NCBI GenBank assembly: GCA_030700105.1
Contig: JAUYKG010000016.1
Span: 2,863 to 66,862, forward strand
Origin: Candidatus Veblenbacteria bacterium
GTDB lineage: Bacteria > Patescibacteriota > Patescibacteriia > Veblenbacterales > UBA10138
Reading direction: 5' to 3'
Length of the DNA: 64,000 nucleotides
In this document: in pieces, positions 1-64,000 of the stretch
Position numbering within the stretch: position 1 is the stretch's first letter
How the letters are laid out: each line of letters opens with the position of its first letter
Notes under the pieces: generated by a model
The model's database searches: none
Seen by the model: only the letters and a program-made list of their open reading frames with translations
Told to the model about the DNA's origin: nothing
Made by a program: the position numbers and the translations under genes

Positions 1-3000
1 CAGCCGAGACAAGTTCAGTGGTGCCAGAAGAAGCATCAGCCGATAGTCCGGCCGGAGCAGACCTGCCAGCAGTTCAAGAATCGGAGCTGCCGCTGTTCCA
101 CCTGCGCTTAGCGCTTGGTGGCACCGAATGGCAGCCCTTAGTGGATGTGCCGGTGAGCGTGGGTGCCGAATTACCCGGTGAAGTAGTTTTGCCTTTGTCG
201 GTGCTGGATAATTTGGAGGCTGTGCAGATTGCGCTGGTGGCCCCCAGGCGCGAAGAGGCGTCCATGTATGTGTATTTGGACGCACTGGCTATCGAGGTGG
301 ACTACAAAACAGATTTGTTTACTCCTTTACGGCAACTGGTCCAGCAAAACGATGCCGTGGCCACGGAGTCGTTGGAAATGCCGGCTAATCTGGTGTTTAA
401 TGTGGCAACCACTGATTTTGCCGCTGACGAGGATGTGGTTTTTGATTTGGATTATACGGTGGAACTTATGGGCTTGGGGTACGTGAGGGAGCGTAGTGCT
501 TCAGCTGAAAGCGATAACCTTGTCCCGGATTTTACGATTATTGAGGAAGAGACCACGCCAGCAACGGAGAAAGAGCAGTCTGCCGATATCGTGCCTGAAC
601 CAGGCGAGCAAACATCAAGCGAGACATCTACGAGCGAGGAGTCTACTATTCCCGAGCCCAGTGAGGCATCATCCAGCCCGGAATCTTCAGCCCCGACAGA
701 AACGCCAATCCAAATAGAGCCGCCGGTGCCAGAGGTAGTGCCTGCTCAGACGTCTGAAACTCCGCCCGCCACCATTGAACCACCAGTCCAAGAAGAGGTG
801 CCAATTTCAGTAGGCTCTAAGCCGTGGCGGTCGTTGGTCTTAATCGCTCCAGCGGCGGCGGCCGACACTAAGATTGATATCGTTTCCGCCCAGGTTACAT
901 ACCAGGGCGCGCAGCAGCCGGATCTGGTGCCGGTAATGGAAGAAGTGGGAGCGAGCCAGCGTCTAAAGCTTCCGCGCCCCAGTAACTCGTTCCGTCCCGG
1001 CGCGTACCACCTGGTCGTGGAGCTGACGGATGGGCAAACAACAGTGCAGGTGAGCCAGGATTTTACCTGGGGAGTTTTAGCTATTAACACGAATAAGTCG
1101 GTGTACCAGCCGGGTGAGACCGCGTATTTACAAATGGCGGCGTTGGATGATGCCGGACATACTTTGTGCGAGGCTAATTTACAGATCGCCATTACCTCGC
1201 CCGCAGGGGAACAAGTTACGCTACTAGTAAGCGACGGTAGCATTAGTTTAAGTCCTACCTGCGGCCCGGACAATGTAACAGATGAGCCGGATTACTTTGC
1301 TCGCTACCCGTTGGCTGAGGCGGGTACCTACCGCCTTACGCTTACCAACCTGGACACTGGGCACGGGATAACAGGCGAGGTGGAGGTATGGCAGAGCGTA
1401 CCCTATGTAGTGGAACGCGTAGGGGCTACGCGTATAAACCCTTTTAAGAGCAAGTACCGCATGACGCTTCTAGTAACCGCGCTAGACGGATTTAACGGAG
1501 AACTGCGTGAGGTGGTGCCGGAGGGTTTTGAGGTGGAAGCAGAGACTGGCGGCGAGGTGCGGGCCGGCGAGCAGGGCAGCGTGGTGGCGTGGCGTTTGGA
1601 GCTTGAGCCGGGTGAGAATGCTCAGGTGGCGTATGTATACCAAGCACCCGAGGAGTCTCCACAATTTTACCTTTTGGGCCCGGCTGAGCTGGGCGAACCA
1701 TCATTCCCCCTGGGGCAGTTCTTTGGAGTGTTTGGTGATGTGGTGTTTAATGAAACGCGGCAGTGGCAACTGGCCTCTGATGCCGCTTGGTACTCCGCCA
1801 GTTGGTCCTACCGGGTCAAAGTAACTGTGCAAAATGCCGAGGTGGATGCTGACCTGACGAATTTTCCTGTTTATGTGAACTTGGCGAACTTGCCTGCAGG
1901 ATTTCATACCAACGTCAACCAGACTGATGCCCGGGACATCAGGGTGACAAAATCCGACGGTACTACCGAGCTGGCCCGTGAAGTGGTGTTTTATACCGCC
2001 GCATCTGATACAGGCGAGCTTCATTTCCTGGCTAATTCTTTAGCTAATGCTTCTGATACAGATTTCTATATCTATTATGGAAATGCGGGAGCTTCAGATT
2101 ATGGAGTAACTGATACCTATGGCAGGAATGCCGTATGGGCGGGATATGTGGGAGTTTTTCATTTTAACGAATCATCTGGCGGAGCGGGAGCAATCATAGA
2201 TTCCAGTGGTACAGGGAATGATGCGACTGATACAAATAGTCCGACGTTCGCACAAGCGGGTCAATTAGGAAAATCTATTTATTTCAATGGTGGTACAACA
2301 TTTCCATATATCCGAATAGGAAGCACAAGTCTTTCTTTAACAGATTTCACCATATCTTCTTGGATGAAGTTGATGACTGGCACCACAGAGAATAACGAGA
2401 TGCTTGATTATATAGCTGGAACTGCACCTGACCGTATTCTTATCCGTCCAATAGCAGAATATTTAAAAGTCAACGGAACAACAAAACAAGGAGTCGTAAC
2501 CGCAGACAATAGAGATGCGTGGCATTATTTTGCTTTAACGAAAAACAATTCAACCCCCCTCGCAGAGTATTTCAGGGATGCAATATCAGTAACGACTTTT
2601 GCTTTTACTGCGGGAGCTTCAGATTATGCAGCAACATACGCTGGGGCAAGGTCGTACCACTCTATTTTTTATGAAGATGAGCTTCGTATTAGAACAACGG
2701 TATCGTCAGACGAATGGCTCGCCGCTGAATATTCAAACCAAAACACGCCCACAACATTTTATGCGGTGGGGGCGGAGGAGACCCCCCTCCGCGTCCAAGG
2801 CGTGGTCTATATGGCCAATGAGAGCACCTTGGGTACTTCAGGCAATAGCGGCCCTTGTGATGGCAGTACCGCGGTCATCTCCATACGCATCAATGGGGGT
2901 ACCGCAGCCACGGGCTCGTGTAACGCTACCACGGCAGCCTTTGACATTACCGCTGTTTCAGCCGCCGCTTCCGGCGACACCATCACCGTCTACCTCACCT

Positions 3001-6000
3001 CCACCATGAAAGCCAACACGGTCTATGTCTCGGACGGCAACGCTGATACGGGCATAGACCTGTACGAGAACACGCTCGTGGTGGGGCACGTGAACGCTGG
3101 CCCTGCTACCATTCTCGACCTCCTTGACTACGACAGTACGACCAATAACACTGATATGCTGTTTGACGCCGTGGACGCCACCCCCGACACCTTAACTGTG
3201 GAAGACGGGGTAGAGCTCCACGTACGCACCGCAGAAACCCTGACCCCTGGGGGCACCGTCACCACCTCGTCCTCCTCAAATGGTGCTGATACCAATAAAG
3301 ACGGGGATATCCACATAGATGGCACGGGTACCCTTAGTATGGGTACTAACACCCTCTCGGTCGGTGGGGACTTTAACAATGAAGGCACTTTTTCTAAATC
3401 AACCGGCCAAACCACCACCTTCACCGCTGCCGCCACTGGCCACACTATTACGGACGGGGGAGAGAACTTTGACTCCGTCGCCTTTAACGGTTCGGGCGGT
3501 CCCTGGTACTCCTCCTCCTGGCCCTATCGCGTTAAGGTAACCATTCAAAACACCGAGGTTGACGCTGATCTAACGAGCTTCCCGGTCTACGTCAACCTAG
3601 CCAATTTACCAGCTGGTTTCCACACCAACGTCAACCAAACAGACGCGCGGGACATCAGGGTCACCAAAGCCGACGGCACCACGGAACTGGCCCGAGAAGT
3701 CATGTTCTATACCGCCGCTTCGGACACGGGAGAACTACACTTTCTCGCCGACGCTCTTTCCAATGCCTCTGATACCGATTTCTATATCTACTATGGCAAT
3801 GCGGCTGCGTCTGACTATGCCGTTACGGATACCTATGGCAGAAATGCGGTGTGGGGAGATTACGAAGGTGTTTGGCATTTGAACGAAGCAAGTTCAACCA
3901 GAGTAGATTCCAGCGGGAACGGGAATGATATGACCGATAACAATACCGTTTTATCAGCCGCTGGAAAGCTGGCTGGAAACGGAGCAGATTTTGAAACTTC
4001 CGTCCCAGAATATCTTTCCCGAACCGATGCTAATTTGAGCGCAGGATTTCCTGGTAAAAACGGTACTACACCAGCGGCACTCACTGTTTCTTGGTGGTTC
4101 AAACTGGAATCTTTCGTTACGACAAATGTGATGAATATGATTGCCAAGAATGCCACTACGGAAAATCCATATTTTGGGTATGTATATCCTACAGCTGGGA
4201 ATGATTTTCGGGCACAATTAAGTACTACCATTGCCTCGGCTGCCGATTCTGTGACTTCGGCTGGTGTATGGTATAGAGGAGCTTTGGTATGGGATGGAGC
4301 AGATGCTCAAACTTATATAGACGGCGTGGCAAGCGGTTCATCTGTTTCGGTTTCGTCTGTTCCAACAAATACAGGAAGCCTTTGGTTTGGAACAAGAGGA
4401 AGCTTAGGCACAACCCGTTCTATGGATGGCGTCATTGATGAGATTCGTATCCAAGTCATTGACCGCTCTGCCGACTGGGAAGCCGCCGAATACAGCAACC
4501 AGAGTGCCTCAGCCACGTTTTACAGCGTAGGGGAACAGGAAGGGGCCTGGTATAATGCCAGTTGGGATTATCGGGTAAAAGTAACCATTCAAAATGGTGA
4601 GGTGGACGCCGATCTCACCAGCTTCCCGGTTTACGTCAACCTAGCCAATTTACCAGCTGGTTTCCACACCAACGTCAACCAAACAGACGCGCGGGACATC
4701 GGGGTCACCAAAGCCGACGGCACCACGGAACTGGCCCGTGAAGTCGTGTTCTATACCGCCGCCTCTGATACGGGTGAGCTCCACTTCCTGGCTGACTCCC
4801 TGTCTAATACTGTTGATACTGATTTCTACATCTATTACGGCAACGCCGCTGCCTCTGACTATGCCGTTACCGATACCTATGGCAGAAATGCGGTGTGGGC
4901 AAATCATCTTGCAGTTTATCACTTGGCTGATACCCCAACGGGAAGCGCGGGAGACATAACCGACTCATCGGGGAATGGGAAGCATATGACCTCTGTCAAT
5001 ATGGACAGTGGGAATGTGGTGGCTGGGGCTTGGGGCACTGCTTTGGCCTTTAACGGTACAGACGAGTATGCGCTTATTGCAGAGGCACTTAACGCCACAC
5101 TTCCCGCATCGGTCACTGCAATTGTTAAGCCAACGGATGTTGGGGCAGCAACGGAACGATACTTTTTCTCAACTGCGAAGTCAACCGATGACCTTAACGA
5201 ACAAGTTGCAGGTATAAGGAATACCGATACATATATAACACTCACAAGAGGAGGAGCCCCCAGTGCAGTTGCGGAATCAACGATAGATATGACAGACGAC
5301 GCATATGCTCACGTGGCAAGCGTTTGGACTTCAGCAACGAGCAGAGCGGCATATCTTGATGGTGCAAATAAGGGGACAAACACCACATCAAAAACCGCTG
5401 CTGGGCTTGATAGGAGTGCGATTGGCGTTCGTGCGCGGTCTTCACTTGGAGCATATTGGGAGGGAGAGATTGATGAAATTCGTCTTTACGACGGAACATT
5501 GTCTGACCAATGGATAGCTGCCGAGGCCAGCAACCAGAACACGCCTACTACTTTCTACAGTGTGGGGTCAGTCGATGGTTCTAGCGGTGGCTGGTCCTTT
5601 GCTGACAGCACCACTATAGACGTGGACCTTACCCTGACCGCCGGTACCCTCTCCGGCACCCAAGACCTCACCGTGAACGGAGGAGACGTTACTGGCGACG
5701 GGGACATTAACCTTACTGGTGGTACCTTCCTCTTAGATGGAGCCTCTACCACTGGTTTTGGTGGCGCTACCGCCTGGGACTTTAACAACCTTACCCTGGG
5801 GGATGGTACGGGTACTACGACCACGACCGCAATAGGAGCGGGCGGTGTGACGGTGGCTGCTACGCTCACTATTGCTGCTAACCAAACGCTTGATATGAAC
5901 ACGAACGATCCGCCTCTGGATGTGAATGGTGCTGTTTCCATTAGTGGTACTCTCACTGCTTCGCAAACCGCCGTTTTCTCCGTGGCAGGGGACTTTACCA

Positions 6001-6854
6001 ACAACGGCACCTTCAATAACTCCTCGGGCACCGTTACCTTTGACGGTGCTGGCACCAGTACATTCAACGGTTCCAGCGCTCCGGCCATTACTTTCCACCA
6101 CTTCACCTCCACGACGGCTGGCAAGGTCCTTTCCTTTACCGAGGCCAAAACATTCCGTATTAACGGTGTTCTTACCATCCGCGGCTCCAGCGGCAACCAA
6201 ATTACCATTCGTTCCACTTCAGCCTCCAACCAGTGGCTCATTAACCACCAAGGTACGGAGAGCGTTCAGTACGCAGCCATTTATGATTCAGGGTGCGATG
6301 GCTCAAGTACCTACATTTCTCTGGACAACACCTCCAGTGACGGCGACGGTAACAACGGTACCTGCTGGCTGTTCCCCAGTTTGTCCTTCACCCTCAGCTC
6401 CACTTCAGCCAGCTTAGATTTGAACAGTGCTAATACCTTTACCACCACTGCCTCCACCACGCTCACGGTTACGGCCCGCTCGGCCTTTGGCTACCAGGGT
6501 TACGCTAAACAAACGGATAACCTGAGGCATACCGCCGACGCAGGTATCACCATAGCCGATTGGACCGGCACCAATGCTTCTCCCACGGTATTTAACGAGA
6601 CGTGCATAGCCAACGGTGCTAAGTGCGGGTGGGGGTACAACACGAACGATGCTGGCCTTACCCAGTTCGTGGATTCAACGTACTATGCCGGTTTTGTGCA
6701 GAGCACTACGGGCCCGGGCGATATCGTAGCCACGGCTTCGGGCCCAGTATCGTCCGACGCGACTATTATCACCTATCGTGCCAGCGTGGCTATGACGCAG
6801 GCCGCCGGGCCGTACCAAACAACGGTGGTTTATATAGTTACACCGCAATTCTAG
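1..6854 (+). CDS. Giant secreted/surface protein, 5'-truncated (>2278 aa here). It has three DUF2341-like + LamG-like modules, beta-helix-like G/T-rich repeats, and a conserved C-terminal domain shared with the 8477..9751 product.
   Basis: The ORF at 18..6854 has a reading frame that stays open to the window edge, so the true start is probably upstream. A ~120-aa module appears three times: 'SWxYRVKVT(I/V)QNxEVDADLTxFPVYVNLANLPAGFHTNVNQTDARDI(R/G)VTKxDGTTELAREVxFYTAASDTGELHFL...DTDFYIYYGNA'. Each copy is followed by a LamG/ConA-like segment ending 'DEIRI/ELRI...W(L/I)AAEYSNQ'. The C-terminus 'YRASVAMTQAAGPYQTTVVYIVTPQF' matches the C-terminus of the 424-aa neighbour. Confidence 0.8.
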   Translation, partial: AETSSVVPEEASADSPAGADLPAVQESELPLFHLRLALGGTEWQPLVDVPVSVGAELPGEVVLPLSVLDNLEAVQIALVAPRREEASMYVYLDALAIEVDYKTDLFTPLRQLVQQNDAVATESLEMPANLVFNVATTDFAADEDVVFDLDYTVELMGLGYVRERSASAESDNLVPDFTIIEEETTPATEKEQSADIVPEPGEQTSSETSTSEESTIPEPSEASSSPESSAPTETPIQIEPPVPEVVPAQTSETPPATIEPPVQEEVPISVGSKPWRSLVLIAPAAAADTKIDIVSAQVTYQGAQQPDLVPVMEEVGASQRLKLPRPSNSFRPGAYHLVVELTDGQTTVQVSQDFTWGVLAINTNKSVYQPGETAYLQMAALDDAGHTLCEANLQIAITSPAGEQVTLLVSDGSISLSPTCGPDNVTDEPDYFARYPLAEAGTYRLTLTNLDTGHGITGEVEVWQSVPYVVERVGATRINPFKSKYRMTLLVTALDGFNGELREVVPEGFEVEAETGGEVRAGEQGSVVAWRLELEPGENAQVAYVYQAPEESPQFYLLGPAELGEPSFPLGQFFGVFGDVVFNETRQWQLASDAAWYSASWSYRVKVTVQNAEVDADLTNFPVYVNLANLPAGFHTNVNQTDARDIRVTKSDGTTELAREVVFYTAASDTGELHFLANSLANASDTDFYIYYGNAGASDYGVTDTYGRNAVWAGYVGVFHFNESSGGAGAIIDSSGTGNDATDTNSPTFAQAGQLGKSIYFNGGTTFPYIRIGSTSLSLTDFTISSWMKLMTGTTENNEMLDYIAGTAPDRILIRPIAEYLKVNGTTKQGVVTADNRDAWHYFALTKNNSTPLAEYFRDAISVTTFAFTAGASDYAATYAGARSYHSIFYEDELRIRTTVSSDEWLAAEYSNQNTPTTFYAVGAEETPLRVQGVVYMANESTLGTSGNSGPCDGSTAVISIRINGGTAATGSCNATTAAFDITAVSAAASGDTITVYLTSTMKANTVYVSDGNADTGIDLYENTLVVGHVNAGPATILDLLDYDSTTNNTDMLFDAVDATPDTLTVEDGVELHVRTAETLTPGGTVTTSSSSNGADTNKDGDIHIDGTGTLSMGTNTLSVGGDFNNEGTFSKSTGQTTTFTAAATGHTITDGGENFDSVAFNGSGGPWYSSSWPYRVKVTIQNTEVDADLTSFPVYVNLANLPAGFHTNVNQTDARDIRVTKADGTTELAREVMFYTAASDTGELHFLADALSNASDTDFYIYYGNAAASDYAVTDTYGRNAVWGDYEGVWHLNEASSTRVDSSGNGNDMTDNNTVLSAAGKLAGNGADFETSVPEYLSRTDANLSAGFPGKNGTTPAALTVSWWFKLESFVTTNVMNMIAKNATTENPYFGYVYPTAGNDFRAQLSTTIASAADSVTSAGVWYRGALVWDGADAQTYIDGVASGSSVSVSSVPTNTGSLWFGTRGSLGTTRSMDGVIDEIRIQVIDRSADWEAAEYSNQSASATFYSVGEQEGAWYNASWDYRVKVTIQNGEVDADLTSFPVYVNLANLPAGFHTNVNQTDARDIGVTKADGTTELAREVVFYTAASDTGELHFLADSLSNTVDTDFYIYYGNAAASDYAVTDTYGRNAVWANHLAVYHLADTPTGSAGDITDSSGNGKHMTSVNMDSGNVVAGAWGTALAFNGTDEYALIAEALNATLPASVTAIVKPTDVGAATERYFFSTAKSTDDLNEQVAGIRNTDTYITLTRGGAPSAVAESTIDMTDDAYAHVASVWTSATSRAAYLDGANKGTNTTSKTAAGLDRSAIGVRARSSLGAYWEGEIDEIRLYDGTLSDQWIAAEASNQNTPTTFYSVGSVDGSSGGWSFADSTTIDVDLTLTAGTLSGTQDLTVNGGDVTGDGDINLTGGTFLLDGASTTGFGGATAWDFNNLTLGDGTGTTTTTAIGAGGVTVAATLTIAANQTLDMNTNDPPLDVNGAVSISGTLTASQTAVFSVAGDFTNNGTFNNSSGTVTFDGAGTSTFNGSSAPAITFHHFTSTTAGKVLSFTEAKTFRINGVLTIRGSSGNQITIRSTSASNQWLINHQGTESVQYAAIYDSGCDGSSTYISLDNTSSDGDGNNGTCWLFPSLSFTLSSTSASLDLNSANTFTTTASTTLTVTARSAFGYQGYAKQTDNLRHTADAGITIADWTGTNASPTVFNETCIANGAKCGWGYNTNDAGLTQFVDSTYYAGFVQSTTGPGDIVATASGPVSSDATIITYRASVAMTQAAGPYQTTVVYIVTPQF
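1790..2150 (+). repeat. Intragenic module repeat copy 1 (DUF2341-like), the most diverged copy.
   Basis: A DNA/protein repeat of the module also found at 3500..3880 and 4550..4925. Confidence 0.7.
3500..3880 (+). repeat. Intragenic module repeat copy 2.
   Basis: Positions 3591..3694 match 4635..4738 over 104 nt with one mismatch. Confidence 0.8.
4550..4925 (+). repeat. Intragenic module repeat copy 3.
   Basis: Near-identical to copy 2 over long stretches. Confidence 0.8.
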
Positions 6855-6860
6855 GAAAAG

Positions 6861-6910
6861 CAGTATAAAAACAGTATACAGTATTAAGTATTCAGTATTT
6901 AGTATTTGGT
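6861..6910 (+). repeat. Tandem short repeats of (C)AGTAT(T/A) immediately upstream of the four-helix-bundle gene.
   Basis: cAGTATaaaaacAGTATacAGTATtaAGTATtcAGTATttAGTATttgGTATg: seven units. Confidence 0.6.
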
Positions 6911-7285
6911 ATGGAGAATCCTAAAATTCATTCGTTCAAGGATTTAGTTGTGTGGCAAAAGGCGATTGAACTCGCAGTTATTGTGTACCAACTAACCCAG
7001 AAGTTCCCTAATCAGGAAACATACGGGTTGGTTTCCCAGCTCCGTCGTGCCGCGGTATCGGTTTCTTCCAATATCGCCGAAGGGTTTACCCGTAGCTCTC
7101 GTCGAGAGAAGGTGCAGTTCTATGCCATAGCGCGCGGATCGCTGGCAGAAGTAGAAAGTCAGCTTGAGTTAGCGAGGCGAGTTGGCTATGTGCCTAATAA
7201 CGATTATCATGCGTGCGGTGCTCAACTTGAGGACGTTCGTAGGTTATTGGGTAAGTTCGTTTCAGCAGCAACCGATAAGCCATGA
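6911..7285 (+). CDS. Four-helix-bundle protein (23S rRNA intervening-sequence protein family, TIGR02436-like).
   Basis: 124 aa with the family hallmarks 'FKDLVVWQKAIELAV...YQLTQKFP..E.YGLVSQLRRAAVSVSSNIAEG' and 'FYAIARGSLAEVESQL'. The ATGA overlap with the next gene suggests co-translation. Confidence 0.75.
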   Translation: MENPKIHSFKDLVVWQKAIELAVIVYQLTQKFPNQETYGLVSQLRRAAVSVSSNIAEGFTRSSRREKVQFYAIARGSLAEVESQLELARRVGYVPNNDYHACGAQLEDVRRLLGKFVSAATDKP

Positions 7286-8460
7286 AAAGAAATCTTATAC
7301 TTCTGGCCGTCGTGCTGAGTACTGTATACGGTATACTGTATACTTCTTCGGCAGCTGCTGCCGAAGTTGGTTTCAGTGTGTCCGAGAGTTTGTTTGACAT
7401 CTCCTTGCCGCCCGGGGCCGAACAAGAGGTGCAGTTGGTGGTGTTCAACCAGTCCAACGCCGAGCCATTGCCCGTGCACCTGGAGCTTACCTTGTGGGGC
7501 TTGAACGATGATACCGACAGCATAGAGTTTACGACCGCCGATGAAGCGCTTAATGCCGCGCGCTGGTTTGAGCTTGCGGGTACGCCGGATTTTATTCTAC
7601 AGCCTACGGGAGAGCATGAGGTCGTGTGGAACATCAGCGTACCACCCGAAGCTCCAGCTGGTTCGTACTTGGTAATGGCGCGATTCATACCGGCACTGCC
7701 GGAGCATTACTTTAGCGAAGCGGGTCCGCGTTCCGTACCCGAACTCGGCGTGTTGTTCTTTATTAAGGTGGTGCCTTTGGGTTTTGAGATGGCTGATTCG
7801 TACCGGGCGAGTATAACTTCGTTCCAGCCACAAGGCAGAGGCTGGAAGTTCATACCCGGGGCTGAGGCCGCCGCCAAGGCGGGGCAAGCCGGCGTGTACG
7901 GCAGCCTAGCCAGTGCTTTTCAAGCTCTGGTGAAGAATGAAGGTTTGTACTTTTTCAAAGCGCAAGGGACCGTTGAGGTCAGAGGCTGGTGGGGGAGGCA
8001 GGTGGCGCACTTCGTCTTACCTGAGAAATACCTATTACCGGGTAACACCCGGCAGCTGACAGCACAAAGTGAAACCGAATCCTGGTTCAAGCGTCGGTTG
8101 CATTTCGGGCTGTATCATGCTCAGCTGGCCTTGGCGGTGCCGAACCACGACTTGCCGGTAGTCTCCGAGGTATCATTTTGGGTGATTCCCTGGGACTTTA
8201 TCCTGGCCCTACTAGCTGTAGCTGGTGCGATAATAGCCAGCCGGAGGCGGGTGTGGGCTGCGGCTAGGGCTTTGGCTATCCCTCAGGCTATCTCCCCTAT
8301 TGACCATTCTGACAGTTATGGTATAATTAACCCGTCTTTACCAAGCCCTCCCAAGGCGCGTTCTTGGCCAGGCACTGCCTCGGTCAAGAAAAAGCCCAAG
8401 AGGACGCCACGACGCTTGAGCGAAAAGGCACGCTCTCGCCGCCGTTTAATCCAAGATTAA
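7282..8460 (+). CDS. Exported protein with a cleavable signal peptide, a beta-sandwich ectodomain, and a C-terminal TM anchor plus basic tail (DUF916/DUF3324, CscA-like architecture). It is a paralog of the 9832..10788 product.
   Basis: Signal peptide 'MKRNLILLAVVLSTVYGILYTSSAAAAE'. C-terminal 'FWVIPWDFILALLAVAGAIIASRRR' followed by a K/R/S/P-rich tail. Segments align block by block with the 318-aa paralog (PGAEQEVQLVVFN ~ PGETVENVVRVYN; WFELAGTPDFILQP ~ WVSVEPTDFVLP). Confidence 0.6.
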   Translation: MKRNLILLAVVLSTVYGILYTSSAAAAEVGFSVSESLFDISLPPGAEQEVQLVVFNQSNAEPLPVHLELTLWGLNDDTDSIEFTTADEALNAARWFELAGTPDFILQPTGEHEVVWNISVPPEAPAGSYLVMARFIPALPEHYFSEAGPRSVPELGVLFFIKVVPLGFEMADSYRASITSFQPQGRGWKFIPGAEAAAKAGQAGVYGSLASAFQALVKNEGLYFFKAQGTVEVRGWWGRQVAHFVLPEKYLLPGNTRQLTAQSETESWFKRRLHFGLYHAQLALAVPNHDLPVVSEVSFWVIPWDFILALLAVAGAIIASRRRVWAAARALAIPQAISPIDHSDSYGIINPSLPSPPKARSWPGTASVKKKPKRTPRRLSEKARSRRRLIQD

Positions 8461-8476
8461 TTAAACAAACACGCCT

Positions 8477-9751
8477 ATGCAGTACCTCTATCGTTTCTTA
8501 CGTAAGCCCAACGCCAAGCCGAGCGTGATGGGTCTTGTTTTTGTAACCGTATTGGCGCTTTCCGGGCTGTATGCTTTGGGGGTGCCTCAGCGCACCAATG
8601 CTGCCGCTTTAACAAGCGTAAAGGCTACCCTGAGCGATTCCCGTCCTGGCAACGATGCCAACTGGACCATCCAGTTTGTTATGCCAACCCTCATCAATGA
8701 GAACGACACGATCGTGTTGGGCATTGACACCATAGCCACCGCGGACGAGTTTAACCTCGCCGATATTGCCGAAGCCGCCGGTGCTTCTGACTTTGATTTA
8801 GCGGAGGATACCGACGGCAGCCCGGGTAGCTGCAGTGGCACGCTAACGGACGAAACGTTGGATGCGTCAGCTGGTGCCGCCGCCTGGGGCGTGGGCGTGA
8901 ACACCACTACGGATACCATTACCTTTACCGCGCCTTCTGGCGTCGCCACCTATATTGCCGCCAGCGCTTGCGTGGTCATTGAAATTGGCACCAACGCGAC
9001 CAATGAATTCACGGGCGTGAACCAGATAAACAACCCCTCCAAAACAGCTGCCGCCGGCACGGCCGATGTTAACGACGTGGCTATTAGTTTTACCGGTAAC
9101 GCGGCGGCTGATAGCGGCACGGCCCTGGTTGCTACCGTGGAAGGCGTAACCGTGTCTGTTACGATCGACGAATCACTCTCCGTGGTACTGGCCGAAGTAG
9201 CGGCCGCAAGTTGTCCTAGTACTCTTCCTGGAACTGACAAGTCGGATGAGGCTGGCCACACAGACACAGCCATTGATTTCGGTACATTAACGAGCGGTGA
9301 CGCGTTCTACAACAGCTGTCACCAGCTTACCATTGGCACGAACGCTACCGACGGCTATAGCACGACCGTGTACAAGACCCAGTTGTTAACCGCTGGCTCA
9401 GATACTATTGCCGAGGGCGATTGCAACGCCGGTAGCTGCACCACCACGGGTTCTGGCCTGTGGACCACCACCACCGAGAACGGCTTCGGGTACTGTATGG
9501 ACGACGTAACCGGTGATGCGGCCGTCACGGCTGATGGCTCCGGCTGGACCACTGCTGAACAGTGCGACGACGCTACGCCGGAGTTCAAGCTCTTTGGCAC
9601 AGCCACCGGTAACTCACAAGCCATTATGTCCAGTGCCGCACCGGTATCAGGCGATAACAGCATTATCGCGGCCGTGCTTAACTACTCAGCGAGCCAAGCG
9701 GCCGGTACATACACCACCACGCTGGTATTCGTTACTACGCCCACCTTCTAA
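8477..9751 (+). CDS. Secreted protein (424 aa) whose C-terminal ~170-aa domain is homologous to the giant protein's C-terminus. It is a possible cell-wall-binding, WxL-like module.
   Basis: N-terminal signal/TM segment 'VMGLVFVTVLALSGLYALG'. It is G/T/A/S/D-rich and carries Cys pairs (CPST...C, CNAGSC). The C-terminus 'LNYSASQAAGTYTTTLVFVTTPTF' aligns with the giant protein's 'ITYRASVAMTQAAGPYQTTVVYIVTPQF'. Confidence 0.55.
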   Translation: MQYLYRFLRKPNAKPSVMGLVFVTVLALSGLYALGVPQRTNAAALTSVKATLSDSRPGNDANWTIQFVMPTLINENDTIVLGIDTIATADEFNLADIAEAAGASDFDLAEDTDGSPGSCSGTLTDETLDASAGAAAWGVGVNTTTDTITFTAPSGVATYIAASACVVIEIGTNATNEFTGVNQINNPSKTAAAGTADVNDVAISFTGNAAADSGTALVATVEGVTVSVTIDESLSVVLAEVAAASCPSTLPGTDKSDEAGHTDTAIDFGTLTSGDAFYNSCHQLTIGTNATDGYSTTVYKTQLLTAGSDTIAEGDCNAGSCTTTGSGLWTTTTENGFGYCMDDVTGDAAVTADGSGWTTAEQCDDATPEFKLFGTATGNSQAIMSSAAPVSGDNSIIAAVLNYSASQAAGTYTTTLVFVTTPTF

Positions 9752-9831
9752 ACCCACGAACATCTGGCAGAGAGTTTTCCAGATTCCGCTTTGTACTTGA
9801 TGACGATACGGACAGCTGATAAATTTAATCC

Positions 9832-10788
9832 ATGAATTCACCTTTTGCGCGGTTGACGGCGGTACGCGCTTCCGGCTTCTCTGTGGTAGGGGCCGCGGTT
9901 CTCCTGGGGCTTTTAGGCTCTGGGGCGCCGCGGTTTGTTTTTGCGCAAGCGGGTAGCGCCATTTCCTTGGCGCCGCTCACCTTCGAACTAACAGCCAATC
10001 CCGGGGAAACCGTGGAGAATGTGGTGCGCGTATACAACAATGGTGACCAGCCGGTGACCGTAGTGATGCAGGTGCAAGACTTTGCCGCGGCTGGTGAGCG
10101 CGGTGAAGTGGTATTGCAGGAAGCTGACAATCATACGTTCTCTCTGGCTAGTTGGGTGAGCGTGGAGCCCACCGATTTCGTGCTACCGGCTAAGGAATTC
10201 AAACCCGTAACCTTTAAAGTTGCCCTGCCGCCAAACGCCGAGCCGGGCGGACACTATGGTACTGTTCTGGCCTCCGTTACTGGCGTGGCTTCTGGCACGG
10301 GCGCGGCTTTGGCGCAAAAGATAGGCTCACTCATTCTACTGCAAGTGCCTGGTGTGATCAGTGAACAGCTCGCTTTGGCTTCTTTGGAAGCGCCCGGGTT
10401 TTCCGAATATGGCCCGGTGACCTTGACGGCGCGCTTTAAGAATGACGGCTCGGTGCACCTGAAGCCGAGAGGTTTTGTGTTGGTAAAGGGTATGACCGGA
10501 CGCGAGGTGGCACGCTTAGACATACCGCAGCAGAATGTATTGCCGACTTCGGTGCGTAGGATAGATGTTGATTTCCTCGGTAAGTGGCATTGGGGTCGCT
10601 ATACCGCCACCCTAACGGCTATCTATGGCTCGACCAATGAACCGCTGTCTGCTAGTGTGGCATTTTGGATATTTCCCTGGAAGGTGAGTTTGGCAGTACT
10701 CATAGCCGCCTTTATAGTACTGTATGCTCTTTACCGCGGCAGGCGCAGGTTGGCAGCGGCTGGGCGTGTACTGGTTAAGGGGAGCTAA
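9832..10788 (+). CDS. Exported protein with a signal peptide, a beta-sandwich ectodomain and a C-terminal TM anchor (DUF916/DUF3324, CscA-like). It is a paralog of the 7282..8460 product.
   Basis: Signal peptide '...SVVGAAVLLGLLGSGAPRFVFAQA'. It contains 'FELTANPGETVENVVRVYNNGDQPVTVVMQV'. The C-terminus is 'FWIFPWKVSLAVLIAAFIVLYALYRGRRR'. Confidence 0.6.
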   Translation: MNSPFARLTAVRASGFSVVGAAVLLGLLGSGAPRFVFAQAGSAISLAPLTFELTANPGETVENVVRVYNNGDQPVTVVMQVQDFAAAGERGEVVLQEADNHTFSLASWVSVEPTDFVLPAKEFKPVTFKVALPPNAEPGGHYGTVLASVTGVASGTGAALAQKIGSLILLQVPGVISEQLALASLEAPGFSEYGPVTLTARFKNDGSVHLKPRGFVLVKGMTGREVARLDIPQQNVLPTSVRRIDVDFLGKWHWGRYTATLTAIYGSTNEPLSASVAFWIFPWKVSLAVLIAAFIVLYALYRGRRRLAAAGRVLVKGS

Positions 10789-10794
10789 GGCCGA

Positions 10795-10875
10795 GTATGT
10801 AGGTATGTAGTATGTAAGTATGTAGGGGGTACGCTCTTTCCTTACATACCTATATACCTATTACCTATTACCTAT
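10795..10875 (+). repeat. Tandem GTATGTAG-type repeats forming a long imperfect palindrome upstream of the dockerin-protein gene.
   Basis: GTATGTAGGTATGTAGTATGTAAGTATGTAG ... CCTTACATACCTATATACCTATTACCTATTACCT, which is the reverse-complementary arm. Confidence 0.6.
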
Positions 10876-11848
10876 GCTTTGTTCCGCCGGAGAACATTTC
10901 GGTGTGAAGGCCCTCGGTACAGCCGCAGCGGTTATTTTATTGTTGGGGGCTGGTGAGCTCTGGGCGCAAACCTCTAACTGCACCCCCGCAACGTTGCCTT
11001 GTCCGTCCCTTGATAGTACGGTCAGCATTACTATCGGTGGTTCCCCCGGCGGCGGGGGTGGCAGTAGCGGCAACCTACCCCGTGAAGTGACCGATGGTGA
11101 TGTCGTCATCAAGGGCTACAGCGCGCCCGGCAGCATTGTTACCATTCTGCGGGACGGTACGGTGGCGGCCTCGTTTATCACACCGATCGAGGGCAGGTTT
11201 GAGCGTACGCTAACCATCATACCGGCCGGTATTCACACCTTCGCCCTGTTCGCCATTGATCAGGAGGCTCATGCTACGCCCACTGTGGCCCTGTCGGTTT
11301 CCGTGGCCGGCGGCACGGTGACGACCATAGCTGATCTGGTGATGCCGCCCACACTTTGGGCCAACCCAGCGGCCACGACGCAAGGCTCGCCCGTGGCCTT
11401 GAACGGTTTTGCCGCTCCGGGGGCTGAGGTATTTATTGCCCTGCCTTCGGGTTTGCCTGTGTTGAGGGCGACCGCCGCCGGCAGCGGCCGTTTTTCCGCC
11501 TCCTTTGACACATCTGTTTTGTCTCTTGGTGTATATGTGGTACGCGGGTATGCTCGTTTGAGCGGCGGGCTGTTGAGCGAGTTTAGTTCACCTGTGCGCG
11601 TAGTGGTCCTTCCTGCCGGGACACCGCCCGAGGTAATACCCACAGAACCTTCCCTACCGCCAGGCGAAGAAGAGGAGGTGCGTACCTGTGCGCGCGGCGA
11701 CCTTAGTAACGACAGTCACGTGAACCTCACCGATTTCAGTATTCTGATATACTGGTGGGGGAGCGTGAACCAGTGTGCCGACCAGAATGGCGACGGTAGC
11801 GTGAACTTAACCGACCTCTCCATACTCTTGTACTGGTGGACAGGGTAG
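10874..11848 (+). CDS. Secreted Ig-like protein ending in two dockerin-like Ca-binding repeats. The start may instead be the GTG at 10904.
   Basis: Signal peptide 'KALGTAAAVILLLGAGELWAQ' and a Gly-rich linker 'GGSPGGGGGSSGN'. The C-terminus has tandem ~24-aa repeats 'GDLSNDSHVNLTDFSILIYWW' and 'ADQNGDGSVNLTDLSILLYWW', matching the dockerin pattern D-x-N/D-x-D-G-x-VN-x-xD-x-x-x-L. Confidence 0.6.
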   Translation: MLCSAGEHFGVKALGTAAAVILLLGAGELWAQTSNCTPATLPCPSLDSTVSITIGGSPGGGGGSSGNLPREVTDGDVVIKGYSAPGSIVTILRDGTVAASFITPIEGRFERTLTIIPAGIHTFALFAIDQEAHATPTVALSVSVAGGTVTTIADLVMPPTLWANPAATTQGSPVALNGFAAPGAEVFIALPSGLPVLRATAAGSGRFSASFDTSVLSLGVYVVRGYARLSGGLLSEFSSPVRVVVLPAGTPPEVIPTEPSLPPGEEEEVRTCARGDLSNDSHVNLTDFSILIYWWGSVNQCADQNGDGSVNLTDLSILLYWWTG

Positions 11849-11854
11849 GGGAGT

Positions 11855-11889
11855 GAGTATTAAGAATTCAGTATACAGTATTCAGTATG
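11855..11889 (+). repeat. Tandem AGTAT repeats upstream of the first cohesin-like gene.
   Basis: gAGTATtaagaattcAGTATacAGTATtcAGTATg. Confidence 0.55.
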
Positions 11890-13125
11890 ATTAATGCCGT
11901 ACTAAAACATATTCAGAGCGCGTCGCAGCCTTCCGTAGCGGTAAAACATTTTGGCGTAGACGGTAAGGGTTTTCCGCTGTTGATCATACTATATACGTTA
12001 TACTGGATACTGAATACTCCAATTGCTTCTGCCGCCACCATTTCCGTTCTGCCCCAAGGGACCGAAGTAGGCGTGGGGCAGACTTCTCTAGTTGAATTAT
12101 GGCTTGATACTGAAGGGGAGACGGTGAACGCGCTCTCCTTTGTCCTTGCCTTTGATCCGCAGTTCGTGAGTGTGGAAAGTGTTTCCACTGGCGGCAGTGT
12201 CTTTAGCCTTTTCCCTGTACCACCCTTGGTCTTGAACGAGCGCGGTGTGGTGGAGCTGTCTGCCGGTGCGCCCGGCGGGTTCGCGGGACAAGGGCTAGTG
12301 GCCAACATTTTGCTGCGGGGTCTACGGGTTGGCACAGCCGCGCTCAGTATTACTTCCAGCCAGGCGCTTAAGCATAGTCCGACGGCAGAGCCCATCTCCC
12401 TGCGTGTTCTTGGCTCTAGCCTGCAGGTGGCTACGCCGGAGACAGGTGAAATCGTTATAACCTCTAAGGATCATGCCGAGGAAAGTGTGTGGTATAACGT
12501 ACCATTCATCCGTATGTCATGGCCAGTTCGTCCGGGGGCTTCGTATAGCTACGTGCTGTCCCGTTCGCCCAACGAAGAGCCTGATGAAGTACCAGATGAA
12601 CCAACGGGGGAGATTAAGCTGAGTATAAGTGAGGACGGCGTGTTCTACTTTCACCTGCGCGAGTGCCGTGCCGGCACGTGCGGACCCACCGTTACGCGGC
12701 GGGCTATGAAAGATACCACACCGCCCGAACGCCTGGAGCTCGCGGTTGGTGCAGCGTCAGGTGTATTGGAGGGTAAAGTGTTCTTGAGCTTTACCGCCAG
12801 CGACGCGACTTCAGGGGTAGCGCACTACGAAGTCTGGGAAGAGGCAGTAGGTGAAACTTGGGAGAGGGTTATGAGTCCTTACGTGCTACAAGACCAAGCG
12901 CACCAGGGGGTGGTGCGTGTGCGGGCTTATGATACAGCAGGGAACTATCGCGAGGAAATACTTTCTCCTTTGGCTCCAGAGCCTTGGTACAGGTCAGAGG
13001 TGGTGTTTTGGGGTATACTGGTAGTAGGTTTAGCTGCTCTGGGAGTAACAATTTTTGTTAAACGCCGTGGGCAAGCCGGTCCAGCGCCCCAGGCTAACCA
13101 GTCTTCCACGCCTCCTTTGCCATGA
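11887..13125 (+). CDS. Membrane-anchored protein with an N-terminal cohesin-like domain, an FN3/Ig-like domain and a C-terminal TM.
   Basis: N-terminal hydrophobic segment 'FPLLIILYTLYWILNTPIASA'. The cohesin-like region reads 'ISVLPQGTEVGVGQTSLVELWLDTEGETVNALSFVLAFDPQFVSVESVS...VVELSAGAPGGFAGQGLVANILLRGLRVGTAALSI'. C-terminal TM 'VVFWGILVVGLAALGVTIFV'. The region downstream of the cohesin-like block is homologous to the following gene. Confidence 0.55.
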   Translation: MINAVLKHIQSASQPSVAVKHFGVDGKGFPLLIILYTLYWILNTPIASAATISVLPQGTEVGVGQTSLVELWLDTEGETVNALSFVLAFDPQFVSVESVSTGGSVFSLFPVPPLVLNERGVVELSAGAPGGFAGQGLVANILLRGLRVGTAALSITSSQALKHSPTAEPISLRVLGSSLQVATPETGEIVITSKDHAEESVWYNVPFIRMSWPVRPGASYSYVLSRSPNEEPDEVPDEPTGEIKLSISEDGVFYFHLRECRAGTCGPTVTRRAMKDTTPPERLELAVGAASGVLEGKVFLSFTASDATSGVAHYEVWEEAVGETWERVMSPYVLQDQAHQGVVRVRAYDTAGNYREEILSPLAPEPWYRSEVVFWGILVVGLAALGVTIFVKRRGQAGPAPQANQSSTPPLP

Positions 13126-15218
13126 TATCGTTGTCGTCATTTTTTATATCGCCGCTACGTTCGGCTGGTATTACCCCTACCTTGAGGGTAGGGGTGTGCG
13201 TTATCACTTTACTGGCAGTGTGGTTGGGCTGGGTAAGGGGTGCTGAGGCTGCCAGCTTGCACCTCTCGCCGGTAACCGGCAGTTTTGAGGTGGATGCTAC
13301 GTTCGATGTCGGCGTGTATCTAGATACCGAGGGACAGGCGGTGAACGCCGTGGCTGTAAATCTGGCCTTCCCGCCCGATAAGTTACAGCTCGTTTCACCA
13401 GTGGTGGCTGGGCAATCGATTGTGGAGGTGTGGAGTGCTCAGCCGAGGTTTTCTAACCAGGATGGTTTGGTGGAATTGGCCGGTGGTATTCCTGGCGGTA
13501 TCACCACCAGTCGCGGCCTCATTACTACCTTGCATTTCCGGGTGCGCTCCGTGGGCACGGCCTTAGTGAGGTACCAGGATTCCTCGCAGGTGCTCTTACA
13601 TGACGGCAAGGGAACCAACGCGCTCTACGATACATCGAGCGGAATTTTTGAACTTACCTTGCCAGCACCGGCCGGTCCCGAGGTGGTATCTGTTACGCAT
13701 CCTGACCAAGCCAAATGGTACCCAAGCTCCAACGTGAGTTTGGGCTGGGAAGGGGAAGCTGAGGTAGAGGGGTATAGCTACCTGTTGTCTGATAAACCTA
13801 TTGACCTGGTGGACGACATAGCAGAGGGCAAGCAGGTGTCGGTGGTGTACGAGAACGTGGCCGATGGTGTGCACTATTTCCACATTAAGAGCCTGCGCAA
13901 AGGCAAGTGGGGCGGGGTTACCCACCGCGCTATTAAGGTAGACAGCACTCCGCCGGCTGATTTTCCCATAGACATCGTGCCGGCAGCGCGCACTATTAGG
14001 CGCCAGCCTATCATTCAGTTTAGTACCACGGATTCCGGTTCCGGCCTTTCTCACTACGAGGTGAAGCTCGTACTCTTGCACTCCAATGAGGCGCAAGCGG
14101 CCGAGAATAGCTCTTTTGAATCGATTTTCGTGGAAACGCAGAGCCCATACCTGCCGCCCGAACTTAAACTGGGGAAATACGACGTTATTATACGGGCTTA
14201 CGATCAGGCTGGCAGTTTTCGTGAGGTAACACAGCGTTTAAGCATCGTGAAGGCAATTTTTACCGTGGTGGGGGAGCGGGGGCTGGATGTGCGCAACGCT
14301 TTTGTTATCCCCTGGGTGTGGGTGTGGGTAATCGGTCTGGTTTTGGTGGCGGGGGTTGCTTACCTCGCTTGGTGGGTACGGCGTTGGCATTACCGCGTTG
14401 AACAGCGCAAGCTTCATGAGGAGCTGCCTAACACCTTGCAAACGCAACTACAAGAACTGCGTGAGTACCGCAAGAAGTATGGACGACTAGCAGGCCTGGT
14501 GTTGGCTCTGCTGGCGGTCTCTTGGTTGTGGTTGGGCGCTCTGCCGGTGCAAGCTCAGGAGACACCGTTAGCACCGCCCTACATTACTACTGTGTCGCGG
14601 GATATTTCCAACGAGGACATTTTTTACCTTGGTGGTCGGACTGAGTCTGTCAATACCGAGGTTGTTATCTACCTCCAGCACCCTGCTAGCGGGCGCACGG
14701 AAGGGTTCAGTGTTACTTCTGATAAGCGCGGCGAGTGGTTTTATCGGCACCACACTTTCCTACCCAGCGGTCGGTACGTACTGTGGTCGCAGGCTCGCGT
14801 AGGCGAGCAGCTTAGCCCGCCTGGGCCGCAGGTTGAGCTTATGGTGCACAATACGGCCGTACAGTTCGGTTCATCCCGTTTATCTTACGAGGTTATCTAC
14901 TTGGGCATTATTATCCTCTTGGCCGCTCTGTTCCTGGGCCTGGTGGCGTACACGGCTTTCCACTTCGTTCATGGCCGCCGTAAGCACGCAGCGCTCATAA
15001 AAGAGATACGCGAGGCCGAGGAATCGGTGCGTCGCGGTTTCGCTGTACTGAAGCGCGATATCCAGGCCGAGCTTAATGTGGTGAGGAAGGCGAAACTATC
15101 CAAACAACTTTCCGCCGAAGAGCACGCTCGTGAGGCCGAACTTATGAAAGATTTGGACTGGGTGGAAAAGTATATCGGCAAAGAGGTGTGGGATGTGGAG
15201 CAAGCGGAACAGTCATAA
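13122..15218 (+). CDS. Polytopic membrane protein (698 aa) with an N-terminal cohesin-like domain, FN3/Ig-like domains, three TM segments and a C-terminal charged coiled-coil tail.
   Basis: ATGA overlap with the upstream gene. Cohesin-like block 'LHLSPVTGSFEVDATFDVGVYLDTEGQAVNAVAVNLAFPPDKLQLVSPVVAGQSIVEVW...LVELAGGIPGGITTSRGLITTLHFRVRSVGTALV'. TM segments 'VIPWVWVWVIGLVLVAGVAYLAWWV', 'LAGLVLALLAVSWLWLGAL' and 'GIIILLAALFLGLVAYTAF'. A C-terminal 'EIREAEESVRR...' helix follows. Confidence 0.55.
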   Translation: MISLSSFFISPLRSAGITPTLRVGVCVITLLAVWLGWVRGAEAASLHLSPVTGSFEVDATFDVGVYLDTEGQAVNAVAVNLAFPPDKLQLVSPVVAGQSIVEVWSAQPRFSNQDGLVELAGGIPGGITTSRGLITTLHFRVRSVGTALVRYQDSSQVLLHDGKGTNALYDTSSGIFELTLPAPAGPEVVSVTHPDQAKWYPSSNVSLGWEGEAEVEGYSYLLSDKPIDLVDDIAEGKQVSVVYENVADGVHYFHIKSLRKGKWGGVTHRAIKVDSTPPADFPIDIVPAARTIRRQPIIQFSTTDSGSGLSHYEVKLVLLHSNEAQAAENSSFESIFVETQSPYLPPELKLGKYDVIIRAYDQAGSFREVTQRLSIVKAIFTVVGERGLDVRNAFVIPWVWVWVIGLVLVAGVAYLAWWVRRWHYRVEQRKLHEELPNTLQTQLQELREYRKKYGRLAGLVLALLAVSWLWLGALPVQAQETPLAPPYITTVSRDISNEDIFYLGGRTESVNTEVVIYLQHPASGRTEGFSVTSDKRGEWFYRHHTFLPSGRYVLWSQARVGEQLSPPGPQVELMVHNTAVQFGSSRLSYEVIYLGIIILLAALFLGLVAYTAFHFVHGRRKHAALIKEIREAEESVRRGFAVLKRDIQAELNVVRKAKLSKQLSAEEHAREAELMKDLDWVEKYIGKEVWDVEQAEQS

Positions 15219-15395
15219 GGTAGTTATCCGTGACAAGATGTATGATTGTGCGTAGATTGGTTAAGGGTGTAAACCGCGAGACCCCGCACCGTGCCTCGGC
15301 TCTGGTGCGTGGGTGGAGCAAGCCGAGAGGCAAACCGAGTAAGTGTCGAGTGCGGGTTATTTTTGGCTAAGGTAAAACAAATTTTTTTTAGGCCA

Positions 15396-15424
15396 TTGAC
15401 GCGTAATCATCTGCGGGGTATAAT
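15396..15424 (+). promoter_or_regulatory. Consensus sigma70-type promoter of the ATP synthase operon.
   Basis: -35 TTGACG at 15396..15401, an exact 17-nt spacer, and -10 TATAAT at 15419..15424. It lies ~20 nt upstream of the atpZ-like start. Confidence 0.6.
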
Positions 15425-15443
15425 TTTTACCCGAAGTTTTACT

Positions 15444-15737
15444 ATGTCCAACCCTGAACAATCTAACGAGGAACAAAACCAGAGCACCGTGTTCAAGGCT
15501 TTGGGGCTGGCTTGGGAGCTCGGCTACACCATCGCCGTACCGTTGGTAGTACTGGCGCTGGCTGGTCGTTTGGTTGATCGCTGGCTCGGTACTTCCCCTT
15601 GGTTTTTGTTGGTGGGTGTATTACTGTCGATCGTGATTTCCACCTGGACCGTTTATCGTAAGACCAAGCTTATTATATCTGCGCCTGCGGCAGGGTCTGG
15701 TGCGAATACGGCTGAGCAAAAGAAGACCGTCTTATGA
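15444..15737 (+). CDS. atpZ: AtpZ/AtpI-like small membrane protein preceding atpB.
   Basis: 98 aa counted from the internal ATG 'MSNPEQS'; the longer ORF start at 15291 would overlap the promoter. Two TM segments 'YTIAVPLVVLALAGRLV' and 'WFLLVGVLLSIVISTW'. It sits immediately upstream of atpB. Confidence 0.5.
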   Translation: MSNPEQSNEEQNQSTVFKALGLAWELGYTIAVPLVVLALAGRLVDRWLGTSPWFLLVGVLLSIVISTWTVYRKTKLIISAPAAGSGANTAEQKKTVL

Positions 15738-16507
15738 ACATCTCTCTCGCCGCCGAGCCCATCTTCTCTATTGGGGCATTCACGGTAACTAACTCACTCT
15801 TGGTGGGGGTTCTGGTTATGCTGTTGTTGGTGGTGGTCGCTCTGGCGACTGGGCTCAGGCGTTTGCGCGAAGTGCCGCAGGGCTTGCAGAACGTTACTGA
15901 GGCGTTGGTGGAGGGGGCCTTAACGTTCATAGAGAGCGTTACTGGGAACCGCGAACAGGCGAAGCGATTTTTGCCGCTCACAGCCACTATTTTCTTCTTT
16001 GTTCTAATATCCAATTGGATAGGATTACTGCCGGGTGTTGGCACCATCGGCCTTAACGAGGTGCACGAAGGGCGTGTGGTCTTGGTGCCGTTCTTACGTT
16101 CAGCCTCGGCCGACCTCAACACCACCCTGGCCATTGCGCTCATTTCGGTGCTGGGTACGCAGCTCTTTGGTATTGTGGCGCTAGGGTTTTTTAAGCACGC
16201 CGGTAAGTATCTGAATTTTGCCAGCCTGTTTAAACACTTTAATTTTCAGAGCGTCATCCTGTTCTTCGTGGGGTTGCTGGAGCTTGTCTCCGAGGTGGCC
16301 AAAGTGGTCTCGTTCTCCTTTCGTCTCTTTGGCAATGTGTTCGCCGGTGAGGTACTCTTAATCGTGATATCCTCACTGGTGCCCTACCTGGCCCCCTTGC
16401 CGTTCTTGTTCCTGGAGATCTTCGTGGGTCTGGTACAGGCGCTGGTGTTCTCGCTCCTTACTCTGGTGTTCCTTACTATTGCCACGGCCGAGCACGCCGA
16501 ACACTAG
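15734..16507 (+). CDS. atpB: F0F1 ATP synthase subunit a.
   Basis: 257-aa polytopic protein. The C-terminal part carries 'RLFGNVFAGEVLL' and 'LPFLFLEIFVGLVQALVFSLLTLVFL' (the a-subunit arginine region). Confidence 0.9.
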   Translation: MNISLAAEPIFSIGAFTVTNSLLVGVLVMLLLVVVALATGLRRLREVPQGLQNVTEALVEGALTFIESVTGNREQAKRFLPLTATIFFFVLISNWIGLLPGVGTIGLNEVHEGRVVLVPFLRSASADLNTTLAIALISVLGTQLFGIVALGFFKHAGKYLNFASLFKHFNFQSVILFFVGLLELVSEVAKVVSFSFRLFGNVFAGEVLLIVISSLVPYLAPLPFLFLEIFVGLVQALVFSLLTLVFLTIATAEHAEH

Positions 16508-16640
16508 TACTTAGTGCTCCTTGGTGAGGCCATGAGCCTCGCCCAGGGACCCTAATTACTAACGTACTTTTTGGACCGACGGTAAAAAAATAAGAAACCG
16601 TAGCGGATTTGGAAAGTACCAAGAAAGGTCGCACGAAATT

Positions 16641-16901
16641 ATGGAGAACGAACTCGTACAAGCGGTGAGTGGCATAAGCGCCGAAACCATAAAGAGCGTG
16701 GCCGCTGGCATTACCATCGCTATTGGTGGTATGTTCCCCGCTCTAGCTATTGGCCGCCTGGCTGCCAAGGCCATGGAATCCATCGGCCGCAACCCCGAGG
16801 CTTCGGCCAAGGTGCAAACAGCCATGATTCTGGCTATTGCCTTTTGTGAGGCCATCGCCATTTACGCGCTGGTTATGGCGCTCATCATCAAATTCGTCTA
16901 G
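16641..16901 (+). CDS. atpE: F0F1 ATP synthase subunit c.
   Basis: 86-aa hairpin proteolipid with '[11 protein letters not shown]' and '[20 protein letters not shown]' (conserved carboxylate E). Confidence 0.9.
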
Positions 16902-16963
16902 GGTTCTCAGTTCCCGGCTCCTCGCAAAGGGGCCGCACAGTGCGAATCCTTAATCCCTAACAC

Positions 16964-17476
16964 GTGGAATTACTAACAAAACTCGGCATTGATTGGAAAC
17001 TTCTCTTGGCACAGGCGGCGAACTTTTTGATCGTATTGGCCGTACTGTACCGTTTCCTGTACAAGCCGCTATTGAAATTTTTAGACGAGCGCAAGCGTCG
17101 TATAGAGTTGAGTCTTACTGAGGCCAAGCGTATTGAAACCGAGCTTAAACAGCTTGAGGTTAAACGCACTGAGTCAGAGCGCGACGCTAGGCGCCTGGCG
17201 CAGACAATCCTAGCCGAGGCGGAACGCGAGGCCGAGGTGCGGCGCCAGGAAGTGCTCGCCAAGGTGCGCGAGGAAGCGCAGCAGGCCGTGGCCGAAGTTA
17301 AGCAACGTTTTGAGACCGAGCGGGAGGAATCTATGCGTCAGCTTAGGCAGGAAGCCGCTCGTTTCCTCACCCAGGCGGTAAGCAAGATCGTCGGTAAGTT
17401 GCCCGCGGGCGAGGTGGATAAAAAGCTCATTAGTGAAGCGGTGGAAGAGTTGGGGCGCCGGAGGACACGACCATGA
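16964..17476 (+). CDS. atpF: F0F1 ATP synthase subunit b.
   Basis: GTG start, N-terminal TM 'LLLAQAANFLIVLAVLY', and a long charged helix 'ERKRRIELSLTEAKRIETELKQLE...'. Operon position fits. Confidence 0.8.
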   Translation: MELLTKLGIDWKLLLAQAANFLIVLAVLYRFLYKPLLKFLDERKRRIELSLTEAKRIETELKQLEVKRTESERDARRLAQTILAEAEREAEVRRQEVLAKVREEAQQAVAEVKQRFETEREESMRQLRQEAARFLTQAVSKIVGKLPAGEVDKKLISEAVEELGRRRTRP

Positions 17477-17883
17477 AGATTACACCAACTGATTACGCTC
17501 GTGCCTACCTAGCGGCTATTGCCCGCGCTGCGGCCGCGGAGCGGGTGCAGGTGACACGCAACCTGTGGCAGGCGGTGTGGCGCCGGGGGCACTTTACCTG
17601 GGCGAAGCGCATTGTGGAACAGGTGCACCAGCTCTTGCGTCAACAGGCCGGTACGGTAGTGGTTGAGGTCGTCACGTCACGAGCGCTCAGCGAAGCTCAG
17701 CAGGGCTCACTTAGGCGGGATTTGGCTCGGGCTGTGGGTAAGCCGGTAGAGCTCGCCTGCGCGGTGAAGCCACATCTCCTAGGGGGTGTGGTGGTAACTT
17801 GGGACGATCGGCGCTACGATGCTTCAGTGAAAGGCAGGCTGGAAGCGCTCTACCGCGCCCTGGCTGGTGAATCTTCGCATTAA
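17473..17883 (+). CDS. atpH: F0F1 ATP synthase subunit delta (short form).
   Basis: Position between atpF and atpA. C-terminal '[25 protein letters not shown]' is OSCP/delta-like. Confidence 0.7.
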
Positions 17884-17908
17884 TACTTTTCATTCACGTA
17901 CATCCCGT

Positions 17909-19405
17909 ATGTCAGACGCAACTACTAACGCACTCCTGCGCACGCTCGAGGCCGAACTTAAGGGTTTTGAGGCGCAGGTAAGCGAGGAGAAGGTTGGTAA
18001 CGTTATCGAGGTGGGCGATGGTATTGCCAGAATTTCCGGCCTCAAGGATTGTTTAGCTGCGGAGATGTTGGAGTTTCCGCACGGCATTAAGGGCGTGGCG
18101 TTGAACCTGGAGGAAGCGCAGGTGGGCGCCATGATCTTGGGAGACTACTTGGAGATCGGCCAGGGGGACATCGTTAAATCCACTGGGCAGATCTTGTCGG
18201 TGCCGGTAGGCAAGGGGCTGATCGGTCGGGTGGTGAATCCGTTGGGCGAACCTCAAGACGGCGCAGGACCAGTGAAGGCTGAGGCCACCTACCCGGTGGA
18301 GCGCATTGCACCCCGCGTTATTACCCGGCAATCGGTGAACACGCCCTTGCAGACCGGCATTAAGGCCATAGATTCCATGATTCCCATCGGCCGCGGTCAG
18401 CGTGAGCTCATTATTGGCGACCGACAGACCGGTAAGACGGCCCTCGTTATCGATACCATTATCAATCAAGCCAGCGAGAACGTGGTGTGCATTTACGTGG
18501 CTATCGGCCAAAAGGAGTCCAAGGTGGCTCGCTTGGTCGCCAAACTTAAAGAGCAGGGGGCCATGAAGTACACTATTGTAGTAGTCGCTGGTGCTTCGGT
18601 CCCGGCCGCCCTCTCGTTCCTGGCGCCCTACGCCGGCTGTGCCATGGGCGAGTACTTTATGGATAAGGGCAAGGATGTGCTTATTGTGTACGACGACCTT
18701 TCTAAGCACGCCGTGGCTTACCGCCAAATTTCACTCCTCCTTAGACGTCCGCCTGGGCGCGAGGCTTACCCTGGTGATATTTTTTACCTACACTCCCGTT
18801 TGTTGGAGCGGGCCGCCAAGCTGAACGCTGACCACGGCGGCGGCAGCCTAACCGCGTTGCCCATCATTGAAACGCAGGCCGGTGATGTGTCGGCCTACAT
18901 TCCCACCAACGTAATTTCCATTACGGACGGGCAGATTTACCTGGAATCGGATCTCTTTTACCAAGGTGTTCGTCCAGCGCTCAATGTTGGCTTGTCTGTT
19001 TCGCGCGTGGGTAGCGCCGCCCAGGCAAAGGCGATGAAGAAGGTGGCGGGCCGCCTTAGGCTGGACCTGGCGCAGTACCGCAACGTCGCAGCCTTTGCCC
19101 AATTCGGCAGCGATCTGGATGAGGCGACCAAGCAGCAGATTGAGCGCGGTAAGCGCGTCACCGAGATATTAAAACAGGGGCAGTACGAGCCTATGGTGGT
19201 GGCGCACCAGGTGGCCATTCTCTATGCCATTACCAACGGGTACCTGGACGACGTACCGGTTCTCGAGGTGAAGGCTTGGGAAAAGCGCTTTCACCAGTTT
19301 TTAAAGAATCAGGCGGTTATGAAGCAATTGGCCGACAAGCGAGAGCTTACGCCCGAACTGGAAGAGGCACTTAAGCAGGCTATTTCAGAGTTCAAGAAGC
19401 TTTAG
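17909..19405 (+). CDS. atpA: F0F1 ATP synthase subunit alpha.
   Basis: Walker A '[15 protein letters not shown]'. The start is taken at the internal ATG '[10 protein letters not shown]' (the ORF track begins at 17867). Confidence 0.9.
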
Positions 19406-19416
19406 GAAAAACGCGT

Positions 19417-21773
<2,357 letters not shown>

Positions 21774-21781
21774 CGCTTGCC

Positions 21782-22231
21782 ATGACCAAGACTCTTTACT
21801 TCCAAATTGCCACACCCGAGCGCGTAGTGTTCACTGCCGAGGTAGCCGAGGCAATCACTTTGCCGACCGAGCTCGGCGAGGTAACCATTCTGCCTGACCA
21901 CCTGCCTTTGGTAGCAAGCCTAAGGCCAGGTGAGGTGCGAGTGCGGGTTGGCGGGCAAGAGGTTACTATGGCTGTTTCGGGGGGTTTTATAGAGGTTCGA
22001 CCGGGCAAAGTAACTGTGCTCGCTGATACGGCCGAACACGCGGAAGAGCTGGACGAAAGGCGTGCGGAAGAGGCGCGCCAACGCGCGCACGAGCTTATGA
22101 GCAAGGAGCGCGCAGCCGAAGGCACTGATTACGCTGCTCTGGCGGCCAAGCTGGAGAAGGAGCTGGCGCGGTTGCGGGTGGTGCGCAAACACCGCGAACG
22201 CAAGGGTTTTGGAACACAGAATGTTGGTTAG
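21782..22231 (+). CDS. atpC: F0F1 ATP synthase subunit epsilon.
   Basis: 149 aa with 'LYFQIATPERVVFTAEVAEAITLPTELGEVTILPDHLPLVASLRPGEV' and a C-terminal helical hairpin. Confidence 0.85.
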   Translation: MTKTLYFQIATPERVVFTAEVAEAITLPTELGEVTILPDHLPLVASLRPGEVRVRVGGQEVTMAVSGGFIEVRPGKVTVLADTAEHAEELDERRAEEARQRAHELMSKERAAEGTDYAALAAKLEKELARLRVVRKHRERKGFGTQNVG

Positions 22232-22285
22232 TTTTTATGTATGCTTTACGTTGAAATTAAAATGAACTAAAACAAACCTAGAATT

Positions 22286-23053
22286 ATGAAGGGAGAACAA
22301 CACATGGAGCACATAAACAAAGACTTGTTGGACCGATTTTGGCAGGAACAGCAGGAATCGCTCGTTCGTTTGGGTGAGGTGGGGGCGGAGAAGTACTTTA
22401 TGTCTGTTGAAAATTTAGCAAAGGCCTTTGAGCTCCGGGACCGTTGTTTGCGGTGCATAGACGAGGGGACGGAAGGGGGAGTACACATGGCTGGTTCCGG
22501 CATCTTGAACAAGGAAGCTGCCGTTGAACTGGTGCAGGAGGCCGGAGTAGAGGGTATTTACAGCCACGCTGGTTGCGGTGCCGCTGCGCTCTACGCCAAG
22601 CAAGCTGGATTGGAGGTGAACGCGGACGATCTTGGCATTGATTGGGCCAAGGAGTTGGCTCAGAAAGTAGGTGTGCCGTATCAGGGGCATATAGGTTATG
22701 AAGATATGGTGCGACCAGCGGAGTTTCATATTGCCCGCCTGGCCTACTACGATAGTACAGGCACGTTCGATCCTTCTCGTATTGCGGGTTTGCCAGCAGG
22801 TTTTGTAATAAGCCGCCGTTACTTGAGTGGTGACTATGCCCAGAAAGAAGCGGAGATCGCCACTGCCATTGCTTTAGGTGAGCATGGTTTTGGAGAAAAG
22901 ATAACAGCTGAAGCCCCATTCTATTTGGTGGCTATTGGTGATGCTAAGGGGGATGGATTGTCAAAAGAGGCGCTGGTAGAAGAACTGTCAGCCATTGCTA
23001 AAACGAATAAGGGCCGCGTGATAGCTGCTGGATTTACTGCACCACTAGGGTAA
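22286..23053 (+). CDS. Hypothetical cytoplasmic protein (255 aa).
   Basis: Coding-like composition with an RBS-proximal ATG. No motif I can assign; 'YSHAGCGAAALYAKQAG' is the only Cys/His cluster. Confidence 0.45.
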   Translation: MKGEQHMEHINKDLLDRFWQEQQESLVRLGEVGAEKYFMSVENLAKAFELRDRCLRCIDEGTEGGVHMAGSGILNKEAAVELVQEAGVEGIYSHAGCGAAALYAKQAGLEVNADDLGIDWAKELAQKVGVPYQGHIGYEDMVRPAEFHIARLAYYDSTGTFDPSRIAGLPAGFVISRRYLSGDYAQKEAEIATAIALGEHGFGEKITAEAPFYLVAIGDAKGDGLSKEALVEELSAIAKTNKGRVIAAGFTAPLG

Positions 23054-23135
23054 CGCGGTGAAACAGGTGTGGGTCTACCTAAGTATGGTAGGCCCCTTTT
23101 TGTTATGCCCAAACCCAGCGTGGTACACTACTAAT

Positions 23136-26100
23136 ATGTCGCCCGAAGCAAAGGCCCAGATTTTAAAGGAATTGAATAGTGAGCAGCAAGCGGCCGTTAC
23201 CCATGGGGAGGGGCCGCTCTTGATTGTGGCTGGCGCCGGTACGGGCAAAACCACGGTCATCACCCGGCGCATCGCCTGGCTTATCGAACAGGGGCTGGCC
23301 AAGCCAGAAGAGATTCTAGCTCTCACCTTTACCGATAAGGCGTCTCAAGAAATGGAAGAGCGGGTGGATAGGGTACTGCCTATGGGTTATGTGAACGTGT
23401 GGGTATCCACGTTCCATGCTTTTGGTGAGCGCGTATTGCAAGATTGGGGGTTAGAGATTGGCGTGCCCAACAACTTTAGGCTCCTCACCCAGGCTGAGCA
23501 GTGGATGTTGGTGCGGAACAACCTCAGCCGTTTCCATTTGGATTACTACCGTCCCCTCGGGAACCCCACCCGGTTCATTCACGCCCTTCTGCAGCATTTC
23601 TCGCGCGCCAAGGACGAGGAAGTATATCCGGATGATTACCTTAAACTAGCACAAGATAAGCAGCTGGACAGCGGCGCCACTGAGTACTTGAAAAAGTCAA
23701 AAGCAAAAACTAAAAAGCCGAAAGCAAAGAAAGGACAACCCACTCAAAGTATCGACGAGTTGTCTAAGGAAACAGAAGTGGCGCGCTTACTGGAGGTAGC
23801 CGAAGCCTACAAAACCTATCAAGACCTGCTGCACAAACAGGGCGTGTTGGACTTTGGCGACCTTATTAACTACACTCTTAAGCTCTTCCGCCTGCGTCCT
23901 CGGGTGCTGGAACATTATCGTAAGCAGTTCAAGTACATTCTGGTGGATGAGTTTCAGGATACTAACTACGCCCAGTACGAACTGCTGAAGCTTTTGGCTG
24001 CTCCCGCCAACAACATCACCGTGGTGGGGGATGACGACCAATCCATTTACAAATTCCGCGGCGCTTCCATTTCTAACATTCTGGAGTTCAAGCAAGATTA
24101 CCCGCAAAGCCGAGAGGTATTCTTAACCGTGAACTACCGCAGCTACCAGAATATCCTGGATACGGCGTATGAATTCATTCAGCTCAACAATCCGTACCGG
24201 CTGGAGGTAAGGTTGGCTCGTAAAGGCAAGAGCCTGTCGAAAAAACTGGTGGCGGACAGAACAGGTACGGGCGAGGTGGAGCACCTCTTATTCGGCACAG
24301 GCCAGGACGAGGCCGAGGGTGTGGTGACAAAAATCCTTGAGCTGCAGAAAAAGAGCAAGGCCAACTGGAGTGACTTCGCGATCTTGGTGCGGGCCAATGC
24401 CCAGGCCCAGTTCTTCCTGCAGGCTCTGCGGCGGGCCAAACTGCCGCATACCTACGTGGCCAACCGCGGCCTGTATGCTGAAGATATTATTGTTTTCCTG
24501 GTGAGCTACCTTAAGCTCTTGGACAACTACCATGAATCAGAAGCCCTCTACCGCGTCTTGGCGGGTCAGCCTTTTGCGCTGTCGTACGAAGACCTTTCTA
24601 AGCTTTCCTACCACGCGCGTAAGTACACCACTTCGCTCTTTGAGGCACTTAAGGTATCGGCCGCTATTGGGCTTAGTGAGCCTGGGGTAGTGGCAGTCAA
24701 AGAGCTCCTTAGCCTTATTGAGAGGCACACGGTGTTGGCGCGGGGGCGTAGTGCGGCCGAGGTGTACGTTACGGCAGTGAACGATCTCGGCGTGAACGAA
24801 CGGCTGCAGCACCCGGCGGCGGCGCGCGAGGCCCAGCTCTTAACGGCATTTTATCAGCGGCTCCAGCGCTACGAAGCCGACACCAGCGACCGTACCTTGG
24901 TTAGCTTCATGCGGTACTTGGAACTGGAGATGGAATCGGGTGAAGAAGGGGAACTACCTCCCGACACCGAGGAAGGGCCGGAGACTGTGAAGGTGATTAC
25001 GGTGCACTCGGCTAAAGGTTTGGAGTGGCGCTATGTGTTCATTGTTCAGCTCGTGGATCGCCGGTTTCCCTCGGTGGAGCGGCGCGAGGCAATAGAGCTG
25101 CCTAGTGAACTTATTAAGGAAACGTTGCCGGAAGGTGATGTCCATCTGCAGGAAGAGAGGCGGCTCTTTTACGTGGGGCTTACGCGCGCCCGGGACGGCC
25201 TATTCCTCACCCGCGCGCATGATTACTTTGGAAAGACCATGCGTCGCCCCTCCCGTTTTCTGGTTGAACTCGGGTTGGTGAGCGGGGAAGAGGTCAAAGC
25301 GCCGCCGCCGCGTTTAACCGCTCCCCAGGTGGTGCAGGAGAGTGCCGCAGCTAGGTTCGCGGTGCCGGAGAGTTTTTCGTTCAGTTCCATATCGGCGTTT
25401 AAAAAGTGCCCGCTGGAATTCAAATACCGTTACCTACTCAGATTGCCTGAGCCCGGCGCGCACCCCTTGAGTTTTGGTAGCACCATACACAAAACCCTGG
25501 AACTCTTCCTTAAGCTCTGGCAGCAGCGTGCGCGGTCGGTCCAGGCCGACCTATTTGGTGGTAAGCGTGGTTCGGCTCAGCTACCTTCGTTCGAGGAGCT
25601 TAAGAAAATTTATGCTTCGGCTTGGGTGGATGAGTGGTACCCTGACCAGGGAACAAAACAGGAGTACCGCGATAAACGGGGGCCGGCCCAGCTCAAGAAT
25701 TTTTACGACGTGGTGGTAGCTACCCCACCCAAGGTAAAGTATCTGGAACAGTTCTTTAAGATTGGCCTGGGCCCGTACAAGTTCGTAGGTAAGGTGGACC
25801 GTATGGATGAAGCGGCGGAAGCCGTGGCTATTATTGATTACAAAACCGGGGCAGAGCCGGCTAAGGGATTGGAAAAAGTGGATCGCGATCAGCTCACTAT
25901 TTATCAAATAGCAGCCGAAGAATTTTTTAGGGAGCAGGTGGTAAGTGCCAAGTACTGGTACCTGCAGCCTAACAGCTTTTCTCCGGAATTCGTGGCCAGC
26001 CCCGAGCAGGTGCGTACCCTCAAGGGCGAGTACGCAGCGTTCATTAAGGACATTATTCAGACCATAGAAACAGATTCATTCGCAGCCGTGGATGAAAGCG

Positions 26101-26141
26101 TGCGGCACGATTGCCGCTACCGCAAGTTGGGACTCACCTAG
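23136..26141 (+). CDS. UvrD/PcrA/AddA-like SF1 DNA helicase with a C-terminal PD-(D/E)XK (RecB/Cas4-like) nuclease domain.
   Basis: Walker A 'AGAGTGKTTVITRRIAWL' and helicase motifs 'ILVDEFQDTN', 'VVGDDDQSIYKFRGA', 'VHSAKGLEW' and 'LFYVGLTRARD'. C-terminal 'CPLEFKYRYLL...' and 'GKVDRMDE...AIIDYKTG' match a nuclease core. The start is taken at 'MSPEAKAQ'. Confidence 0.8.
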   Translation: MSPEAKAQILKELNSEQQAAVTHGEGPLLIVAGAGTGKTTVITRRIAWLIEQGLAKPEEILALTFTDKASQEMEERVDRVLPMGYVNVWVSTFHAFGERVLQDWGLEIGVPNNFRLLTQAEQWMLVRNNLSRFHLDYYRPLGNPTRFIHALLQHFSRAKDEEVYPDDYLKLAQDKQLDSGATEYLKKSKAKTKKPKAKKGQPTQSIDELSKETEVARLLEVAEAYKTYQDLLHKQGVLDFGDLINYTLKLFRLRPRVLEHYRKQFKYILVDEFQDTNYAQYELLKLLAAPANNITVVGDDDQSIYKFRGASISNILEFKQDYPQSREVFLTVNYRSYQNILDTAYEFIQLNNPYRLEVRLARKGKSLSKKLVADRTGTGEVEHLLFGTGQDEAEGVVTKILELQKKSKANWSDFAILVRANAQAQFFLQALRRAKLPHTYVANRGLYAEDIIVFLVSYLKLLDNYHESEALYRVLAGQPFALSYEDLSKLSYHARKYTTSLFEALKVSAAIGLSEPGVVAVKELLSLIERHTVLARGRSAAEVYVTAVNDLGVNERLQHPAAAREAQLLTAFYQRLQRYEADTSDRTLVSFMRYLELEMESGEEGELPPDTEEGPETVKVITVHSAKGLEWRYVFIVQLVDRRFPSVERREAIELPSELIKETLPEGDVHLQEERRLFYVGLTRARDGLFLTRAHDYFGKTMRRPSRFLVELGLVSGEEVKAPPPRLTAPQVVQESAAARFAVPESFSFSSISAFKKCPLEFKYRYLLRLPEPGAHPLSFGSTIHKTLELFLKLWQQRARSVQADLFGGKRGSAQLPSFEELKKIYASAWVDEWYPDQGTKQEYRDKRGPAQLKNFYDVVVATPPKVKYLEQFFKIGLGPYKFVGKVDRMDEAAEAVAIIDYKTGAEPAKGLEKVDRDQLTIYQIAAEEFFREQVVSAKYWYLQPNSFSPEFVASPEQVRTLKGEYAAFIKDIIQTIETDSFAAVDESVRHDCRYRKLGLT

Positions 26142-26146
26142 GGCTT

Positions 26147-26437
26147 ATGTTCTTTGAGCTTAAATCAATTCTCCAGCGCCGCCTCCGGCAACAAGGGATA
26201 GGGCAGGCGGTGGCCGCGGAACAAGCTACCACTGCTTTCCGTGCTCTGGTGGCGGAACGGTTCGGGGCATCCGCCGCTGCGGGTTTGCGCCAGGTGGCGC
26301 TGAGGGGTGACACCATTGAGATAAGTGCTGGTTCAGGAGCCTTGGCGGCTGAACTGCGGATACGGGAAAGTGAGTTTTCTCAAGCACTTGCAACCAAGCT
26401 TGATGGTGTGGTTTACCGATTAAAAGTTTTTGCCTAA
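26147..26437 (+). CDS. DUF721 (DciA-like) small protein.
   Basis: ~96 aa with 'LRQVALRGDTIEISAGSGALAAELRIRESEFSQALATKL', which resembles the DUF721 pattern. Start taken at 'MFFELKS'. Confidence 0.4.
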   Translation: MFFELKSILQRRLRQQGIGQAVAAEQATTAFRALVAERFGASAAAGLRQVALRGDTIEISAGSGALAAELRIRESEFSQALATKLDGVVYRLKVFA

Positions 26438-26553
26438 GGTTAGCCAATTATTTAAGGTATTTCCGGAGTTTATCTTACTTGCCTAAATAGGGTAAATTTG
26501 CTACAATTTAATGGTAAGGGTGACCTTAGTTTTTCTTTTGTCTTAGCCAAATT

Positions 26554-26946
26554 ATGACACTTCGGCAGTACCTTTCTTGGCTGGCTCTCGGCACGGGGAT
26601 TTCCTGGGGGGCGTTCGGGCTCGTGCTTTCGTACTTGAACCCGGAAACAGCTGGCAATATCGGGTTCTTGTTCTTTTATCTCTCGGTATTTTTAAGCCTC
26701 ACTGGCACGTTGACGCTCATAGGTTTTGCCTGGCGGTACTTAAGGCACCGCGATGAGGTACTTTTTCGTCATGTTTCCATTTCTTTCCGCCAAGGAGTGC
26801 TACTCGCTTTTATGGTGGTAGTGGCGCTTTGGCTGGAAGCACACGAACTTTTAACCTGGTGGAACCTCGGGCTCTTGGTGGTCGGCCTTACGCTCTTGGA
26901 ATTCTTTTGGTTGTCGGTGCGGCGGAGTGCTCCGTCGGCGATGTAA
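26554..26946 (+). CDS. Small integral membrane protein (4 TM).
   Basis: Hydrophobic segments 'LSWLALGTGISWGAFGLVLSYL', 'IGFLFFYLSVFLSLTGTLTLIGFAW', 'VLLAFMVVVALWL' and 'LGLLVVGLTLLEFFWL'. Confidence 0.5.
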   Translation: MTLRQYLSWLALGTGISWGAFGLVLSYLNPETAGNIGFLFFYLSVFLSLTGTLTLIGFAWRYLRHRDEVLFRHVSISFRQGVLLAFMVVVALWLEAHELLTWWNLGLLVVGLTLLEFFWLSVRRSAPSAM

Positions 26947-26960
26947 CTTGTCTTGTGAGT

Positions 26961-27983
26961 ATGTCGTTGAAAGAGGAGCTCGAGCAGTTGCGGCAGCGAG
27001 CACTTCATGAGCTAAAGGGTCTTAAGGATAGTAGTGGCCTGGCTGAACTGGAGGTGAAGTACTTGGGGCGCAAGGGCGAACTGGCACGCGGCTTAAAAGC
27101 GCTGCAGGATGTGGTGGCGGAGGAGCGTCCCCGTTTGGGTGAACTCGCCAACCAGGTAAAGCGCGAGGTGGAGGAAGCCTTCGCGACCATAAAGCAAAAA
27201 TTCGGCAACGGAACTCCCGCGCCGATAGATGTGACGTTGCCTGGTATTCCGCCGCTCCGTGGCCACCTGCACCCGGTGCTGGCAGTGCAGCGGGAATTAG
27301 AAGAGCTTTTTCGTTCTATGGGGTTCATGGTGCTGGACGGGCCGGAGCTCGAGAGTGAGTTCTACAACTTTGAGGCTCTGAACATTCCCGCCTGGCACCC
27401 GGCGCGGGATACGCAGGACACTTTCTATGTGAAGGGTGGCGAACCCAAGAATCGCTGGCTCTTGCGCACACATACTTCACCCGTACAGGTGCGGGCCTTG
27501 CAGGATTACGGTGCGCCTATTCGCGCGATCGTGCCTGGCAGGGTGTTCCGCTATGAAGCCACCGACGCCTCACATGAAACCACGTTTTGGCAAATGGAGG
27601 GTTTGGTGGTGGATAAGGATATTTCCGTTTCCCACCTTATCGCCACTATGAAAGCGCTCCTCACTGGTATATTCAAGCGCGAGGTGGAGGTGCGCTTACG
27701 GCCTGGCTATTTTCCTTTTGTGGAACCAGGTTTCGAGCTGGATATCAAGTGTCTGGTGTGCGGCGGCACGGGCTGCAGCGTATGTAAACACAGCGGCTGG
27801 GTGGAGCTCTTGCCCTGCGGTTTGGTTCATCCCAAGGTGCTGGAGTACGGGGGCGTGAACCCGAAGGAGTATAGCGGTTTCGCCTTCGGTTTAGGGCTGT
27901 CGCGTCTTGCCATGATGCGCTATAAGATAGATGACATTCGTTTGTTACTCTCTGGCGATTTGAGGTTCTTGGAACAGTTTTAG
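26961..27983 (+). CDS. pheS: Phenylalanine--tRNA ligase alpha subunit.
   Basis: Class II aaRS motifs 'FRYEATDASHETTFWQMEGLVVD' and 'GFAFGLGLSRLAMM'. Start taken at 'MSLKEELEQL'. Confidence 0.9.
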   Translation: MSLKEELEQLRQRALHELKGLKDSSGLAELEVKYLGRKGELARGLKALQDVVAEERPRLGELANQVKREVEEAFATIKQKFGNGTPAPIDVTLPGIPPLRGHLHPVLAVQRELEELFRSMGFMVLDGPELESEFYNFEALNIPAWHPARDTQDTFYVKGGEPKNRWLLRTHTSPVQVRALQDYGAPIRAIVPGRVFRYEATDASHETTFWQMEGLVVDKDISVSHLIATMKALLTGIFKREVEVRLRPGYFPFVEPGFELDIKCLVCGGTGCSVCKHSGWVELLPCGLVHPKVLEYGGVNPKEYSGFAFGLGLSRLAMMRYKIDDIRLLLSGDLRFLEQF

Positions 27984-27986
27984 TGC

Positions 27987-30269
27987 ATGAAGATTTCCTA
28001 TAACATACTCAAGACTTTCGTTACTCCGCCTGCGGGCAACACGGGGCGTAGCTTGGCGGAAACACTCACCATGCGCACAGTGGAGGTGGAGAGCTACCAC
28101 GATCAGGCTGGGCGCCTGGCAGGTGTGGTGGTCGGTTTGGTTACGGCTGTACGGCCCCACCCGAACGCAGACAAGCTCAGGCTGGCCCAGGTGGGCACTG
28201 GCAAGCACAAACTTGAGGTGGTGTGCGGTGGTGTTAATTTGCAGGAAGGTATGAAGGTCGCTTTTGCCAACATCGGTACTAAGGTGCGCTGGCACGGACA
28301 GGGTGACTGGGTGACTTTGGAGCAGGTGAGCATTAGGGGGGTGGAATCAGCCGGGATGATCTGTGCAGCCGAGGAATTGGCCCTTATGGACTCCGCTGCA
28401 GTGGAGCACGGCATTATGGACCTCTCGTACCTTACTGCCAAACCAGGTACGCCCCTAGCTGAGGCGCTTGGCTTACACGACATTATACTTGAGGTTGATA
28501 ATAAATCGGTTACCCACCGGCCTGATCTGTGGGGGCACTTGGGATTGGCGCGGGAGTTGGCAGCTATTTGGCAGGTACCGTTTACGCTTCCTGAGCCGCC
28601 TACGCTCGCTGGCGGAGCCGAGGCTCGGCTTAAGGTGACTATTGAGGCGCCGGAGCACTGCCAGCGCTACCTTGGTGTAGTAGTGGCTGGCCTCAAGGTA
28701 GCCGAGAGCCCAGCCTGGCTTAAGCAGCAGCTTGTAAGTTTAGGTGTGAGGTCGATCAACAATGTGGTTGATGTTACGAACTATGTTATGCACGAGCTAG
28801 GACAGCCTTTGCACGCGTTCGACCTTGCCAGACTGGCTGGGCCAGAAATTGTGGTCCGTTTGGCCAAGCGAGGGGAAAAGCTTGTTACGCTTGATGGCTC
28901 AGAGCGCAAACTAGAGGCAGACAGTCTGGTGATCGCCGATGCCAAACACGTCCAGGCCGTAGCTGGTGTTATGGGTGGGCAGGCGAGTGAGGTGGGGAGT
29001 ACTACTACCACCATTGTGTTGGAATCAGCTACGTTCGACCCGGTGAGTGTTCGCTTAACAGCTGGCAAACTGGGTTTGCGTACGGATGCCTCTATGAGGT
29101 TTGAGAAAGGTTTGGACCCGGCTCTGGCCGAACTAGCGCTTAGGCGCGCCGTTCAACTACTGGCAGAGGTTTGTCCTGGTGCCCATGTGGTGAGCAATGT
29201 GGCAGACACATATCCCAGGCCGCTTGAGCTTGTGAAATTAAACTTAAACCTGCCCTGGTTCTGGAAGCGTCTGGGCTGCGAAATTCCACGCGCAGAAGTT
29301 GTGGGAATTTTGGAGCGTTTGGGGTTCAAGATTACGGGTAAGGGCGACGACTTGGAGGTTAAGGTTCCAAGTTGGCGCGCCACGCGGGACATCACGATAC
29401 CAGAGGACCTGATAGAGGAGGTGGCGCGCATTTACGGCTACGACAAGATTCCACTGGCTATGCCAAAATTCGACATCACGCCGCCACCAGTGGACGAGGC
29501 CCAAGCTCTGCGCTGGAAGATTCGTGATTTGTTAGTGGGTGCGGGCTGGACTGAAACGCTGTCGTACTCGTTTTCACGTTCGGGACAGAAACCTGAGCAG
29601 TCTCTCGAACTGGTGAATCCTATTGACCAGACTAGGCGGTGGTTGCGAACCAGCGTTTATGACACCCTGCACGAGCAATTTAAAACCGCCCGCCGCGCTG
29701 ACGAAGGCATGTCACTTAAGTTTTTTGAGCTTGGACGCGTATTCAGCTCACAGGTGGGAGATTGGCCAAGTCAAGTTACAGGCCAGGACAGGCTACCAGC
29801 CCAGCCATGGCACCTTGCGTTAGCAGCCTTTGACCAAAGGCGTGGCAGCCTGTCCGTCATTAGAGGAGCACTCAAATTGTTGGAAAAGTCTTTGAGCATT
29901 AAATTGCCAGATAACCCGTCGTACCATAAGTTTGGAGGCGGTGCCGTCCTAGTTGAAGTTGATCTAACTGGTATCAAGTCGGGCGAAGCACGCACACTTA
30001 TTCCTATACCCAAATATCCGAGCGTAACACGTGACGTATCTGTTGTGGTGCCAGAGGGGACTTCTTGGGAAAACATAGAAGCCGCAGTAAAAGTATCGAA
30101 ACTCATTGAGTCGGTGGAGGTATTTGACGTGTATGAGGCTAAAAGGAGCATTGCTTATCGTCTTACGTTTCGTGCACCGGATCGCACCTTGAAGTCTGAG
30201 GAAGTTGATGAGGTTATGGCGAAGATTACCAAGCTTTTACAAGATAAATTTAACGCTACTATCCGCTAG
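27987..30269 (+). CDS. pheT: Phenylalanine--tRNA ligase beta subunit.
   Basis: 760 aa immediately after pheS, with a B3/4 domain, a B5 domain and a C-terminal anticodon-binding/FDX-like domain ('VFDVYEAK...IAYRLTFRAPDRTL'). Confidence 0.85.
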   Translation: MKISYNILKTFVTPPAGNTGRSLAETLTMRTVEVESYHDQAGRLAGVVVGLVTAVRPHPNADKLRLAQVGTGKHKLEVVCGGVNLQEGMKVAFANIGTKVRWHGQGDWVTLEQVSIRGVESAGMICAAEELALMDSAAVEHGIMDLSYLTAKPGTPLAEALGLHDIILEVDNKSVTHRPDLWGHLGLARELAAIWQVPFTLPEPPTLAGGAEARLKVTIEAPEHCQRYLGVVVAGLKVAESPAWLKQQLVSLGVRSINNVVDVTNYVMHELGQPLHAFDLARLAGPEIVVRLAKRGEKLVTLDGSERKLEADSLVIADAKHVQAVAGVMGGQASEVGSTTTTIVLESATFDPVSVRLTAGKLGLRTDASMRFEKGLDPALAELALRRAVQLLAEVCPGAHVVSNVADTYPRPLELVKLNLNLPWFWKRLGCEIPRAEVVGILERLGFKITGKGDDLEVKVPSWRATRDITIPEDLIEEVARIYGYDKIPLAMPKFDITPPPVDEAQALRWKIRDLLVGAGWTETLSYSFSRSGQKPEQSLELVNPIDQTRRWLRTSVYDTLHEQFKTARRADEGMSLKFFELGRVFSSQVGDWPSQVTGQDRLPAQPWHLALAAFDQRRGSLSVIRGALKLLEKSLSIKLPDNPSYHKFGGGAVLVEVDLTGIKSGEARTLIPIPKYPSVTRDVSVVVPEGTSWENIEAAVKVSKLIESVEVFDVYEAKRSIAYRLTFRAPDRTLKSEEVDEVMAKITKLLQDKFNATIR

Positions 30270-32309
<2,040 letters not shown>

Positions 32310-32325
32310 GATACCCTTCGCACAA

Positions 32326-32370
32326 GAACCACTGCCTCCCGGATAAGCGAGGCAGTGGTTCTTTGCTACT
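32326..32370 (+). terminator. Intrinsic terminator after gyrB.
   Basis: A perfect 13-bp stem (GAACCACTGCCTC / GAGGCAGTGGTTC) with a 10-nt loop, followed by TTTGCTACTTT. Confidence 0.6.
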
Positions 32371-32410
32371 TTAGATAGAAGAGCTATCCGTTCTGTGCTA
32401 CGCCCCCCGG

Positions 32411-32421
32411 TGTGGTATAGT
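32411..32421 (+). promoter_or_regulatory. Candidate extended -10 promoter for the radical SAM gene.
   Basis: TGgTATAGT at 32413..32421 in an AT-rich spacer. An RBS AAGGAG lies 8 nt before the ATG at 32483. Confidence 0.3.
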
Positions 32422-32482
32422 GATAATAAATAGTAGAAATCAAACAATTCTTTAACAAAAACATATAGAAAGGAGTGGGTCT

Positions 32483-34444
32483 ATGAAGACTACATTCAAT
32501 AAACCACCAGGTGAGGTGGAGGAACTTGACATTACACTCATTCGTGCCACCAACTACACAGATGATGGGTATCCAATACGTACGCGCAAGGGAGTTATCC
32601 GCAGTAATACGTTGACTCAAATGGCCACTTTGGTGCGTGATTTGCCTAGGTATCCTTTTTTTAAGGATTTAAGTATTAAAGTAAATCTTATTGACGAAGC
32701 TGTTCAGCTTGTACCCCTGAAGAGGATATTAAAACGGTCTCGGGTAAAGGGCGTAAAGGTTATAGTTCTAATGGTTGGTGTGCAGACCTGCCAGTACCCA
32801 AGGGCCTTGGATATCGCAAATTGGTTTCTACCACATGGCATCCCGGTTCTTATTGGTGGTTTCCACGTGAGTGGGATGCTGAGCATGATTGGCCAAACCA
32901 AAGATCTTACGGCGGCCATGGATAAGGGTGTAATTCTCGTTGCTGGTGAGGTTGAGGGTGATAGGCTACCCACGATTATAGAAGAGGTTGTGCTCGGTAG
33001 AGCCCGAAAACTCTATAATTATTTGAACCCGACGCCGGATCTCACCGATTTGCCAGTGCCTTTACTAACTCGGGAAGATTTAAAGCATTTTGCTTCGCCT
33101 TTCAGCACCATTGATAGCGGGCGCGGCTGTGTGTACACATGTAAGTTCTGTACCATTATAAACGTGCAGGGCAAAATCATGCGATATAGGGAACCAGCAC
33201 AGATAAAGGAGTTTGTTCGTCAGAACTATCATTCTACAGGGATTAGTCATTGTTTCTTTACGGATGATAATATGGCGCGCAATCCACGCTGCCGTGAGCT
33301 TTTTGGAGAGCTGGCTGAACTACGCGAGGAAGAGGGTATTCCCTTTACTTTTATGATGCAGGCGGACTTGGCAGCCAGAAGGATTAAGCCGGGTAATTTT
33401 TTTGAGCTAGCGGCCAGAGCCGGATGTAACCAAGTCTTTTTGGGCCTTGAGACCATGAATCCGCTTAACCTGAGAGCCGAAAGTAAATACCAGAATCGGG
33501 TAGGTGATTACGCTGATTTGGTCCAGCACTGTAATTCGTTGGGTATAACCTGCCATGCGGGCTACATTATTGGTTTTGAGTTTGATACCAGGGATAGTAT
33601 CCGTGAGGACATTGAGAAGTTAAAGGGGATTGGTTTTAATTCAGCTTCCTTTTACATTATTACACCTTTACCGGGGTCCGAGGATCACCAAACTTGGTAC
33701 CGGGAAGGCAAATGGATGCACCCTGATTTCAATACTTACGATTCCAATCATGTCGCAGTTCTGCCCAAAAGCATGTCGGTAGAAGAATTAGCACAAACTC
33801 ACCAGGATGTTTGGGAGTGGTTCTATACCACCGAACATATGGCCAGTGTGCTCAAGGGTTGGCGCGAAAATAATAAACACTATTGGGGACAGTTGTTTTT
33901 TTACGCCTGGTATTTGTACGCCTCGCGAATTGAGCGACTTCATCCTATGAACTGCGGTTTCTGGACCGTGCGGCAGCGCAAGGGGCGCCGCCCAGGCTTC
34001 CCCAGAGAAGCGTTCATACCTTTCTGGTGGGGGAGGGCAGTGGCTGCTGGGCAGCGTCTGAGTGGGCTTGTGAAGCTATTCTTCCAGTTGGAAGAGGTGT
34101 GGCTCCGCAGCAGACCAGAAAGCAAGGCGGAGCAAGCTCTCCATGAATTAATGGTTAATACCAGGAAAGATTTTGCTGATTGGCGAGATGTCACGATCGG
34201 TGAGCTAGCTGCGTTATACCGTAAGTTACACGCGGACATGCCAGACGTAAGGATTCCGTCAGGTGTAAGCTTGTGGTTAAAAAAACATATTGCCTGGGCT
34301 CATTCAAGAATGCATGCTGATTATATATGGCGTCATTGGTATAAACACTTCTGGAACCCATTTAGTTGGATGGAAGTCTGGCTGTTTGAAATCATTAATG
34401 GCTCACGCTTCCTCCTTCGGTTATTAACCGAAGGAACCAGATAA
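32483..34444 (+). CDS. B12-binding-domain radical SAM protein (class B rSAM) with a W/R-rich C-terminal extension.
   Basis: N-terminal Rossmann-like cobalamin-binding region ('VKVIVLMVGVQTCQ...IPVLIGGFHVS') and an rSAM cluster 'GRGCVYTCKFC' (CxxxCxxC). A ~250-aa C-terminal extension is rich in W and R. GC content and codon usage are lower than in the neighbouring genes. Confidence 0.7.
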   Translation: MKTTFNKPPGEVEELDITLIRATNYTDDGYPIRTRKGVIRSNTLTQMATLVRDLPRYPFFKDLSIKVNLIDEAVQLVPLKRILKRSRVKGVKVIVLMVGVQTCQYPRALDIANWFLPHGIPVLIGGFHVSGMLSMIGQTKDLTAAMDKGVILVAGEVEGDRLPTIIEEVVLGRARKLYNYLNPTPDLTDLPVPLLTREDLKHFASPFSTIDSGRGCVYTCKFCTIINVQGKIMRYREPAQIKEFVRQNYHSTGISHCFFTDDNMARNPRCRELFGELAELREEEGIPFTFMMQADLAARRIKPGNFFELAARAGCNQVFLGLETMNPLNLRAESKYQNRVGDYADLVQHCNSLGITCHAGYIIGFEFDTRDSIREDIEKLKGIGFNSASFYIITPLPGSEDHQTWYREGKWMHPDFNTYDSNHVAVLPKSMSVEELAQTHQDVWEWFYTTEHMASVLKGWRENNKHYWGQLFFYAWYLYASRIERLHPMNCGFWTVRQRKGRRPGFPREAFIPFWWGRAVAAGQRLSGLVKLFFQLEEVWLRSRPESKAEQALHELMVNTRKDFADWRDVTIGELAALYRKLHADMPDVRIPSGVSLWLKKHIAWAHSRMHADYIWRHWYKHFWNPFSWMEVWLFEIINGSRFLLRLLTEGTR

Positions 34445-34450
34445 TTCAAA

Positions 34451-34492
34451 GGCCTCGTCTATGAAATTAGACGAGGCCGATTTATTGATTAT
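34451..34492 (+). terminator. Intrinsic terminator after the radical SAM gene.
   Basis: A perfect 10-bp stem (GGCCTCGTCT / AGACGAGGCC) with an 8-nt loop, followed by GATTTATTGATTATTTATT. Confidence 0.65.
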
Positions 34493-34677
34493 TTATTAAC
34501 CCTTGCCAGGGCTGGCGGGGCGTGGTAGTATAGCGTTGTCAGTCAGAAAAGGCCCCCGAGGGCCTTTTAAAAGAGGCCATTTTAAGCAACTAGTAGTTAG
34601 CCAATAGCAAGGGTTTTTAATCATTGCTTAGCTATGAAACACTAGTGGCGAGTGGCTAGGAACTAATCACTACCCTT

Positions 34678-34869
34678 ATGGCAAATCCGTTAGTTACCTA
34701 CTTCAAAGGGGCTTTTGAAGAGCTTAAGAAAGTGGTGTGGCCTACCAAGCGCGAAATCCTCCAGCACACGCTGGTGGTGGTTGGGTTGTCATTGGCTCTA
34801 GCCATTTTTTTGGGCGCCGTAGACTATCTTCTAAACATGGGACTGGAGCAGCTTTTGCTTAGTCGGTAA
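34678..34869 (+). CDS. secE: Preprotein translocase subunit SecE.
   Basis: 63 aa with 'ELKKVVWPTKREILQHTLVVVGLSLALAIFLGAVD'. It sits directly upstream of nusG. Confidence 0.85.
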   Translation: MANPLVTYFKGAFEELKKVVWPTKREILQHTLVVVGLSLALAIFLGAVDYLLNMGLEQLLLSR

Positions 34870-34875
34870 GCGCGT

Positions 34876-35421
34876 ATGTCACGACAGATTACTCAGCAGA
34901 GCAGGCGGTGGTACGCCATTCATACCTATTCAGGCTACGAGGAGAACGTGTCTCGTAACCTCAGGCAGCGTATAGAGAGCATGGATATGGCAGACAAAAT
35001 TTTTAACGTACTCATTCCCACTGAAAAGAAGATCCGCATCAAGAATGGGAAGCGCAAGGTAATAGAGGAAAAGATATTTCCCGGTTACGTGCTGGTGGAA
35101 ATGCTGGTAACCGACGACAGTTGGTACGTGGTTCGTAACACCCCCAACGTTACCGGGTTCATTGGCACCGGCACTACGCCTACGCCGATCGCCGAAGGTG
35201 AAATTAAGGAGCTGCAGAAGCGCATGGGCATTCAGGAGCCCAAGTACCAAATCGACGTTACGCCCGGCACGCCAGTTAAGATTATCGACGGCCCGTTCAA
35301 GGACTTTGAAGGCAAGGTGGCCGAGGTGGACGAGGCCCGGGGCAAGATTAAGGCACTGGTTTCCATGTTCGGCCGCGAAACGCCTGTTGAGCTCGATAGT
35401 TTGCAAATCCAGAAGCTCTAA
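34876..35421 (+). CDS. nusG: Transcription termination/antitermination factor NusG.
   Basis: NGN domain 'WYAIHTYSGYEENV' and KOW 'GTPVKIIDGPFKDFEGKVAEVDEARGKIKALVSMFGRETPVEL'. Confidence 0.9.
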   Translation: MSRQITQQSRRWYAIHTYSGYEENVSRNLRQRIESMDMADKIFNVLIPTEKKIRIKNGKRKVIEEKIFPGYVLVEMLVTDDSWYVVRNTPNVTGFIGTGTTPTPIAEGEIKELQKRMGIQEPKYQIDVTPGTPVKIIDGPFKDFEGKVAEVDEARGKIKALVSMFGRETPVELDSLQIQKL

Positions 35422-35487
35422 TTAGCAATTCGCCAATGGTCCCTGGCCACGAGTGGCTATTGGCTAAGAACTAGGAACTAAATTCAT

Positions 35488-35913
35488 ATGGCCAAGAAGA
35501 TAAAAACAGTCATTAAGCTCCAGATTCCGGGTGGTAAAGCCACGCCGGCGCCGCCGGTTGGTACTGCGCTTGGGCCTCATGGGCTCAACATTGCCGAGTT
35601 CGTAAAGAAATTCAACGACGCGAGCAAGGACCGCATGGGCGAGGTAACTCCGGTTGAGCTCACGGTGTACGAGGATCGTACCTATACATTCATCCTGAAA
35701 ACACCTCCGGCGGCCGAGCTTTTGAAAAAGGCAGCCAAGATAGAGAAGGGCTCTGGCAAGCCCTTGCAGGAAAAGGTGGGTAAGGTTACAAAAAAGCAGA
35801 TAGAGGAAATAGCTAAAATTAAAATGCCCGACCTCAATGCCAACGATATTAAGGCGGCTATGAAGATCATCGAAGGCACGGCCCGTAACATGGGTATCGT
35901 GGTAGAAGGCTAA
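35488..35913 (+). CDS. rplK: 50S ribosomal protein L11.
   Basis: '[37 protein letters not shown]' is canonical L11. Confidence 0.95.
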
Positions 35914-36153
35914 AGGCCTTAAGTGAGCCAACTGTTTGGCTTACGTCGCCACGATACGGGCGAGGCGATGCCAGTGGCCGCCGAGCCCAAGGGGCGCCAC
36001 AAAGGACCTGACGAACTGATTAGTACAACTCAAGTTTACAACACGTTTGAGTAAGGGCTAAAAGCCTTAGCGAGGTAAGGATTTTTTAACTTATTATTCT
36101 GGTGGGACCTTTCGTGCAACGAAGGGGCTTGCACCACCTGAAAGGAATTCTGT

Positions 36154-36840
36154 ATGCCAAGACGGAGTAAGCGTTATCAGGCTGCTGCCAAACTGTTGGA
36201 GCCTGGCAAAACGTACACAATTGCGGAGGCGGTAAAGATTATTAAGCAGATGCCCGCCACCAAGTTTGATGCGGCGGTGGAGGTGCACGCTAAATTGGGT
36301 GTGGATGTAAAGCAGGCCAATCAACAGGTGCGGGGCAGCGTCAGCTTGCCGCACGGTACGGGCAAGAAGATTCGCATCGCCGTGTTTTGTGGCGAGGATA
36401 AGGCGAAAGAGGCCAAGGCAGCTGGTGCCGCAGTGGTTGGTGGGGAGGAATTGGTGAAAGAGATACAAGCCACGGGCAAGTGCGATTTTGATATTGCCAT
36501 AGCCGCGCCCGATATGATGAAGCAACTGGCACCCATTGCCAAGATTTTGGGACAGAAGGGCCTCATGCCCAACCCCAAGACCGAAACTATTACGCCGAAC
36601 GTGGCTGATGCGGTGGGCAAGCTACAGGCGGGCAAGGTGAATTTTAAAGCTGATGACACCGCCAATGTGCACATTATGGTGGGCAAGCTCTCGTTCGAGG
36701 AAGATAAGCTGGTGGGGAACATTGGGGCCTTGGCTGAGGTCTTAAAACGCATCCGCCCGGCGGCGACCAAAGGCACATACCTGCAGCGCGTCGTGCTGGC
36801 TACCTCTATGGGTCCGGCCGTGCCCATTAGCCTGGCCTAG
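36154..36840 (+). CDS. rplA: 50S ribosomal protein L1.
   Basis: 'SVSLPHGTGKKIRIAVF' and 'FDIAIAAPDMMKQLAPIAKILGQKGLMPNPK'. Confidence 0.95.
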   Translation: MPRRSKRYQAAAKLLEPGKTYTIAEAVKIIKQMPATKFDAAVEVHAKLGVDVKQANQQVRGSVSLPHGTGKKIRIAVFCGEDKAKEAKAAGAAVVGGEELVKEIQATGKCDFDIAIAAPDMMKQLAPIAKILGQKGLMPNPKTETITPNVADAVGKLQAGKVNFKADDTANVHIMVGKLSFEEDKLVGNIGALAEVLKRIRPAATKGTYLQRVVLATSMGPAVPISLA

Positions 36841-36900
36841 TATTTTTGGCTATAGTGCATAGTGCTAAGAGATAAAGTCTAAGTACTAAGTACCAAAGCT

Positions 36901-37461
36901 ATGATCCTTTCCGACCGCGATATTAAGGCAGCCTTGAAAGAGGGGAGAATAGGCGTGGAGCCTCTGTATGAGGGTGCCATTCAGCCGGCTTCGGTTGATT
37001 TGCACCTGGATAATAAGTTCCTCATCTTTCGCAATACCGAGCATGCCTTTATCGACGTGAAGGAGCCCATTGCCGACCTCATGGAAGAGGTGGTTATAGA
37101 TTCCAATCGTCCATTCGTTATTCACCCCGGTGAATTTGCGCTTGGGGTAACCGAGGAGAAAATTACACTGGCGGCGGATATGGTGGCTCGTCTGGAAGGC
37201 AAATCCAGCCTGGGGCGCATTGGCATTATCATTCACGCCACAGCAGGATTTATTGATCCAGGTAACTCCTTAAGGCCTACGCTTGAGCTTCATAATATAG
37301 GTAATCTTCCTGTGAAGCTGTATTACAAGATGCCCATAGCCCAAATTGCTTTCATGCCTTTGTCTTCACCAGCTGAGCACCCCTACGATAAGTCCCACAA
37401 ATACTACGGCGCCACCGAACCGCAAGCCTCTAAGATGCACGAGAATTTTGAAAAGGAGTAA
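36901..37461 (+). CDS. dcd: dCTP deaminase.
   Basis: 'MILSDRDIKAALKEGRIGVEPL...ASVDLHL' and 'RLEGKSSLGRIGI' follow the dCTP deaminase/dUTPase-fold pattern. Confidence 0.8.
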   Translation: MILSDRDIKAALKEGRIGVEPLYEGAIQPASVDLHLDNKFLIFRNTEHAFIDVKEPIADLMEEVVIDSNRPFVIHPGEFALGVTEEKITLAADMVARLEGKSSLGRIGIIIHATAGFIDPGNSLRPTLELHNIGNLPVKLYYKMPIAQIAFMPLSSPAEHPYDKSHKYYGATEPQASKMHENFEKE

Positions 37462-37467
37462 AAAGCC

Positions 37468-38064
37468 ATGACGCGCTCCAAGCCGCTACGTCGTTCTCGA
37501 GGAATAACCAGTCCGGTCGTGGTTGTTTTTGTAGGGGAAAAGCTTTCCGGCAAAGAGCAGGCCGCGCAGTACCTGGTGAAAAAGTATGGTTTCCACGGCT
37601 ATCACTTTTCCCGCATTCTCACAGACATTCTGCAACGGCTTCATCTACCTGTGAGTCGGATGAATCAAATGCACCTGGTGGGCGCTTTGCGTGAGCGTTT
37701 TGGCGGTGGTGTACTGGCCGAGGTTATTAAACAGGACATTCTTAAGCACGGCTATAAGCGCGTAGTGCTGGACGGTCTTAGGCACCCGGCCGAATATGAT
37801 GCGCTAAAAGTATTACCAGGCTTCCTCTTGGTGTATCTTACTGCTCCGCTTAACGTACGTTACCAGCGAGCGCGCCAGCGCCGAGAAAAGGCCGGAGAGC
37901 ACCGCCTGAGCCTGCAGGACTTTAAGCGGGAGGAAAAGTTGGTAACCGAGGTATTTATTAGTAAGTTAGGCCACAAGGCTAAGGTTAAAGTGGTGAACGA
38001 GGGCAGTTTATCCGAGCTTTATCATAGGCTTGAGGAAGAGCTAGTTAAACCGTACCTGCTGTGA
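37468..38064 (+). CDS. P-loop nucleoside-monophosphate-kinase-like protein (adenylate/cytidylate kinase fold). Its substrate is unknown; a (d)NMP kinase is suggested by context.
   Basis: A glycine-rich loop 'VVVFVGEKLSGKEQAAQYL', a 'VLDGLRHPAEYDAL' segment like the DGFPR region of NMP kinases, and a basic LID-like 'RYQRARQRREKAG'. It sits between dcd and dut. Confidence 0.4.
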   Translation: MTRSKPLRRSRGITSPVVVVFVGEKLSGKEQAAQYLVKKYGFHGYHFSRILTDILQRLHLPVSRMNQMHLVGALRERFGGGVLAEVIKQDILKHGYKRVVLDGLRHPAEYDALKVLPGFLLVYLTAPLNVRYQRARQRREKAGEHRLSLQDFKREEKLVTEVFISKLGHKAKVKVVNEGSLSELYHRLEEELVKPYLL

Positions 38065-38483
38065 AGCTCGAAGTAAAAAAACTGGATCCCCGCGCCAAGC
38101 TGCCGGTTTACTTTTTTCCGGGTGATGCGGGGCTAAACCTGTTTGCGGTGGAGGATGTGGTTATTCCTGCTCACGAACGCGTAATGATAACGACTGGGCT
38201 CTCGCTGGCTGTACCAGGGGGGTATGTTGGGTTGGTGCACGATCGGTCCAGCATGGCGGCCAAGGCTGGGGTGCACGCTCTGGCTGGCGTTATAGATGCC
38301 GGGTTTAGGGGCGAGTTTAAACTCGTTTTTCTGAATACCAGCAACGATGATTACAAAATATCGGCCGGAGACAAAGTGGCACAGTTTTTAATCCAGCCGG
38401 TGGAACGGGTGGAAGTGGTGGAGGTAGAGGAGCTTCCGCCTACCGAAAGGGGGGCGGGTGGTTTTGGCAGCACAGGTAAGTAA
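38061..38483 (+). CDS. dut: dUTP diphosphatase.
   Basis: dUTPase motifs 'AGLNLFA', 'GLVHDRSS' and 'GVIDAGFRGEFKLVFLN', plus a C-terminal Gly-rich 'RGAGGFGSTGK'. Confidence 0.9.
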   Translation: MKLEVKKLDPRAKLPVYFFPGDAGLNLFAVEDVVIPAHERVMITTGLSLAVPGGYVGLVHDRSSMAAKAGVHALAGVIDAGFRGEFKLVFLNTSNDDYKISAGDKVAQFLIQPVERVEVVEVEELPPTERGAGGFGSTGK

Positions 38484-38485
38484 AA

Positions 38486-38513
38486 AACCTGGGCTTTGAA
38501 AGTCCAGGTTTTT
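38486..38513. terminator. Bidirectional intrinsic terminator between the convergent dut and PNP genes.
   Basis: AAAAAA, then a 7-bp stem (AACCTGG / CCAGGTT) with an 11-nt loop, then TTTTT. Confidence 0.55.
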
Positions 38514-38536
38514 AGTTTGGATAGGTTATTTGGGGC

Positions 38537-39412
38537 TTACTGGGCCCCGACAGTTTCTTCGCAATGAGCCACAGCTGACGCTACACCTGTGAGTAGCTTG
38601 ATGTTATCTTCTTTATGCTGTTCCATTCGGTTTTTGTTCAATTGGTGGGAATCCTTTTCTAACCAATCGTTTGAGATAAACGCCAGCGCCAAGACCTCCA
38701 TAGGGGGATACTGTGCGGCAACGGCGGCTTCGGTTAAGATGCTCATACCAACACAGCAAGCGCCATCTCTATGGAGAATATCTTTATCGCGTTTTCTTCC
38801 TTCCAAATCCGGTCCGCAAACCATAGCATAGGTGCCATTCTTCCACCAGCGTCGTGTTGGGTAGCTTGTTTGAGCGATCTTAATAAGATCAGGTGACAGT
38901 GCGTCTTCTGCCGAGTTGAATTCTCCGCCGAACAGCGGCCTTTTCGGTGCATACAGAGTGATAAAACCATCGATAAGGACAACGTCGCCAACTTCAGGAT
39001 GTAATCCCCCCCTAATGCCGATACTGCCAGCGGCGCAGGTCAGAATAAGTTTTTTAACCCCCATATAAGGTAGCATCTCAATTTGTAGCCTAACCATTTT
39101 AATAAGTTCAGGGTTCATTATGGTTTCATTCATGTGGAAGCGGCCATTCAAGACTAAGATTGGTTCGCCGTCAACGTAGCCAAGCTGGATTGTTCGAGCA
39201 TGGCCATCAAGGCCAGGAAGATTAGATACCTCTGGCAGAGGTAGCCAGTGGAATGGTACGGGTTCTTTTTTCGGTGGGGTATCAAAAACAATAGTATTAT
39301 TTAATCCTGTCCCAAGGACTATAGCTGTTGAAACCTCCTCTATTTTAAAGTAATTTTTTAAGTACTTGGCAGCTATTTCGGCTGCTGTGGCGGCAGATTG
39401 TTTTGTATACAT
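38537..39412 (-). CDS. Purine nucleoside / methylthioadenosine phosphorylase family protein (PNP/MTAP trimeric family).
   Basis: 291 aa with 'IVLGTGL', 'LVLNGRFHMNE' (compare the GRFH.YEG motif of PNP) and 'AFISNDW'. Confidence 0.55.
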   Translation of the reverse strand: MYTKQSAATAAEIAAKYLKNYFKIEEVSTAIVLGTGLNNTIVFDTPPKKEPVPFHWLPLPEVSNLPGLDGHARTIQLGYVDGEPILVLNGRFHMNETIMNPELIKMVRLQIEMLPYMGVKKLILTCAAGSIGIRGGLHPEVGDVVLIDGFITLYAPKRPLFGGEFNSAEDALSPDLIKIAQTSYPTRRWWKNGTYAMVCGPDLEGRKRDKDILHRDGACCVGMSILTEAAVAAQYPPMEVLALAFISNDWLEKDSHQLNKNRMEQHKEDNIKLLTGVASAVAHCEETVGAQ

Positions 39413-39500
39413 AATATTTCTCCTATATTTTGTTTATGATTTGTTTGTTTTGTGATTTGGGGCTATCTTACAGGAGTATACGCTAACCAGTCAATTTGCC

Positions 39501-40424
39501 ATGCAGCAATACTTAAGCCTTTTGGAGGAAATATTGGAAAAAGGGGAAGAGCGCCAGGACCGTACCGGTGTGGGCACCATTTCCTTGTTTGGCGCGCAGC
39601 GTAAGTACGACCTGCGCCAGGGCTTCCCTTTGGTTACCACCAAAAAGGTTAACTTCCGTAATATCGCGGTGGAATTGTTGTGGTTTTTGCGGGGCGATAC
39701 GCACATTCGTTACCTGGTGCAGAACGGCGTAAACATCTGGAACGAATGGGCGTTTCAGGTGTACCTGGATGAGAATAAGCTGGCGGAAAAGTTCCAGCGC
39801 TACAGTGAGGAGTGGAAAGTGGAAATGCAGAAATTCGTGGACCAAGTGCGTGAGAGCGAGGAATTCGCCCAAAAGTGGGGCGAGCTCGGGCCGGTGTACG
39901 GCAAGCAGTGGCGGCGTTGGGGTACGGCCGACGGCAGGGAGATAGACCAGATAGCTCAGGCCTTGGAACTCATTAAGAAAGATCCGTACTCACGGCGCAT
40001 TATCGTAAACGGTTGGAACGTAGGAGAAATGCAGGGGCTTATTAAGGCCAAACACCACGCGCCGCCTTCTTGCCACACTGTGTTCCAGTTCTACGTAGCA
40101 GGCAGTCGCTTGGACTTGCAGCTTTACCAGCGTAGTGCCGATATGGCCTTGGGAGTGCCCTACAACATCGCTTCGTACGCCGCTCTGTTAACGGTTATGG
40201 CGCAGGAGACTGGGCTTACACCAGGTATTTTCACACACACCCTGGGTGACGCGCACATTTACCTTAATCACGTAGAAGGGGTAAGGGAGCAGCTTACGCG
40301 TCAGCCGTACCCATTGCCGGGCCTTATGCTCGCTCGTAAACCAATGGCAGAGCTTGGGGCCGATGATTTTGTGATAGAGAACTACCAATTTCACCCCTTT
40401 ATTAAGTTCCAGATAGCGGTGTAG
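39501..40424 (+). CDS. thyA: Thymidylate synthase (ThyA, long form with an insert).
   Basis: '[11 protein letters not shown]', 'FPLVTTKKV', '[10 protein letters not shown]', the active-site 'PPCH' in '[14 protein letters not shown]', and 'DAHIYLNH'. Confidence 0.9.
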
Positions 40425-40425
40425 T

Positions 40426-40932
40426 ATGGCATTCTCGGTGATTGCAGCGATGGACAGCAAGCGGGGTGTAGGCAAGGGAGGTGTGATACCCTGGCGGCTT
40501 AAGGGCGATTTGGAGCACTTTCGAGAAATTACGGTTGGCCAGGGTAAGAACGCGGTTATTATGGGCCGCGCCACCTGGCTCTCGTTACCGGAGAAGTTCA
40601 GGCCCTTGTCGGGGCGAGTGAATGTCGTGCTTAGCCGGGGCCCGCTTGAACTGCCAGCTGGAGTACTGCACGCCGGTTCACTCCCAGAGGCGCTTGAGCT
40701 TTTTGCGGGCCAACCTATAGAGGAAATTTTTATCATAGGCGGCGGGCAGGTGTACGCTGAGGCCATTGGGCACCCGGCTTGCAAAAAAATTTATCTTACG
40801 GAAGTGGATGGTGAGTTTGGTTGTGATACGTTCTTTCCGGAAATTCCAGCCATGTTCCAGCGTGCCAGTACATTGGAGCCTATGAGTGAAGGAGAATTTA
40901 AGTATCGGTTCGTTACCTATGAAAAGGCCTAA
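40426..40932 (+). CDS. folA: Dihydrofolate reductase.
   Basis: 'VIAAMDSKRGVGKGGVIPWRLKGDLEHFREITVG...VIMGRATWLSL' and 'IFIIGGGQVYAEA'. Confidence 0.9.
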   Translation: MAFSVIAAMDSKRGVGKGGVIPWRLKGDLEHFREITVGQGKNAVIMGRATWLSLPEKFRPLSGRVNVVLSRGPLELPAGVLHAGSLPEALELFAGQPIEEIFIIGGGQVYAEAIGHPACKKIYLTEVDGEFGCDTFFPEIPAMFQRASTLEPMSEGEFKYRFVTYEKA

Positions 40933-41605
40933 ACGCGGTACGTTCATAGTTATAGAGGGCACCGACGGTTCGGGCAAGGGCACGCAGTTCAAACTGCTGG
41001 TGGCGGCTTTACGGCGAGCGGGAAAAAAGGTGGCTACGCTGGATTTTCCACAGTACGGCAAGCCATCGGCCTATTTTATTGAACAATACCTAAACGGGAA
41101 ATACGGAAAGAACGGTGACGTTTCACCATATGAAGCTTCACTTTTTTATTCTTTTGATAGGTATGCTGCCAAGCGGCAGCTCGTGGAGTGGTTACGAGAG
41201 GGAAGGGTAGTAGTTGCGAATCGCTTCACACTTTCAAATGCGGCGCACCAGGGCGGTAAGATACAATCGGATTCAGCCCGGCGTAAGTACTGGCAGTGGC
41301 TGTTTAATTTGGAGTTTAATGTTTTAGGTTTGCCCAGGCCGGACGTTACTATTTTTCTTCATATGCCAGCGGTTACGGCACAGAAGTTGGTATTGCGTAA
41401 GGCCCCGCGCCGGTACCTTAAGCTTGGTGTAAAAAAGGATATTCACGAGGCAGATTTGAGGCATCTTAAGGCTGCGGAGAAACAGTACGTAATTCTTGCT
41501 AGGAAAGTCGGGGCGAGAACGGTTGAATGTGTGGAAAAGGGTAGACTCTTGACGTCAAAGGAGATTCATAATAGGGTTCTAAGCATAATAATAAAATTAC
41601 TATAG
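40919..41605 (+). CDS. tmk: Thymidylate kinase.
   Basis: P-loop 'FIVIEGTDGSGKGTQ'. Start taken at 'MKRPKRG', overlapping the folA end by 14 nt. Confidence 0.85.
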   Translation: MKRPKRGTFIVIEGTDGSGKGTQFKLLVAALRRAGKKVATLDFPQYGKPSAYFIEQYLNGKYGKNGDVSPYEASLFYSFDRYAAKRQLVEWLREGRVVVANRFTLSNAAHQGGKIQSDSARRKYWQWLFNLEFNVLGLPRPDVTIFLHMPAVTAQKLVLRKAPRRYLKLGVKKDIHEADLRHLKAAEKQYVILARKVGARTVECVEKGRLLTSKEIHNRVLSIIIKLL

Positions 41606-41633
41606 TAGTTAACTAAACAAAAAGTGAGGAAAA

Positions 41634-41813
41634 ATGAAAAAAATAAAAAAGAAAAAGCATAGTATGCGGGCGCGGCGGCGTTATCTTACGAAACGCATCA
41701 TGGATGCTTTTCGTAACCTTAATGAGGCTGCTTGGGCCTTTCGCAATTTAGATTTTAGTCTTCATGAATTAAAGGATGAACCCGATCTTTCTGGGTTTGT
41801 CCGTATAATATAA
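41634..41813 (+). CDS. Small, highly basic 59-aa ORF (hypothetical).
   Basis: 'MKKIKKKKHSMRARRRYLTKRIMDAFRNLNEAAWAFRNLDFSLHELKDEPDLSGFVRII'. It is preceded by a GTGAGGA Shine-Dalgarno-like sequence and followed by its own intrinsic terminator. It is below the ORF-track size cutoff. Confidence 0.35.
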   Translation: MKKIKKKKHSMRARRRYLTKRIMDAFRNLNEAAWAFRNLDFSLHELKDEPDLSGFVRII

Positions 41814-41834
41814 ATTTAGTTTATTGCATTTCCA

Positions 41835-41866
41835 CTCAGCCTTTTAATCAGGCTGAGCTTTTTTAT
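41835..41866 (+). terminator. Intrinsic terminator.
   Basis: An 8-bp stem (CTCAGCCT / AGGCTGAG) with a 7-nt loop, followed by CTTTTTTAT. Confidence 0.65.
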
Positions 41867-41912
41867 GGTCGCCGGCTCCTCACTTTTTTTGCCGTTATGT
41901 TAGAATAAGGGC

Positions 41913-43370
41913 ATGGAACTAGTCCCCGTTATTGGTTTGGAAATACACGTTCAGCTTAAGACCAAGTCCAAAATGTTCTGCCCGTGCGACAACACGGGCG
42001 AGGACAAGCCTGCCAATACCACCATTTGCCCGGTGTGTATGGGGCACCCAGGCACCTTGCCGGTACCGAATGCCGAGGCTATTAGCATGGCCGTGCGGGC
42101 GGCCTTGGCACTGAATTTTAAGGTTAATACCCGCTCCAAGTTCGACCGCAAGAACTACTTTTATCCCGATTTGCCCAAGGGTTATCAAATCTCCCAGTAC
42201 GACGAGCCGTTGGCCCAAGAGGGCTACCTGGAGGTGGAGGCCAGTCAGGGGCTAAGCAGGGTTGAGCTGGAACGGCTACACTTGGAGGAGGATACGGCTA
42301 AGCTCACGCACCAAGGTAAGAAGTCTTTAGTGGATTTCAACCGTGCTGGCACGCCCTTAATGGAAATAGTTACCAAGCCAGAGATTAAAAATCCGGAAGA
42401 GGCTAAGATATTCTTGCAGGAACTCAGGCTGATTATGCGCTACGTTGGAGCCTCTGATGCAGATATGGAAAAGGGGCACTTACGGTGCGATGCCAACATA
42501 TCTTTACACCCCAAGGGTGAGGACAAGCTATACCCCAAGACCGAGATTAAGAACCTAAATTCTTTTCGGGCTGTGGAAAAGGCTTTGCAGTATGAGGTTA
42601 AGAGGCAGGGTGAATTGTGGCGTAAAGGAGAAGCGCCTGCAATTACAGCTACACGCGGCTGGGACGAGGCTAAGGGCGAAACCGTACCGCAGCGAGAAAA
42701 AGAGGCCGTGCACGATTACCGCTATTTTCCTGAGCCGGATATTCCGCCACTCGTTATAGACCAGAAAAAAGTAGAGGAGTGGCGCGCGGAACTTCCCGAA
42801 CTGCCAGCTGATAGGCGCCGGCGCTGGCAGGTAACTTACGACACCAAACCTGCCGATGCTCGGCTATTAACGGAAGACAAGGCTTTGGGCGATTTTGCCG
42901 AGCATGTGATAGTTGAATTGGCGGCTGAGGTCGAAGGCAGTTTAGGACCAACCGCTAAGCTAGCGGTGAACTGGATCGTGCACAAGCTTACTGAAGTATT
43001 GCGGGAGCGTGGCTTGGCGGTTAACCAGCTGCCGTTCACAGTGAGCCAGTTTGTGGCGTTCCTGTTGCTAGTGTCGCGTCGGCAGGTGAATTCTACGAAC
43101 GGGCAGCTTCTCTTGCGGCGTATGGTGGAAACCGGGCACGACCCCGAGGTAATTATGGCCGAGGAGGACCTGGCTCAAGCCGCTGGCGGCGAGGGCCTAG
43201 CCGAGGCGGTTACCAGGGTGGTGAACGCTCACGCTGAGCAAGTTCAGGATTATCACAAAGGAAAAACAGCCTTGCTTAAGTTCTTTGTTGGTTTGGTGAT
43301 GAAGGAGCTTAAAGGTAAGGCCGATCCTCAGGAAATAGAGCAGGAGTTCAAGAACCAGCTTGGTGCTTAG
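41913..43370 (+). CDS. gatB: Asp-tRNA(Asn)/Glu-tRNA(Gln) amidotransferase subunit B.
   Basis: 'VIGLEIHVQLKTKSKMFC' and 'DANISL...NLNSFRAVEKAL', with a C-terminal YqeY-like domain. Confidence 0.9.
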   Translation: MELVPVIGLEIHVQLKTKSKMFCPCDNTGEDKPANTTICPVCMGHPGTLPVPNAEAISMAVRAALALNFKVNTRSKFDRKNYFYPDLPKGYQISQYDEPLAQEGYLEVEASQGLSRVELERLHLEEDTAKLTHQGKKSLVDFNRAGTPLMEIVTKPEIKNPEEAKIFLQELRLIMRYVGASDADMEKGHLRCDANISLHPKGEDKLYPKTEIKNLNSFRAVEKALQYEVKRQGELWRKGEAPAITATRGWDEAKGETVPQREKEAVHDYRYFPEPDIPPLVIDQKKVEEWRAELPELPADRRRRWQVTYDTKPADARLLTEDKALGDFAEHVIVELAAEVEGSLGPTAKLAVNWIVHKLTEVLRERGLAVNQLPFTVSQFVAFLLLVSRRQVNSTNGQLLLRRMVETGHDPEVIMAEEDLAQAAGGEGLAEAVTRVVNAHAEQVQDYHKGKTALLKFFVGLVMKELKGKADPQEIEQEFKNQLGA

Positions 43371-44322
43371 CTTGTTTAAGCCAGGTTCGGGTAAGTGCGA
43401 TGGCTGGGGGTGAACTGTTTATCCAGTGCACACTGGGTAAGCGTTTAAACCAGGTTACTTGCCGCTTGGCATATTGCCAGGTGTGGGAGATAATTTGTTG
43501 TTCGGCTTCGATACGGCTTATTGAGCCACTGAGAAAGGCAGATACTTCGCGGTAACCAATTGATTGGAGTAGGGGAGAGTGTGGGAATTTTTTTTTAAGA
43601 TAGCGCACCTCTTGTGCCAGGCCTTGGTTGAACATTTTTTTGGTGCGCCTTGTAATATTACGGCGTAGAGTTGCTTTACTTGGTGCCAGGCCTAAGATGA
43701 GCGTGTTGGGCCTTGGTTGGTGCTGCTGAGCTTGGGTAAAGGAACTACCGGTGCTCATAACGTGTTCCAGAGCGCGGATGAGGCGCCGGCGGTTCGCACG
43801 GTCAATTACGCGCCAGGTAGCGGGGTCTGCCTGTTTAAGCTTTTTTTGCAACGCAGCGGTGCTAAGTCGGTCCAACGAAGCTCGCAGTTTTAGGTTTGGT
43901 TTGCCTGGGGGAAAGCGATAGCCCTCTACCACTGCGGACACGTACAGCATTGTGCCGCCAACTAGAATTGGCAACTGGCCAATAGCAAATAGCTTAGAAC
44001 AGAGTTTGTTTACCTCTGCCTGAAACCGTACCGCTGAATATTGTTTGTTGGGCGAGAGTGTGTTAATAAAAAAGTGTGGTACCCCTTGCACAACATAAAG
44101 CTTTTTCACTCTTAAAACCTCTTTCCGTTTGCCAGTGGCTATATGCCAGTGGCCATTTGGCTGGTTAGTGCCGATTTTGGCGTGCCGGTACATCTGCTGA
44201 GAATCAGCCGAAATCACCGCACCATCCAGCTTTTTGGCTAGCTTAAGCGCCAGGGCGCTTTTGCCACTGGTAGTAGGGCCGATTATTGCTATAAGTGGGG
44301 GGTTGACAGAACTATAATTCAC
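43348..44322 (-). CDS. miaA: tRNA dimethylallyltransferase.
   Basis: P-loop 'IAIIGPTTSGKSALAL' and 'AVISADSQQMYRHAKIGTNQP'. Confidence 0.85.
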   Translation of the reverse strand: MNYSSVNPPLIAIIGPTTSGKSALALKLAKKLDGAVISADSQQMYRHAKIGTNQPNGHWHIATGKRKEVLRVKKLYVVQGVPHFFINTLSPNKQYSAVRFQAEVNKLCSKLFAIGQLPILVGGTMLYVSAVVEGYRFPPGKPNLKLRASLDRLSTAALQKKLKQADPATWRVIDRANRRRLIRALEHVMSTGSSFTQAQQHQPRPNTLILGLAPSKATLRRNITRRTKKMFNQGLAQEVRYLKKKFPHSPLLQSIGYREVSAFLSGSISRIEAEQQIISHTWQYAKRQVTWFKRLPSVHWINSSPPAIALTRTWLKQAKHQAGS

Positions 44323-44407
44323 AGCTATAGTGTATGATTAAGCAACAGATAATTCAAAATTTTTAAATAATAAACAAAATAATAACAATAAAATGTGAGG
44401 TTAAAAA

Positions 44408-44794
44408 ATGAATAAAAAAACAAGTATCCTTTTGGTTGATAGTGAGGAATGCATTAGATCAGTGTATTCTGAGCTGTTGAAAGACGCCGGCTTTGAGGTT
44501 CAAACTGCGGTCAGCGGTAGAGATGTTCTACATAATTTTACTGAGCCATACCCTGATATGGTAATAACCGATGTTATTAATCCGGATATGAATGGTCTCT
44601 ACTTTGCTGGAGCACTTAGAAAGCTGAGGTATACAGGATTAATAATTATTTTTTCAGGGGAAGAAAAAGAAGAGCTCGTTGATTTGAGCAAAAAGCTAGG
44701 CATTAACGTTAGCGCAGTCTTTGAAAAGACTGCAGATATCAATAAAATGATAAAAGAAATTGTAAACTTGGCGCAGGTAGAACAACCTGCTTAA
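44408..44794 (+). CDS. Single-domain response regulator (CheY-like receiver), orphan.
   Basis: 128 aa with 'ILLVDSEE', the phospho-acceptor region 'MVITDVINPDMNG', and 'IIIFSGEE'. No output domain and no adjacent histidine kinase. GC content is much lower than in the neighbouring genes. Confidence 0.65.
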   Translation: MNKKTSILLVDSEECIRSVYSELLKDAGFEVQTAVSGRDVLHNFTEPYPDMVITDVINPDMNGLYFAGALRKLRYTGLIIIFSGEEKEELVDLSKKLGINVSAVFEKTADINKMIKEIVNLAQVEQPA

Positions 44795-44807
44795 ATAAGG
44801 ATTATAT

Positions 44808-44850
44808 GCCGTCGGTCATTTATAATAATGGCTGACGGTAATTTTTTTTT
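44808..44850. terminator. Bidirectional terminator between the response-regulator gene and thrS.
   Basis: An imperfect stem (TGCCGTC...GACGGTA) followed by a run of nine T. Confidence 0.45.
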
Positions 44851-44852
44851 AC

Positions 44853-46625
44853 TTAACTTCTGCGTTCGGAGATTTCCTGCTCCAGGTCGGCGATGAATTG
44901 GGAGTTTGGAATTGAACTAATTTCTTTCACGCTCCGCTTGCGGACCGCCAGGTTACCGGATGAAATTTCCTTTTCTCCCACTACAAGGGCATATGGTATT
45001 TTTTCTTTCTCTGCTTTGCGAATCTTATTGCCAATGGTCTCATTGGCGTCGTCCATTTCCACACGAATCATTTTATTCCGCAATTCAGTTGCCAGTTTTT
45101 CGCAATAATTCACATGGTCCACACCAACCGGCAGGAGCTTTACCTGCACGGGCGCGAGCCAGGTGGGGAAAGCGCCGCCGTAGTGTTCTATCAAAAAGCC
45201 GATAAAGCGTTCGTGGGTGCCGAGGGGTGCACGGTGGATACAGAGCGGAGTTTTATTGGCCCCACCCTTGTCCACGTAGGTTAGGCCAAAACGTTTGGGC
45301 TGGGCAAAGTCCACCTGGTTCGTAGCAATGGCGAATTCGCGGCCAATGGAACTCCATACCTGAACATCTATCTTGGGGCCGTAGAAGGCGGCTTCGTCCG
45401 CCACTTCGGTAAAGTTCACGCCTGATTCTTGCATAGTGCGCCGTACTAGGTCCTCGGTTTCCTGCCAGAGCTGGGGTTCGTTCACATACTTCTTACCCAA
45501 ACCTTCGGGCGAATGGGTGGAAAGCTGCATAACGTACTTGCTGATGCCAAAGAGCTTGAAGTAGTTCAGATACATATCGTTCACCGCCTTAAATTCTTCT
45601 GCGAACTGTTCGGCAGTCAGGTAAATGTGGGCGTCGTTCATACTGAGCATTCTGACGCGCATAAGGCCAAAGAGCTCGCCTGATTTTTCGTAGCGGTAGA
45701 CCGTGCCATACTCGGCTAATCTGAGGGGCAGATCGCGGTAGCTCCTTGGTTCGGCGGCGTAGACCTGGTGGTGGTGCGGGCAGTTCATAGCCTTGAGGTA
45801 GTACGTTGTCTGATTACCATCTTCATCCATTACCATGGGTGGAAACATAGTGTCAGCATAGTAGGGCAGGTGGCCGGAAGTTTTGTACATTGATTCTTTG
45901 GCAATGTGCGGGGTGCGAATGATCTTATACCCGGCTTTGAATTCGGTTTCCTTGGCTAGCTTTTCCAGCTCTTCTGTTATTACGGCGCCATTCGGGAGCC
46001 AGAGGGGCATGCCTGGGCCTACGTAGTCGGAGAAGGTAAACAGCTTAAGCTCCTTACCCAGTTTACGGTGGTCCCTTTTAGCTGCTTCTTCTCGTTGGCT
46101 TAAATACTCTGCCAGTTCTTTTTTCGTTTCAAAAGCCAGGCCGTAAATGCGGGTGAGCATTTTGTTCTTTTCGTCCCCGCGCCAGTAGGCGCCGGCTAGG
46201 CGGTCCAGTTTCCAGGAGTCCGTTTTGATTTCCTTCATACTCTCGGCATGTCCGCCGCGGCACAGGTCGGTGAATCCGCCGGTTGGCGGACCAGAGGTAT
46301 AGGTGGAGAGCCTTTGCCCTTCCTGGGCGAATTCGGCTATTAGCTCCAGCTTGTAAGGGTTATCTTTGAACATCTCTTTAGTTTCTGCGACCGAGCGTTC
46401 CTCGCGCTCGAAACCACTCCAGCTCGGGAGGGTTTCCCGCATTTTATCCTCAATGCGTTGTAGATCGTCCACGCTCACCTTGTCTTGGCCGAAGTCAAAA
46501 TCGTAATAGAACCCGTCTTCAATAGCAGGGCCGATAGTGCGCTTGGCCTCGGGGTACAGTTCTTGCACCGCCGCGGCCAGGAGGTGGGCCAGAGAATGTT
46601 TTTTAGCTTCAAGGGAAGATGGCAT
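44853..46625 (-). CDS. thrS: Threonine--tRNA ligase (short form without the N-terminal TGS domain).
   Basis: Editing domain N2 'HSLAHLLAAAV'. Class II core 'TEVADEAAFYGPKIDVQV' and 'CIHRAPLGTHERFIGFLIEHYGGAFP'. C-terminal anticodon-binding 'ALVVGEKEISSGNLAVRKR'. Confidence 0.9.
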   Translation of the reverse strand: MPSSLEAKKHSLAHLLAAAVQELYPEAKRTIGPAIEDGFYYDFDFGQDKVSVDDLQRIEDKMRETLPSWSGFEREERSVAETKEMFKDNPYKLELIAEFAQEGQRLSTYTSGPPTGGFTDLCRGGHAESMKEIKTDSWKLDRLAGAYWRGDEKNKMLTRIYGLAFETKKELAEYLSQREEAAKRDHRKLGKELKLFTFSDYVGPGMPLWLPNGAVITEELEKLAKETEFKAGYKIIRTPHIAKESMYKTSGHLPYYADTMFPPMVMDEDGNQTTYYLKAMNCPHHHQVYAAEPRSYRDLPLRLAEYGTVYRYEKSGELFGLMRVRMLSMNDAHIYLTAEQFAEEFKAVNDMYLNYFKLFGISKYVMQLSTHSPEGLGKKYVNEPQLWQETEDLVRRTMQESGVNFTEVADEAAFYGPKIDVQVWSSIGREFAIATNQVDFAQPKRFGLTYVDKGGANKTPLCIHRAPLGTHERFIGFLIEHYGGAFPTWLAPVQVKLLPVGVDHVNYCEKLATELRNKMIRVEMDDANETIGNKIRKAEKEKIPYALVVGEKEISSGNLAVRKRSVKEISSIPNSQFIADLEQEISERRS

Positions 46626-46853
46626 AGTTTTACAAATAAATAACCCAAACGACTACGAGTCATTTGGGTCCCAATGGATAAAAGGGAGGTTCCACCCAAG
46701 TTTCCGCCACTTGGCGGACGCTCTCAAATTGTCTGTACGCTTAGGCCCAAGGTAGCTCGGGCGCCCCACTGGCTAAGCTCGGGGCAGGCAGTTGGTAGCC
46801 GCCGCAGTCGTGTACAGGTTAAAAGTACTTCAACCGGAGGCTTTTAGTCAAGA
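46626..46853 (-). promoter_or_regulatory. Candidate T-box riboswitch leader of thrS.
   Basis: The minus-strand RNA contains 'AACUUGGGUGGAACCUCCC' (T-box-like GGGUGGNACC; plus-strand coordinates ~46688..46703). The antiterminator can form as UUGGG:CCCAA, then a 7-nt bulge UGGAACC, then UCCC:GGGA. A competing terminator hairpin (ACCCAAAUGACU-CGU-AGUCGUUUGGGU, plus 46643..46669) is followed by a U-rich tract just before the AUG. The ACCA triplet upstream is a possible Thr specifier. Confidence 0.5.
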
Positions 46854-48005
46854 TTACTTAAGTTGCAGAGTAATGTGGCTTTCTACTGTTGGTACAGAAC
46901 CCACCCAGAACGGCGATAGCTCAACTTCCACATTCTTAACCCCAGGAATGCCGCTAAAGTAATTCTGTACCTCTTCCGGTGTGCGGCCCAAGAGGTCGCT
47001 GGCGCGAAATAACTTGTCGGGTTCGGTGATTACTACCTGGGCCAGGAATTTCACCTTTAGCATAGCGCTGGTAAGGTCGCCAGCCACGCTATCAATACTA
47101 ACGGCTAGGCTCTCGGGTTCAAGGTTTAGTATTTTGCGACCAGAAGAAAGGTCGGCTTGGAGCTTGCTGAGGGCGTGCTCTCTCAAGTTGTCAGGATCAT
47201 AAAATACGGCAGTTACCTTGACCGTAACCGTGTAGGTGAACTGGTTGTTTTTGGAATTGGCCGGCACGTCGGATTCGGCTTTGGTGGTTTCATTCTTGTA
47301 TACCACGTTGAGATTGCGCTTGTCCTCGGGTAGTTGTTCACGGAGCTTAGAGAGCGCCTGTGGAACCATAATGTCGGTTAGGCTCTTGCGTGCCGCGTCG
47401 AGGTCGAGCGGTGTAATGGAGGTGGAGCCAGTTTTGGGCAACCGGCGCATAGGCTCGTTTGATTCAGCGTGGATTACTTGTTGTAGTTGAGGTCGTAAGC
47501 CCGGAATAGTAAAGCTCGTGGGTCCAATGGCACTGGCCTCACCCACTTGGTCGGCCACTACTCCCACGTTCTCCAGTTTGCCGTTCGCTGGTACGGTAAC
47601 GGTTTCCCGTAGGCGGAAGAGTACGCCCTGGGGCGAAAGTAGCCGGGTGGTGGCGATGAGGGTTTGCGGAGTAGTGTGGGTACTCACGATGGTAACCGTA
47701 CCGGCAGCCCTTTCTTCCAGTTCACCCGAGGGGCTGGCGGGAAATGTTTTGGATTGGGTGACCTCTGTTTCTATAATAGTGCCTGTTACTTCACCCGCTT
47801 CGCTGTACTGTTTAAGCTCGATGGTTGTGTCCATTACCATACTGTCGGGTGATACCTCAAGGGTTACGGTGGCGTGGGCCAGGGAGTAGTAGAGCACGAG
47901 CAACACCACCGCCACAACGGCGCCGGCAAAAGTCACTACGATGCGGCGCATCGGCCGGCTGGCCCCGCGACCCTGTTCGTTCGTCTGAGTTGTGCGTTTA
48001 GTCAT
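46854..48005 (-). CDS. Hypothetical membrane-anchored exported protein (383 aa).
   Basis: N-terminal basic region followed by TM 'IVVTFAGAVVAVVLLVLYYSLA'; the rest is predicted extracytoplasmic. I recognise no motifs. Confidence 0.5.
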   Translation of the reverse strand: MTKRTTQTNEQGRGASRPMRRIVVTFAGAVVAVVLLVLYYSLAHATVTLEVSPDSMVMDTTIELKQYSEAGEVTGTIIETEVTQSKTFPASPSGELEERAAGTVTIVSTHTTPQTLIATTRLLSPQGVLFRLRETVTVPANGKLENVGVVADQVGEASAIGPTSFTIPGLRPQLQQVIHAESNEPMRRLPKTGSTSITPLDLDAARKSLTDIMVPQALSKLREQLPEDKRNLNVVYKNETTKAESDVPANSKNNQFTYTVTVKVTAVFYDPDNLREHALSKLQADLSSGRKILNLEPESLAVSIDSVAGDLTSAMLKVKFLAQVVITEPDKLFRASDLLGRTPEEVQNYFSGIPGVKNVEVELSPFWVGSVPTVESHITLQLK

Positions 48006-48053
48006 AAGCCTCCTTAGTAACGTAGTTTAGTATAGCAAAAATAGTCTTTTAGT

Positions 48054-51000
48054 TCACGCTGGAAGAGCCGGCCCTAGACTGCTGGGCCCCAGGAGTTCTT
48101 GGCAGGCCTTCATGAAGGCCGGTGTTACTGCCACCCGGTAGTTGGTAGATACCAGTTTGGCTTGGCCTGTGTGCGTAAGATCAAGTACTACTGGTTGTGT
48201 GCCAGGGAACTGTTGGAGAAGGTGTTGAAGCTCTTTTATAGTGAGGGAGGTTGCCTGCGGCGGTAGGTGAATGACAAGTTCGTCTTCGGCCTGTGTTTGC
48301 TGTCGCGTTGGTGGGGCTGTCCACTGCGCCAGGGATTGTGCTGCGTCGGCCGGGGAGGAGAGGGGTGTAACTGATTGCACGATTACCTTACTTCCCCCAT
48401 CTCGTTTGCTCAGCCGACCGCGTACCGCCACAATGGTATCTGTAGCCAGTTTTCCACGTTCGTCGCGGTAGGTGTTGGGGAAAACAACCAGCTCGGTGCT
48501 ACCTGTGAGGTCCTCCAGACCTATGAAGCACATAGGCTCACCCTTTTTGGTGGTGATGGCTTTCAGTGAGGTAATGAGCCCTGCTACCGTAATCACTGGC
48601 TCACCTGTTAGCTTGTCGAGCTCAATGAGCGGCACCGTAGCGCTACTGAGTGCTTGGGCGTATTCACGAAAAGGGTGTTCGGTAACATAGAGCCCGAGCA
48701 ATTCCCGCTCCCAGCTCAGCCGTTCACGTTGGTTAGTGGGTGGAGTTTCTGGCAGTTTAAGTGCCATTTTGCCAGTTTCAGCGTGTTCACCGAACAAGCT
48801 CGTCTGCTGGGCATCGCGCGCCTGGCTCGCTTTCTTGGCGTGTGCTAAGAGCATATCCATAGCCATGAGTAGTTGGCTCCGCTCGGGGTGTAGGCTATCC
48901 AAGGCCCCGCACTTAATAAGGCTTTCCAGGGATTTTTTGGTGAATTCACGTCTGGCTGTGCGTTCCAGGAAGTTAGTAAGTGAGGTGAACGGGCCGTTGA
49001 TTTTACGCTCCTCGATAATTGCCTCAATCACCTGTGCGCCGAGGTTCTTAATGGCTGTTAAGCCGAAACGAATGCAGGAATCGTTCACCACGGTGAAGGT
49101 AGCCAGGCTCTCGTTTGTGTCGGGCGGCAGTACGGTGATGCTAAGGCGTTTACACTCGGCCACGGCCTGCGCCACGGTATCGAGATCTCCCGATTCAGCC
49201 GTCATGAGCGCGGCCATAAATTCGGTAGGGAAGTTGGCTTTCAGGTAGGCGGTTTGGTAGGCTACGATGCCATAGGAGGCAGCGTGGGCTTTGTTGAATC
49301 CGTAGGCGGCGAATGGTTCAATTAATTCCCAAAGCTTATTGGCCTTGGTTTCAGATAGCCCGCCGACAATGCAGCCGGAAATGAATTTTTCTTTTTGGCG
49401 GGACATCTCGCGGAGGATCTTTTTGCCCATGGCTTTGCGGAGCTTATCCGCTTCTTCCCAGGTGTAGCCCGCCAGCTTGATTGCTATCATTAAGACATCG
49501 TCCTGGTAGGTAATAATTCCGTAGGAATCTTTCAGGATATCCTTAAGCCGAGGGTCGAGGTAGGTGATTGTCTTAGGGTTGTGCTTGCGTTTAATGAAGT
49601 CGGGAATGGAATCCATTGGCCCAGGGCGGAAGAGCGCCACCATGGCCATGACGTCGGTAATGGTGGTTGGTTTGAGCTCCTTAAGGTAACGGGTCATGCC
49701 ACTGCCGCCCAACTGGAACATACCCATAGTCTCTCCTCGCGCCATGAGCTCGAACGTCTTTTTGTCGTTTAAGGGTATAGTGTCGAGATCAATATCCAGA
49801 CCTTTTGTTTTTTTAATGATGTTGATGGCGCTGCCCATGATGGAGAGGTTGCGAATACCCAGGAAGTCCATCTTCACCAGGCCCACATCCTCACACGACC
49901 ACATGTCGTACTGAGTGATAATGTGTTTGCCTTCCGCATCGTACTGGAGCGGCGCATAGTCCGTGAGGGGCGTAGGCGCGATCACGACACCGGCGGCGTG
50001 AATGGAAGCGTGACGCACACATCCCTCCACTTTTTGAGCGAGTATGAGCAGCTCACTAACCTGCGGGTCGGTTTCGGTGAGGTTCTTGAGTTCGGGTGTC
50101 TCTCGCAAAGCGCGTTCAATGGTCATGTGAAAGCCTTGGCTGCCAAAGGGGATGAGCTTAGCCACGCGATCACAGAGTCCGTAGGGTAACCCTAAGGCGC
50201 GACCCACGTCGCGCGCGGCCGCGCGCGCGGCCATGGTGCCGAAGGTGACTATTTGTCCCACCTGGTCTACGCCGTACTTGGCCGTAACGTAGGCAATCAC
50301 CTCATCGCGGCGGTTATCAGCAAAGTCCATGTCGATATCGGGTGGTGAGGGTCGGTGCGGATTCAAGAACCGTTCGAACGGCAGCTGGTAGGTGAGTGGG
50401 TTCACAGTGGTAATACCAATGAGGTAGGAAACGAGTGATCCGGCCGCTGAGCCGCGGGTGGTCGCTATGATGCGTTGAGCCCTGGCCCAGTTCACGAAAT
50501 CAGCCACCACCAAGAAGTAGCTGGCGTAGCCTTTCTTGGTAATAATGTCCATTTCGTATTCTAATCGTTCTCGTATCTCCTCGCTCACCCCATTAGAGAA
50601 ATGGTCAGCCAGCCCCCGTTCGGCTTGTAATCGCAGGTACGCTTCGGGTGTTTCGCCCTGAGGGGTGGGGAAGCTTGGGAAAAAGCGCTGCCCTAAAGGC
50701 AGCTCCACGTTCAGCTTGTCCGCTAATTCACCCGATTGCTCTATGGCGTCCATGAAGTCGGGTAGCTCTTGCCGCATGACCGCCTCCGTCTTGAGAGAAG
50801 TGTCTAAGCCGCGCATATCAAGACGTTTATCGTCCGTTACCTTTTTGCCGGTTTGTATGCAAACCAGGATATCCTGCGCCTCTTTGTCCGAACTCTCTAA
50901 GTAGTGGCTGTCGTTTGTGGCCACCAGCGGCAGGCTTAGCTCCTTGCCGAGGCGTCGTAGAGCCTGGTTGAGTTCGCCTTGCGCCTCAAGCTCGGGGTGG

Positions 51001-51527
51001 GCTTGTACCTCAAGGTAGAAATTACCTTCGCCGAAGGTGGAGAGGTACCATTGGCTAAGCTCGCGCGCACGCGCTTCATCACCCGTCCGCAGAGCTTGAG
51101 GAATCTCACCTTTTAGGCAGCTCGATAGTGCCACCAGGCCATCGTGGTACTTCAAGAGCGCCTCGTGGTCTACGCGGGGTTTGTAGTAAAAGCCCTGTAG
51201 GTGCGCTAGTGTTACCAGGCGGATGAGGTTGCGGTATCCTTCCAGCGAATACGCTAATAGCACGAGGTGGTGGGCAGCATCGTCCAGCTTGGATTGTTTG
51301 TCCGTGAGCTTACGCGGGGCCACGTAGGTTTCCACACCCAATATTGGCTTAAGCTCTTGGCTGCGGCACTCTTTGTAAAACTCCACTATGCCGTACATGG
51401 CGCCATGGTCGGTGAGCGCCAACGATTGGAAACCCTTGGCCTTGGCGCTCTGTACCAGGTCGGGTATCTTGGGCAGACCATCCAAGAGTGAGTAGTGGCT
51501 ATGTACGTGGAGATGTGTAAAAGACAT
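48054..51527 (-). CDS. dnaE: DNA polymerase III alpha subunit (DnaE-type).
   Basis: PHP domain '[16 protein letters not shown]' and the pol core '...[28 protein letters not shown]'. Start taken at the 'MSFTHL' ATG. Confidence 0.9.
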   Translation of the reverse strand: [1157 protein letters not shown]

Positions 51528-51752
51528 ACTTTGGTGCGGCCGATGAATGAACACTTGCCCTGCACTGACGGAGCGTGGTGAAGTTTGGTTCGGATTGTAG
51601 GTGTGTGAATTTCGGCATAGGTACTGCGACCCAATTGTACCACAATGGTGCTACAATTGAGCCGCTCATGAATGTATGGCGTGGTTGGTTAGGTAGGTAC
51701 GAAAGAAGCCCCGCTGGGGCTTCTTTCAAGTTAAGACATCCAGGCGCTCCCC

Positions 51753-52046
51753 TTACTTCTTTTTCCGGCTACCGTTGGCGCGCTTGTTGATGAGATACTG
51801 CACCAACTCCTTGGCGCCAGTGGCCAGAATTGAAAGGTAGGAAGTAGAGCTTTCTAATTTTGCCTTGGCTACGTTTACAAAGTCGCCTACTTTGCGCATA
51901 CTCTCCTCAACCCCTTCCAGAATTTTTACCACGCGGCGGACGATGAGTAGAAAGTAGACTAGCATCCACCCCATGAGAAAGGCTAGGCCAAAAATCGAAA
52001 CGGCTAAGGAGAGGTTGAGAATGTCTTTACTGGTTTCTAGGTACAT
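51753..52046 (-). CDS. Small membrane protein (hypothetical, DUF948-like architecture).
   Basis: 97 aa with an N-terminal TM 'LAVSIFGLAFLMGWMLVYFLLIV', then a helical segment and a basic tail. Confidence 0.4.
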   Translation of the reverse strand: MYLETSKDILNLSLAVSIFGLAFLMGWMLVYFLLIVRRVVKILEGVEESMRKVGDFVNVAKAKLESSTSYLSILATGAKELVQYLINKRANGSRKKK

Positions 52047-52233
52047 ATGGTAGGCGGGTTAAGGATGTTCTTAAGTATACCATTAGCCGTGGCTCCAGGG
52101 GAGGGGAGTGTGGTAGAATGGGGAAAGTTAAGGGTGAAGAGTTAAGGGTAAGAGGTTGGTCCGGGTGGTTATTTTCTAATCCGAGCTTTAGCCTGGTAGC
52201 TCTTACTCTACGCTCTTACTCTAAACTTTTTCT

Positions 52234-53061
52234 ATGCCAGACGGGATTTCTGACAAGCAGCTTAAGTGGGGGTACTGGTGGGTGCTCCATCGTGAGCTCG
52301 TGCGCCACATAGTGGAGGTGGGTCTGGGTATTGTGGCCCTGGCGCTCTGTGGGTATGCGCTCTGGCAGGTGACTGATTGGTTGGCCAACCGGCGGGCGGA
52401 GGAGGACGCCCTGCGCCAGATCGTGAATCGAGAAATAAACATAGAGGAGTATCGTCGGACCAATACGCCGCTGGCGCTGGAAATCGGCACAGTAACGGCA
52501 GTGCCGATCGCGCGAGGGCTTTATGATTTGGTAGCAGAGGTGAAGAATCCCAACTTGAAGTGGGCCATGCGCGATGTGCCTTTTACCTTTACCGCCGACG
52601 GCCAGAGCGTACAGGGCAGCACATTCTTTTTGCCTTTGGAAAGTAAGTATGTGGCTAAGCTGGGTGTGCCACTTCGGGTACAGCCGCGGCAGGTGTCGTT
52701 GAGCTTTGATAAAGTGAGCTGGCAAAGGATTCGTGACCTTTCTACCCTTTCCTTGCCCTCGTTCAATGTGCTTAACCAATCAATCGAGCAGGTAACCCCC
52801 GCCGATGCTGGCGGGCCAACCGCTACGCGCTTGAGGTTCGGCCTGGAGAACACCAGCCCGTTCAGTTTCTGGCAGGTAGGGGTGACAGTCGTCTTAACTA
52901 AGTCCGGCAGTGTACAAGCGGTGGGGCAGCAGGTGTTGTCCGATGTTACCAGTCAAAGCACGAGAGAGGTGGAGTTCTATTGGTCCGAGACTATTATTAC
53001 CGCCGACAACCTGGTGGTGCGGCCGGAAGTGAACGTGCTGGATGCTCGGGTTTTGAAATAG
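52234..53061 (+). CDS. Hypothetical membrane-anchored protein (275 aa).
   Basis: TM 'VEVGLGIVALALCGYALW' near the N-terminus. Immediately upstream of ftsW/rodA. Confidence 0.45.
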   Translation: MPDGISDKQLKWGYWWVLHRELVRHIVEVGLGIVALALCGYALWQVTDWLANRRAEEDALRQIVNREINIEEYRRTNTPLALEIGTVTAVPIARGLYDLVAEVKNPNLKWAMRDVPFTFTADGQSVQGSTFFLPLESKYVAKLGVPLRVQPRQVSLSFDKVSWQRIRDLSTLSLPSFNVLNQSIEQVTPADAGGPTATRLRFGLENTSPFSFWQVGVTVVLTKSGSVQAVGQQVLSDVTSQSTREVEFYWSETIITADNLVVRPEVNVLDARVLK

Positions 53062-53063
53062 GT

Positions 53064-54194
53064 ATGTGGCAGAAGCTGCGGGTGGTATGGCAGAGCTGGG
53101 ACGTGCTGCTCTTATTGTTCACGTTACTCTTGCTGGTGGTGGGCTTGGCCGAGCTCTATTCCAGTTCGTTGTCGCGGCCGGAATTGTCACCGCTTTTTTC
53201 GCGCCAACTGGCCGCCGCCGCCCTAGGGCTCGGGGCTATGTTATTGGCCTCGTTGGCTGATTACCGGTTGTACCGCTCGTGGTCCAAGCTTATTTACGTG
53301 GTGGCGGTAGCGCTGCTCGTGGTCGTGTTAGTGTTCGGGCAAACCTTGCGTGGCACTACGGGTTGGTTGCGGTGGGGTGAGGCAGGTTTTCAGCCTGTTG
53401 AGCTCGTGAAATACCTTTGGGTGATAGCACTGGCGAGTTATCTAGCCTACGTGGGTTCGCCTCTTACGGCCCCAAAAACCGTCGTTACCACCGTTCTGTT
53501 GCTGCCACTATTGGGTTTGGTGTTGGCTCAGCCCGACTTTGGTTCCGGATTTTTGCTCTTGGTAGTGTGGGCAGTTTTGTTAGGTGTTGTGCCAAAGCCG
53601 AGGCGCTGGTGGGTGATTATGGGAGGTTTGGTACTGGTGGTCGGGGTGATAGGTAGTCTGTTCTTGCGCAGTTATCAGCAAGAACGCCTCTTAACATTCT
53701 TTGACCCCCACCGTGATCCTTTGGGCAGCGGCTACAACGTCACCCAGTCGGTGGTAGCCGTTGGTTCAGGGGGGTGGTGGGGGAGAGGCTTGGGGTTAGG
53801 TACCCAGAGCCAACTCAAGTTCTTGCCAGAACAACACACTGACTTTGTTTTTGCTTCTTTGGCCGAAGAGCTTGGTTTGGTGGGCAGCCTGCTCGTTTTG
53901 GCTCTCTGGGTTGGTTGGTTTAGCCGGGTGTTAAAACTCATTCGTCGCTTACGGGACGATTTTGCCGTCTTGGTGGCTGTTGGCATTTTGAGTTTATTTG
54001 CCGTTCAGGTGGTTCTTAATATTGGCATGAACCTCGGCGTAGCTCCTGTGGTCGGTATTACCTTGCCCTTCGTGAGCTACGGCGGGTCCTCGCTCATCGT
54101 GAGCTTGGCGGCGGTCGGTATCCTCCAGAATATGATGAGACAGTACGGCTGGCAGGCCCCAGCTGCGGAGGGGCGACAGAGGACGCGAAGTTGA
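53064..54194 (+). CDS. ftsW: SEDS-family peptidoglycan glycosyltransferase (FtsW/RodA).
   Basis: About 10 TM segments. The periplasmic loop carries 'GWLRWGEAGFQPVELVK'. The FtsW/RodA C-terminal block 'KFLPEQHTDFVFASLAEELGLVGS' and 'GITLPFVSYGGSSL' is present. Confidence 0.8.
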   Translation: MWQKLRVVWQSWDVLLLLFTLLLLVVGLAELYSSSLSRPELSPLFSRQLAAAALGLGAMLLASLADYRLYRSWSKLIYVVAVALLVVVLVFGQTLRGTTGWLRWGEAGFQPVELVKYLWVIALASYLAYVGSPLTAPKTVVTTVLLLPLLGLVLAQPDFGSGFLLLVVWAVLLGVVPKPRRWWVIMGGLVLVVGVIGSLFLRSYQQERLLTFFDPHRDPLGSGYNVTQSVVAVGSGGWWGRGLGLGTQSQLKFLPEQHTDFVFASLAEELGLVGSLLVLALWVGWFSRVLKLIRRLRDDFAVLVAVGILSLFAVQVVLNIGMNLGVAPVVGITLPFVSYGGSSLIVSLAAVGILQNMMRQYGWQAPAAEGRQRTRS

Positions 54195-54280
54195 CAATGA
54201 GGCTGCCTCGTGCTAAAGTATGAATAGTGAATTATAGAAGAATTGATTTGTTGAATTTTGGTTACTTGGTGAATCGTACT

Positions 54281-54643
54281 ATGCAACCTAAGAACAAGAA
54301 GAATCCACACCACCTTTCGGGAGACGCCCTGCGGCTTATTTCGTACTGCCCGCTGTGCGAGTCTTCGTATAATCCGTTGCGGGCCCGGGTGTTGGAAGAG
54401 CGCGAAGACGCGCATCTGTTGCACATCCAGTGCGCCAGCTGTGGCAGTTCCGTGGTGGCGCTCCTTTTCACGTCGGCTGCTGGCCCTACCTCAATTGGCT
54501 TGGTGACAGATCTCACGAGCGACGATGTACTTCGTTTTAAGGATCAAGCGGTAATTACTACCGATGAGGTTATGGCCCTGCATCAGTTCTTATTCCCTTT
54601 GAGCGCGCCGCCGACCGGACTAACAGGAGCTCTAGTGGTATGA
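54281..54643 (+). CDS. Hypothetical zinc-ribbon protein.
   Basis: 'YCPLCES...CASCGS' forms two CxxC pairs. Start taken at 'MQPKNKK'; the ORF track starts at 54227. Confidence 0.4.
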   Translation: MQPKNKKNPHHLSGDALRLISYCPLCESSYNPLRARVLEEREDAHLLHIQCASCGSSVVALLFTSAAGPTSIGLVTDLTSDDVLRFKDQAVITTDEVMALHQFLFPLSAPPTGLTGALVV

Positions 54644-55350
54644 GTACATTAACGGTTACTTCACGCCGGCCCCAGGGTAAGGGGACGAGGGTTTTACGGC
54701 GCCAAGGGGGAATTCCTGGCGTCGTGTATGGGCATGGCGTAGCCAGTCAAACGGTTGCGGTGGATGCTAAGGCTTTTGGTAAGGTGTATCGCCAAGTTGG
54801 TGAGACCACCTTGCTTGATTTGGTGGTAGATAGCAATCCGCCCGTGAAGGTATTAGTGCAGGAGGTGCAGCTTGACCCGTTGAGCGAAGCGGTTCAGCAC
54901 GTGGATTTTCACCAGATACGCATGGACGAAAAGCTTGAGGTTGATATCCCATTGAAATTCGTAGGTGAAGCGCCAGCTGTTAAAGAGCTGGGTGGTACGC
55001 TGGTACGCGCCGTGAACGAAATTAAAGTACGTTGCTTGCCACAGCACCTGGTGCATGAAATCGAGGTGAACATAGGTTCACTAGCTCAGCTGAATGATGT
55101 TATTACCTTGGGGCAGGTAACTTTGCCTACTGGTCTAGAGGTGTTGTCGCCGGGAGCAGATGAGGTGATAGCCACAGCTATTCCACCGCGGAGCGAGGCA
55201 GAACTGGCTGAGCTTAAGGCTGACGTAAAAGAAGACGTGTCGGTGGTGGCAGTGGAGGAGAAAGGTAAGGAAGAAGCTGGTGCGGTAGGAGCGGAAACTA
55301 CTGCGGCGCCGCCCGCCGAACCGTCCCATAAGGACAAGAGTAAGAAATAG
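54640..55350 (+). CDS. rplY: 50S ribosomal protein L25 (long general-stress Ctc form).
   Basis: 'RRPQGKGTRVLRRQGGIPGVVYGHG', plus a C-terminal acidic extension. Confidence 0.85.
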   Translation: MSTLTVTSRRPQGKGTRVLRRQGGIPGVVYGHGVASQTVAVDAKAFGKVYRQVGETTLLDLVVDSNPPVKVLVQEVQLDPLSEAVQHVDFHQIRMDEKLEVDIPLKFVGEAPAVKELGGTLVRAVNEIKVRCLPQHLVHEIEVNIGSLAQLNDVITLGQVTLPTGLEVLSPGADEVIATAIPPRSEAELAELKADVKEDVSVVAVEEKGKEEAGAVGAETTAAPPAEPSHKDKSKK

Positions 55351-55377
55351 ACATTTTTACCAAGCAAGTAATAAAAT

Positions 55378-55416
55378 AAGCCGGCTCTGTGAGTACAACA
55401 GACCGGCTTATTTAGT
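55378..55416. terminator. Intrinsic (bidirectional) terminator after rplY.
   Basis: Stem AAGCCGGCTCTG / CAGACCGGCTT followed by ATTTAGTTT. Confidence 0.55.
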
Positions 55417-55439
55417 TTACGGAGAACATAGGCTCACCT

Positions 55440-55727
55440 TTAGTTTATGGGTTGGGTAAATATAGTTTTTTTAGTGTTAGTCTGGCCGTTAGCCAGCTCC
55501 CATGAGTTCTTACTGGTAATTATTATCTCACCATTAGTCGTAGAGAGTTTAACTGCAGGTTCACCCCCGTTAAGTATTAGTTCCAGGCTGATGATTTCAA
55601 CAGCCATTTTTTGGTGGCAGTTCTGCAAAATTGCCCGAAGGGGAAAGTTTTCGACATTTTGTCCGTACTCTTTCACCACATATTCCCACTGACTATAGAC
55701 ATCCGCAAACATATCTAGCTTTTTCAT
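55440..55727 (-). CDS. Hypothetical small protein (95 aa, low GC).
   Basis: The ORF has an AT-rich upstream region. No recognisable motif. Confidence 0.35.
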   Translation of the reverse strand: MKKLDMFADVYSQWEYVVKEYGQNVENFPLRAILQNCHQKMAVEIISLELILNGGEPAVKLSTTNGEIIITSKNSWELANGQTNTKKTIFTQPIN

Positions 55728-55898
55728 TAGGTTCTCCTTTTAAGGAATTTTGTTTGTTTTATAGCCTCAACCCGAGGCTTATACCAGTGTACTTGAAAAT
55801 TTACTAGGCGTAGCGTGGATAAGCTGTGTATTTTACTGGATTAGGCTAAAAATAGCGCCGCATAAGCGTCGCCTTATGAATTAATTGAAGACGATTGT

Positions 55899-56759
55899 TT
55901 AATTTTCTAATTTTACCACCACTACACGCTTGAGTCCCTTTAGGTCTAGCTGTAAGGTTAGCTGAGCTCGGGGCCAAGCTTGGCGTAACAGTTCGTTAAT
56001 CGCCAGTGCCGTTGGCGGATGAAGCTCTAGTATTAGACAGCGTGGTAAACTAATAGGTGGAAGGGTCATTAGCTGCTCAATGAGTAAGCGATAGTATTTG
56101 AGGCCGTCCGAACTTCCATCAAGCGCGTCGCGCGGTTCAGATGTAAGCTCTCCTTTTATCTCGTCAGTGGTGAGGTAGGGGAGATTGGCAAGTAGCAGCG
56201 AGTTTGAGAGCAGGGGGTAGGGAGTAGCCAGTAGGGGTTTTATAAGGTTACCGCGGAGGAATGTAATGCGCGTGTCAACGCCGTAATGTGTGGCGTTTTT
56301 TTTTGCTACCGCAAGGGCAGGCGCGGAAGTATCGGTTGCCAGTACTTTTAGGTGTGGCAGTTCAAGAGCCAGTGTTATCGCGATACAACCCGAACCTGTG
56401 CCAACATCGATAATGGTAGCTATGGAACCATTCGCGTGAATAGTTCCTAAAGCTGCCTCTATCATTAATTCCGTTTCTGGTCGGGGAGTGAGCACATAGC
56501 GGTTTACATAGAACGAGCGGCCGTAGAATTCTTTCTCGTGCGTGAGGTAGGCAACTGGGATGCCGCTCCACCGCCGGTGTATGAGCCAGCGGAACCGCCA
56601 GCCGCGTAGGAGTGGTAGTGGTTCCTCTAGGTGTGCCAGTAGCTCACTACGGTTACAGCCGCAGGCGTAGGCTAAGAGCACCTCGGCATCAAGCGCCGGC
56701 GAGGGGCTGGGGGCCGATAGTAAAGCGCTACCATGAGAGAGCGCTTGAGCCCTGGTCAT
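55899..56759 (-). CDS. prmC: Release factor glutamine methyltransferase (PrmC/HemK).
   Basis: SAM-binding '[16 protein letters not shown]' and the 'LLANLPY' (NPPY-like) motif. The start overlaps the prfA end. Confidence 0.8.
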
Positions 56760-57808
56760 TGGTCGGCGGCGTTCTTGAGCGCCTGGATAATCGGTTCCAG
56801 GTCACCCTCCAGTATGCCGGGCAGGTTGTGCCAGTTTTGCTTAATACGGTGGTCGGTCAGCCTGTCCTGGGGAAAGTTATAGGTGCGGATTTTTTCGCTC
56901 CGTTCGCCTGTGCCAATCTGCCCGCGCCTCGCCAAATCCCGCTCCTGGTGTCGTTTGGCTTGCTCCAGTGCGAACAAGCGCGAACGCAATACTGCCAACG
57001 CTTTTTCCCTATTTTGCTTTTGTGAGCGCTCGTCCTGGCAGATTACCGTGAGGCCGGTGGGCAGGTGGACTATGCGAATGGCCGAATAGGTGGTGTTCAC
57101 ACTCTGACCGCCGTGCCCTGAGGAAGTAGTGGCTTCTATCTTAAGCTCCTCGGGTTTTAACACTACATCCACTTCGTCGGCCTCGGGCAGCACTGCCACG
57201 GTAATTGTGGATGTGTGCACGCGGCCGCTTTTTTCCGTAACCGGTATGCGTTGTACGCGGTGCACGCCACTCTCATACTTAAGGTGGGAGAACACGCGTT
57301 GGCCGGTGATTTCAAAAATGATTTCCTTGTAGCCCCCGAGTGTGTTGCGGCTCTCGGATAGTACTTGTACGCGCCAGCCCTTGCCTTCGGAAAAGCGGGC
57401 ATACATACGGTAGAGATCGGCTGCGAACATGGCAGCCTCGTCCCCGCCGGTGCCGGCGCGGATTTCAACAATAGTGTTCTTGGCGTCTACGGGGTCCGCT
57501 GGTTCCAGCAGTTCTTTAAGCTCCGCCTCCAGAGCAGTTTGTTCTTTTGTGAGTTTACCAAGTTCTTCCTGGGTGAGTTGTCTAAGCTCCAAATCGTTTT
57601 CGGTGCGGAGCGAGGTTTCAAGTTCGGTCACCTGTTTTCTTAGGGCAGTACACCGCTCGGCGAGTTCAACCATAATTCGTAGTTCGGCATGCCGCTGGTT
57701 GAGTTTCTTGAGTGCGGTCTGATTACTGAACACGGCAGTATCCTGGAGCTGCTGCTCCAGTTCCATGAGTTCTCGGCGCAAGGTTGTGAGCTGGCTCAAG
57801 ACATCCAT
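56756..57808 (-). CDS. prfA: Peptide chain release factor 1.
   Basis: The 'GGQ' motif in '[12 protein letters not shown]' and the 'PVT' tripeptide in '[15 protein letters not shown]' (RF1-type PxT). Confidence 0.9.
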
Positions 57809-57875
57809 AGGGTGTAGTGTACCACCGCAATAACAAACCCGCCCGCTTAAGAAGGGGCGGGTGTAAATGTAATAT

Positions 57876-58124
57876 CTAACTGGCGTTCGCCTTGGTCTTG
57901 AGCTTGCGCCCTGTCACGGACTGGCTGCGCTCCGCGCGGCGCTTAAAGCGGTCCACCCGACCAGCTGAATCCATGAGCTTCTGTTTGCCGGTAAAGAAGG
58001 GGTGGCAGGCGGAGCATATTTCCACGCGCATGTCTTGAACAGTGGAGCCAACGTTAAAGCTATTGCCGCAGGCACAGGTAACCGTAGCTTTGGGGTAGTA
58101 GGTAGGGTGGGTATTGGCTTTCAT
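57876..58124 (-). CDS. rpmE: 50S ribosomal protein L31.
   Basis: '[23 protein letters not shown]...[13 protein letters not shown]'. Confidence 0.9.
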
Positions 58125-58247
58125 AGCGGAAATATCGTAGCACGGGTTATCCGCCTTGACAAGGGCCTTCCTCAGGCGTAGCTAAGTCAGCTATCCTAAA
58201 GGTAATAAATCAAATATAGTTTCTTAAAAAAGTTACGGGAGGGTAAT

Positions 58248-58934
58248 ATGATTGATCGTTTAGTTATCATTTTGGTGCCGCCGTTGCTATATATTGCCCG
58301 ACGCATGGTGGTGTGGGGAAAGTACAAACGCCAGGGCGCTGTGGTGCCTTGTCGTAATTTCCCTATTAAGGGCTTATCGGGGTTATCGCTTAAGGACAGC
58401 AAAGACCCTGATGCTTGGCGCATTTTGCTTTACTCCGTTCTGAGTTACTTTTATGTAACTCAAGGGAATGGAGTATCAACCATCGCCTTCGTTGGACTTA
58501 TATTCTACTTCGTCGGCTGGTTGGTCGCCTCTTGGGGGCGTGTAAGCTTAGGAGTTTCCTGGGCTGATATTATGGAAGAAACTATCAGTCCGATGCCGCT
58601 AGTAAATAGTGGCGCTTACCGCTATAGTCGTAATCCTATTTATCTGGGGTTGAGCATCATCTCAGTAGCCGAAGGGGTAATTTTTAGTTCCGATTTACAC
58701 AATCGGCTTATTGGAGAAAATCTCACGATTATTGGTATTCTATATGGACTCTCCTACGTTTTATACTGGGTGTCTGTTTACTATCTATTAAGAGACTACC
58801 ACCATGAAGCGATAGCTGAGGAGTACATACTCCAGAGGCGTTACGGTACCCATTACTTGAGGTATTTGGAATGCGTGCCGCGCTACCTTTTATCTACACC
58901 AAAAAGAAGTGCCGCAAAAGATATAGCTACCTAA
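58248..58934 (+). CDS. Membrane methyltransferase-family protein (ICMT/PEMT-like).
   Basis: Polytopic protein with 'GAYRYSRNPIYLGLSI' (an RHPxY-like motif) and a C-terminal 'EEYILQRRYGTHYLRY'. Confidence 0.45.
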   Translation: MIDRLVIILVPPLLYIARRMVVWGKYKRQGAVVPCRNFPIKGLSGLSLKDSKDPDAWRILLYSVLSYFYVTQGNGVSTIAFVGLIFYFVGWLVASWGRVSLGVSWADIMEETISPMPLVNSGAYRYSRNPIYLGLSIISVAEGVIFSSDLHNRLIGENLTIIGILYGLSYVLYWVSVYYLLRDYHHEAIAEEYILQRRYGTHYLRYLECVPRYLLSTPKRSAAKDIAT

Positions 58935-59148
58935 AATTATTCGTAGCCGCTTACTCTAGGAGTAGGCGGCTCTTCTTTATATTTACCCCTTGCTATAATT
59001 TTGGCTTTCCCTTATACTACCCTCGCTTAATCAACCATGCCTTTTTAGGGCTGTTCCTTGTCCCGCCGTGGCGGGATCCCTCAGCCGGATAAACTGGAAA
59101 GGCAGTAGGCCTGGTGAATACGCCGGGCGTAAAGGAGACAGTTTTTTT

Positions 59149-59877
59149 ATGCCACAAATACCATCGTTAGTAGACATGCTGAAGGCGGGTATGCACTTTG
59201 GGCATCAAACGTCCAAATGGCACCCTAAGATGAAGCAATTCATTTATACTTCCCGCCACGGCATTCATATTCTCGATCTCGAGAAAACCAGCATCGAGCT
59301 CACCCGCGCCCTTACCTTTATTCGTGAAATAGTGGCGGCGGGCGGGCAGGTGCTCTTTACCAGCCTTAAAAAGCAGGCCGACGGCGCCGTGCGCGAAGCG
59401 GCCGAGACCACCAACATGCCCTACATTGTGGAGCGGTGGCTTGGCGGCGTGTTCACCAACTGGGGCGTTATTGGTAAGCTTATACAACGTTTGGAAAAAC
59501 TGGAGGCAGATAAGACTCGCGGCGTGTGGGCCCAGTACACCAAGAAGGAACAAATTGAACTGCAGAAGGATTTGGATAAGCTGATGCTTACCGTAGGTGG
59601 CATTCGCACCATGACCAAGCTTCCGGAGGTGGTGTTCTTAGTGGGCGTGCGTGAGGGCAAGAACGCCATTCGCGAGGCGCGCAAGGTTGGCGTGCCTGTG
59701 GTTGGCTTTATTGATACCGATACTAACCCTGGCCTTATTCAGTACACCATACCAGGCAACGACGACGCTCTGCGCTCAATTCAAATGGTGGTTAGTTTGG
59801 TTACGGAGGCTGTGCGTGAAGGGCAACAGGCTGCTCTGGCTAATGCTGCAGCCTCTGCCCCTACTCCGAGCGCATAA
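59149..59877 (+). CDS. rpsB: 30S ribosomal protein S2.
   Basis: 'MLKAGMHFGHQTSKWHPKM'. An RBS AAAGGAG lies 8 nt upstream. Confidence 0.9.
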   Translation: MPQIPSLVDMLKAGMHFGHQTSKWHPKMKQFIYTSRHGIHILDLEKTSIELTRALTFIREIVAAGGQVLFTSLKKQADGAVREAAETTNMPYIVERWLGGVFTNWGVIGKLIQRLEKLEADKTRGVWAQYTKKEQIELQKDLDKLMLTVGGIRTMTKLPEVVFLVGVREGKNAIREARKVGVPVVGFIDTDTNPGLIQYTIPGNDDALRSIQMVVSLVTEAVREGQQAALANAAASAPTPSA

Positions 59878-59890
59878 GTTACTAAACTAT

Positions 59891-60481
59891 ATGGTGAATG
59901 TTAATGATATTCAAAAACTGCGGGAGCACACCGGCGCCGGTATGATGGACGCCAAAATGGCTCTGCAGGACGCAGGCGGTGATTTGGATAAAGCGGTTGT
60001 CTTCTTGCGGCAGCGGGGCACTAAAGTGGCGGCCGCCAAAGGCGAGCGTGCTACCGGAGAAGGTTTGGTGGAGGCGTATGTACACCTGGGGGGCAAACTG
60101 GGCGTGCTAGTGGAAGTGGCGTGCGAAACCGATTTCGTTGCCCGCACCGACAAATTTAAGGAGCTGGCGCACGATTTGGCCATGCAGGTGGCCGCGGCCA
60201 ATCCGTTGTACCTTACTCCCGCGGACGTGCCAGCCGAAGTTATTGAGCGCGAAAAGGGCGTGTACCGGGAACAGCTGAAGAGTGAGCACAAGGAAGGCTC
60301 GATGGTGGAGAAGATCCTCGAGGGCAAGCTCGCCAAGTTCTTTGCTGAAACGTGCCTTATGCAGCAGCAGTTTTTTAAGAACGACAAGCAAACTGTAACC
60401 GAAGTGGTAACGGCAGCTGTGGCCGCGCTGGGAGAGAACATTAAGGTAAAGCGTTTCGTTCGCTTTGCGCTTGGTAATTAG
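59891..60481 (+). CDS. tsf: Elongation factor Ts.
   Basis: 'IQKLREHTGAGMMDAKMALQDAGGDLDKAV' and 'EVACETDFVARTD'. Confidence 0.9.
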   Translation: MVNVNDIQKLREHTGAGMMDAKMALQDAGGDLDKAVVFLRQRGTKVAAAKGERATGEGLVEAYVHLGGKLGVLVEVACETDFVARTDKFKELAHDLAMQVAAANPLYLTPADVPAEVIEREKGVYREQLKSEHKEGSMVEKILEGKLAKFFAETCLMQQQFFKNDKQTVTEVVTAAVAALGENIKVKRFVRFALGN

Positions 60482-60494
60482 AACAGCTGCGCCC

Positions 60495-61205
60495 GTGAGT
60501 ACGTTGCGTTACCAGCGGGTGCTCGTAAAACTCTCAGGTGAGGCTTTTGGCGGAGATGGCGGTGGCATTGAACCCGCGCGACTCCGTTTGATTGCGGACG
60601 AGGTGCGTTCCTTGTGTAAGCTCGGCGTGGAGGTGGCTATTGATGTGGGCGGGGGAAATATATGGCGCAAAAGAAACCAAGGCAAGGGATTGCCGCAGGC
60701 AGCGGCCGATTATTTGGGCCTATTAGGCACAGTTATGAATAGTTACATGCTGAGGGCTGCCTTAATTCAGGCTAAGGTTCCGTGCTTGCTTCAATCTCCA
60801 CTCGCCACCGACCTGCCTGGAGTATCGAAAGTTGACGTGGTGACTGTTCGCGGTGCTTTAAGACGTAAGGAAATTGTAATTTTTGGCGGTGGTACAGGCC
60901 GTATAAACTTCACTACCGATACAGCGGCGGCCGAGCACGCGGTTCAGATAAAAGCAGACGTCGTTATTAAGACCGGACCAGCGGACGGCGTGTATACAGC
61001 TGACCCTAAAAAAGTGCGCTCCGCAAAAAAATTCACCGAACTCACCATAGCCCAGGCTTTGCGCTTGCACTTGGGTGTAATGGATAAAGAGGCCCTTGCC
61101 TTGTGCTTAAAAAATAATTTGCCGATTATCGTTTGTCGCTGGCAAAAAGGGGTGTTGGCTCGGGTGGTGCGGGGTGAAGGGGTTGGTACTCTGGTACAGC
61201 CTTAA
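60495..61205 (+). CDS. pyrH: UMP kinase.
   Basis: 'RVLVKLSGEAFGG' and 'IVIFGGGTG'. A GTG start at 60495 is likely; the ORF track starts at 60465. Confidence 0.85.
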   Translation: MSTLRYQRVLVKLSGEAFGGDGGGIEPARLRLIADEVRSLCKLGVEVAIDVGGGNIWRKRNQGKGLPQAAADYLGLLGTVMNSYMLRAALIQAKVPCLLQSPLATDLPGVSKVDVVTVRGALRRKEIVIFGGGTGRINFTTDTAAAEHAVQIKADVVIKTGPADGVYTADPKKVRSAKKFTELTIAQALRLHLGVMDKEALALCLKNNLPIIVCRWQKGVLARVVRGEGVGTLVQP

Positions 61206-61305
61206 GGCTCTTTAGTTAGTGTCATTTTACCAATGACGCTTCGCCGCCAGATGAGGTGGCAATAGAGTAAAAGATAACGATGAAAGCAATAAGATACGCA
61301 TGATT

Positions 61306-61345
61306 GGTGGGTTGGGTTTGAAATATAGCCCAACCGCCTTTTTAT
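61306..61345 (+). terminator. Intrinsic terminator after pyrH.
   Basis: Stem GGTGGGTTGGG / CCCAACCGCC followed by TTTTTATTTT. Confidence 0.55.
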
Positions 61346-62249
61346 TTTCTGTGGATTATTAAACCTACCTTGGCTAGGGTTAGCCTTTATAAATAACTTT
61401 AATTTTGCACAGTTTATTCACGTTACCATCGCTTGACCCCGCTGACGCTAGTACGTAGAATGAACCTTACCGTCGTTTGGCACCTTTACTCCAATAGGTC
61501 GGTGGTCTAGAAAACCATCACTAAGTGGCAGTCTAAAAAACTGTCAAATAGGTTAGATGAGCTGGTTCAGCTGATCGTAACGCCCAATTGGGTACTTGGC
61601 GCCGACGACATACGGCAAAAAGCAAAAATGCTATATGAGCCGTGTTTGATAAGGAGGGGGTGAACACCTTCCCAGACTTAAGTGATCCGTTAGGATCGCA
61701 ATTAAAAAACCGTCATTCGCACCTTCCCAGGAGCAACTCAATAGAAGATTAAGAGTCTCTAAGCGCCCGCGCAGAGACTAGTTCTCTCCATGAGTTAGGC
61801 GTCGCGAATACGCCACGCATTGGCTTTAGCGAAAGCTTTCAACCAAAGCAACTCCATGGTAATCTTTACCAACACCACATAAGATGGTTTGTCCAGAGGC
61901 CCCGAGGGGTCTTAATCTACCTAAGGTGGATACAAGTACAGCGTGTTGCGATGCGCTGACACAGGTTTGGACAGTGGTCCATTTTGATGATTTTCCACCG
62001 TTGGTGGGTTCTCTTCGCGAGATCATCATCTGAAATGGATGTAAAGAAAGGTTTTCCCAGCCTGAAAAACTGGGATAAAAATTCGTTTGACAGCAGGTCA
62101 GTCCACTCCCTACTTCAGGGGGAAACAAATAACGTGTCAATAAAATGGCACAGTAAGGTTACTCCGAGTTTGGAGAAAGGATTGTATCCTGCTTCAAGCG
62201 GATTAAAAGAAATATTTAAAGAACGCTTCGTGTTGTTGAAGTGGTACGT

Positions 62250-62283
62250 AAGGCTCCCATTAATGGTGAGCCTTGTTTTTTTT
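62250..62283 (+). terminator. Strong hairpin with a T9 tract (intrinsic terminator) inside the pyrH–gap noncoding gap.
   Basis: AAGGCTCCCAT-TA-ATGGTGAGCCTT, an ~10-bp stem with a 1-nt bulge, followed by GTTTTTTTTT. Confidence 0.5.
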
Positions 62284-62334
62284 ATCCCGTTTTCGCGCTA
62301 TACTGATTAGTGCTGAATATTAGCCTTTAGTTCT

Positions 62335-63360
62335 ATGAAACCAACCAAGACAACCCAACCTGTGCGCGTAGCTATTAACGGTTTTGGCCGCATTGGCCGT
62401 GCCGCTTTCAAGGTGGCGCTCACTAAGCCCAACGTGAAGGTGGTGGCAATCAATGACGTCATTACTCCTGAGGTGGCGGCTTACCTGTTAAAGTATGATA
62501 CGGTTTTTGGTCAGTATGCGGCCCAGGTGTCCTCTGACGCCAAGAATCTCATTGTGGACGGAGTTAAGTACCCTATACTGAATGAGCGTGAGCCAGCTAA
62601 GTTGCCCTGGAAAAAGCTCAACGTTGATGTAGCGCTTGAGTGCACGGGCCGTTTCGTAAAAAAGCAGGACGTAGTCATGCACATCAAGGCTGGGGCTAAG
62701 AAGGTTATCCTGTCCGCGCCAGTCAAGGGTGGGGGAGTGCCAACGTATATTTTGGGGGTGAACGCGGGTGACAAGCAGAAGATGGAGGGGAGCATTTTTT
62801 CCAACGCTTCGTGTACCACGAACTGCATTAGTCCTATCGCGGCCGTTATTCAATCTGCCTTTGGTGTTGAAAAAGCCATGATGACTACGGTGCACAGCTA
62901 TACGGCCGACCAGAATCTGGTGGATGGTCCGCACAAGGATTTGCGCCGTGCCCGCGCCGCGGCCCAAAACATAGTGCCCACCACTACTGGTGCGGCCATT
63001 GCCACTGCCGAAACTATTCCCGAGCTTAAGGGTATATTCGACGGCATGGCCATTCGTGTGCCTACGGCCTGCGTTTCGCTGTCCGATTTTACCTTTGTGC
63101 TTAAGCGCAAAAAGGTTACCAAAGCCCAGGTGAATTCCACCTTACGGCGGGCCGCCGGGAGCAAGCGATACAAGGGTATTCTGCAAGTTACGAACAAGCC
63201 GCTCGTTTCCTCGGACTTTATTGGCAATCCTGCTTCTGCCATTGCCGACCTTTCGCTTACGCAGGTAGTAGGCGGGAATATGGTGAAGGTGGTAGCCTGG
63301 TACGATAATGAGTGGGGTTATGCCAACCGTTTGGTGGAAATGACGGAATTGGTTGCTTAG
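62335..63360 (+). CDS. gap: Glyceraldehyde-3-phosphate dehydrogenase.
   Basis: 'VAINGFGRIGR' and the active site 'SNASCTTNC'. Confidence 0.95.
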   Translation: MKPTKTTQPVRVAINGFGRIGRAAFKVALTKPNVKVVAINDVITPEVAAYLLKYDTVFGQYAAQVSSDAKNLIVDGVKYPILNEREPAKLPWKKLNVDVALECTGRFVKKQDVVMHIKAGAKKVILSAPVKGGGVPTYILGVNAGDKQKMEGSIFSNASCTTNCISPIAAVIQSAFGVEKAMMTTVHSYTADQNLVDGPHKDLRRARAAAQNIVPTTTGAAIATAETIPELKGIFDGMAIRVPTACVSLSDFTFVLKRKKVTKAQVNSTLRRAAGSKRYKGILQVTNKPLVSSDFIGNPASAIADLSLTQVVGGNMVKVVAWYDNEWGYANRLVEMTELVA

Positions 63361-63379
63361 AATTTTACCCAGTAATCAT

Positions 63380-63412
63380 ACGAGCCCTCTTGAGTTGGGC
63401 TCGTATTTTGTT
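63380..63412 (+). terminator. Intrinsic terminator after gap.
   Basis: An 8-bp stem (ACGAGCCC / GGGCTCGT) followed by ATTTTGTT. Confidence 0.5.
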
Positions 63413-63437
63413 CTGCCTTATCGTATACTAAACCCAT

Positions 63438-64000
63438 ATGTCCATGAGGCTCATACGGGAGGCAAAAAAATTAGCAGGTAAGTTCGTGTTGGTGCGCGTG
63501 GACGCTAACGTGCCTATGCAAGGAAAGCGGGTGGTGGACGATACCAGGCTGCGGGAGATTATCCCTACGCTGCGGTTCCTGCAGCGTCAGGGTGCTCGAG
63601 TTATCTTAATATCGCATCTCGGGCGGCCAGGCGGAAAAGCCGTTCCGGTTTTGTCCTTAAAGCCCGTAGGCTGGCATTTGGGCAAGCTTTTGCGGCAACC
63701 AGTGAAGGTACTGCCGCTGTCTATGAAGCCAGAGGCTATTCGTAAGGAGGCGACAACGGGACTCGTTTTACTGGAGAACATACGTTTTGATAAAGGTGAA
63801 GATGCGAACAGCCTTGCCTTGGCGCGCATTTTGGCGCGTTTGGGGCAGGTGTATGTTAATGAGGCGTTTTCTTTCTCGCACCGAGGTACTGCTTCTATGG
63901 TTGGTTTGCCGCGCAAGTTGCCAGCTTACGCCGGGTTTCAGCTTGTGCATGAAGTCGCCGCGCTGGAACGTGTAAGTAAAATTGGCAAAAAACCGGTGGT
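63438..64000 (+). CDS. pgk: Phosphoglycerate kinase, 3'-truncated by the window edge.
   Basis: 'VLVRVDANVPM...VDDTRLREIIPTLRFLQRQGARVILISHLGRPGG'. It has no ORF-track entry because no stop falls within the window. Confidence 0.85.
   Translation, partial: MSMRLIREAKKLAGKFVLVRVDANVPMQGKRVVDDTRLREIIPTLRFLQRQGARVILISHLGRPGGKAVPVLSLKPVGWHLGKLLRQPVKVLPLSMKPEAIRKEATTGLVLLENIRFDKGEDANSLALARILARLGQVYVNEAFSFSHRGTASMVGLPRKLPAYAGFQLVHEVAALERVSKIGKKPV

Follow-up and report, generated by a model that had tools for sequence, protein, structure and literature searches.

A co-directional operon in Candidatus Veblenbacteria

We analyzed a 64,000-nucleotide stretch of DNA (the window) from Candidatus Veblenbacteria, a member of the Candidate Phyla Radiation (CPR, or Patescibacteria). 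Positions 3 to 15218 of the window are a single co-directional operon on the chromosome. A sequence-only reading of positions 1 to 10788 had noted four genes, which encode a giant secreted protein, a second secreted protein of 424 amino acids, and two membrane-anchored paralogs of 392 and 318 amino acids. All four genes are on the + strand, and their coordinates are unchanged. The features that we consider are as follows.

3..6854, + strand: giant secreted protein gene; runs off the left end of the window (>2283 aa)
6330..6851, + strand: the giant protein's C-terminal domain, at about residues 2110-2283; a homolog of the acceptor domain at the C-terminus of the pilin
6911..7285, + strand: 23S_rRNA_IVP four-helix-bundle protein, 124 aa (Pfam PF05635, E 6e-39)
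7282..8460, + strand: 392-aa chaperone-like protein 2, which has a signal peptide and a pair of beta domains, then FWVIPW with a transmembrane (TM) segment and a long basic tail in the cytoplasm
8477..9751, + strand: 424-aa candidate for the major pilin, with a signal peptide and a pair of beta domains; matches NCBIfam CPR_Pam_pilin_C
Residues about 44-220 of the pilin, + strand: N-terminal beta sandwich (AF2 model)
9137-9196, + strand: putative linker/donor strand of the pilin (residues about 221-240)
9263-9748, + strand: C-terminal domain of the pilin (residues 263-424)
9832..10788, + strand: 318-aa chaperone-like protein 1; its signal peptide is followed by a DUF916-like domain, a second Ig-like domain, FWIFPW, a TM segment, and RRR
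10874..11848, + strand: dockerin protein, 324 aa (Pfam Big_6, E 1e-6; Dockerin_1, E 5e-6)
11012-11041, + strand: short strand 'DSTVSITIGG' of the dockerin protein, after the signal peptide and before a Gly-rich linker
About 11696-11827, + strand: C-terminal dockerin of this protein, preceded by two Big_6 Ig domains
11887..13125, + strand: 412-aa cohesin-type protein, with a cohesin-like domain at the N-terminus, then two more beta domains and a C-terminal TM segment (372-390)
13122..15218, + strand: cohesin-type paralog, 698 aa; three internal or C-terminal TM segments (by hydropathy) and a coiled cytoplasmic tail
15291..22228, + strand: F-type ATP synthase operon; ATPase_gene1, F1-alpha-like and F1-beta-like P-loop motifs (by regular expression)

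Two of the proteins have counterparts of 100% identity in a metagenome-assembled genome (MAG) of Candidatus Veblenbacteria; the identity spans the whole of the 318-aa protein and, because the matching record is partial, 72% of the 424-aa protein. Related loci carry CPR lineage labels, except for a few MAG titles (Gammaproteobacteria, Pseudomonadales, Dehalococcoidia, Elusimicrobia, and Methylomirabilis) that we take to be mislabeled or contaminated bins. The expectation that the noted genes would be conserved together in related genomes was borne out by synteny across representatives of 80 CPR species. The conserved module extends past position 10788, to 15218, and includes the dockerin protein and the two membrane-anchored cohesin-type proteins. 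The dockerin gene falls outside the stretch that the sequence-only reading covered.

The 23S_rRNA_IVP gene, which lies between the giant gene and the 392-aa gene, had been omitted. Its homologs are at variable positions in 11 related loci, and it is probably an intervening gene outside the system.

The shared C-terminal domain is homologous to that of Pam pilins

The giant protein (>2283 aa) and the 424-aa protein have a C-terminal domain of about 170 residues in common. The sequence-only reading had proposed that these domains are homologous and that they are either a divergent WxL domain or a new wall- or partner-binding module. Homology was confirmed: in BLASTP, the last 230 residues of the giant protein align to the 424-aa protein at E 9e-7 (31% identity over 152 columns), and a hidden Markov model of the pilin C-terminus, built from 49 homologs with the window sequence excluded, matches residues 2132-2283 of the giant protein at E 6e-13 (44 bits). 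Among the 544 open reading frames in the window, this model matched only these two. The cysteine pairs and the terminal motif '...AAG(P/T)Y(Q/T)TT..TP(Q/T)F' were confirmed in both proteins. Just before its C-terminal domain, the giant protein has a segment, 'PSLSFTLSS', that aligns with the linker strand of the pilin. When we collected related open reading frames with jackhmmer, all 98 that carry the domain had it at their extreme C-terminus.

The domain is not WxL: PF13731 did not match the two proteins or 50 homologs at E ≤ 1, and no W-x-L motif was found in any protein examined. Nor is it a new module. Judged by its sequence, the shared domain is homologous to the C-terminal domain of CPR Pam pilins, which is an already known family. 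The Pam system of Candidatus Mycosynbacter amalyticus comprises the pilins PamA and PamB, PamC and PamD as chaperones anchored in the membrane, a tip protein (PamT), PamE, and an anchor (PamR), and cryo-EM shows filaments of Pam pilins (Troman et al., bioRxiv 10.64898/2026.03.03.709456). We relied on two NCBIfam models, NF058581 (CPR_Pam_pilin_C) and NF058579 (PamT). The 424-aa protein matches CPR_Pam_pilin_C with 29.4 bits (E 7e-7), below the curated cutoff of 55 bits; its C-terminal domain alone scores 32 bits against the same cutoff (E 1.2e-7, profile positions 3-148 of 148); and the C-terminus of the giant protein, at 20 bits (E 4e-4), is also below the cutoff. The model matches 42 of 50 homologs, with a best E of 9e-24, and pilin-sized proteins from syntenic loci score 24-38 bits. 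Because these scores are below the cutoff but 42 of the 50 homologs match, homology to the Pam pilin domain is supported while curated membership is not reached.

The candidate pilin and the giant protein

In the 424-aa protein, a hydropathy scan found a hydrophobic segment at the N-terminus only. Its AF2 model (pLDDT 90.7) consists of two beta domains, with beta strands across residues 46-220 in the first and residues 278-422 in the second, joined by a strand at 234-240. When the whole model was used in fold searches, the matches were limited to generic folds of the Ig, pilin, and cohesin kinds. There are 4936 representatives of the family, and its most conserved segments include the linker, the C-terminal strand, and a 'TNAxxGY' motif; the same three are reported to be conserved in PamA and PamB (Troman et al.). 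The protein contains 8 cysteines, and paired cysteines are reported in Pam pilins (Troman et al.).

The giant protein has three modules of DUF2341 plus LamG (Laminin_G_3), an MG2-like region, beta-helix-like stretches rich in Thr and Gly, and the C-terminal domain of the Pam pilin type. In Pfam, Laminin_G_3 matches three stretches of it (E 1e-24) and DUF2341 matches at E 2e-12. Its gene includes three direct repeats of 300 nt (1786-2085, 3502-3801, and 4546-4845). At least 20 related loci encode proteins of 1000 to 2694 or more residues that have the same C-terminal domain, directly upstream of the first chaperone gene. Since the giant protein carries the acceptor domain at its extreme C-terminus, it would be built into a fiber, and this lectin-like protein is a probable pilus tip adhesin.

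The membrane-anchored paralogs resemble chaperones

The 392-aa and 318-aa proteins are paralogs, as had been proposed: they align over 313 columns with 25% identity (E 1e-18), and the alignment takes in the FW(V/I)(I/F)PW motif, TM segment, and RRR at the end. A hydropathy scan showed, for each of them, a hydrophobic segment at the N-terminus and just one TM segment, at the C-terminus, and the AF2 model of the 318-aa protein (pLDDT 86) has two beta domains followed by a terminal helix (283-316). A C-terminal TM segment is also described for PamC and PamD (Troman et al.).

The paralogs had also been assigned the DUF916/DUF3324 architecture. For DUF916, this holds for the 318-aa protein, which weakly matches PF06030 (DUF916/WxLIP_PGBD) at 27.5 bits (E 3.5e-6; the cutoff is 27.3), and for 37 of the 39 members of its family at E < 0.01; the 392-aa protein matches weakly (14 bits). 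The DUF3324 part did not hold, as PF11797 matches just 1 of the 39 members (E 0.005).

In structure comparisons with Foldseek, the best PDB matches of the 318-aa model were the WxLIP proteins of Enterococcus faecium (9i25_C and 9i1y, E 1e-12, TM-score 0.48-0.58, 16% identity). The next matches were CfaA, CsuC, FimC, and Caf1M (E 1e-11 to 1e-8). Across all of these, from E 1e-12 to 1e-8, the target-normalized TM-score was 0.5-0.58. A search of PDB sequences with the profile of the 318-type family did not find WxLIP.

In 38 of 59 loci, there is a second chaperone gene upstream. The 318-type gene is linked to dockerin and cohesin genes in 69 of 70 loci, as compared to a detectable pilin in 41 of 63, and in some lineages it is accompanied by the dockerin and cohesin genes but no adjacent pilin. 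This tighter linkage and the lineages with no adjacent pilin suggest that the 318-aa protein is perhaps not purely a pilin chaperone.

Dockerin and cohesin-type proteins downstream

In 69 of 70 loci, the gene directly downstream of chaperone 1 encodes a homolog of the dockerin protein, and in 72 of 74 homologs of the 324-aa protein a double dockerin motif forms the C-terminal end. The N-terminal strand of this protein resembles the pilin linker. Three long homologs in the dockerin family have a true pilin N-terminal domain (E 1e-32 to 1e-38), followed by the linker, Big_6, and dockerin; another homolog ends in a TM helix, like PamR. We propose that the 324-aa protein is the terminator and anchor subunit of a pilus.

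The cohesin-type genes come next after the dockerin gene in 55 of 61 loci. Pfam's Cohesin model matches 6 of 23 members of the 412-aa family (best E 5.5e-7). A comparison of the 412-aa profile to PDB sequences gave six matches up to E 1; every one was a cohesin module, but their E values of 0.1-0.5 are not significant. The 698-aa protein is similar to the 412-aa protein (BLASTP E 9e-35), and homologs were found in 61 loci for the 698-aa protein and in 58 for the 412-aa protein. From the neighboring dockerin and cohesin-type proteins, we infer a pilus anchor.

Beyond the module is the ATP synthase operon, in which 15734-16507 was assigned by eye as a putative subunit a. Homologs of the F1-alpha-like and F1-beta-like open reading frames were recovered in related loci, and atpA/atpD is within 10 kb in only 6 of 82 loci. 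An ATP synthase operon next to Pam genes has been reported (Troman et al.).

A proposed donor-strand pilus

We think it quite likely that positions 3-15218 encode an usher-less, chaperone-assisted, donor-strand-exchange pilus of the Pam type. The locus is then most likely a Pam-type donor-strand pilus operon that diverges from the known examples, rather than a new system: that is, an ultrasmall CPR bacterium most likely encodes a Pam pilus, a recently described kind of thin surface filament. The operon would contain, in order, genes for the probable giant tip adhesin, one chaperone, the major pilin, and the other chaperone.

In this proposal, Sec would export all of the products. The acceptor groove of each 424-aa major pilin would be filled by the linker strand of the next subunit, which would give a linear fiber. 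The 392-aa and 318-aa proteins would act as two-domain chaperones, similar to PapD and WxLIP, that are held in the membrane by their C-terminal helix; they would cap the groove of newly exported subunits and pass them to the base of the growing fiber. The giant DUF2341/LamG protein would most likely be the first (tip) subunit, with its lectin-like domains facing the host or substrate. The conserved downstream genes would probably complete the fiber. The 324-aa protein has a linker-like strand and no acceptor domain, so it could cap the last pilin, and its dockerin would bind the cohesin-type domains of the membrane-anchored 412-aa and 698-aa proteins.

Alternative explanations

The proteins might instead form a non-filamentous complex of the Csc/WxL type, in which each WxLIP-like anchor holds one protein with the C-terminal domain (the giant or the 424-aa protein) at the cell surface by strand insertion and nothing polymerizes. 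The structural match of the 318-aa protein points this way, as 9i25_C (E 1e-12) is a WxLIP that is bound to a long WxL protein, and so does DUF916 in 37 of 39 members of its family. Also, each gene with the C-terminal domain is paired with one WxLIP-like gene downstream, insertion of a DUF916 strand into the WxL domain has been predicted (Hassan et al. 2023, PMC10599100), and polymerization of the 424-aa protein is something that we infer. However, the C-terminal domain matches the model of Pam pilins, whose filaments are seen by cryo-EM, and there is no WxL match in Pfam and no W-x-L motif. The strand that links the N-terminal and C-terminal domains is strongly conserved but would have no role in a 1:1 complex, and the dockerin-family proteins with a pilin N-terminal domain and linker but no C-terminal domain look like chain terminators. 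Overall, we consider a non-filamentous complex unlikely.

A scaffold akin to a cellulosome, with cohesin-dockerin pairs assembling LamG and Ig proteins on the membrane, and with the shared domain binding wall or glycan and unrelated to pili, seems more improbable still. It would fit with the dockerin and cohesin-type genes being the most tightly linked, with the LamG/ConA-like lectin modules of the giant protein, and with the lineages that keep dockerin, cohesin, and one WxLIP-like gene without an adjacent pilin. But no catalytic (glycoside hydrolase) domain was found in the operon proteins scanned against Pfam or NCBIfam, just one protein has a dockerin (the giant and 424-aa proteins do not), and the C-terminal domain is homologous to a pilin domain. 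Finally, these secreted proteins are rich in Thr, Ser, Gly, and Ala, and their pairwise BLASTP alignment has many gaps and an E value of only 9e-7, so biased composition might have led to spurious alignments or an annotation artifact. This is refuted by the window-free profile, which reaches E 6e-13 and matches nothing else in the window, by the 98 homologous domains, which are all C-terminal and in conserved synteny, and by the 4936 representatives of the family.

Comparison to known systems

The operon resembles the Pam system in its pilin with paired cysteines, in its lack of an usher and its pair of chaperones, each made of two domains plus a TM helix at the C-terminus, and in its signal peptides on all components, CPR host, and adjoining ATP synthase operon; this comparison used the NCBIfam model and published descriptions of PamA-D from M. 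amalyticus, and a filament in Veblenbacteria is predicted from the genes. The two differ in that the Veblenbacteria scores are below NCBI's curated cutoff. Also, Veblenbacteria belong to the Parcubacteria group, whereas the preprint highlights Saccharimonadia and Microgenomatia. There is a single pilin gene instead of PamA, PamB, and PamE. In place of a single-domain PamT, a DUF2341/LamG protein of >2283 residues carries the acceptor domain, and no protein in the window matches NF058579 at E ≤ 1. Similarly, the RbmA-like, TM-anchored PamR is replaced by a dockerin protein that has a linker-like strand, together with two cohesin-type proteins anchored in the membrane. Dockerin, cohesin, and WxL are not mentioned in the preprint (Troman et al.).

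Csc/WxL clusters, to which the sequence-only reading had likened the genes, are found in Lactobacillales, Enterococcus, and Listeria, and encode a small WxL protein, a large WxL protein, and WxLIP, which is DUF916 plus DUF3324 plus a TM segment (Siezen 2006; Hassan et al. 2023, PMC10599100; PDB 9i25, 9i1y). The likeness of architecture stands: small and large secreted proteins with a common C-terminal module are interleaved with two membrane-anchored proteins that have two Ig domains. The 318-aa family also matches DUF916, weakly but consistently, and the best structural match of the 318-aa protein is WxLIP. However, the shared domain is not WxL by Pfam and lacks the W-x-L motif, DUF3324 is undetectable by sequence, and the host is a CPR bacterium and not a Firmicute. 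The pilin also differs in its additional domain at the N-terminus and in its conserved linker strand; these would imply polymerization, which is not described for WxL proteins. The Csc/WxL cluster is an architectural relative of this locus and probably an evolutionary relative on the chaperone side, but "Pam-type donor-strand pilus operon" is the better label.

As in chaperone-usher pili (Pap, Fim, CFA/I, Csu, and Caf1, from the classical, alternate, and archaic groups), the chaperones have the PapD-like two-domain fold, the last part of the subunit's C-terminal domain, at the free C-terminus, is a conserved terminal strand, donor-strand complementation and exchange are proposed, and the adhesin combines a large receptor-binding part with a pilin domain (compare FimH and PapG). 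Yet there is no detectable sequence similarity. In Veblenbacteria, the chaperones are membrane-anchored, there is no usher (PF00577 was not found in any operon protein in a Pfam scan), and there is no outer membrane; CPR cells are monoderm-like. The pilins have two domains, and the donor strand would be an internal linker instead of an N-terminal extension.

Like cellulosomes with their anchoring scaffoldins (such as ScaB/ScaC and OlpA/OlpC), the locus encodes a secreted protein with a C-terminal type-I-like dockerin alongside cell-bound proteins with cohesin-like N-terminal domains, where the cohesin assignment comes from weak profile matches. In contrast to cellulosomes, the locus has no enzymes, its anchors are not SLH proteins but integral membrane proteins, and a pilus base is the cargo that we propose. 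The operon also differs from those for sortase-dependent pili of Gram-positive bacteria: as the sequence-only reading had noted, there is no LPXTG sorting signal (LPxTG / LPx[TSA]G was absent from all seven proteins examined) and no sortase domain in the operon proteins scanned against Pfam.

We tentatively suggest that a single ancient system for surface assembly in monoderm-type cells, usher-less and based on membrane-anchored chaperones and strand insertion, might have two branches, namely the Pam pili in CPR bacteria and the Csc/WxL clusters in Firmicutes. The operon in Veblenbacteria might then represent a large Parcubacteria-type branch with a giant LamG/DUF2341 tip adhesin, in which the pilus ends in a dockerin terminator held by membrane-anchored cohesins and not in a TM subunit. 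If so, this would be the first cohesin-dockerin pair that serves as a pilus anchor.

Gene organization and genomic setting

Eight genes at positions 3-15218 of the window run in one direction, with intergenic gaps of -4 to 85 nt, and an ATP synthase operon begins 72 nt past the last of them:

3-6854, +: giant ORF, open at the left window edge and so encoding >2283 aa
6911-7285, +: 23S_rRNA_IVP four-helix-bundle gene, 124 aa
7282-8460, +: 392-aa gene (chaperone-like protein)
8477-9751, +: 424-aa gene (proposed major pilin)
9832-10788, +: 318-aa gene (chaperone-like protein)
10874-11848, +: 324-aa gene (dockerin protein)
11887-13125, +: 412-aa gene (cohesin-type membrane protein)
13122-15218, +: 698-aa gene (cohesin-type membrane protein)
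15291-22228, +: complete F-type ATP synthase operon, including an ATPase_gene1 (AtpI-like) gene

Elsewhere, the window contains housekeeping genes (AddA/UvrD-type helicase-nuclease, PheRS, DnaE, FtsW/RodA, L25, and RF1). Given these surroundings and an even GC content along the window, we rejected a phage or mobile-element origin: the region is ordinary chromosome rather than an island. Proteins from a Candidatus Veblenbacteria metagenome-assembled genome (MAG) match two of the module proteins at 100% identity, the 318-aa protein along its entire length and the 424-aa protein over 72% of its length (a partial record). Candidatus Veblenbacteria are placed in the Parcubacteria group of the Patescibacteria/CPR. 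Across 1-64000, only two of the 2-kb windows lack a positive GC skew, cumulative skew climbs steadily, and most genes are on the + strand, which is consistent with a leading-strand segment that does not include the origin or terminus.

ATP synthase genes also adjoin the Pam operon (Troman et al., bioRxiv 10.64898/2026.03.03.709456). We considered this adjacency as a general hallmark but dropped it: although present in the window, atp genes were near the module in only 6 of 82 related loci examined.

The stop codon of the 23S_rRNA_IVP gene, which lies between the giant gene and the 392-aa gene, overlaps the start of the latter by 4 nt. Homologues of this gene occur in 11 related pilus loci, at variable positions; at two of these loci (L005 and L019), they share a reading frame with neighboring genes, with no stop codon between. 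A scan for promoters and terminators gave nothing decisive. There is a sigma-70-like consensus match (11/12, with an extended -10 TG) at 8300-8327, within the 3'-terminal part of the 392-aa gene and 150 nt 5' of the pilin start codon, and judging from this match, the major pilin could receive extra transcription.

A C-terminal domain probably of the Pam pilin type

The sequence-only reading held that the giant and the 424-aa protein end in a common domain, and this was borne out. The last 230 aa of the giant match the 424-aa protein (BLASTP E = 9e-7), and an HMM of the final 200 aa of 49 homologues, none of them from the window, matches residues 2132-2283 of the giant (E = 6e-13) but no other ORF among the window's 544. 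The same reading had proposed that the domain might be of the WxL type, which we reject: PF13731 (WxL) had no match at E <= 1 in either protein or in 50 homologues, a motif search of the module proteins found no W-x-L, and a profile search matched no WxL among PDB sequences.

PamA and PamB, the two pilins of the Pam system, were recognized by cryo-EM of filaments of a Saccharibacterium, Ca. Mycosynbacter amalyticus, and a Pam pilin domain takes the linker strand of the neighboring subunit (Troman et al., bioRxiv 10.64898/2026.03.03.709456). NF058581 ("CPR_Pam_pilin_C, Pam pilus system pilin subunit") is the NCBIfam model that stems from that study. Along its full length, it aligns with residues 263-424 of the 424-aa protein (E = 7e-7, or 1.2e-7 when the domain is searched by itself), and it also matches the C-terminus of the giant (E = 4e-4); the scores are 20-32 bits against an NCBI cutoff of 55 bits. 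It matches 42 of the 50 homologues (best E = 9e-24), and its full length also aligns with pilin-sized proteins at syntenic loci of other CPR lineages. The domain is borne by 98 ORFs, in all of which it ends no more than 9 residues from the stop codon, and in 77 it ends exactly there. Searches of PDB sequences for PamA-D found nothing, and a homologue search from the pilin of a locus labelled "Saccharimonadales" (L074), evidently a faulty label, returned CPR2-type relatives and no named Pam protein. The putative membership of the module in the Pam system is based on the NCBIfam profile.

The predicted structure of the 424-aa protein (AF2, pLDDT 90.7) comprises a beta domain (46-220), a strand (234-240), and a second beta domain (278-422). 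The protein has an N-terminal hydrophobic segment, no C-terminal transmembrane (TM) segment, and eight cysteines. The best-conserved stretches of the family include the linker (221-235), the segment LTIGTNATDGY, and the C-terminal strand, and PamA and PamB show the same conservation of linker, motif segment, and C-terminal strand (Troman et al., bioRxiv 10.64898/2026.03.03.709456). By model and alignment, the 424-aa protein fits the description of a Pam pilin. Fold searches with the whole pilin were uninformative. An exhaustive profile search of 1.84 billion representatives found 4,936 relatives (1,052 at E <= 1e-30), that is, about 4,900 representatives counted at 50% identity. Nearly all of those with a source name are annotated as hypothetical, and some are multi-domain giants.

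The motif IGTNAT is present in both pilin domains, at 8981-8998 and 9332-9349 (residues 169-174 and 286-291), and both copies fall within the family's most conserved segments. The C-terminal-domain HMM also weakly matches the pilin N-terminal domain (NTD), and the two domains may derive from an ancient duplication. One 3077-aa relative (P0263) has ten tandem stretches matching the pilin NTD, and 2-4 of them occur in each of several 900-1400-aa proteins; the pilin NTD therefore doubles as a repeat module in giant surface proteins.

Two membrane-anchored chaperone-like proteins

As had been claimed, the 392-aa and 318-aa proteins are paralogues: they align over their full length (E = 1e-18), and each has an N-terminal hydrophobic segment resembling a signal peptide and a single C-terminal TM segment that follows FW(V/I)(I/F)PW. 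The proposed similarity to DUF916 and DUF3324 held for the former domain in the 318-aa family. The 318-aa protein just passes the threshold of Pfam WxLIP_PGBD (DUF916; 27.5 bits versus 27.3), and 37 of the 39 members of its family match this model at E < 0.01; DUF3324 was matched in just one of the 39.

For the 318-aa protein, AF2 predicts two beta domains and a terminal helix (pLDDT 86). The best PDB matches of this model by Foldseek were 9i25_C (E = 1e-12), which is "WxLIP from Enterococcus faecium locus A bound to long WxL," and 9i1y, followed by the chaperones CfaA, CsuC, YadV, FimC, Caf1M, DraB, and CupB2 (E = 1e-11 to 1e-8). A search of PDB sequences with the chaperone-family profile did not recover WxLIP, so the link to WxLIP is drawn from the Pfam HMM and the fold. 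Together, the DUF916 and Foldseek matches identify the paralogues as membrane-anchored PapD/WxLIP-like chaperones. This matches the description of PamC and PamD (WP_260763277.1 and WP_260763284.1), which are FimC/PapD-like chaperones with a C-terminal TM helix, encoded in the same operon as the Pam pilins (bioRxiv 10.64898/2026.03.03.709456).

The FW(V/I)(I/F)PW motifs are encoded at 8159-8190 and 10663-10690. A similar stretch, FVIPWVW, is encoded at 14301-14330, at the first internal TM segment of the 698-aa protein. These may represent a common membrane-proximal signal or interaction motif.

Conservation of the module across the CPR

With the chaperone alignment as the query, a scan that covered each GTDB species by one genome returned 80 loci. 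By title, these are from CPR lineages (Uhrbacteria, Spechtbacterales, Colwellbacteria, Paceibacterota, Moraniibacteriota, CPR2, WWE3, Berkelbacteria, Beckwithbacteria, and others). Groups outside the CPR, such as Gammaproteobacteria or Dehalococcoidia, appear in a few titles, and we took these loci to be from mislabelled or contaminated bins; the titles come from automated MAG submissions, and the taxonomy of some loci is unreliable.

Co-conservation of the gene set, another claim of the sequence-only reading, was evident across these loci by HMM. An ORF with the C-terminal domain ends just 5' of the 318-type gene (chaperone 1) in 41 of the 63 loci with enough sequence, and a second chaperone is encoded upstream in 38 of 59. 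At the loci with two chaperones, another domain-bearing protein ends just before the upstream chaperone in 26 of 33 cases; 18 of these 26 proteins have at least 900 aa (up to >2694 aa), and many are clipped by contig ends. The module also extends beyond the 318-aa gene, which had been taken as its limit: in 69 of 70 loci, a homologue of the 324-aa gene starts within 700 nt 3' of the 318-type gene, and homologues of the 412/698-aa genes come next in 55 of 61.

Dockerin and cohesin genes accompany the 318-type gene more consistently than does any detectable pilin. Ten loci (L048, L051, L061, L068, L071, L073, L077, L079, L081, and L082) encode a trio of chaperone 1, a long dockerin protein, and cohesin-type proteins without an adjacent pilin that bears the shared C-terminal domain, and their upstream genes are for glycogen/glycolysis and other housekeeping functions. 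Because of this tighter linkage and these trios, the 318-type protein may do more than serve pilins as a chaperone, or else the pilin genes of these lineages may lie at other sites in the genome.

The giant and the putative anchoring proteins

Homologous large upstream proteins sharing the N-terminal region of the giant are found at at least 21 loci. The giant gene contains three 300-nt direct repeats (1786-2085, 3502-3801, and 4546-4845; 76-84% identity), which code for repeated DUF2341 modules and indicate that a DUF2341 plus LamG unit has been duplicated internally. Ahead of its C-terminal domain, the giant has the stretch PSLSFTLSS. Because this aligns with the pilin linker, the giant may also donate a strand and sit within the fiber.

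Pfam assigns Big_6 Ig domains and a C-terminal dockerin (E = 5e-6, above the cutoff) to the 324-aa protein, and 72 of its 74 homologues have a double dockerin motif at the end. Just one family member (L057:10845-12023) has a terminal TM helix in place of the dockerin, which is the arrangement described for PamR. The 412-aa and 698-aa proteins are paralogues (E = 9e-35) with TM anchors. Pfam Cohesin matches 6 of the 23 members of their family (best E = 5.5e-7), and the six matches of the family profile to PDB sequences up to E = 1 are all cohesin modules, each non-significant (E = 0.1-0.5). By these profile matches, the N-terminal domain of the 412/698-aa proteins (residues about 46-170) appears to be cohesin-like.

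Directly after the signal peptide, most members of the dockerin family have a short strand with the pattern (G/D)(V/I)S(V/I)SATVE and then a Pro/Gly-rich spacer; in the 324-aa protein, strand (residues 47-56) and spacer read DSTVSITIGG-SPGGGGGSSG. The strand resembles the start of the pilin linker, EGVTVSVTIDE. An 18-column HMM of the linker did not detect it in the dockerin proteins. A 10-column PSSM revealed an enrichment, with scores of at least 10 bits in 17 of 74 dockerin proteins versus 4 of 424 size-matched ORFs; in the window's 324-aa protein, the strand was not the best-scoring stretch, and there the likeness comes from the family alignment. Three long forms (L023:10851-12308, L032:1343-2782, and L037:10943-12382) consist of a genuine pilin NTD (HMM E = 1e-32 to 1e-38), linker, Big_6, and dockerin, and look like pilins whose acceptor domain has been swapped for an anchoring module.

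Relation to known systems and a proposed mechanism

Could the module instead be another known kind of surface system? The sequence-only reading had likened it to the csc (WxL) clusters of Firmicutes. The likeness stands for the architecture and, by sequence and fold, for the chaperone; furthermore, a strand of DUF916 is predicted to insert into WxL (Hassan et al. 2023, PMC10599100), which by analogy would be chaperone-like behavior. However, the module lacks the WxL domain by which a Csc/WxL cluster is defined and is therefore not one. We also excluded a chaperone-usher system, as there is no usher, and a sortase pilus, as there is no LPXTG.

The closest known system is the Pam pilus, whose operon also encodes PamT, a single-domain tip pilin, and PamR, an RbmA-like TM anchor (bioRxiv 10.64898/2026.03.03.709456). 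The module differs in its lineage, in its scores below the curated cutoff, and in having a single pilin gene where Pam has PamA and PamB; the place of PamT is held by the giant probable adhesin and that of PamR by the dockerin/cohesin set. The Pam preprint is silent on WxL, DUF916, dockerin, cohesin, and any adhesin. It does describe an unnamed "tail fibre-like protein" in the conserved neighborhood (bioRxiv 10.64898/2026.03.03.709456), which may correspond to one of the genes of this module.

The observed components of the mechanism are the acceptor-type domains at free C-termini, the conserved linker, the two membrane proteins with a PapD/WxLIP fold, and the synteny. From the Pam cryo-EM and the chaperone-usher precedent, we infer that the chaperones would cap the groove of exported subunits and that the linker of each incoming 424-aa subunit would oust the chaperone from the previous subunit, so that the fiber would grow from its base. 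The giant, with its DUF2341/LamG content, combines an acceptor-type domain with a huge N-terminal part that replaces the pilin NTD; by the same precedents, it would be incorporated first and form the tip. FimH and PapG of chaperone-usher pili similarly pair a lectin domain with a pilin domain. More speculatively, the 324-aa protein, with a donor-like strand and no acceptor, might terminate the fiber, and its dockerin might bind the cohesin-type domains of the 412/698-aa membrane proteins; this anchoring would stand in for the TM-anchored PamR of M. amalyticus.

Overall, the core of the module is most likely a Pam-type system, a kind already known as of 2026. Three computationally supported new leads that are absent from the preprint are the giant as a candidate tip adhesin, the dockerin-cohesin module, and the link to WxLIP. 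The link by sequence and structure between Pam-type chaperones and the WxLIP of Firmicutes would join two literatures that have so far been separate. The Pam pilus has been known only since 2026, from one cultivated Saccharibacterium. Our results suggest that a related pilus system is widespread in Parcubacteria-type lineages. The conserved dockerin/cohesin module could anchor its fiber, and the giant lectin-like protein, conserved and with a pilin acceptor domain, is a concrete candidate for a host-binding tip.

Follow-up and report, generated by a model that had tools for sequence, protein, structure and literature searches.

Large bacterial surface proteins such as the streptococcal alpha C/Rib, staphylococcal SasG/Aap and Bap-type proteins carry intragenic repeats that undergo concerted evolution and differ in copy number. 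In phage tail fibres, in the CdiA proteins of contact-dependent inhibition and in Rhs proteins, the N-terminal part is conserved, and the C-terminal part, which binds a receptor or is a toxin, can be exchanged. The DUF2341 family (PF10102; MJ1470 family) includes large proteins encoded in archaeal type IV pilus loci. Its archaeal members have been proposed to act as adhesins at the tip of type IV pili (PMC4858521), and one member is required for transformation in Methanococcus maripaludis (PMC10133366); DUF2341 is also common in giant proteins of Patescibacteria (PMC11809585). LamG/concanavalin proteins, proposed to be cell attachment factors of CPR bacteria, are also encoded by CPR phages (PMC11310336).

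Here we analyzed a giant surface-protein gene in a 64-kb window (the whole stretch of DNA examined) from Candidatus Veblenbacteria, an uncultured ultra-small bacterium of the CPR/Patescibacteria. Bases 1-17 contain no in-frame stop, so the gene extends beyond the 5' end of the window. The full product, matched at 100% identity, is MDP3986035.1 of Candidatus Veblenbacteria bacterium (2567 aa, denoted P0001; P0001 residue = window residue n+289), which is recorded as 'LamG-like jellyroll fold domain-containing protein'. The N-terminus of P0001, located beyond the window, carries a treble-clef zinc finger (PF23477); the hydrophobic stretch after it, read by eye, appears to be a transmembrane segment. 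P0001 is probably a giant, N-terminally membrane-anchored, surface-exposed protein; both its surface location and its ligand binding are predictions. An ORF directly 3' of the gene (6911-7285) shows similarity to 23S_rRNA_IVP and, weakly, to bAvd-like proteins, and an AddA-type helicase-nuclease gene is located in the window at 23058-26141. The features of the giant gene are as follows.

1..6854, forward strand: giant surface-protein gene, open at the window 5' end (listed ORF from 18)
1785..2138, forward strand: module copy 1, DUF2341-like beta-sandwich plus linker, 118 codons, 'AWYSASWSYRVKVT...TDTYGRNAVW'
2139..2786, forward strand: variable core of unit 1, LamG-like as judged from its alignment with units 2 and 3; GC3 0.34
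2787..3500, forward strand: framework between units 1 and 2; GC3 0.66; homologs without units at this position are 61-72% identical here
3501..3854, forward strand: module copy 2, from the codon alignment; contains tracts 3588-3694 and 3803-3854
3588..3694, forward strand: putative conversion tract A, copy-2 side; partner 4632-4738, 106/107 nt identical
3803..3854, forward strand: putative conversion tract B, copy-2 side; partner 4847-4898, 49/52 nt identical
3855..4544, forward strand: LamG (Laminin_G_3) core of unit 2; Pfam 52.6 bits; GC3 0.38
4545..4898, forward strand: module copy 3; contains the partner tracts 4632-4738 and 4847-4898
4899..5603, forward strand: LamG (Laminin_G_3) core of unit 3 and unit end; Pfam 59.8 bits; GC3 0.43
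5604..6854, forward strand: C-terminal framework; 26-28-residue repeats; 66% identity to P0002

The repeat search identified one family of direct repeats with three copies (1786-2085, 3502-3801 and 4546-4845), spaced start to start by 1716 and 1044 nt, both divisible by three, and no other repeat of at least 40 nt in the entire 64-kb window. The codon-aligned module comprises 354 nt (118 codons), and all three copies are in frame, in agreement with the three module copies noted in the preliminary description. The module edges are sharp, with flank identity of 16/60 nt upstream and 25/60 nt downstream. A module heads each of the three 'module + LamG lectin-like domain' units, so that a unit consists of the module followed by a variable core. 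The module matches the DUF2341 profile, and the combination with LamG and the giant size of the protein agree with the previous analysis of Patescibacteria (PMC11809585); the difference lies in the borderline scores (with modules scored individually and a cut-off of 23.4 bits, copy 1 reaches 24.1 bits and copy 2 reaches 21.5 bits, and copy 3 has no Pfam match to DUF2341), with profile positions 1-59 of 84 aligned. With 47.7 bits for the whole protein, the earlier label 'DUF2341-like' is apt. Type IV pilus genes were not detected beside the giant gene.

Alignments of the homologs P0002, P0003 and P0005 to P0001 cover residues 1213-1452, that is, the framework 2787..3500, and end at P0001 residues 878, 1213, 1452 and ~2135, which correspond to unit edges. 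The module has no match in these three homologs. The units thus appear to behave as cassettes. Neither this framework nor the C-terminal one contains any family detectable in a Pfam scan of the protein.

The three modules share 89-92% amino acid identity (89% for copy 1 vs copies 2 and 3), with 13 differences per 118 residues between copies 1 and 2 and between copies 1 and 3, and 10 between copies 2 and 3, whereas the nucleotide identities are 75.7%, 76.8% and 85.3%, respectively. Among positions with the same amino acid, the codons are identical in 40/101 cases for copies 1 and 2 and in 47/101 for copies 1 and 3, against 40.5 ± 4.6 expected for independent (random) draws of synonymous codons. 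By the LWL85 method, copy 1 differs from copies 2 and 3 with dS of 1.9-2.3 and dN of ~0.06 (dN/dS ~0.03). Synonymous sites are saturated, and hence all three modules are old copies, with the amino acid identity maintained by strong purifying selection. The repeat is thus explained mainly by purifying selection acting on a scaffold domain rather than by duplication in the recent past. Copy 1 is indeed the more diverged one, as previously suggested, and resembles copies 2 and 3 solely via selection at the protein level; its longest exact run with them is 14 nt, at 24% divergence. Because its nucleotide similarity is no higher than the conserved protein imposes, copy 1 is not a plausible recombination substrate.

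Segment by segment, all three copy pairs are at the random expectation (z from 0 to 1.8) except for two patches shared by copies 2 and 3. In tract A, 34/35 codons for the same amino acid are identical, vs 13.0 ± 2.8 expected (z 7.6), whereas copy 1 is at the random expectation over these codons. The reported 104-nt stretch with exactly one mismatch (3591-3694 vs 4635-4738) is confirmed and slightly extended (3588-3694), with perfect blocks of 69 and 37 nt. Tract B (15/17 identical codons vs 6.7 ± 1.9 expected; z 4.4) stops exactly at the module 3' edge, past which the next 60 nt match at 25 positions. The maximal exact matches between copies 2 and 3 are 69, 37, 28, 17 and 16 nt. The further identical blocks of ~45 nt that had been described were not found: the 37-nt block belongs to tract A, and the perfect 28-nt block lies at the module 3' end, in tract B. 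The term 'near-identical' is accordingly appropriate for these patches of copies 2 and 3 and not for the three copies as a set (75.7-85.3% at the nucleotide level). In a Sawyer-type permutation test on 105 polymorphic sites, the concordant run of copies 2 and 3 was significant (p = 3e-4 with no mismatch, 1e-4 with one), and copy 1 gave no clustering signal.

The near-identity of the 107-nt and 52-nt patches is beyond chance and beyond protein constraint, which cannot account for it given that copy 1 is randomized at the same codons. We infer recent short-tract gene conversion between copies 2 and 3, a reading derived from one consensus sequence. A point against this reading is that the flanks of the two copies that would have exchanged the 107-nt patch have no shared run longer than 16 nt. 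Since longer identity is normally required for exchange of the RecA type, template switching may have taken part, or a third donor copy that was not sampled. Like the alpha C/Rib, SasG/Aap and Bap repeats, these modules are in frame, belong to a large surface protein and appear to have recombined with each other, with in-frame deletion of a unit being possible. Unlike those repeats, they are neither tandem nor near-identical, are saturated save for the two short patches, and alternate with highly divergent domains that are not homogenized.

The LamG cores of units 2 and 3 pass the cut-off of 27.6 bits for Laminin_G_3 (PF13385), a concanavalin A-like lectin domain, and in Foldseek the AF2 model of unit 3 (pTM 0.80) matches lectin-like jelly rolls, namely, the lectin domain of trans-sialidases, domain 4 of GH43 AbnA and the Hc of clostridial neurotoxins. 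Unlike typical LamG domains, the core of unit 1 is not recognized by Pfam (no Laminin_G_3 match at E <= 0.01), and the central LamG residues 180-243 in the unit 3 model are of low confidence (pLDDT <50). The unit alignment shows the conserved C-terminal motif 'DELRI...W.AAEYSNQ..TFY.VG' in the unit 1 core. The three cores are ~30% identical to each other at the amino acid level and have no relative with more than 40% identity (at most 33% for the best relative of the unit 2 core anywhere). Their GC3 is 0.38 compared to 0.61 in the remainder of the gene (Fisher p = 2.6e-22), and the GC content of four-fold sites is 0.36 compared to 0.64 (p = 3e-20); the 22 other genes in the window have a mean GC3 of 0.62 ± 0.045. 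The trough in unit 3 is located at ~5100-5400, and copy 1 of the module has a GC3 of 0.47 overall, with windows over its 3' half at ~0.26-0.30. The low GC3 of the cores also has possible explanations other than transfer, namely, AT-biased mutation where the sequence evolves fast, or a GC-biased conversion confined to the modules.

Relatives of the module come from CPR bacteria and phage-like contigs, form arrays of 2-9 modules in many lineages, and are present in 55 IMG/VR viral contigs; some of the respective genes adjoin tail-fibre and virion genes. A tblastn search with unit 3 produced no match among deposited phage genomes. Within individual relative proteins, the modules are 55-86% identical, and the downstream LamG domains 22-35%. 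Long exact matches are confined to the module region (128, 46 and 45 nt in relatives L012, L022 and L028, respectively). In seven contig pairs from different metagenomes, 90-100% nucleotide identity extends up to and across the module and is lost downstream of the module 3' end, at approximately +355 to +410 in six of the seven pairs and later in L049/L050. In four of the seven pairs, identity is seen to resume ~600 nt later, with the LamG core replaced in between. The contigs L078 and L089, which carry two units and one unit, respectively, and thus differ by exactly one, have a 6.4-kb flank in common at 99.7% identity. Thus, the module 3' edge in the relatives appears to be a recurrent recombination breakpoint at which cores are replaced and whole units gained or lost, although chimeric assemblies, joined at identical modules, could be among these pairs. 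The collapse of identity near the module 3' edge and the replacement of a ~600-nt core resemble the exchange of tail fibre, CdiA and Rhs termini. In contrast to those systems, the unit in the window is not terminal but embedded three times in a cellular giant protein, and exchange in the giant gene can be suggested only from the GC3 troughs and the lack of close LamG relatives. Cassette exchange is accordingly proposed from the relatives, many of which are phage-like, rather than from the giant gene, for which the collections searched yielded neither a close ortholog nor a strain variant.

The explanation that we consider probable is that the gene consists of conserved module plus variable LamG core units, with short-tract exchange between copies 2 and 3 superimposed. 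Three such units would have been inserted into the framework of a giant membrane-anchored surface protein. The 118-residue module (beta-sandwich and linker) would be the constant scaffold of each unit and the LamG core the variable, presumably ligand-binding part, given the ~30% mutual identity of the cores, the lack of any relative above 40% and the GC3 of 0.34-0.43 compared to ~0.6 in the gene and the surrounding genome region. The recent recombination between copies 2 and 3 would have been non-reciprocal, by gene conversion or template switching. The module would also act, in effect, as a homology arm, as suggested by core replacement and unit gain or loss at its 3' edge in the relatives. 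Such an exchange would be nothing unusual in the evolution of repeats, but the cassette-like mosaic that accompanies it in this giant adhesin gene merits follow-up.

Other origins of the patches appear less plausible. Short-read assembly or binning could in principle create or blur them through shared k-mers or a mixed-strain consensus. The sequence is indeed a MAG contig, and perfect 69-mers are a typical branching place for de Bruijn graph assemblers, but assemblers do not as a rule generate identity within copies that are otherwise diverged and resolved, both copies keep an unbroken reading frame and protein conservation, and module-confined exact matches recur in independent assemblies from unrelated lineages (the 128, 46 and 45 nt above), so that we consider an artefact of mis-threaded k-mers or strain mixing improbable. 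Recent tandem duplication of a whole unit, with the patches as its remnant, would fit the adjacency and equal length of units 2 and 3 (348 and ~353 codons) and the closer similarity of copies 2 and 3 to each other (85%) than to copy 1 (76%). This scenario is already disfavored by the saturated flanks and divergent cores, and we regard it as very improbable: outside the patches, the codons of copies 2 and 3 are nearly random (28/56 identical vs 22.9 ± 3.4 expected), the LamG cores of the two units are only ~30% identical, with indels, and uniform decay cannot leave one change per 107 nt beside saturated flanks (p ~1e-4). It is hardly credible that the patches are functional nucleotide sequence (an RNA structure, internal promoter or antisense gene) or variation generated by a diversity-generating retroelement, a possibility raised by the Avd-like ORF directly after the gene. 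The patch bases are not kept in copy 1, and the RNA fold of tract A is unremarkable (z 0.32); the neighboring ORFs scanned contain no reverse transcriptase domain, the window has no other repeat of at least 40 nt to serve as a template repeat, and the mismatches are mainly in third positions, without adenine bias (A in 8/52 and 7/52).

The preliminary description interpreted the repeats as an active hot spot of RecA-dependent or slipped-strand deletion and duplication, producing length or antigenic variants, with copies perhaps collapsed or expanded in the assembly. We regard such activity as rather unlikely. In its favor, past exchange between copies 2 and 3 is evident in the two patches, supporting recombination between these copies; their 69-nt perfect match (within 106/107 nt) exceeds the minimal efficient processing segment of >40 bp quoted for RecA recombination (PMC4824099); the two copies are offset by 1044 nt, which keeps the reading frame; the window also contains an AddA-type helicase-nuclease gene (23058-26141); and the near-identical relatives L089 and L078 carry one and two units, respectively. 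However, one copy pair qualifies: copy 1 has exact runs of at most 14 nt at 24% divergence, and recombination drops ~45,000-fold at ~21% divergence (PMC4824099). The earlier interpretation is thus supported in part: copies 2 and 3 recombined in the past, and copy 1 is not a plausible substrate. Furthermore, the identity available for recombination is short and not in tandem, which predicts low rates; the three LamG cores all differ, so that unit loss would not be neutral length variation; and no variant of the giant gene was found in any collection searched. At present, copies 2 and 3 are the only pair through which homologous recombination could remove or duplicate a unit, and a predicted crossover at their 69-nt match deletes exactly one 348-codon unit and leaves the frame open.

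The giant surface-protein gene at the 5' end of the window is represented by an open reading frame (ORF) at 18-6854, with no in-frame stop ahead of it in bases 1-17. Its product matches residues 290-2567 of P0001, the full 2567-aa protein, with 100% identity; P0001 (MDP3986035.1) is encoded on an 81-kb MAG contig and annotated as 'LamG-like jellyroll fold domain-containing protein [Candidatus Veblenbacteria bacterium]'. The start of P0001, outside the window, is a treble-clef zinc finger (PF23477), and after it comes a hydrophobic stretch which, read by eye, is a putative transmembrane segment, so that the remainder of the protein is probably extracellular. The gene contains the only direct-repeat family with repeats of at least 40 nt in the 64-kb window. 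Its three copies are modules of 118 codons, each comprising a DUF2341-like beta-sandwich and a linker, and each followed by a LamG-type domain with which it forms a unit; the copies are spaced by 1716 and 1044 nt, both in frame.

The giant gene and its module copies (ORF list; repeat search and alignment)
18-6854, + strand, ORF of the giant gene
1785-2138, + strand, module copy 1 (354 nt in codon register)
3501-3854, + strand, module copy 2 (354 nt in codon register)
4545-4898, + strand, module copy 3 (354 nt in codon register)

The preliminary description presented these copies as near-identical repeats, which does not hold for their full length, nor are they tandem: the nucleotide identity of the pairs ranges from 75.7% (copies 1 and 2) through 76.8% (copies 1 and 3) to 85.3% (copies 2 and 3), with 13, 13 and 10 amino acid differences, respectively, among 118 residues. 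The 104-nt stretch with a single mismatch reported for copies 2 and 3 is exactly as described, and the additional identical blocks of about 45 nt are absent, the perfect blocks in this pair being 69, 37, 28, 17 and 16 nt long. Just outside the module, the similarity of copies 2 and 3 is lost, with matches at 16/60 nt upstream and 25/60 nt downstream.

Mismatches between the copies fall mostly in third codon positions. In a saturation test, we compared the number of identical codons among those encoding the same amino acid with independent synonymous draws from the codon usage of the window. Identical codons numbered 40/101 for copies 1 and 2 and 47/101 for copies 1 and 3, against an expectation of 40.5 +- 4.6; because these values are at the random expectation, copy 1 keeps no nucleotide-level memory of the other copies. 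With dN about 0.06, dS saturated and dN/dS about 0.03 relative to copies 2 and 3, the 89% protein identity of copy 1 is a product of purifying selection. There is no evidence that codons were scrambled in 'active avoidance' of identity, as codon identity lies at, and not below, the level expected for random synonymous codons. The window copies are 89-92% identical to one another at the amino acid level vs 83-88% for the best external modules; at the DNA level, however, copy 1 is no closer to its siblings (76% identity) than to a Wolfebacteria module (75.8%).

When the module was split into segments, copies 2 and 3 were likewise found to be near the random codon expectation outside two patches.

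Near-identical patches shared by module copies 2 and 3
3588-3694 and 4632-4738, patch A, 106/107 nt and 34/35 codons identical (z 7.6)
3803-3854 and 4847-4898, patch B, 49/52 nt and 15/17 codons identical (z 4.4)

Outside these patches, and for copy 1, z for codon identity is 0 to 1.8, and permutation of the polymorphic sites gave p = 1e-4 to 3e-4 for the clustering. Protein constraint cannot explain the patches because copy 1 is randomised over the same codons. An RNA structure underlying the identical tract was rejected, the tract having no unusual fold, as was recent exchange with any sampled locus, for which the best nucleotide identity of 70-76% is the saturated floor. Thus, copies 2 and 3 display tracts of raised identity with diverged flanks, beyond what protein constraint accounts for, and we read the array as three ancient module copies, of which copies 2 and 3 have recently undergone short-tract gene conversion with each other. 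No conversion tracts were found in the conserved C-terminal motif of the LamG domains.

A separate 27-nt patch at 2084-2110 recurs 525 nt downstream, at 2609-2635 in the LamG region of unit 1, with 93% identity and 20 nt exact, encoding 'AGASDYGVT' in the linker of module 1 and 'AGASDYAAT' in the second copy. This repeat is too long for chance and may be what is left of a lost module or the result of a micro-conversion.

The whole protein scores above the gathering cut-off of Pfam family DUF2341 (PF10102), with 47.7 vs 23.4 bits. Among units scanned singly, unit 1 passes (24.1 bits), unit 2 fails (21.5 bits) and unit 3 has no match at E <= 0.01, and the alignment covers just profile positions 1-59 of 84; by these profile scores, P0001 is a DUF2341 member in which the membership of single modules is borderline. 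Two of the three LamG cores, those of units 2 (52.6 bits) and 3 (59.8 bits), belong to Laminin_G_3 (PF13385, cut-off 27.6 bits), and the core of unit 1, which has no Pfam match to this family, resembles LamG only by alignment. In a Foldseek search, the predicted model of unit 3 grouped with lectin-like jelly rolls (E about 1e-7). The three cores are about 30% identical to one another.

The gene parts outside the units form a framework that recurs in three homologs, P0002, P0003 and P0005. All three share the N-terminal region and P0001 residues 1213-1452 (61-71% identity), and the C-terminal framework end is shared by P0002 (66%) and P0005 only. The alignments of these homologs end at P0001 residues 878, 1213, 1452 and about 2135, that is, at unit edges, and the homologs lack the units; the units therefore appear to behave as cassettes inserted in the framework.

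The module is present in CPR lineages, other bacterial MAGs, one archaeal MAG and many metagenome contigs, and also in 55 viral contigs of IMG/VR, although a tblastn search with unit 3 gave no match among deposited phage genomes. ORFs often carry arrays of 2-9 modules, and within a protein the modules are usually far more similar to one another (55-86% identity) than are the LamG domains behind them (22-35%). The arrays of contigs L012, L022 and L028 contain long exact matches in the module region (128, 46 and 45 nt, respectively), and the orthologous pair L008/L014 retains positional orthology without homogenisation; hence, both modes occur. The ungapped codon comparison was uninformative, probably due to indels, for modules 1 and 2 of L012 and for L028, L095 and L009. 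Many single-unit proteins, of about 355-380 aa, begin with 'MAWYNASW...'. In L089, which is clearly phage-like, such a single-unit gene follows virion-structural and tail-fibre genes. The surroundings of the closest module (L034, 84% aa identity) are mixed, with TatC, Fic, GAF, a Cas4-like gene and weak tail-fibre matches, and are not clearly of phage origin.

Seven pairs of contigs from different metagenomes (L057/L058, L071/L072, L104/L103, L089/L098, L049/L050, L090/L098 and L095/L094), with several contigs that are also in IMG/VR, keep an identity of 90-100% as far as the module and across it. Beyond the 3' end of the module the identity collapses; counted from the module start, this happens at about +355 to +410 in six pairs and later in L049/L050. 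In the first four pairs, identity resumes at about +960 to +1000, about 600 nt later, so that the LamG core has been replaced in them. The near-identical phage-like contigs L078 and L089 differ by exactly one unit (two units at 5382-7493, 701 aa, vs one at 9986-11059, 355 aa) within a 6.4-kb flank that is 99.7% identical, and the junction lies exactly at the unit boundary, at the motif '...FYSAGAQE'. All these contig comparisons, including L078/L089, carry the caveat of chimeric assembly across identical modules. The cores thus behave as swappable cassettes in relatives, and for the window gene the same behaviour is indirectly supported by the homolog alignments ending at unit edges and by troughs in GC3.

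Two read-derived fragments, P0115 (SRR3989344) and P0117 (SRR3989338), are identical over the first ~92 module residues and then part into different linkers and LamG starts, that is, the same module precedes different downstream domains. In L009 (Paceibacterota, JBBDRP010000002.1), adjacent giant ORFs at 2-5686 and 6665-16372 contain three and six modules spaced about 351 aa apart. The closest module pair (85% aa identity) spans the two genes (module 5 of ORF B and module 2 of ORF A), which suggests exchange between neighbouring paralogs.

The GC3 troughs of the window gene (0.22-0.38, at about 1968-2640, 3900-4360 and 5100-5400) coincide with the LamG cores, whose GC3 is 0.34, 0.38 and 0.43 in units 1, 2 and 3. 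Framework segments are at 0.58-0.66, modules 2 and 3 at 0.60-0.63, module 1 at 0.47, and the 22 other genes of the window at a mean of 0.62 +- 0.045 (minimum 0.49). The difference between the cores and the rest of the gene is highly significant (Fisher p = 2.6e-22) and persists at four-fold degenerate sites (0.36 vs 0.64, p = 3e-20). Two further CPR arrays display the contrast in every unit: L009, where GC3 is 0.56-0.70 in the modules and 0.22-0.46 in the cores (9/9 units), and L028, where the values are 0.69-0.81 and 0.35-0.48 (5/5 units). Low-GC genomes such as L019, L005, L008 and L078 lack it, and phage-like genes with a single unit have a low GC3 over their whole length. The troughs fit cores that were imported from a low-GC pool; they may also stem from AT-biased decay where segments evolve fast, or from GC-biased conversion that affects the modules alone.

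CPR bacteria (Patescibacteria) probably spend their lives attached to other microbes. Prime candidates for mediating this attachment are their giant surface proteins, the diversification of which is, to our knowledge, poorly understood. The locus displays a clear division of labour, with a strongly conserved scaffold module alternating with fast-turning-over lectin-like cores, and bears direct traces of intragenic recombination. We consider it possible, if on balance unlikely, that the module is the conserved 'handle' of a LamG cassette exchange in which giant surface proteins of CPR bacteria take part along with phages or other mobile elements, with recently imported cores. Under such exchange, the partners would come from the same kinds of environments, and the module, together with the conserved final 25-35 residues of LamG, would provide the anchors for recombination. 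This recombination would import, replace, duplicate or delete the predicted ligand-binding cores and so retarget attachment; a low-GC mobile pool would be the recent source of the low-GC3 cores in the window gene, L009 and L028, and the conversion patches of copies 2 and 3 would be a by-product. If cassette exchange is the case, LamG cores could be used to track partner or host specificity and to study exchange between phages and cells, and the DUF2341 domain would gain a role. This uncharacterised domain has been proposed as a component of pilus-tip adhesins in archaea (PMC4858521), transformation in M. maripaludis depends on a DUF2341 protein (PMC10133366), and giant proteins of Patescibacteria often carry DUF2341 domains (PMC11809585). 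LamG/concanavalin proteins have been proposed as CPR attachment factors and are also encoded by CPR phages (PMC11310336). Conversion between intragenic repeats and a conserved handle with a swappable binding domain are well known as principles; for module-anchored LamG turnover with GC3 troughs, seen in CPR giant proteins and phage-like contigs, no description was found in the literature searched.

The earlier proposal that the repeats make the gene a recombination hot spot for copy-number variation stands in part: copies 2 and 3 have apparently recombined and could do so again, but copy 1, with identical runs of at most 14 nt and 24% divergence, is not a substrate. Copies 2 and 3, 1044 nt apart, share a 69-nt perfect match within 106/107 identical nt; because this match exceeds the segment of >40 bp quoted for recombination (PMC4824099), renewed recombination may be feasible, and a crossover would take out one unit with the frame kept. 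No second copy or strain variant of the window gene was found in any collection searched: the exact-protein look-up of P0001 returned no strain variants on record, an exact search with the 69-nt block had no match in JGI metagenomes, and the species-representative genomes contained no Veblenbacteria ortholog, the best module relative there being 79% identical at the amino acid level (Wolfebacteria). A difference between one and two units was seen only in the distant phage-like relatives L089 and L078. The locus calls for caution with assemblies: in such genes, the number and order of units can be established only by long reads.

The rest of the window is ordinary chromosome, encoding ATP synthase, PheRS, GyrB, DnaE, FtsW and an AddA-type helicase-nuclease. 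Because an ORF of the Avd-like or 23S rRNA IVS type lies downstream of the giant gene, we considered the repeats as a target of a diversity-generating retroelement. This was rejected: no reverse transcriptase domain was detected in the ORFs scanned, no template repeat was found nearby, the module family being the sole repeat of at least 40 nt in the window, and the mismatches show no adenine bias. The downstream ORF (6911-7285, 124 aa) matches 23S_rRNA_IVP strongly (E = 6e-39) and bAvd weakly. Six more ORFs on the same strand follow at 7282-15218, most without a Pfam match and some with hints of surface proteins (a WxL-interacting peptidoglycan-binding-like domain, Big_6 plus dockerin, and a weak NPCBM-associated match); these ORFs and the giant gene may belong to one cell-surface gene cluster. 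Between the giant gene and the 124-aa ORF that directly follows, a 57-nt gap (6856-6912) contains about five copies of a heptamer (CAGTATT, AAGTATT or TAGTATT), which may serve as an operator or a promoter or have another role.

Follow-up and report, generated by a model that had tools for sequence, protein, structure and literature searches.

Repeat arrays of the surface-protein gene cluster

The window, as we call the whole stretch of 64,000 nucleotides analysed here, carries a cluster of surface-protein genes with short tandem repeats in three of its spacers. A partner array in reverse complement lies 12, 85 or 412 nt downstream of each array, which gives three long stem-loops (elements 1 to 3). 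The strands of the stems are themselves tandem arrays of 7-nt units, or of 8-nt units in one arm. The features are the following:

6856-7344, + strand: element 1, enclosing the whole four-helix-bundle gene
6856..6912, + strand: 5' arm of element 1, seven AGTATNN-type units, pairing with 7315-7344
6911..7285, + strand: four-helix-bundle ORF (124 aa, pI 9.4; PF05635 23S_rRNA_IVP / TIGR02436), loop of element 1
7315..7344, + strand: 3' arm of element 1, ATACTGT/ATACGGT units, reverse complement of the 5' arm
7282..8460, + strand: downstream surface-protein gene, whose signal peptide holds the 3' arm (context, outside the repeat proper)
10795..10826, + strand: 5' arm of element 2, GTATGTAG four times; period 8, 4.1 copies
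10840..10875, + strand: 3' arm of element 2, CCTTACATACC and then TACCTAT four times (4.0 copies), inverted relative to the 5' arm
11855..11894, + strand: 5' arm of element 3, AGTAT/AGAAT units
11895..11979, + strand: loop of element 3
11980..12019, + strand: 3' arm of element 3, ATACTNN units

TRF and a pattern search located the three arrays where the initial annotation had put them. That annotation had recognized the upstream arrays but only half of a four-site set, missing the partners at 7315-7344 and 11980-12019, which lie inside the ORFs starting at 7282 and 11887. In the 5' arm of element 1, AGTAT occurs at 6862, 6873, 6880, 6887, 6894 and 6901 and GGTAT at 6908; TRF reports period 7 with 5.0 copies at 6872-6906, the first unit being set off from the others by 11 nt. 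The pattern AGTATNNAGTAT has 9 matches in the window, spread over four sites that make two convergent pairs. With 0.05 matches expected from dinucleotide shuffles, and 9 reached in 0 of 100 shuffles, chance or composition as the source of the arrays is ruled out. The TRF matches of the arrays are 85-95% with 2.7-5 copies, the units vary at positions 6-7, and the long run of identical units that marks a contingency locus is absent. The earlier statement that no comparable repeats occur elsewhere holds for strong period-7 arrays, of which the window has no other, but needs qualifying for two weaker sites: heptamers recur in degenerate form between rplA and dcd (36850-36893), and units of ~7 nt make up a weaker hairpin at 52126-52223.

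The idea that the repeats are structural elements extends beyond the second site to all three, each array forming one side of a long inverted repeat. In every element the predicted RNA fold joins the arrays, with z scores of -4.22, -4.06 and -4.13 for elements 1, 2 and 3. Concerning the suggestion that a shared regulator uses the arrays as operators, a promoter scan found no sigma-70-like promoter within them, and promoter-like sites in 6000-13000 were at background (5 against 3.8). No Rfam family, rRNA included, reaches threshold anywhere in the window, and a scan for intrinsic terminators (GC-rich hairpins with a T run) did not pick up any of the three array hairpins. The only nearby match of that scan is a separate palindrome at 7346-7366.

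Element 1 and the two hairpins without an ORF

By its profile matches, ORF 6911-7285 is a full-length member of PF05635/TIGR02436, above the curated cut-offs. It matches PF05635 with E 5.8e-39 (133 bits against a cut-off of 33.8, profile positions 1-105 of 106) and TIGR02436 with E 7e-37 (126 bits against 24), and is matched by PDB entry 2gsc, which has five chains, with E 1.4e-24. The ATG of the gene falls in the last unit (GGTATG) of the 5' arm, and no Shine-Dalgarno sequence is visible ahead of it. The arms at 6873-6902 and 7315-7344 (30 nt, 80% complementary, 412 nt apart) form a duplex of 33 pairs at -40.7 kcal/mol, and the full fold of element 1 closes on them. Element 1 is placed exactly between the giant surface-protein gene's stop codon and the start codon of the gene that follows, an ATG overlapping the four-helix-bundle stop (ATGA). 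The 3' arm of element 1 lies 30 nt beyond the latter stop codon, within the next gene (ORF 7282-8460), where its in-frame translation contributes the stretch ..STVYGILYT.. to the signal peptide. This position, unlike that in most other cassettes, where the 3' arm begins at the stop codon, counts against the explanation that we favour below.

The known elements most similar to element 1 are the S23p intervening sequences (IVSs) of rRNA in Coxiella burnetii and Leptospira (PMC4990558). The Coxiella IVS consists of an S23p ORF, a 28-bp terminal stem and 2-3 tandem heptamers before the ATG, their number varying among strains, and RNase III cuts at the first repeat (PMC4990558). Element 1 encodes the same protein family, has a terminal complementary stem (~28-30 bp in both cases) and is embedded in a host transcript, and its seven heptamer units end directly in the ATG (cf. 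PMC4990558, Figure 6), with a Shine-Dalgarno sequence that is poor or absent, as in the IVS. Unlike the IVSs, which interrupt helix 9, 25 or 45 of 23S rRNA, it lies in the spacer of a protein-coding operon and is flanked by protein-coding genes, not by an rRNA helix. It also differs in having heptamer arrays on both arms, the 3' arm lying inside the signal peptide of the next gene. Element 1 is thus probably an intervening-sequence-type cassette in an mRNA operon, an S23p ORF closed by a ~30 bp AGTATNN/ATACTNN stem.

The hairpins of elements 2 and 3 belong to the same repeat class and lack an ORF. The long imperfect palindrome that had been pointed out before the dockerin-protein gene is indeed present, with its inverted arm at 10840-10875. 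It folds at -36.8 kcal/mol with 35 pairs on the + strand, 8 of them G-U. The dockerin-protein gene, whose product is not on record by exact-sequence look-up, has its ATG (10874) in the last TACCTAT unit. In element 3, the arms are 40 nt long, 80% complementary and 85 nt apart, and the 5' arm is identical to that of element 1 at 29 of 34 positions. The last unit of this arm (CAGTATG) carries ATG 11887 of the cohesin-like gene; if this is the start, translation of the loop gives the protein an N-terminal extension of unusual length. The 3' arm encodes the hydrophobic core of the signal peptide (IILYTLYWILNT), so that the 3' arms of both elements 1 and 3 are in frame inside signal peptides. Paralogy of ORFs 7282 and 11887 was rejected as the origin of the array-coded signal peptide that they share (E 0.17), and a word-index search for homologs of ORF 7282 returned only itself. 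The element 3 loop as a decayed four-helix-bundle gene is likewise unsupported, since its local alignment score of 17 was reached by 167 of 500 shuffles.

Comparison with strains, relatives and metagenomic loci

The arrays are identical in the other assemblies that were found, where these cover them, namely Logan contig SRR13727534_324184 (as L001 for element 1 and as L327 for elements 2 and 3) and GCA_034375465.1 (as L002, element 1). These are the same strain as the window, with one SNP in 9.4 kb, and because of this the identical unit number says little about phase variation. At orthologous cassette sites in other organisms, the number and type of units change in 7-nt steps.

A more distant locus, L205, shares the gene order of the window (giant gene, 332, 411, 317, dockerin protein, cohesin-like, 687 aa). 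It is an empty site, with a junction of 2 nt in place of the array and the four-helix-bundle ORF of the window. Its cohesin-like gene has no N-terminal extension, and no period-7 array is found in 13 kb. Synteny with L205 also revealed an ortholog of ORF 7282-8460 (41% identity, E 1e-82). Compared with that of this ortholog, the signal peptide in the window has 5 additional residues, and its array-coded stretch has no counterpart in L205. The differences between element 1 and L205 are therefore two and lie apart, one ahead of the ATG and one within the signal peptide. At the positions of element 3, in contrast to this absence, two other relatives with 46% protein identity (L203 and L204) carry GTAGTNN/CTACTTT arrays; element 3 is conserved at the orthologous place in these two distant relatives, with the unit changed on both arms. 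Their predicted minimum-energy folds pair the arrays but surpass those of shuffled sequences by a modest margin only (z -1.7 and -2.0), which is a point against our favoured explanation.

The wider survey covered 62 metagenomic loci encoding relatives of the four-helix-bundle ORF. In 29 of the 62 the units on the two sides of the gene are reverse complements of each other with at most 1 mismatch, against 7.2 +/- 2.3 under permutation (maximum 16 in 2000 permutations) and 2 in a direct-orientation control of the same loci. All 52 arrays counted near four-helix-bundle genes have period 7, and periods 5, 6 and 8-11 gave 0. Arrays reach 2.6 per kb close to the gene ends, compared with 0.23 per kb elsewhere in the same loci, and the units vary among loci while the paired arms co-vary. 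Neighbouring genes are co-directional upstream (51/52) and downstream (51/56), and none of 40 loci tested contained rRNA. The layout of array, four-helix-bundle ORF and inverted array is thus general in co-directional gene strings outside rRNA. Of the strong metagenomic cassettes, 15/18 favour the sense strand when folded with 120-nt flanks, with about an even split when 75-nt flanks are used. All hairpins of the window fold better on the + strand, a preference that strand composition bias could also yield. As a pointer to selection on the RNA and not on the DNA, the comparison of the two strands is therefore at most suggestive, which is a further point against the explanation favoured below.

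The proposal that the repeats mark the surface cluster does not hold more widely. In other bacteria, hairpins of this kind flank four-helix-bundle genes and fill spacers in numerous unrelated operons, among them sigma/anti-sigma, pilus and polysaccharide operons, and in many genomes the ORF-less ones fill spacers exactly. The AGTAT array itself is not a specific marker of four-helix-bundle genes: among 120 AGTAT-array loci, 7 such genes were present and 4 adjoined the array. Viral and giant-virus contigs commonly carry AGTAT arrays as well, and no relatives of the four-helix-bundle gene were found in viral contigs. What is diagnostic of these genes is the inverted period-7 architecture around them, not the AGTAT unit.

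Possible role of the hairpins

The explanation that we favour, and consider more likely right than not as a whole, is that the arrays are the 5' arms of three stem-loops acting in RNA processing or translation control, element 1 being a cassette of the intervening-sequence type. By analogy with the systems compared here, a role of the hairpins in RNA processing or translation control is probable. The hairpins would form in the polycistronic RNA and hide three start codons, those of the genes for the four-helix-bundle, dockerin and cohesin-like proteins. Their double-stranded stems of at least 25 bp would be substrates of RNase III, and processing or destabilization of the message by this enzyme would set the amount of downstream surface protein made. 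A cut in elements 1 and 3 would fall inside coding sequence, with activation or silencing as possible outcomes. The repetitive arms could allow the stem to re-pair in several registers and to change length in 7-nt steps. No RNase III gene (rnc) lies within the 64-kb window, and this, like the position of such cuts in coding sequence, is a point against this explanation.

The best experimental precedent for RNase III-controlled expression is hmw1A of H. influenzae, where a heptamer repeat serves as the left arm of a hairpin in the 5'-UTR and RNase III processes this hairpin (PMC12721329). As in hmw1A, a heptanucleotide array upstream of a surface-protein gene is predicted to form the left arm of a long imperfect leader hairpin in all three elements. 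The hmw arrays have at least 11 perfect ATCTTTC units facing a G-rich arm that is not a repeat, whereas those of the window have 4-7 imperfect units facing a reverse-complement array, reach into coding sequence and in one case enclose a gene. A second comparison is provided by intergenic heptamer direct repeats by start codons, namely TAACTGA in Beggiatoaceae, Cyanobacteria and Bacteroidetes (PMC4679880), the cyanobacterial STRR, and long heptanucleotide simple repeats (Mrazek 2007, as cited in PMC4679880). They share with our arrays the period of 7, the intergenic position ending a few nt from a start codon without Shine-Dalgarno sequence, strain indels in 7-nt steps and a scattered phylogeny (Bacteroidota, Cyanobacteria and others). 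Beggiatoa, however, has 169 direct TAACTGA sets and a single inverted one, while the inverted partner array is the defining feature in the window, and for these earlier repeats a link to four-helix-bundle genes was not reported.

The elements could instead be selfish at the DNA level, with the arrays as terminal inverted repeats of REP/REPIN- or MITE-like units and any effect on expression incidental. The presence/absence polymorphism relative to L205 fits this, as do the near-identical arms of two elements 5 kb apart (29/34 and 22/25 positions), the ORF-less hairpins that exactly fill spacers, the occurrence of one four-helix-bundle clade in two operon contexts with similar arms, and the long-suspected mobility of IVSs. 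REP/REPIN elements are short palindromes dispersed in spacers, and the RAYT gene, which encodes a tyrosine transposase, is flanked by inverted copies of them. Here, by contrast, the enclosed gene encodes a four-helix bundle without known catalytic activity and the arms are tandem arrays. No transposase or integrase was found in the window, no target-site duplication was seen, and the difference between element 1 and L205 falls at two places, not in one block. Element 3, moreover, has been retained at one site with an intact reading frame across orthologs of ~46% identity, which suggests constraint, and we regard the selfish origin as doubtful. It concerns origin and would be compatible with our favoured explanation of function.

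It also seems unlikely that the arrays are read by an oligomeric nucleic-acid-binding protein and not by RNase III, the AGTAT core being the recognized part and the 2 variable nucleotides a spacer, much as TRAP reads GAG/UAG repeats. Candidate readers would be the basic, probably pentameric four-helix-bundle protein, with one unit per subunit, or a general factor, for example S1 or a cold-shock protein. The conserved core and variable spacer within the arrays agree with such a reading, as do the tight association of heptamer arrays with four-helix-bundle genes and the pI of 9.4 of the window protein. Both solved homologs were deposited with five chains, the Xanthomonas S23p protein is a homopentameric toroid (PMC4990558), the homolog Avd forms a pentamer with positive charge and binds a specific RNA element, and MacGregor proposed binding of S1, Csp or CsrA to the TAACTGA repeats. 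Nevertheless, similar proteins can have very different units at their genes, the proteins found with the AGTAT unit are only ~45% identical, and there is no clear preference for five units. The 4/120 AGTAT-array loci with an adjoining four-helix-bundle gene and the frequency of these arrays in viral and giant-virus contigs also speak against it.

The arrays could further be contingency loci, in which slippage changes the number of units at high frequency and switches or tunes the surface-protein genes, a reading that we consider improbable. In a 5' arm, a change would alter the leader; in a 3' arm, gain or loss of 7 nt would shift the frame of ORF 7282 or 11887. In favour of this reading, the genes encode surface proteins, the 3' arms are part of coding sequence and 7 is not a multiple of 3, the arrays at orthologous cassette sites differ by whole units, Coxiella strains differ by one heptamer, and the hmw1A repeat is phase-variable. 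Unlike the latter, the arrays of the window show no variation across the other assemblies, which are identical over the covered arrays, though of the same strain. The units are imperfect and few (3.6 to 7), so slippage is lowered, and this reading leaves the inverted pairing and the enclosed ORF unexplained. The occurrence of the same elements in sigma/anti-sigma, pilus and polysaccharide operons does not fit it either.

A diversity-generating retroelement, with the four-helix-bundle protein as its Avd diversifying the neighbouring surface proteins and the repeats as template or target, deserves almost no credence and is effectively refuted within the window: Avd is a homologous basic four-helix bundle with a pentameric, RNA-binding barrel, PF05635 proteins resemble it and surface proteins lie next door, but ORF 6911-7285 matches the Avd models only weakly and below their cut-offs (NF033474, 30.4 against 80; bAvd Pfam, 20.5 against 40), no reverse transcriptase was found in the scanned ORFs (37/57 ORFs of at least 70 aa), and the window holds no direct repeat pair of template and variable regions (TR/VR).

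A broader scenario is tentative and less likely than not. Cassettes of this type may be a widespread class that has colonized ordinary mRNA operons, and not rRNA alone, in CPR bacteria and several other phyla, the pentamer may read the arrays, and derivatives without an ORF may have been domesticated as conserved 5' regulatory hairpins of surface-protein genes. These ORF-less hairpins would even donate the in-frame hydrophobic core of the signal peptides of such genes.

The PF05635 family has been without a known role since its discovery in rRNA intervening sequences, and the arrangement of period-7 array, ORF and inverted array in co-directional operons provides a concrete handle on it. The finding joins three literatures, on rRNA intervening sequences, on unexplained intergenic heptamer repeats and on the RNase III-dependent heptamer hairpin of H. 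influenzae. In these elements, non-coding repeat arms become part of a signal peptide. For CPR bacteria, which are not culturable alone, the arrays suggest post-transcriptional control of the expression of cell-surface proteins.

Architecture of three hairpins and the gene family within element 1

The initial annotation described tandem-repeat tracts in three spacers of the surface-protein cluster, and all three are present where it placed them; the repeats are real, and what was overlooked is that inverted partner arrays lie downstream. In the 64 kb, AGTATNNAGTAT has 9 matches against 0.05 expected from dinucleotide-preserving shuffles. These nine exact matches form four sites, two of them on the minus strand (7333-7344 and 12000-12018), each 3' of a plus-strand array. 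The arrays and arms belong to element 1, a hairpin around the four-helix-bundle ORF 6911-7285, and to elements 2 and 3, hairpins without an ORF at the dockerin-protein and cohesin-like genes.

Arrays and arms of the three elements
6856-6912, plus strand: element 1 5' array, AGTAT at 6862, 6873, 6880, 6887, 6894 and 6901, GGTAT at 6908
6873-6902 and 7315-7344: element 1 arms, 30 nt, 80% complementary, 412 nt between
10795-10826, plus strand: element 2 5' array, 4.1 copies of GTATGTAG
10800-10827 and 10840-10867: element 2 arms, 12 nt between
11855-11889, plus strand: element 3 5' array, AGTAT/AGAAT units, ATG 11887 within the final unit
11855-11894 and 11980-12019: element 3 arms, 40 nt, 80% complementary, 85 nt between

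The predicted RNA folds close on these arms, with z of -4.22, -4.06 and -4.13 for elements 1, 2 and 3. Since all three regions fold shut on the array arms, the window has three long hairpins whose stems are tandem 7-8-nt units. The earlier interpretation of the tracts was right in part.

The 412-nt loop of element 1 is approximately ORF 6911-7285, a full-length PF05635 protein (23S rRNA intervening sequence protein, E 5.8e-39) that also belongs to TIGR02436 (four helix bundle protein). The nearest solved relative of its product is Xanthomonas XCC0516 (PDB 2gsc, E 1.4e-24, five chains in the entry), described as a homopentameric toroid (PMC4990558). The ORF has its ATG at 6911 within the final unit of the 5' array, its stop overlaps the next ATG (ATGA, 7282), and the 3' arm is translated within the signal peptide of ORF 7282, MKRNLILLAVVLS-TVYGILYT-SSAAAAEV. 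Directly 3' of this arm, in the signal-peptide cleavage region (SSAAAAEV), lies a 9-bp palindrome without mismatches, CTTCGGCAG C TG C TGCCGAAG (7346-7366), which a terminator scan picked up despite its coding location. A stop triplet, TAG, TAA or TGA, occurs in most heptamer units (as at loci L132, L149 and L178 and at 6880-6905 of the window); because 7 and 3 have no common factor, at least three such units give a stop in all reading frames. The coding 3' arms of the window (ATACTGT, ATACGGT) have no stop in any frame, and three heptamer units make 21 nt, which keeps the frame.

Housekeeping spacers had been said to lack comparable repeats, which nearly holds: a degenerate heptamer run (36850-36893, tagtgca tagtgct aagagat aaagtct aagtact aagtacc aaagct ATG), a weak period-7 array ending at a start codon, occupies the whole stretch from the ribosomal protein L1 gene to that for dCTP deaminase. 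A fourth hairpin of ~7-nt units (52126-52223, AGTTAAG GGTGAAG AGTTAAG GGTAAGA versus GCTCTTA CTCTAC GCTCTTA CTCTAA) sits among small unannotated ORFs in the dnaE-ftsW region. Its RNA folds at -40.4 kcal/mol on the plus strand versus -23.9 on the minus strand, with 9 G-U pairs, and the flanking ORFs are called on the minus strand. A 21-nt inverted repeat (41610-41630 and 41877-41897, 81% complementary, 246 nt between arms) sits in the 307-nt tmk-gatB gap, which has neither an Rfam match nor an ORF of 70 aa or more. The giant surface-protein gene (18-6854, probably extending beyond the window start) carries three 300-nt direct repeats of 76-84% identity (1786-2085, 3502-3801 and 4546-4845). An identical protein fragment in the database bears the name Candidatus Veblenbacteria, a lineage of the CPR / Patescibacteria. 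Outside the surface-protein cluster, the window carries housekeeping genes (the ATP synthase operon, pheS, nusG, L1, dcd, thyA, folA, tmk, gatB, miaA, dnaE, ftsW, L25, prmC, prfA, tsf, pyrH and gap). No reverse transcriptase, RNase III or second four-helix-bundle gene was found among the 37 of 57 window ORFs (at least 70 aa) that were scanned, and no Rfam family reached threshold across the whole window.

Insertion polymorphism and covariation in related loci

A homolog search with ORF 11887 led to L205, a relative with the gene order of the window (giant protein, then proteins of 332, 411 and 317 aa, the dockerin protein of 322, the cohesin-like protein of 378 and one of 687 aa). Orthology is clear from the identities of the 7282 protein (41%, E 1e-82) and the dockerin protein (48%). 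In L205 two bases separate the stop of the giant gene from the ATG that comes next, and both the four-helix-bundle gene and the array are absent from this junction. The signal peptide of the L205 ortholog, MRRLFAIAALLVLVPFSAAEAGSVG, is five residues shorter than that of the window up to the start of the BLASTP alignment and has no counterpart of the array-coded TVYGILYT. The gap between the dockerin and cohesin-like genes is 2 nt, the cohesin-like protein has no N-terminal extension, and no period-7 tandem repeat was found in the 13 kb of L205. Lacking the four-helix-bundle gene, the arrays and the extension, L205 therefore represents the empty state of elements 1, 2 and 3. DNA homology between the window and L205 restarts at the palindrome 7346-7366.

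The cohesin-like protein has its two closest homologs at L203 and L204 (46% identity), and these loci show the layout of element 3 at the orthologous place. Their 5' array directly follows the dockerin-gene stop and ends near an ATG (GTTAGTA TGTAGTA GGTAGTG AGTAGAA TGTAGTG), and the ~100 nt after it are readable as an N-terminal extension. The 3' arrays (CTACTAC TTTCTAT TTTTTAC TTTCTAC in L203, ACTACTT TCTACTT TCTACTT TCTACCT in L204) code a hydrophobic core, LLLS(I/T)FYFLPT. The predicted minimum-energy and centroid folds pair both arrays, with z of -1.7 and -2.0. The unit is AGTAT/ATACT in the window and GTAGT/ACTAC in L203 and L204; this exchange on both arms, with position, pairing and reading frame unchanged, argues for constraint on the stem of element 3. 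At L206, a Parcubacteria relative (889-1188, 2315-3011), the orthologous spacer is 300 nt long and carries a non-heptamer inverted repeat (GTCATTCTGAGG... / CTCAGGATGAC...) unlike element 3, and a nucleotidyltransferase/HEPN pair is inserted 3' of the cohesin-like gene. The junction at this gene seems to attract insertions.

Generality of the arrays and of the four-helix-bundle cassette

Species-representative genomes were scanned for four consecutive AGTATNN units, and at least 120 loci were found; the estimated chance expectation is ~1 at even base composition and ~17 if all genomes had 35% G+C. The matches listed come from Bacteroidota, Patescibacteria, Anaerolineae, Ignavibacteria, Atribacterota, Cyanobacteria, Planctomycetota and others, and their arrays very rarely lie within long ORFs. 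An inverted partner array lies within 1.5 kb in 25 of the 120 loci listed, and for many of the 25 the hairpin occupies an inter-ORF spacer exactly from end to end. Only 7 four-helix-bundle genes lie in the 120, and 4 of them directly adjoin an array. Four-unit arrays are also common in IMG/VR viral contigs (L207-L286 and more, at least 120), many labelled giant-virus bins (GVMAG), so the AGTAT unit alone is not specific.

Scanning metagenomes with the window four-helix-bundle protein gave 80 loci that encode relatives 40-56% identical to it, and in many of these loci a heptamer array precedes the gene and its reverse complement follows it. The units vary by locus (AGTATTT/AAATACT, TAGTCGT/ACGACTA, GGAATTT/AAATTCC, TAGCCAC/GTGGCTA, AAGGGAT/ATCCCTT, GAGTAG/CTACTC, TTCGTGA/TCACGAA). 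At 62 non-redundant loci whose flanks were usable, the best unit on each side was compared in any phase with at most 1 mismatch. The upstream unit is the reverse complement of the downstream unit in 29, against 7.2 +/- 2.3 under permutation (at most 16 in any of 2000 permutations); 14 loci match exactly, against 1.4 under the null, and the direct-orientation control gave 2. All tandem arrays found within 150 nt of these genes have period 7 (52, with none at periods 5, 6 or 8-11). Array density is 2.6 per kb near the genes and 0.23 per kb elsewhere in those loci, a background that includes coding DNA and thus overstates the enrichment.

Upstream arrays usually end ~30 nt or less from the ATG, and downstream arrays often start at the stop codon itself. 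The neighbours share the direction of the gene in 51 of 52 cases upstream and 51 of 56 downstream, and the median gaps are 50 and 36 nt, which places the cassettes within operons; no rRNA was found in the 40 loci tested. At orthologous sites across samples (an ECF sigma/anti-sigma spacer and a polysaccharide-kinase spacer), the arrays differ from one another by complete units, and the two arms vary together. Several of the cassettes L158, L127, L185, L149 and L173 adjoin tRNA genes; judged by eye, the downstream array of L158 seems to run into a putative tRNA, and a glmS ribozyme lies ~1.5 kb downstream of the cassette in L173.

Known systems and possible mechanism

The finding belongs to two known kinds, the intervening sequence (IVS) and the heptamer-repeat hairpin. 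The IVS of Coxiella 23S rRNA (428 nt) combines an S23p ORF with a terminal stem of 28 bp. Its ATG is preceded by tandem GACAGAT heptamers, two or three depending on the strain, and RNase III cuts at the first heptamer repeat (PMC4990558). The S23p ORF can also occur in CPR rRNA insertions (PMC11270868). Element 1 has all the sequence features of a 23S rRNA IVS but not the defining rRNA location, and is therefore called IVS-like rather than classed as an IVS. Intergenic heptamer direct repeats adjoining start codons without Shine-Dalgarno sequences, of unknown function, are described in Beggiatoaceae, Cyanobacteria and Bacteroidetes (PMC4679880). Upstream of the H. influenzae adhesin gene hmw1A, (ATCTTTC)n supplies the left arm of a long hairpin in the leader, whose processing by RNase III raises expression and is required for repeat-number change (PMC12721329). 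Among mechanisms understood from experiments, this one comes closest to the window hairpins. A limited literature search returned no published link between PF05635 genes outside rRNA and inverted heptamer arrays.

We propose that the stems form in polycistronic RNA, where they would bury three start codons, those of the four-helix-bundle and cohesin-like genes in the 5' arms of elements 1 and 3 and the dockerin-protein start codon at the base of the element 2 3' arm, and that RNase III cuts them. A cut in the 3' arm of elements 1 and 3 would land in coding sequence, so the stems could repress unless ribosomes or ATGA coupling hold them open; the direction of their effect cannot be predicted from sequence. 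The plus (sense) strand of the window hairpins is predicted to fold better (-40.7 versus -28.4, -33.3 versus -25.4 and -55.8 versus -44.7 kcal/mol). It is also favoured in 15 of 18 strong metagenomic cassettes with 120-nt flanks, a preference that splits about evenly with 75-nt flanks. Selection may act at the RNA level, with strand composition bias as a confound in these comparisons.

RNA hairpins of this kind would not exclude phase variation at the arrays, nor arrays that bind protein, including the pentameric four-helix-bundle protein itself, nor elements mobile at the DNA level. A diversity-generating retroelement is effectively excluded. For PF05635, a very widespread and uncharacterised family, the finding provides a reproducible cis-signature that is open to direct experiments.
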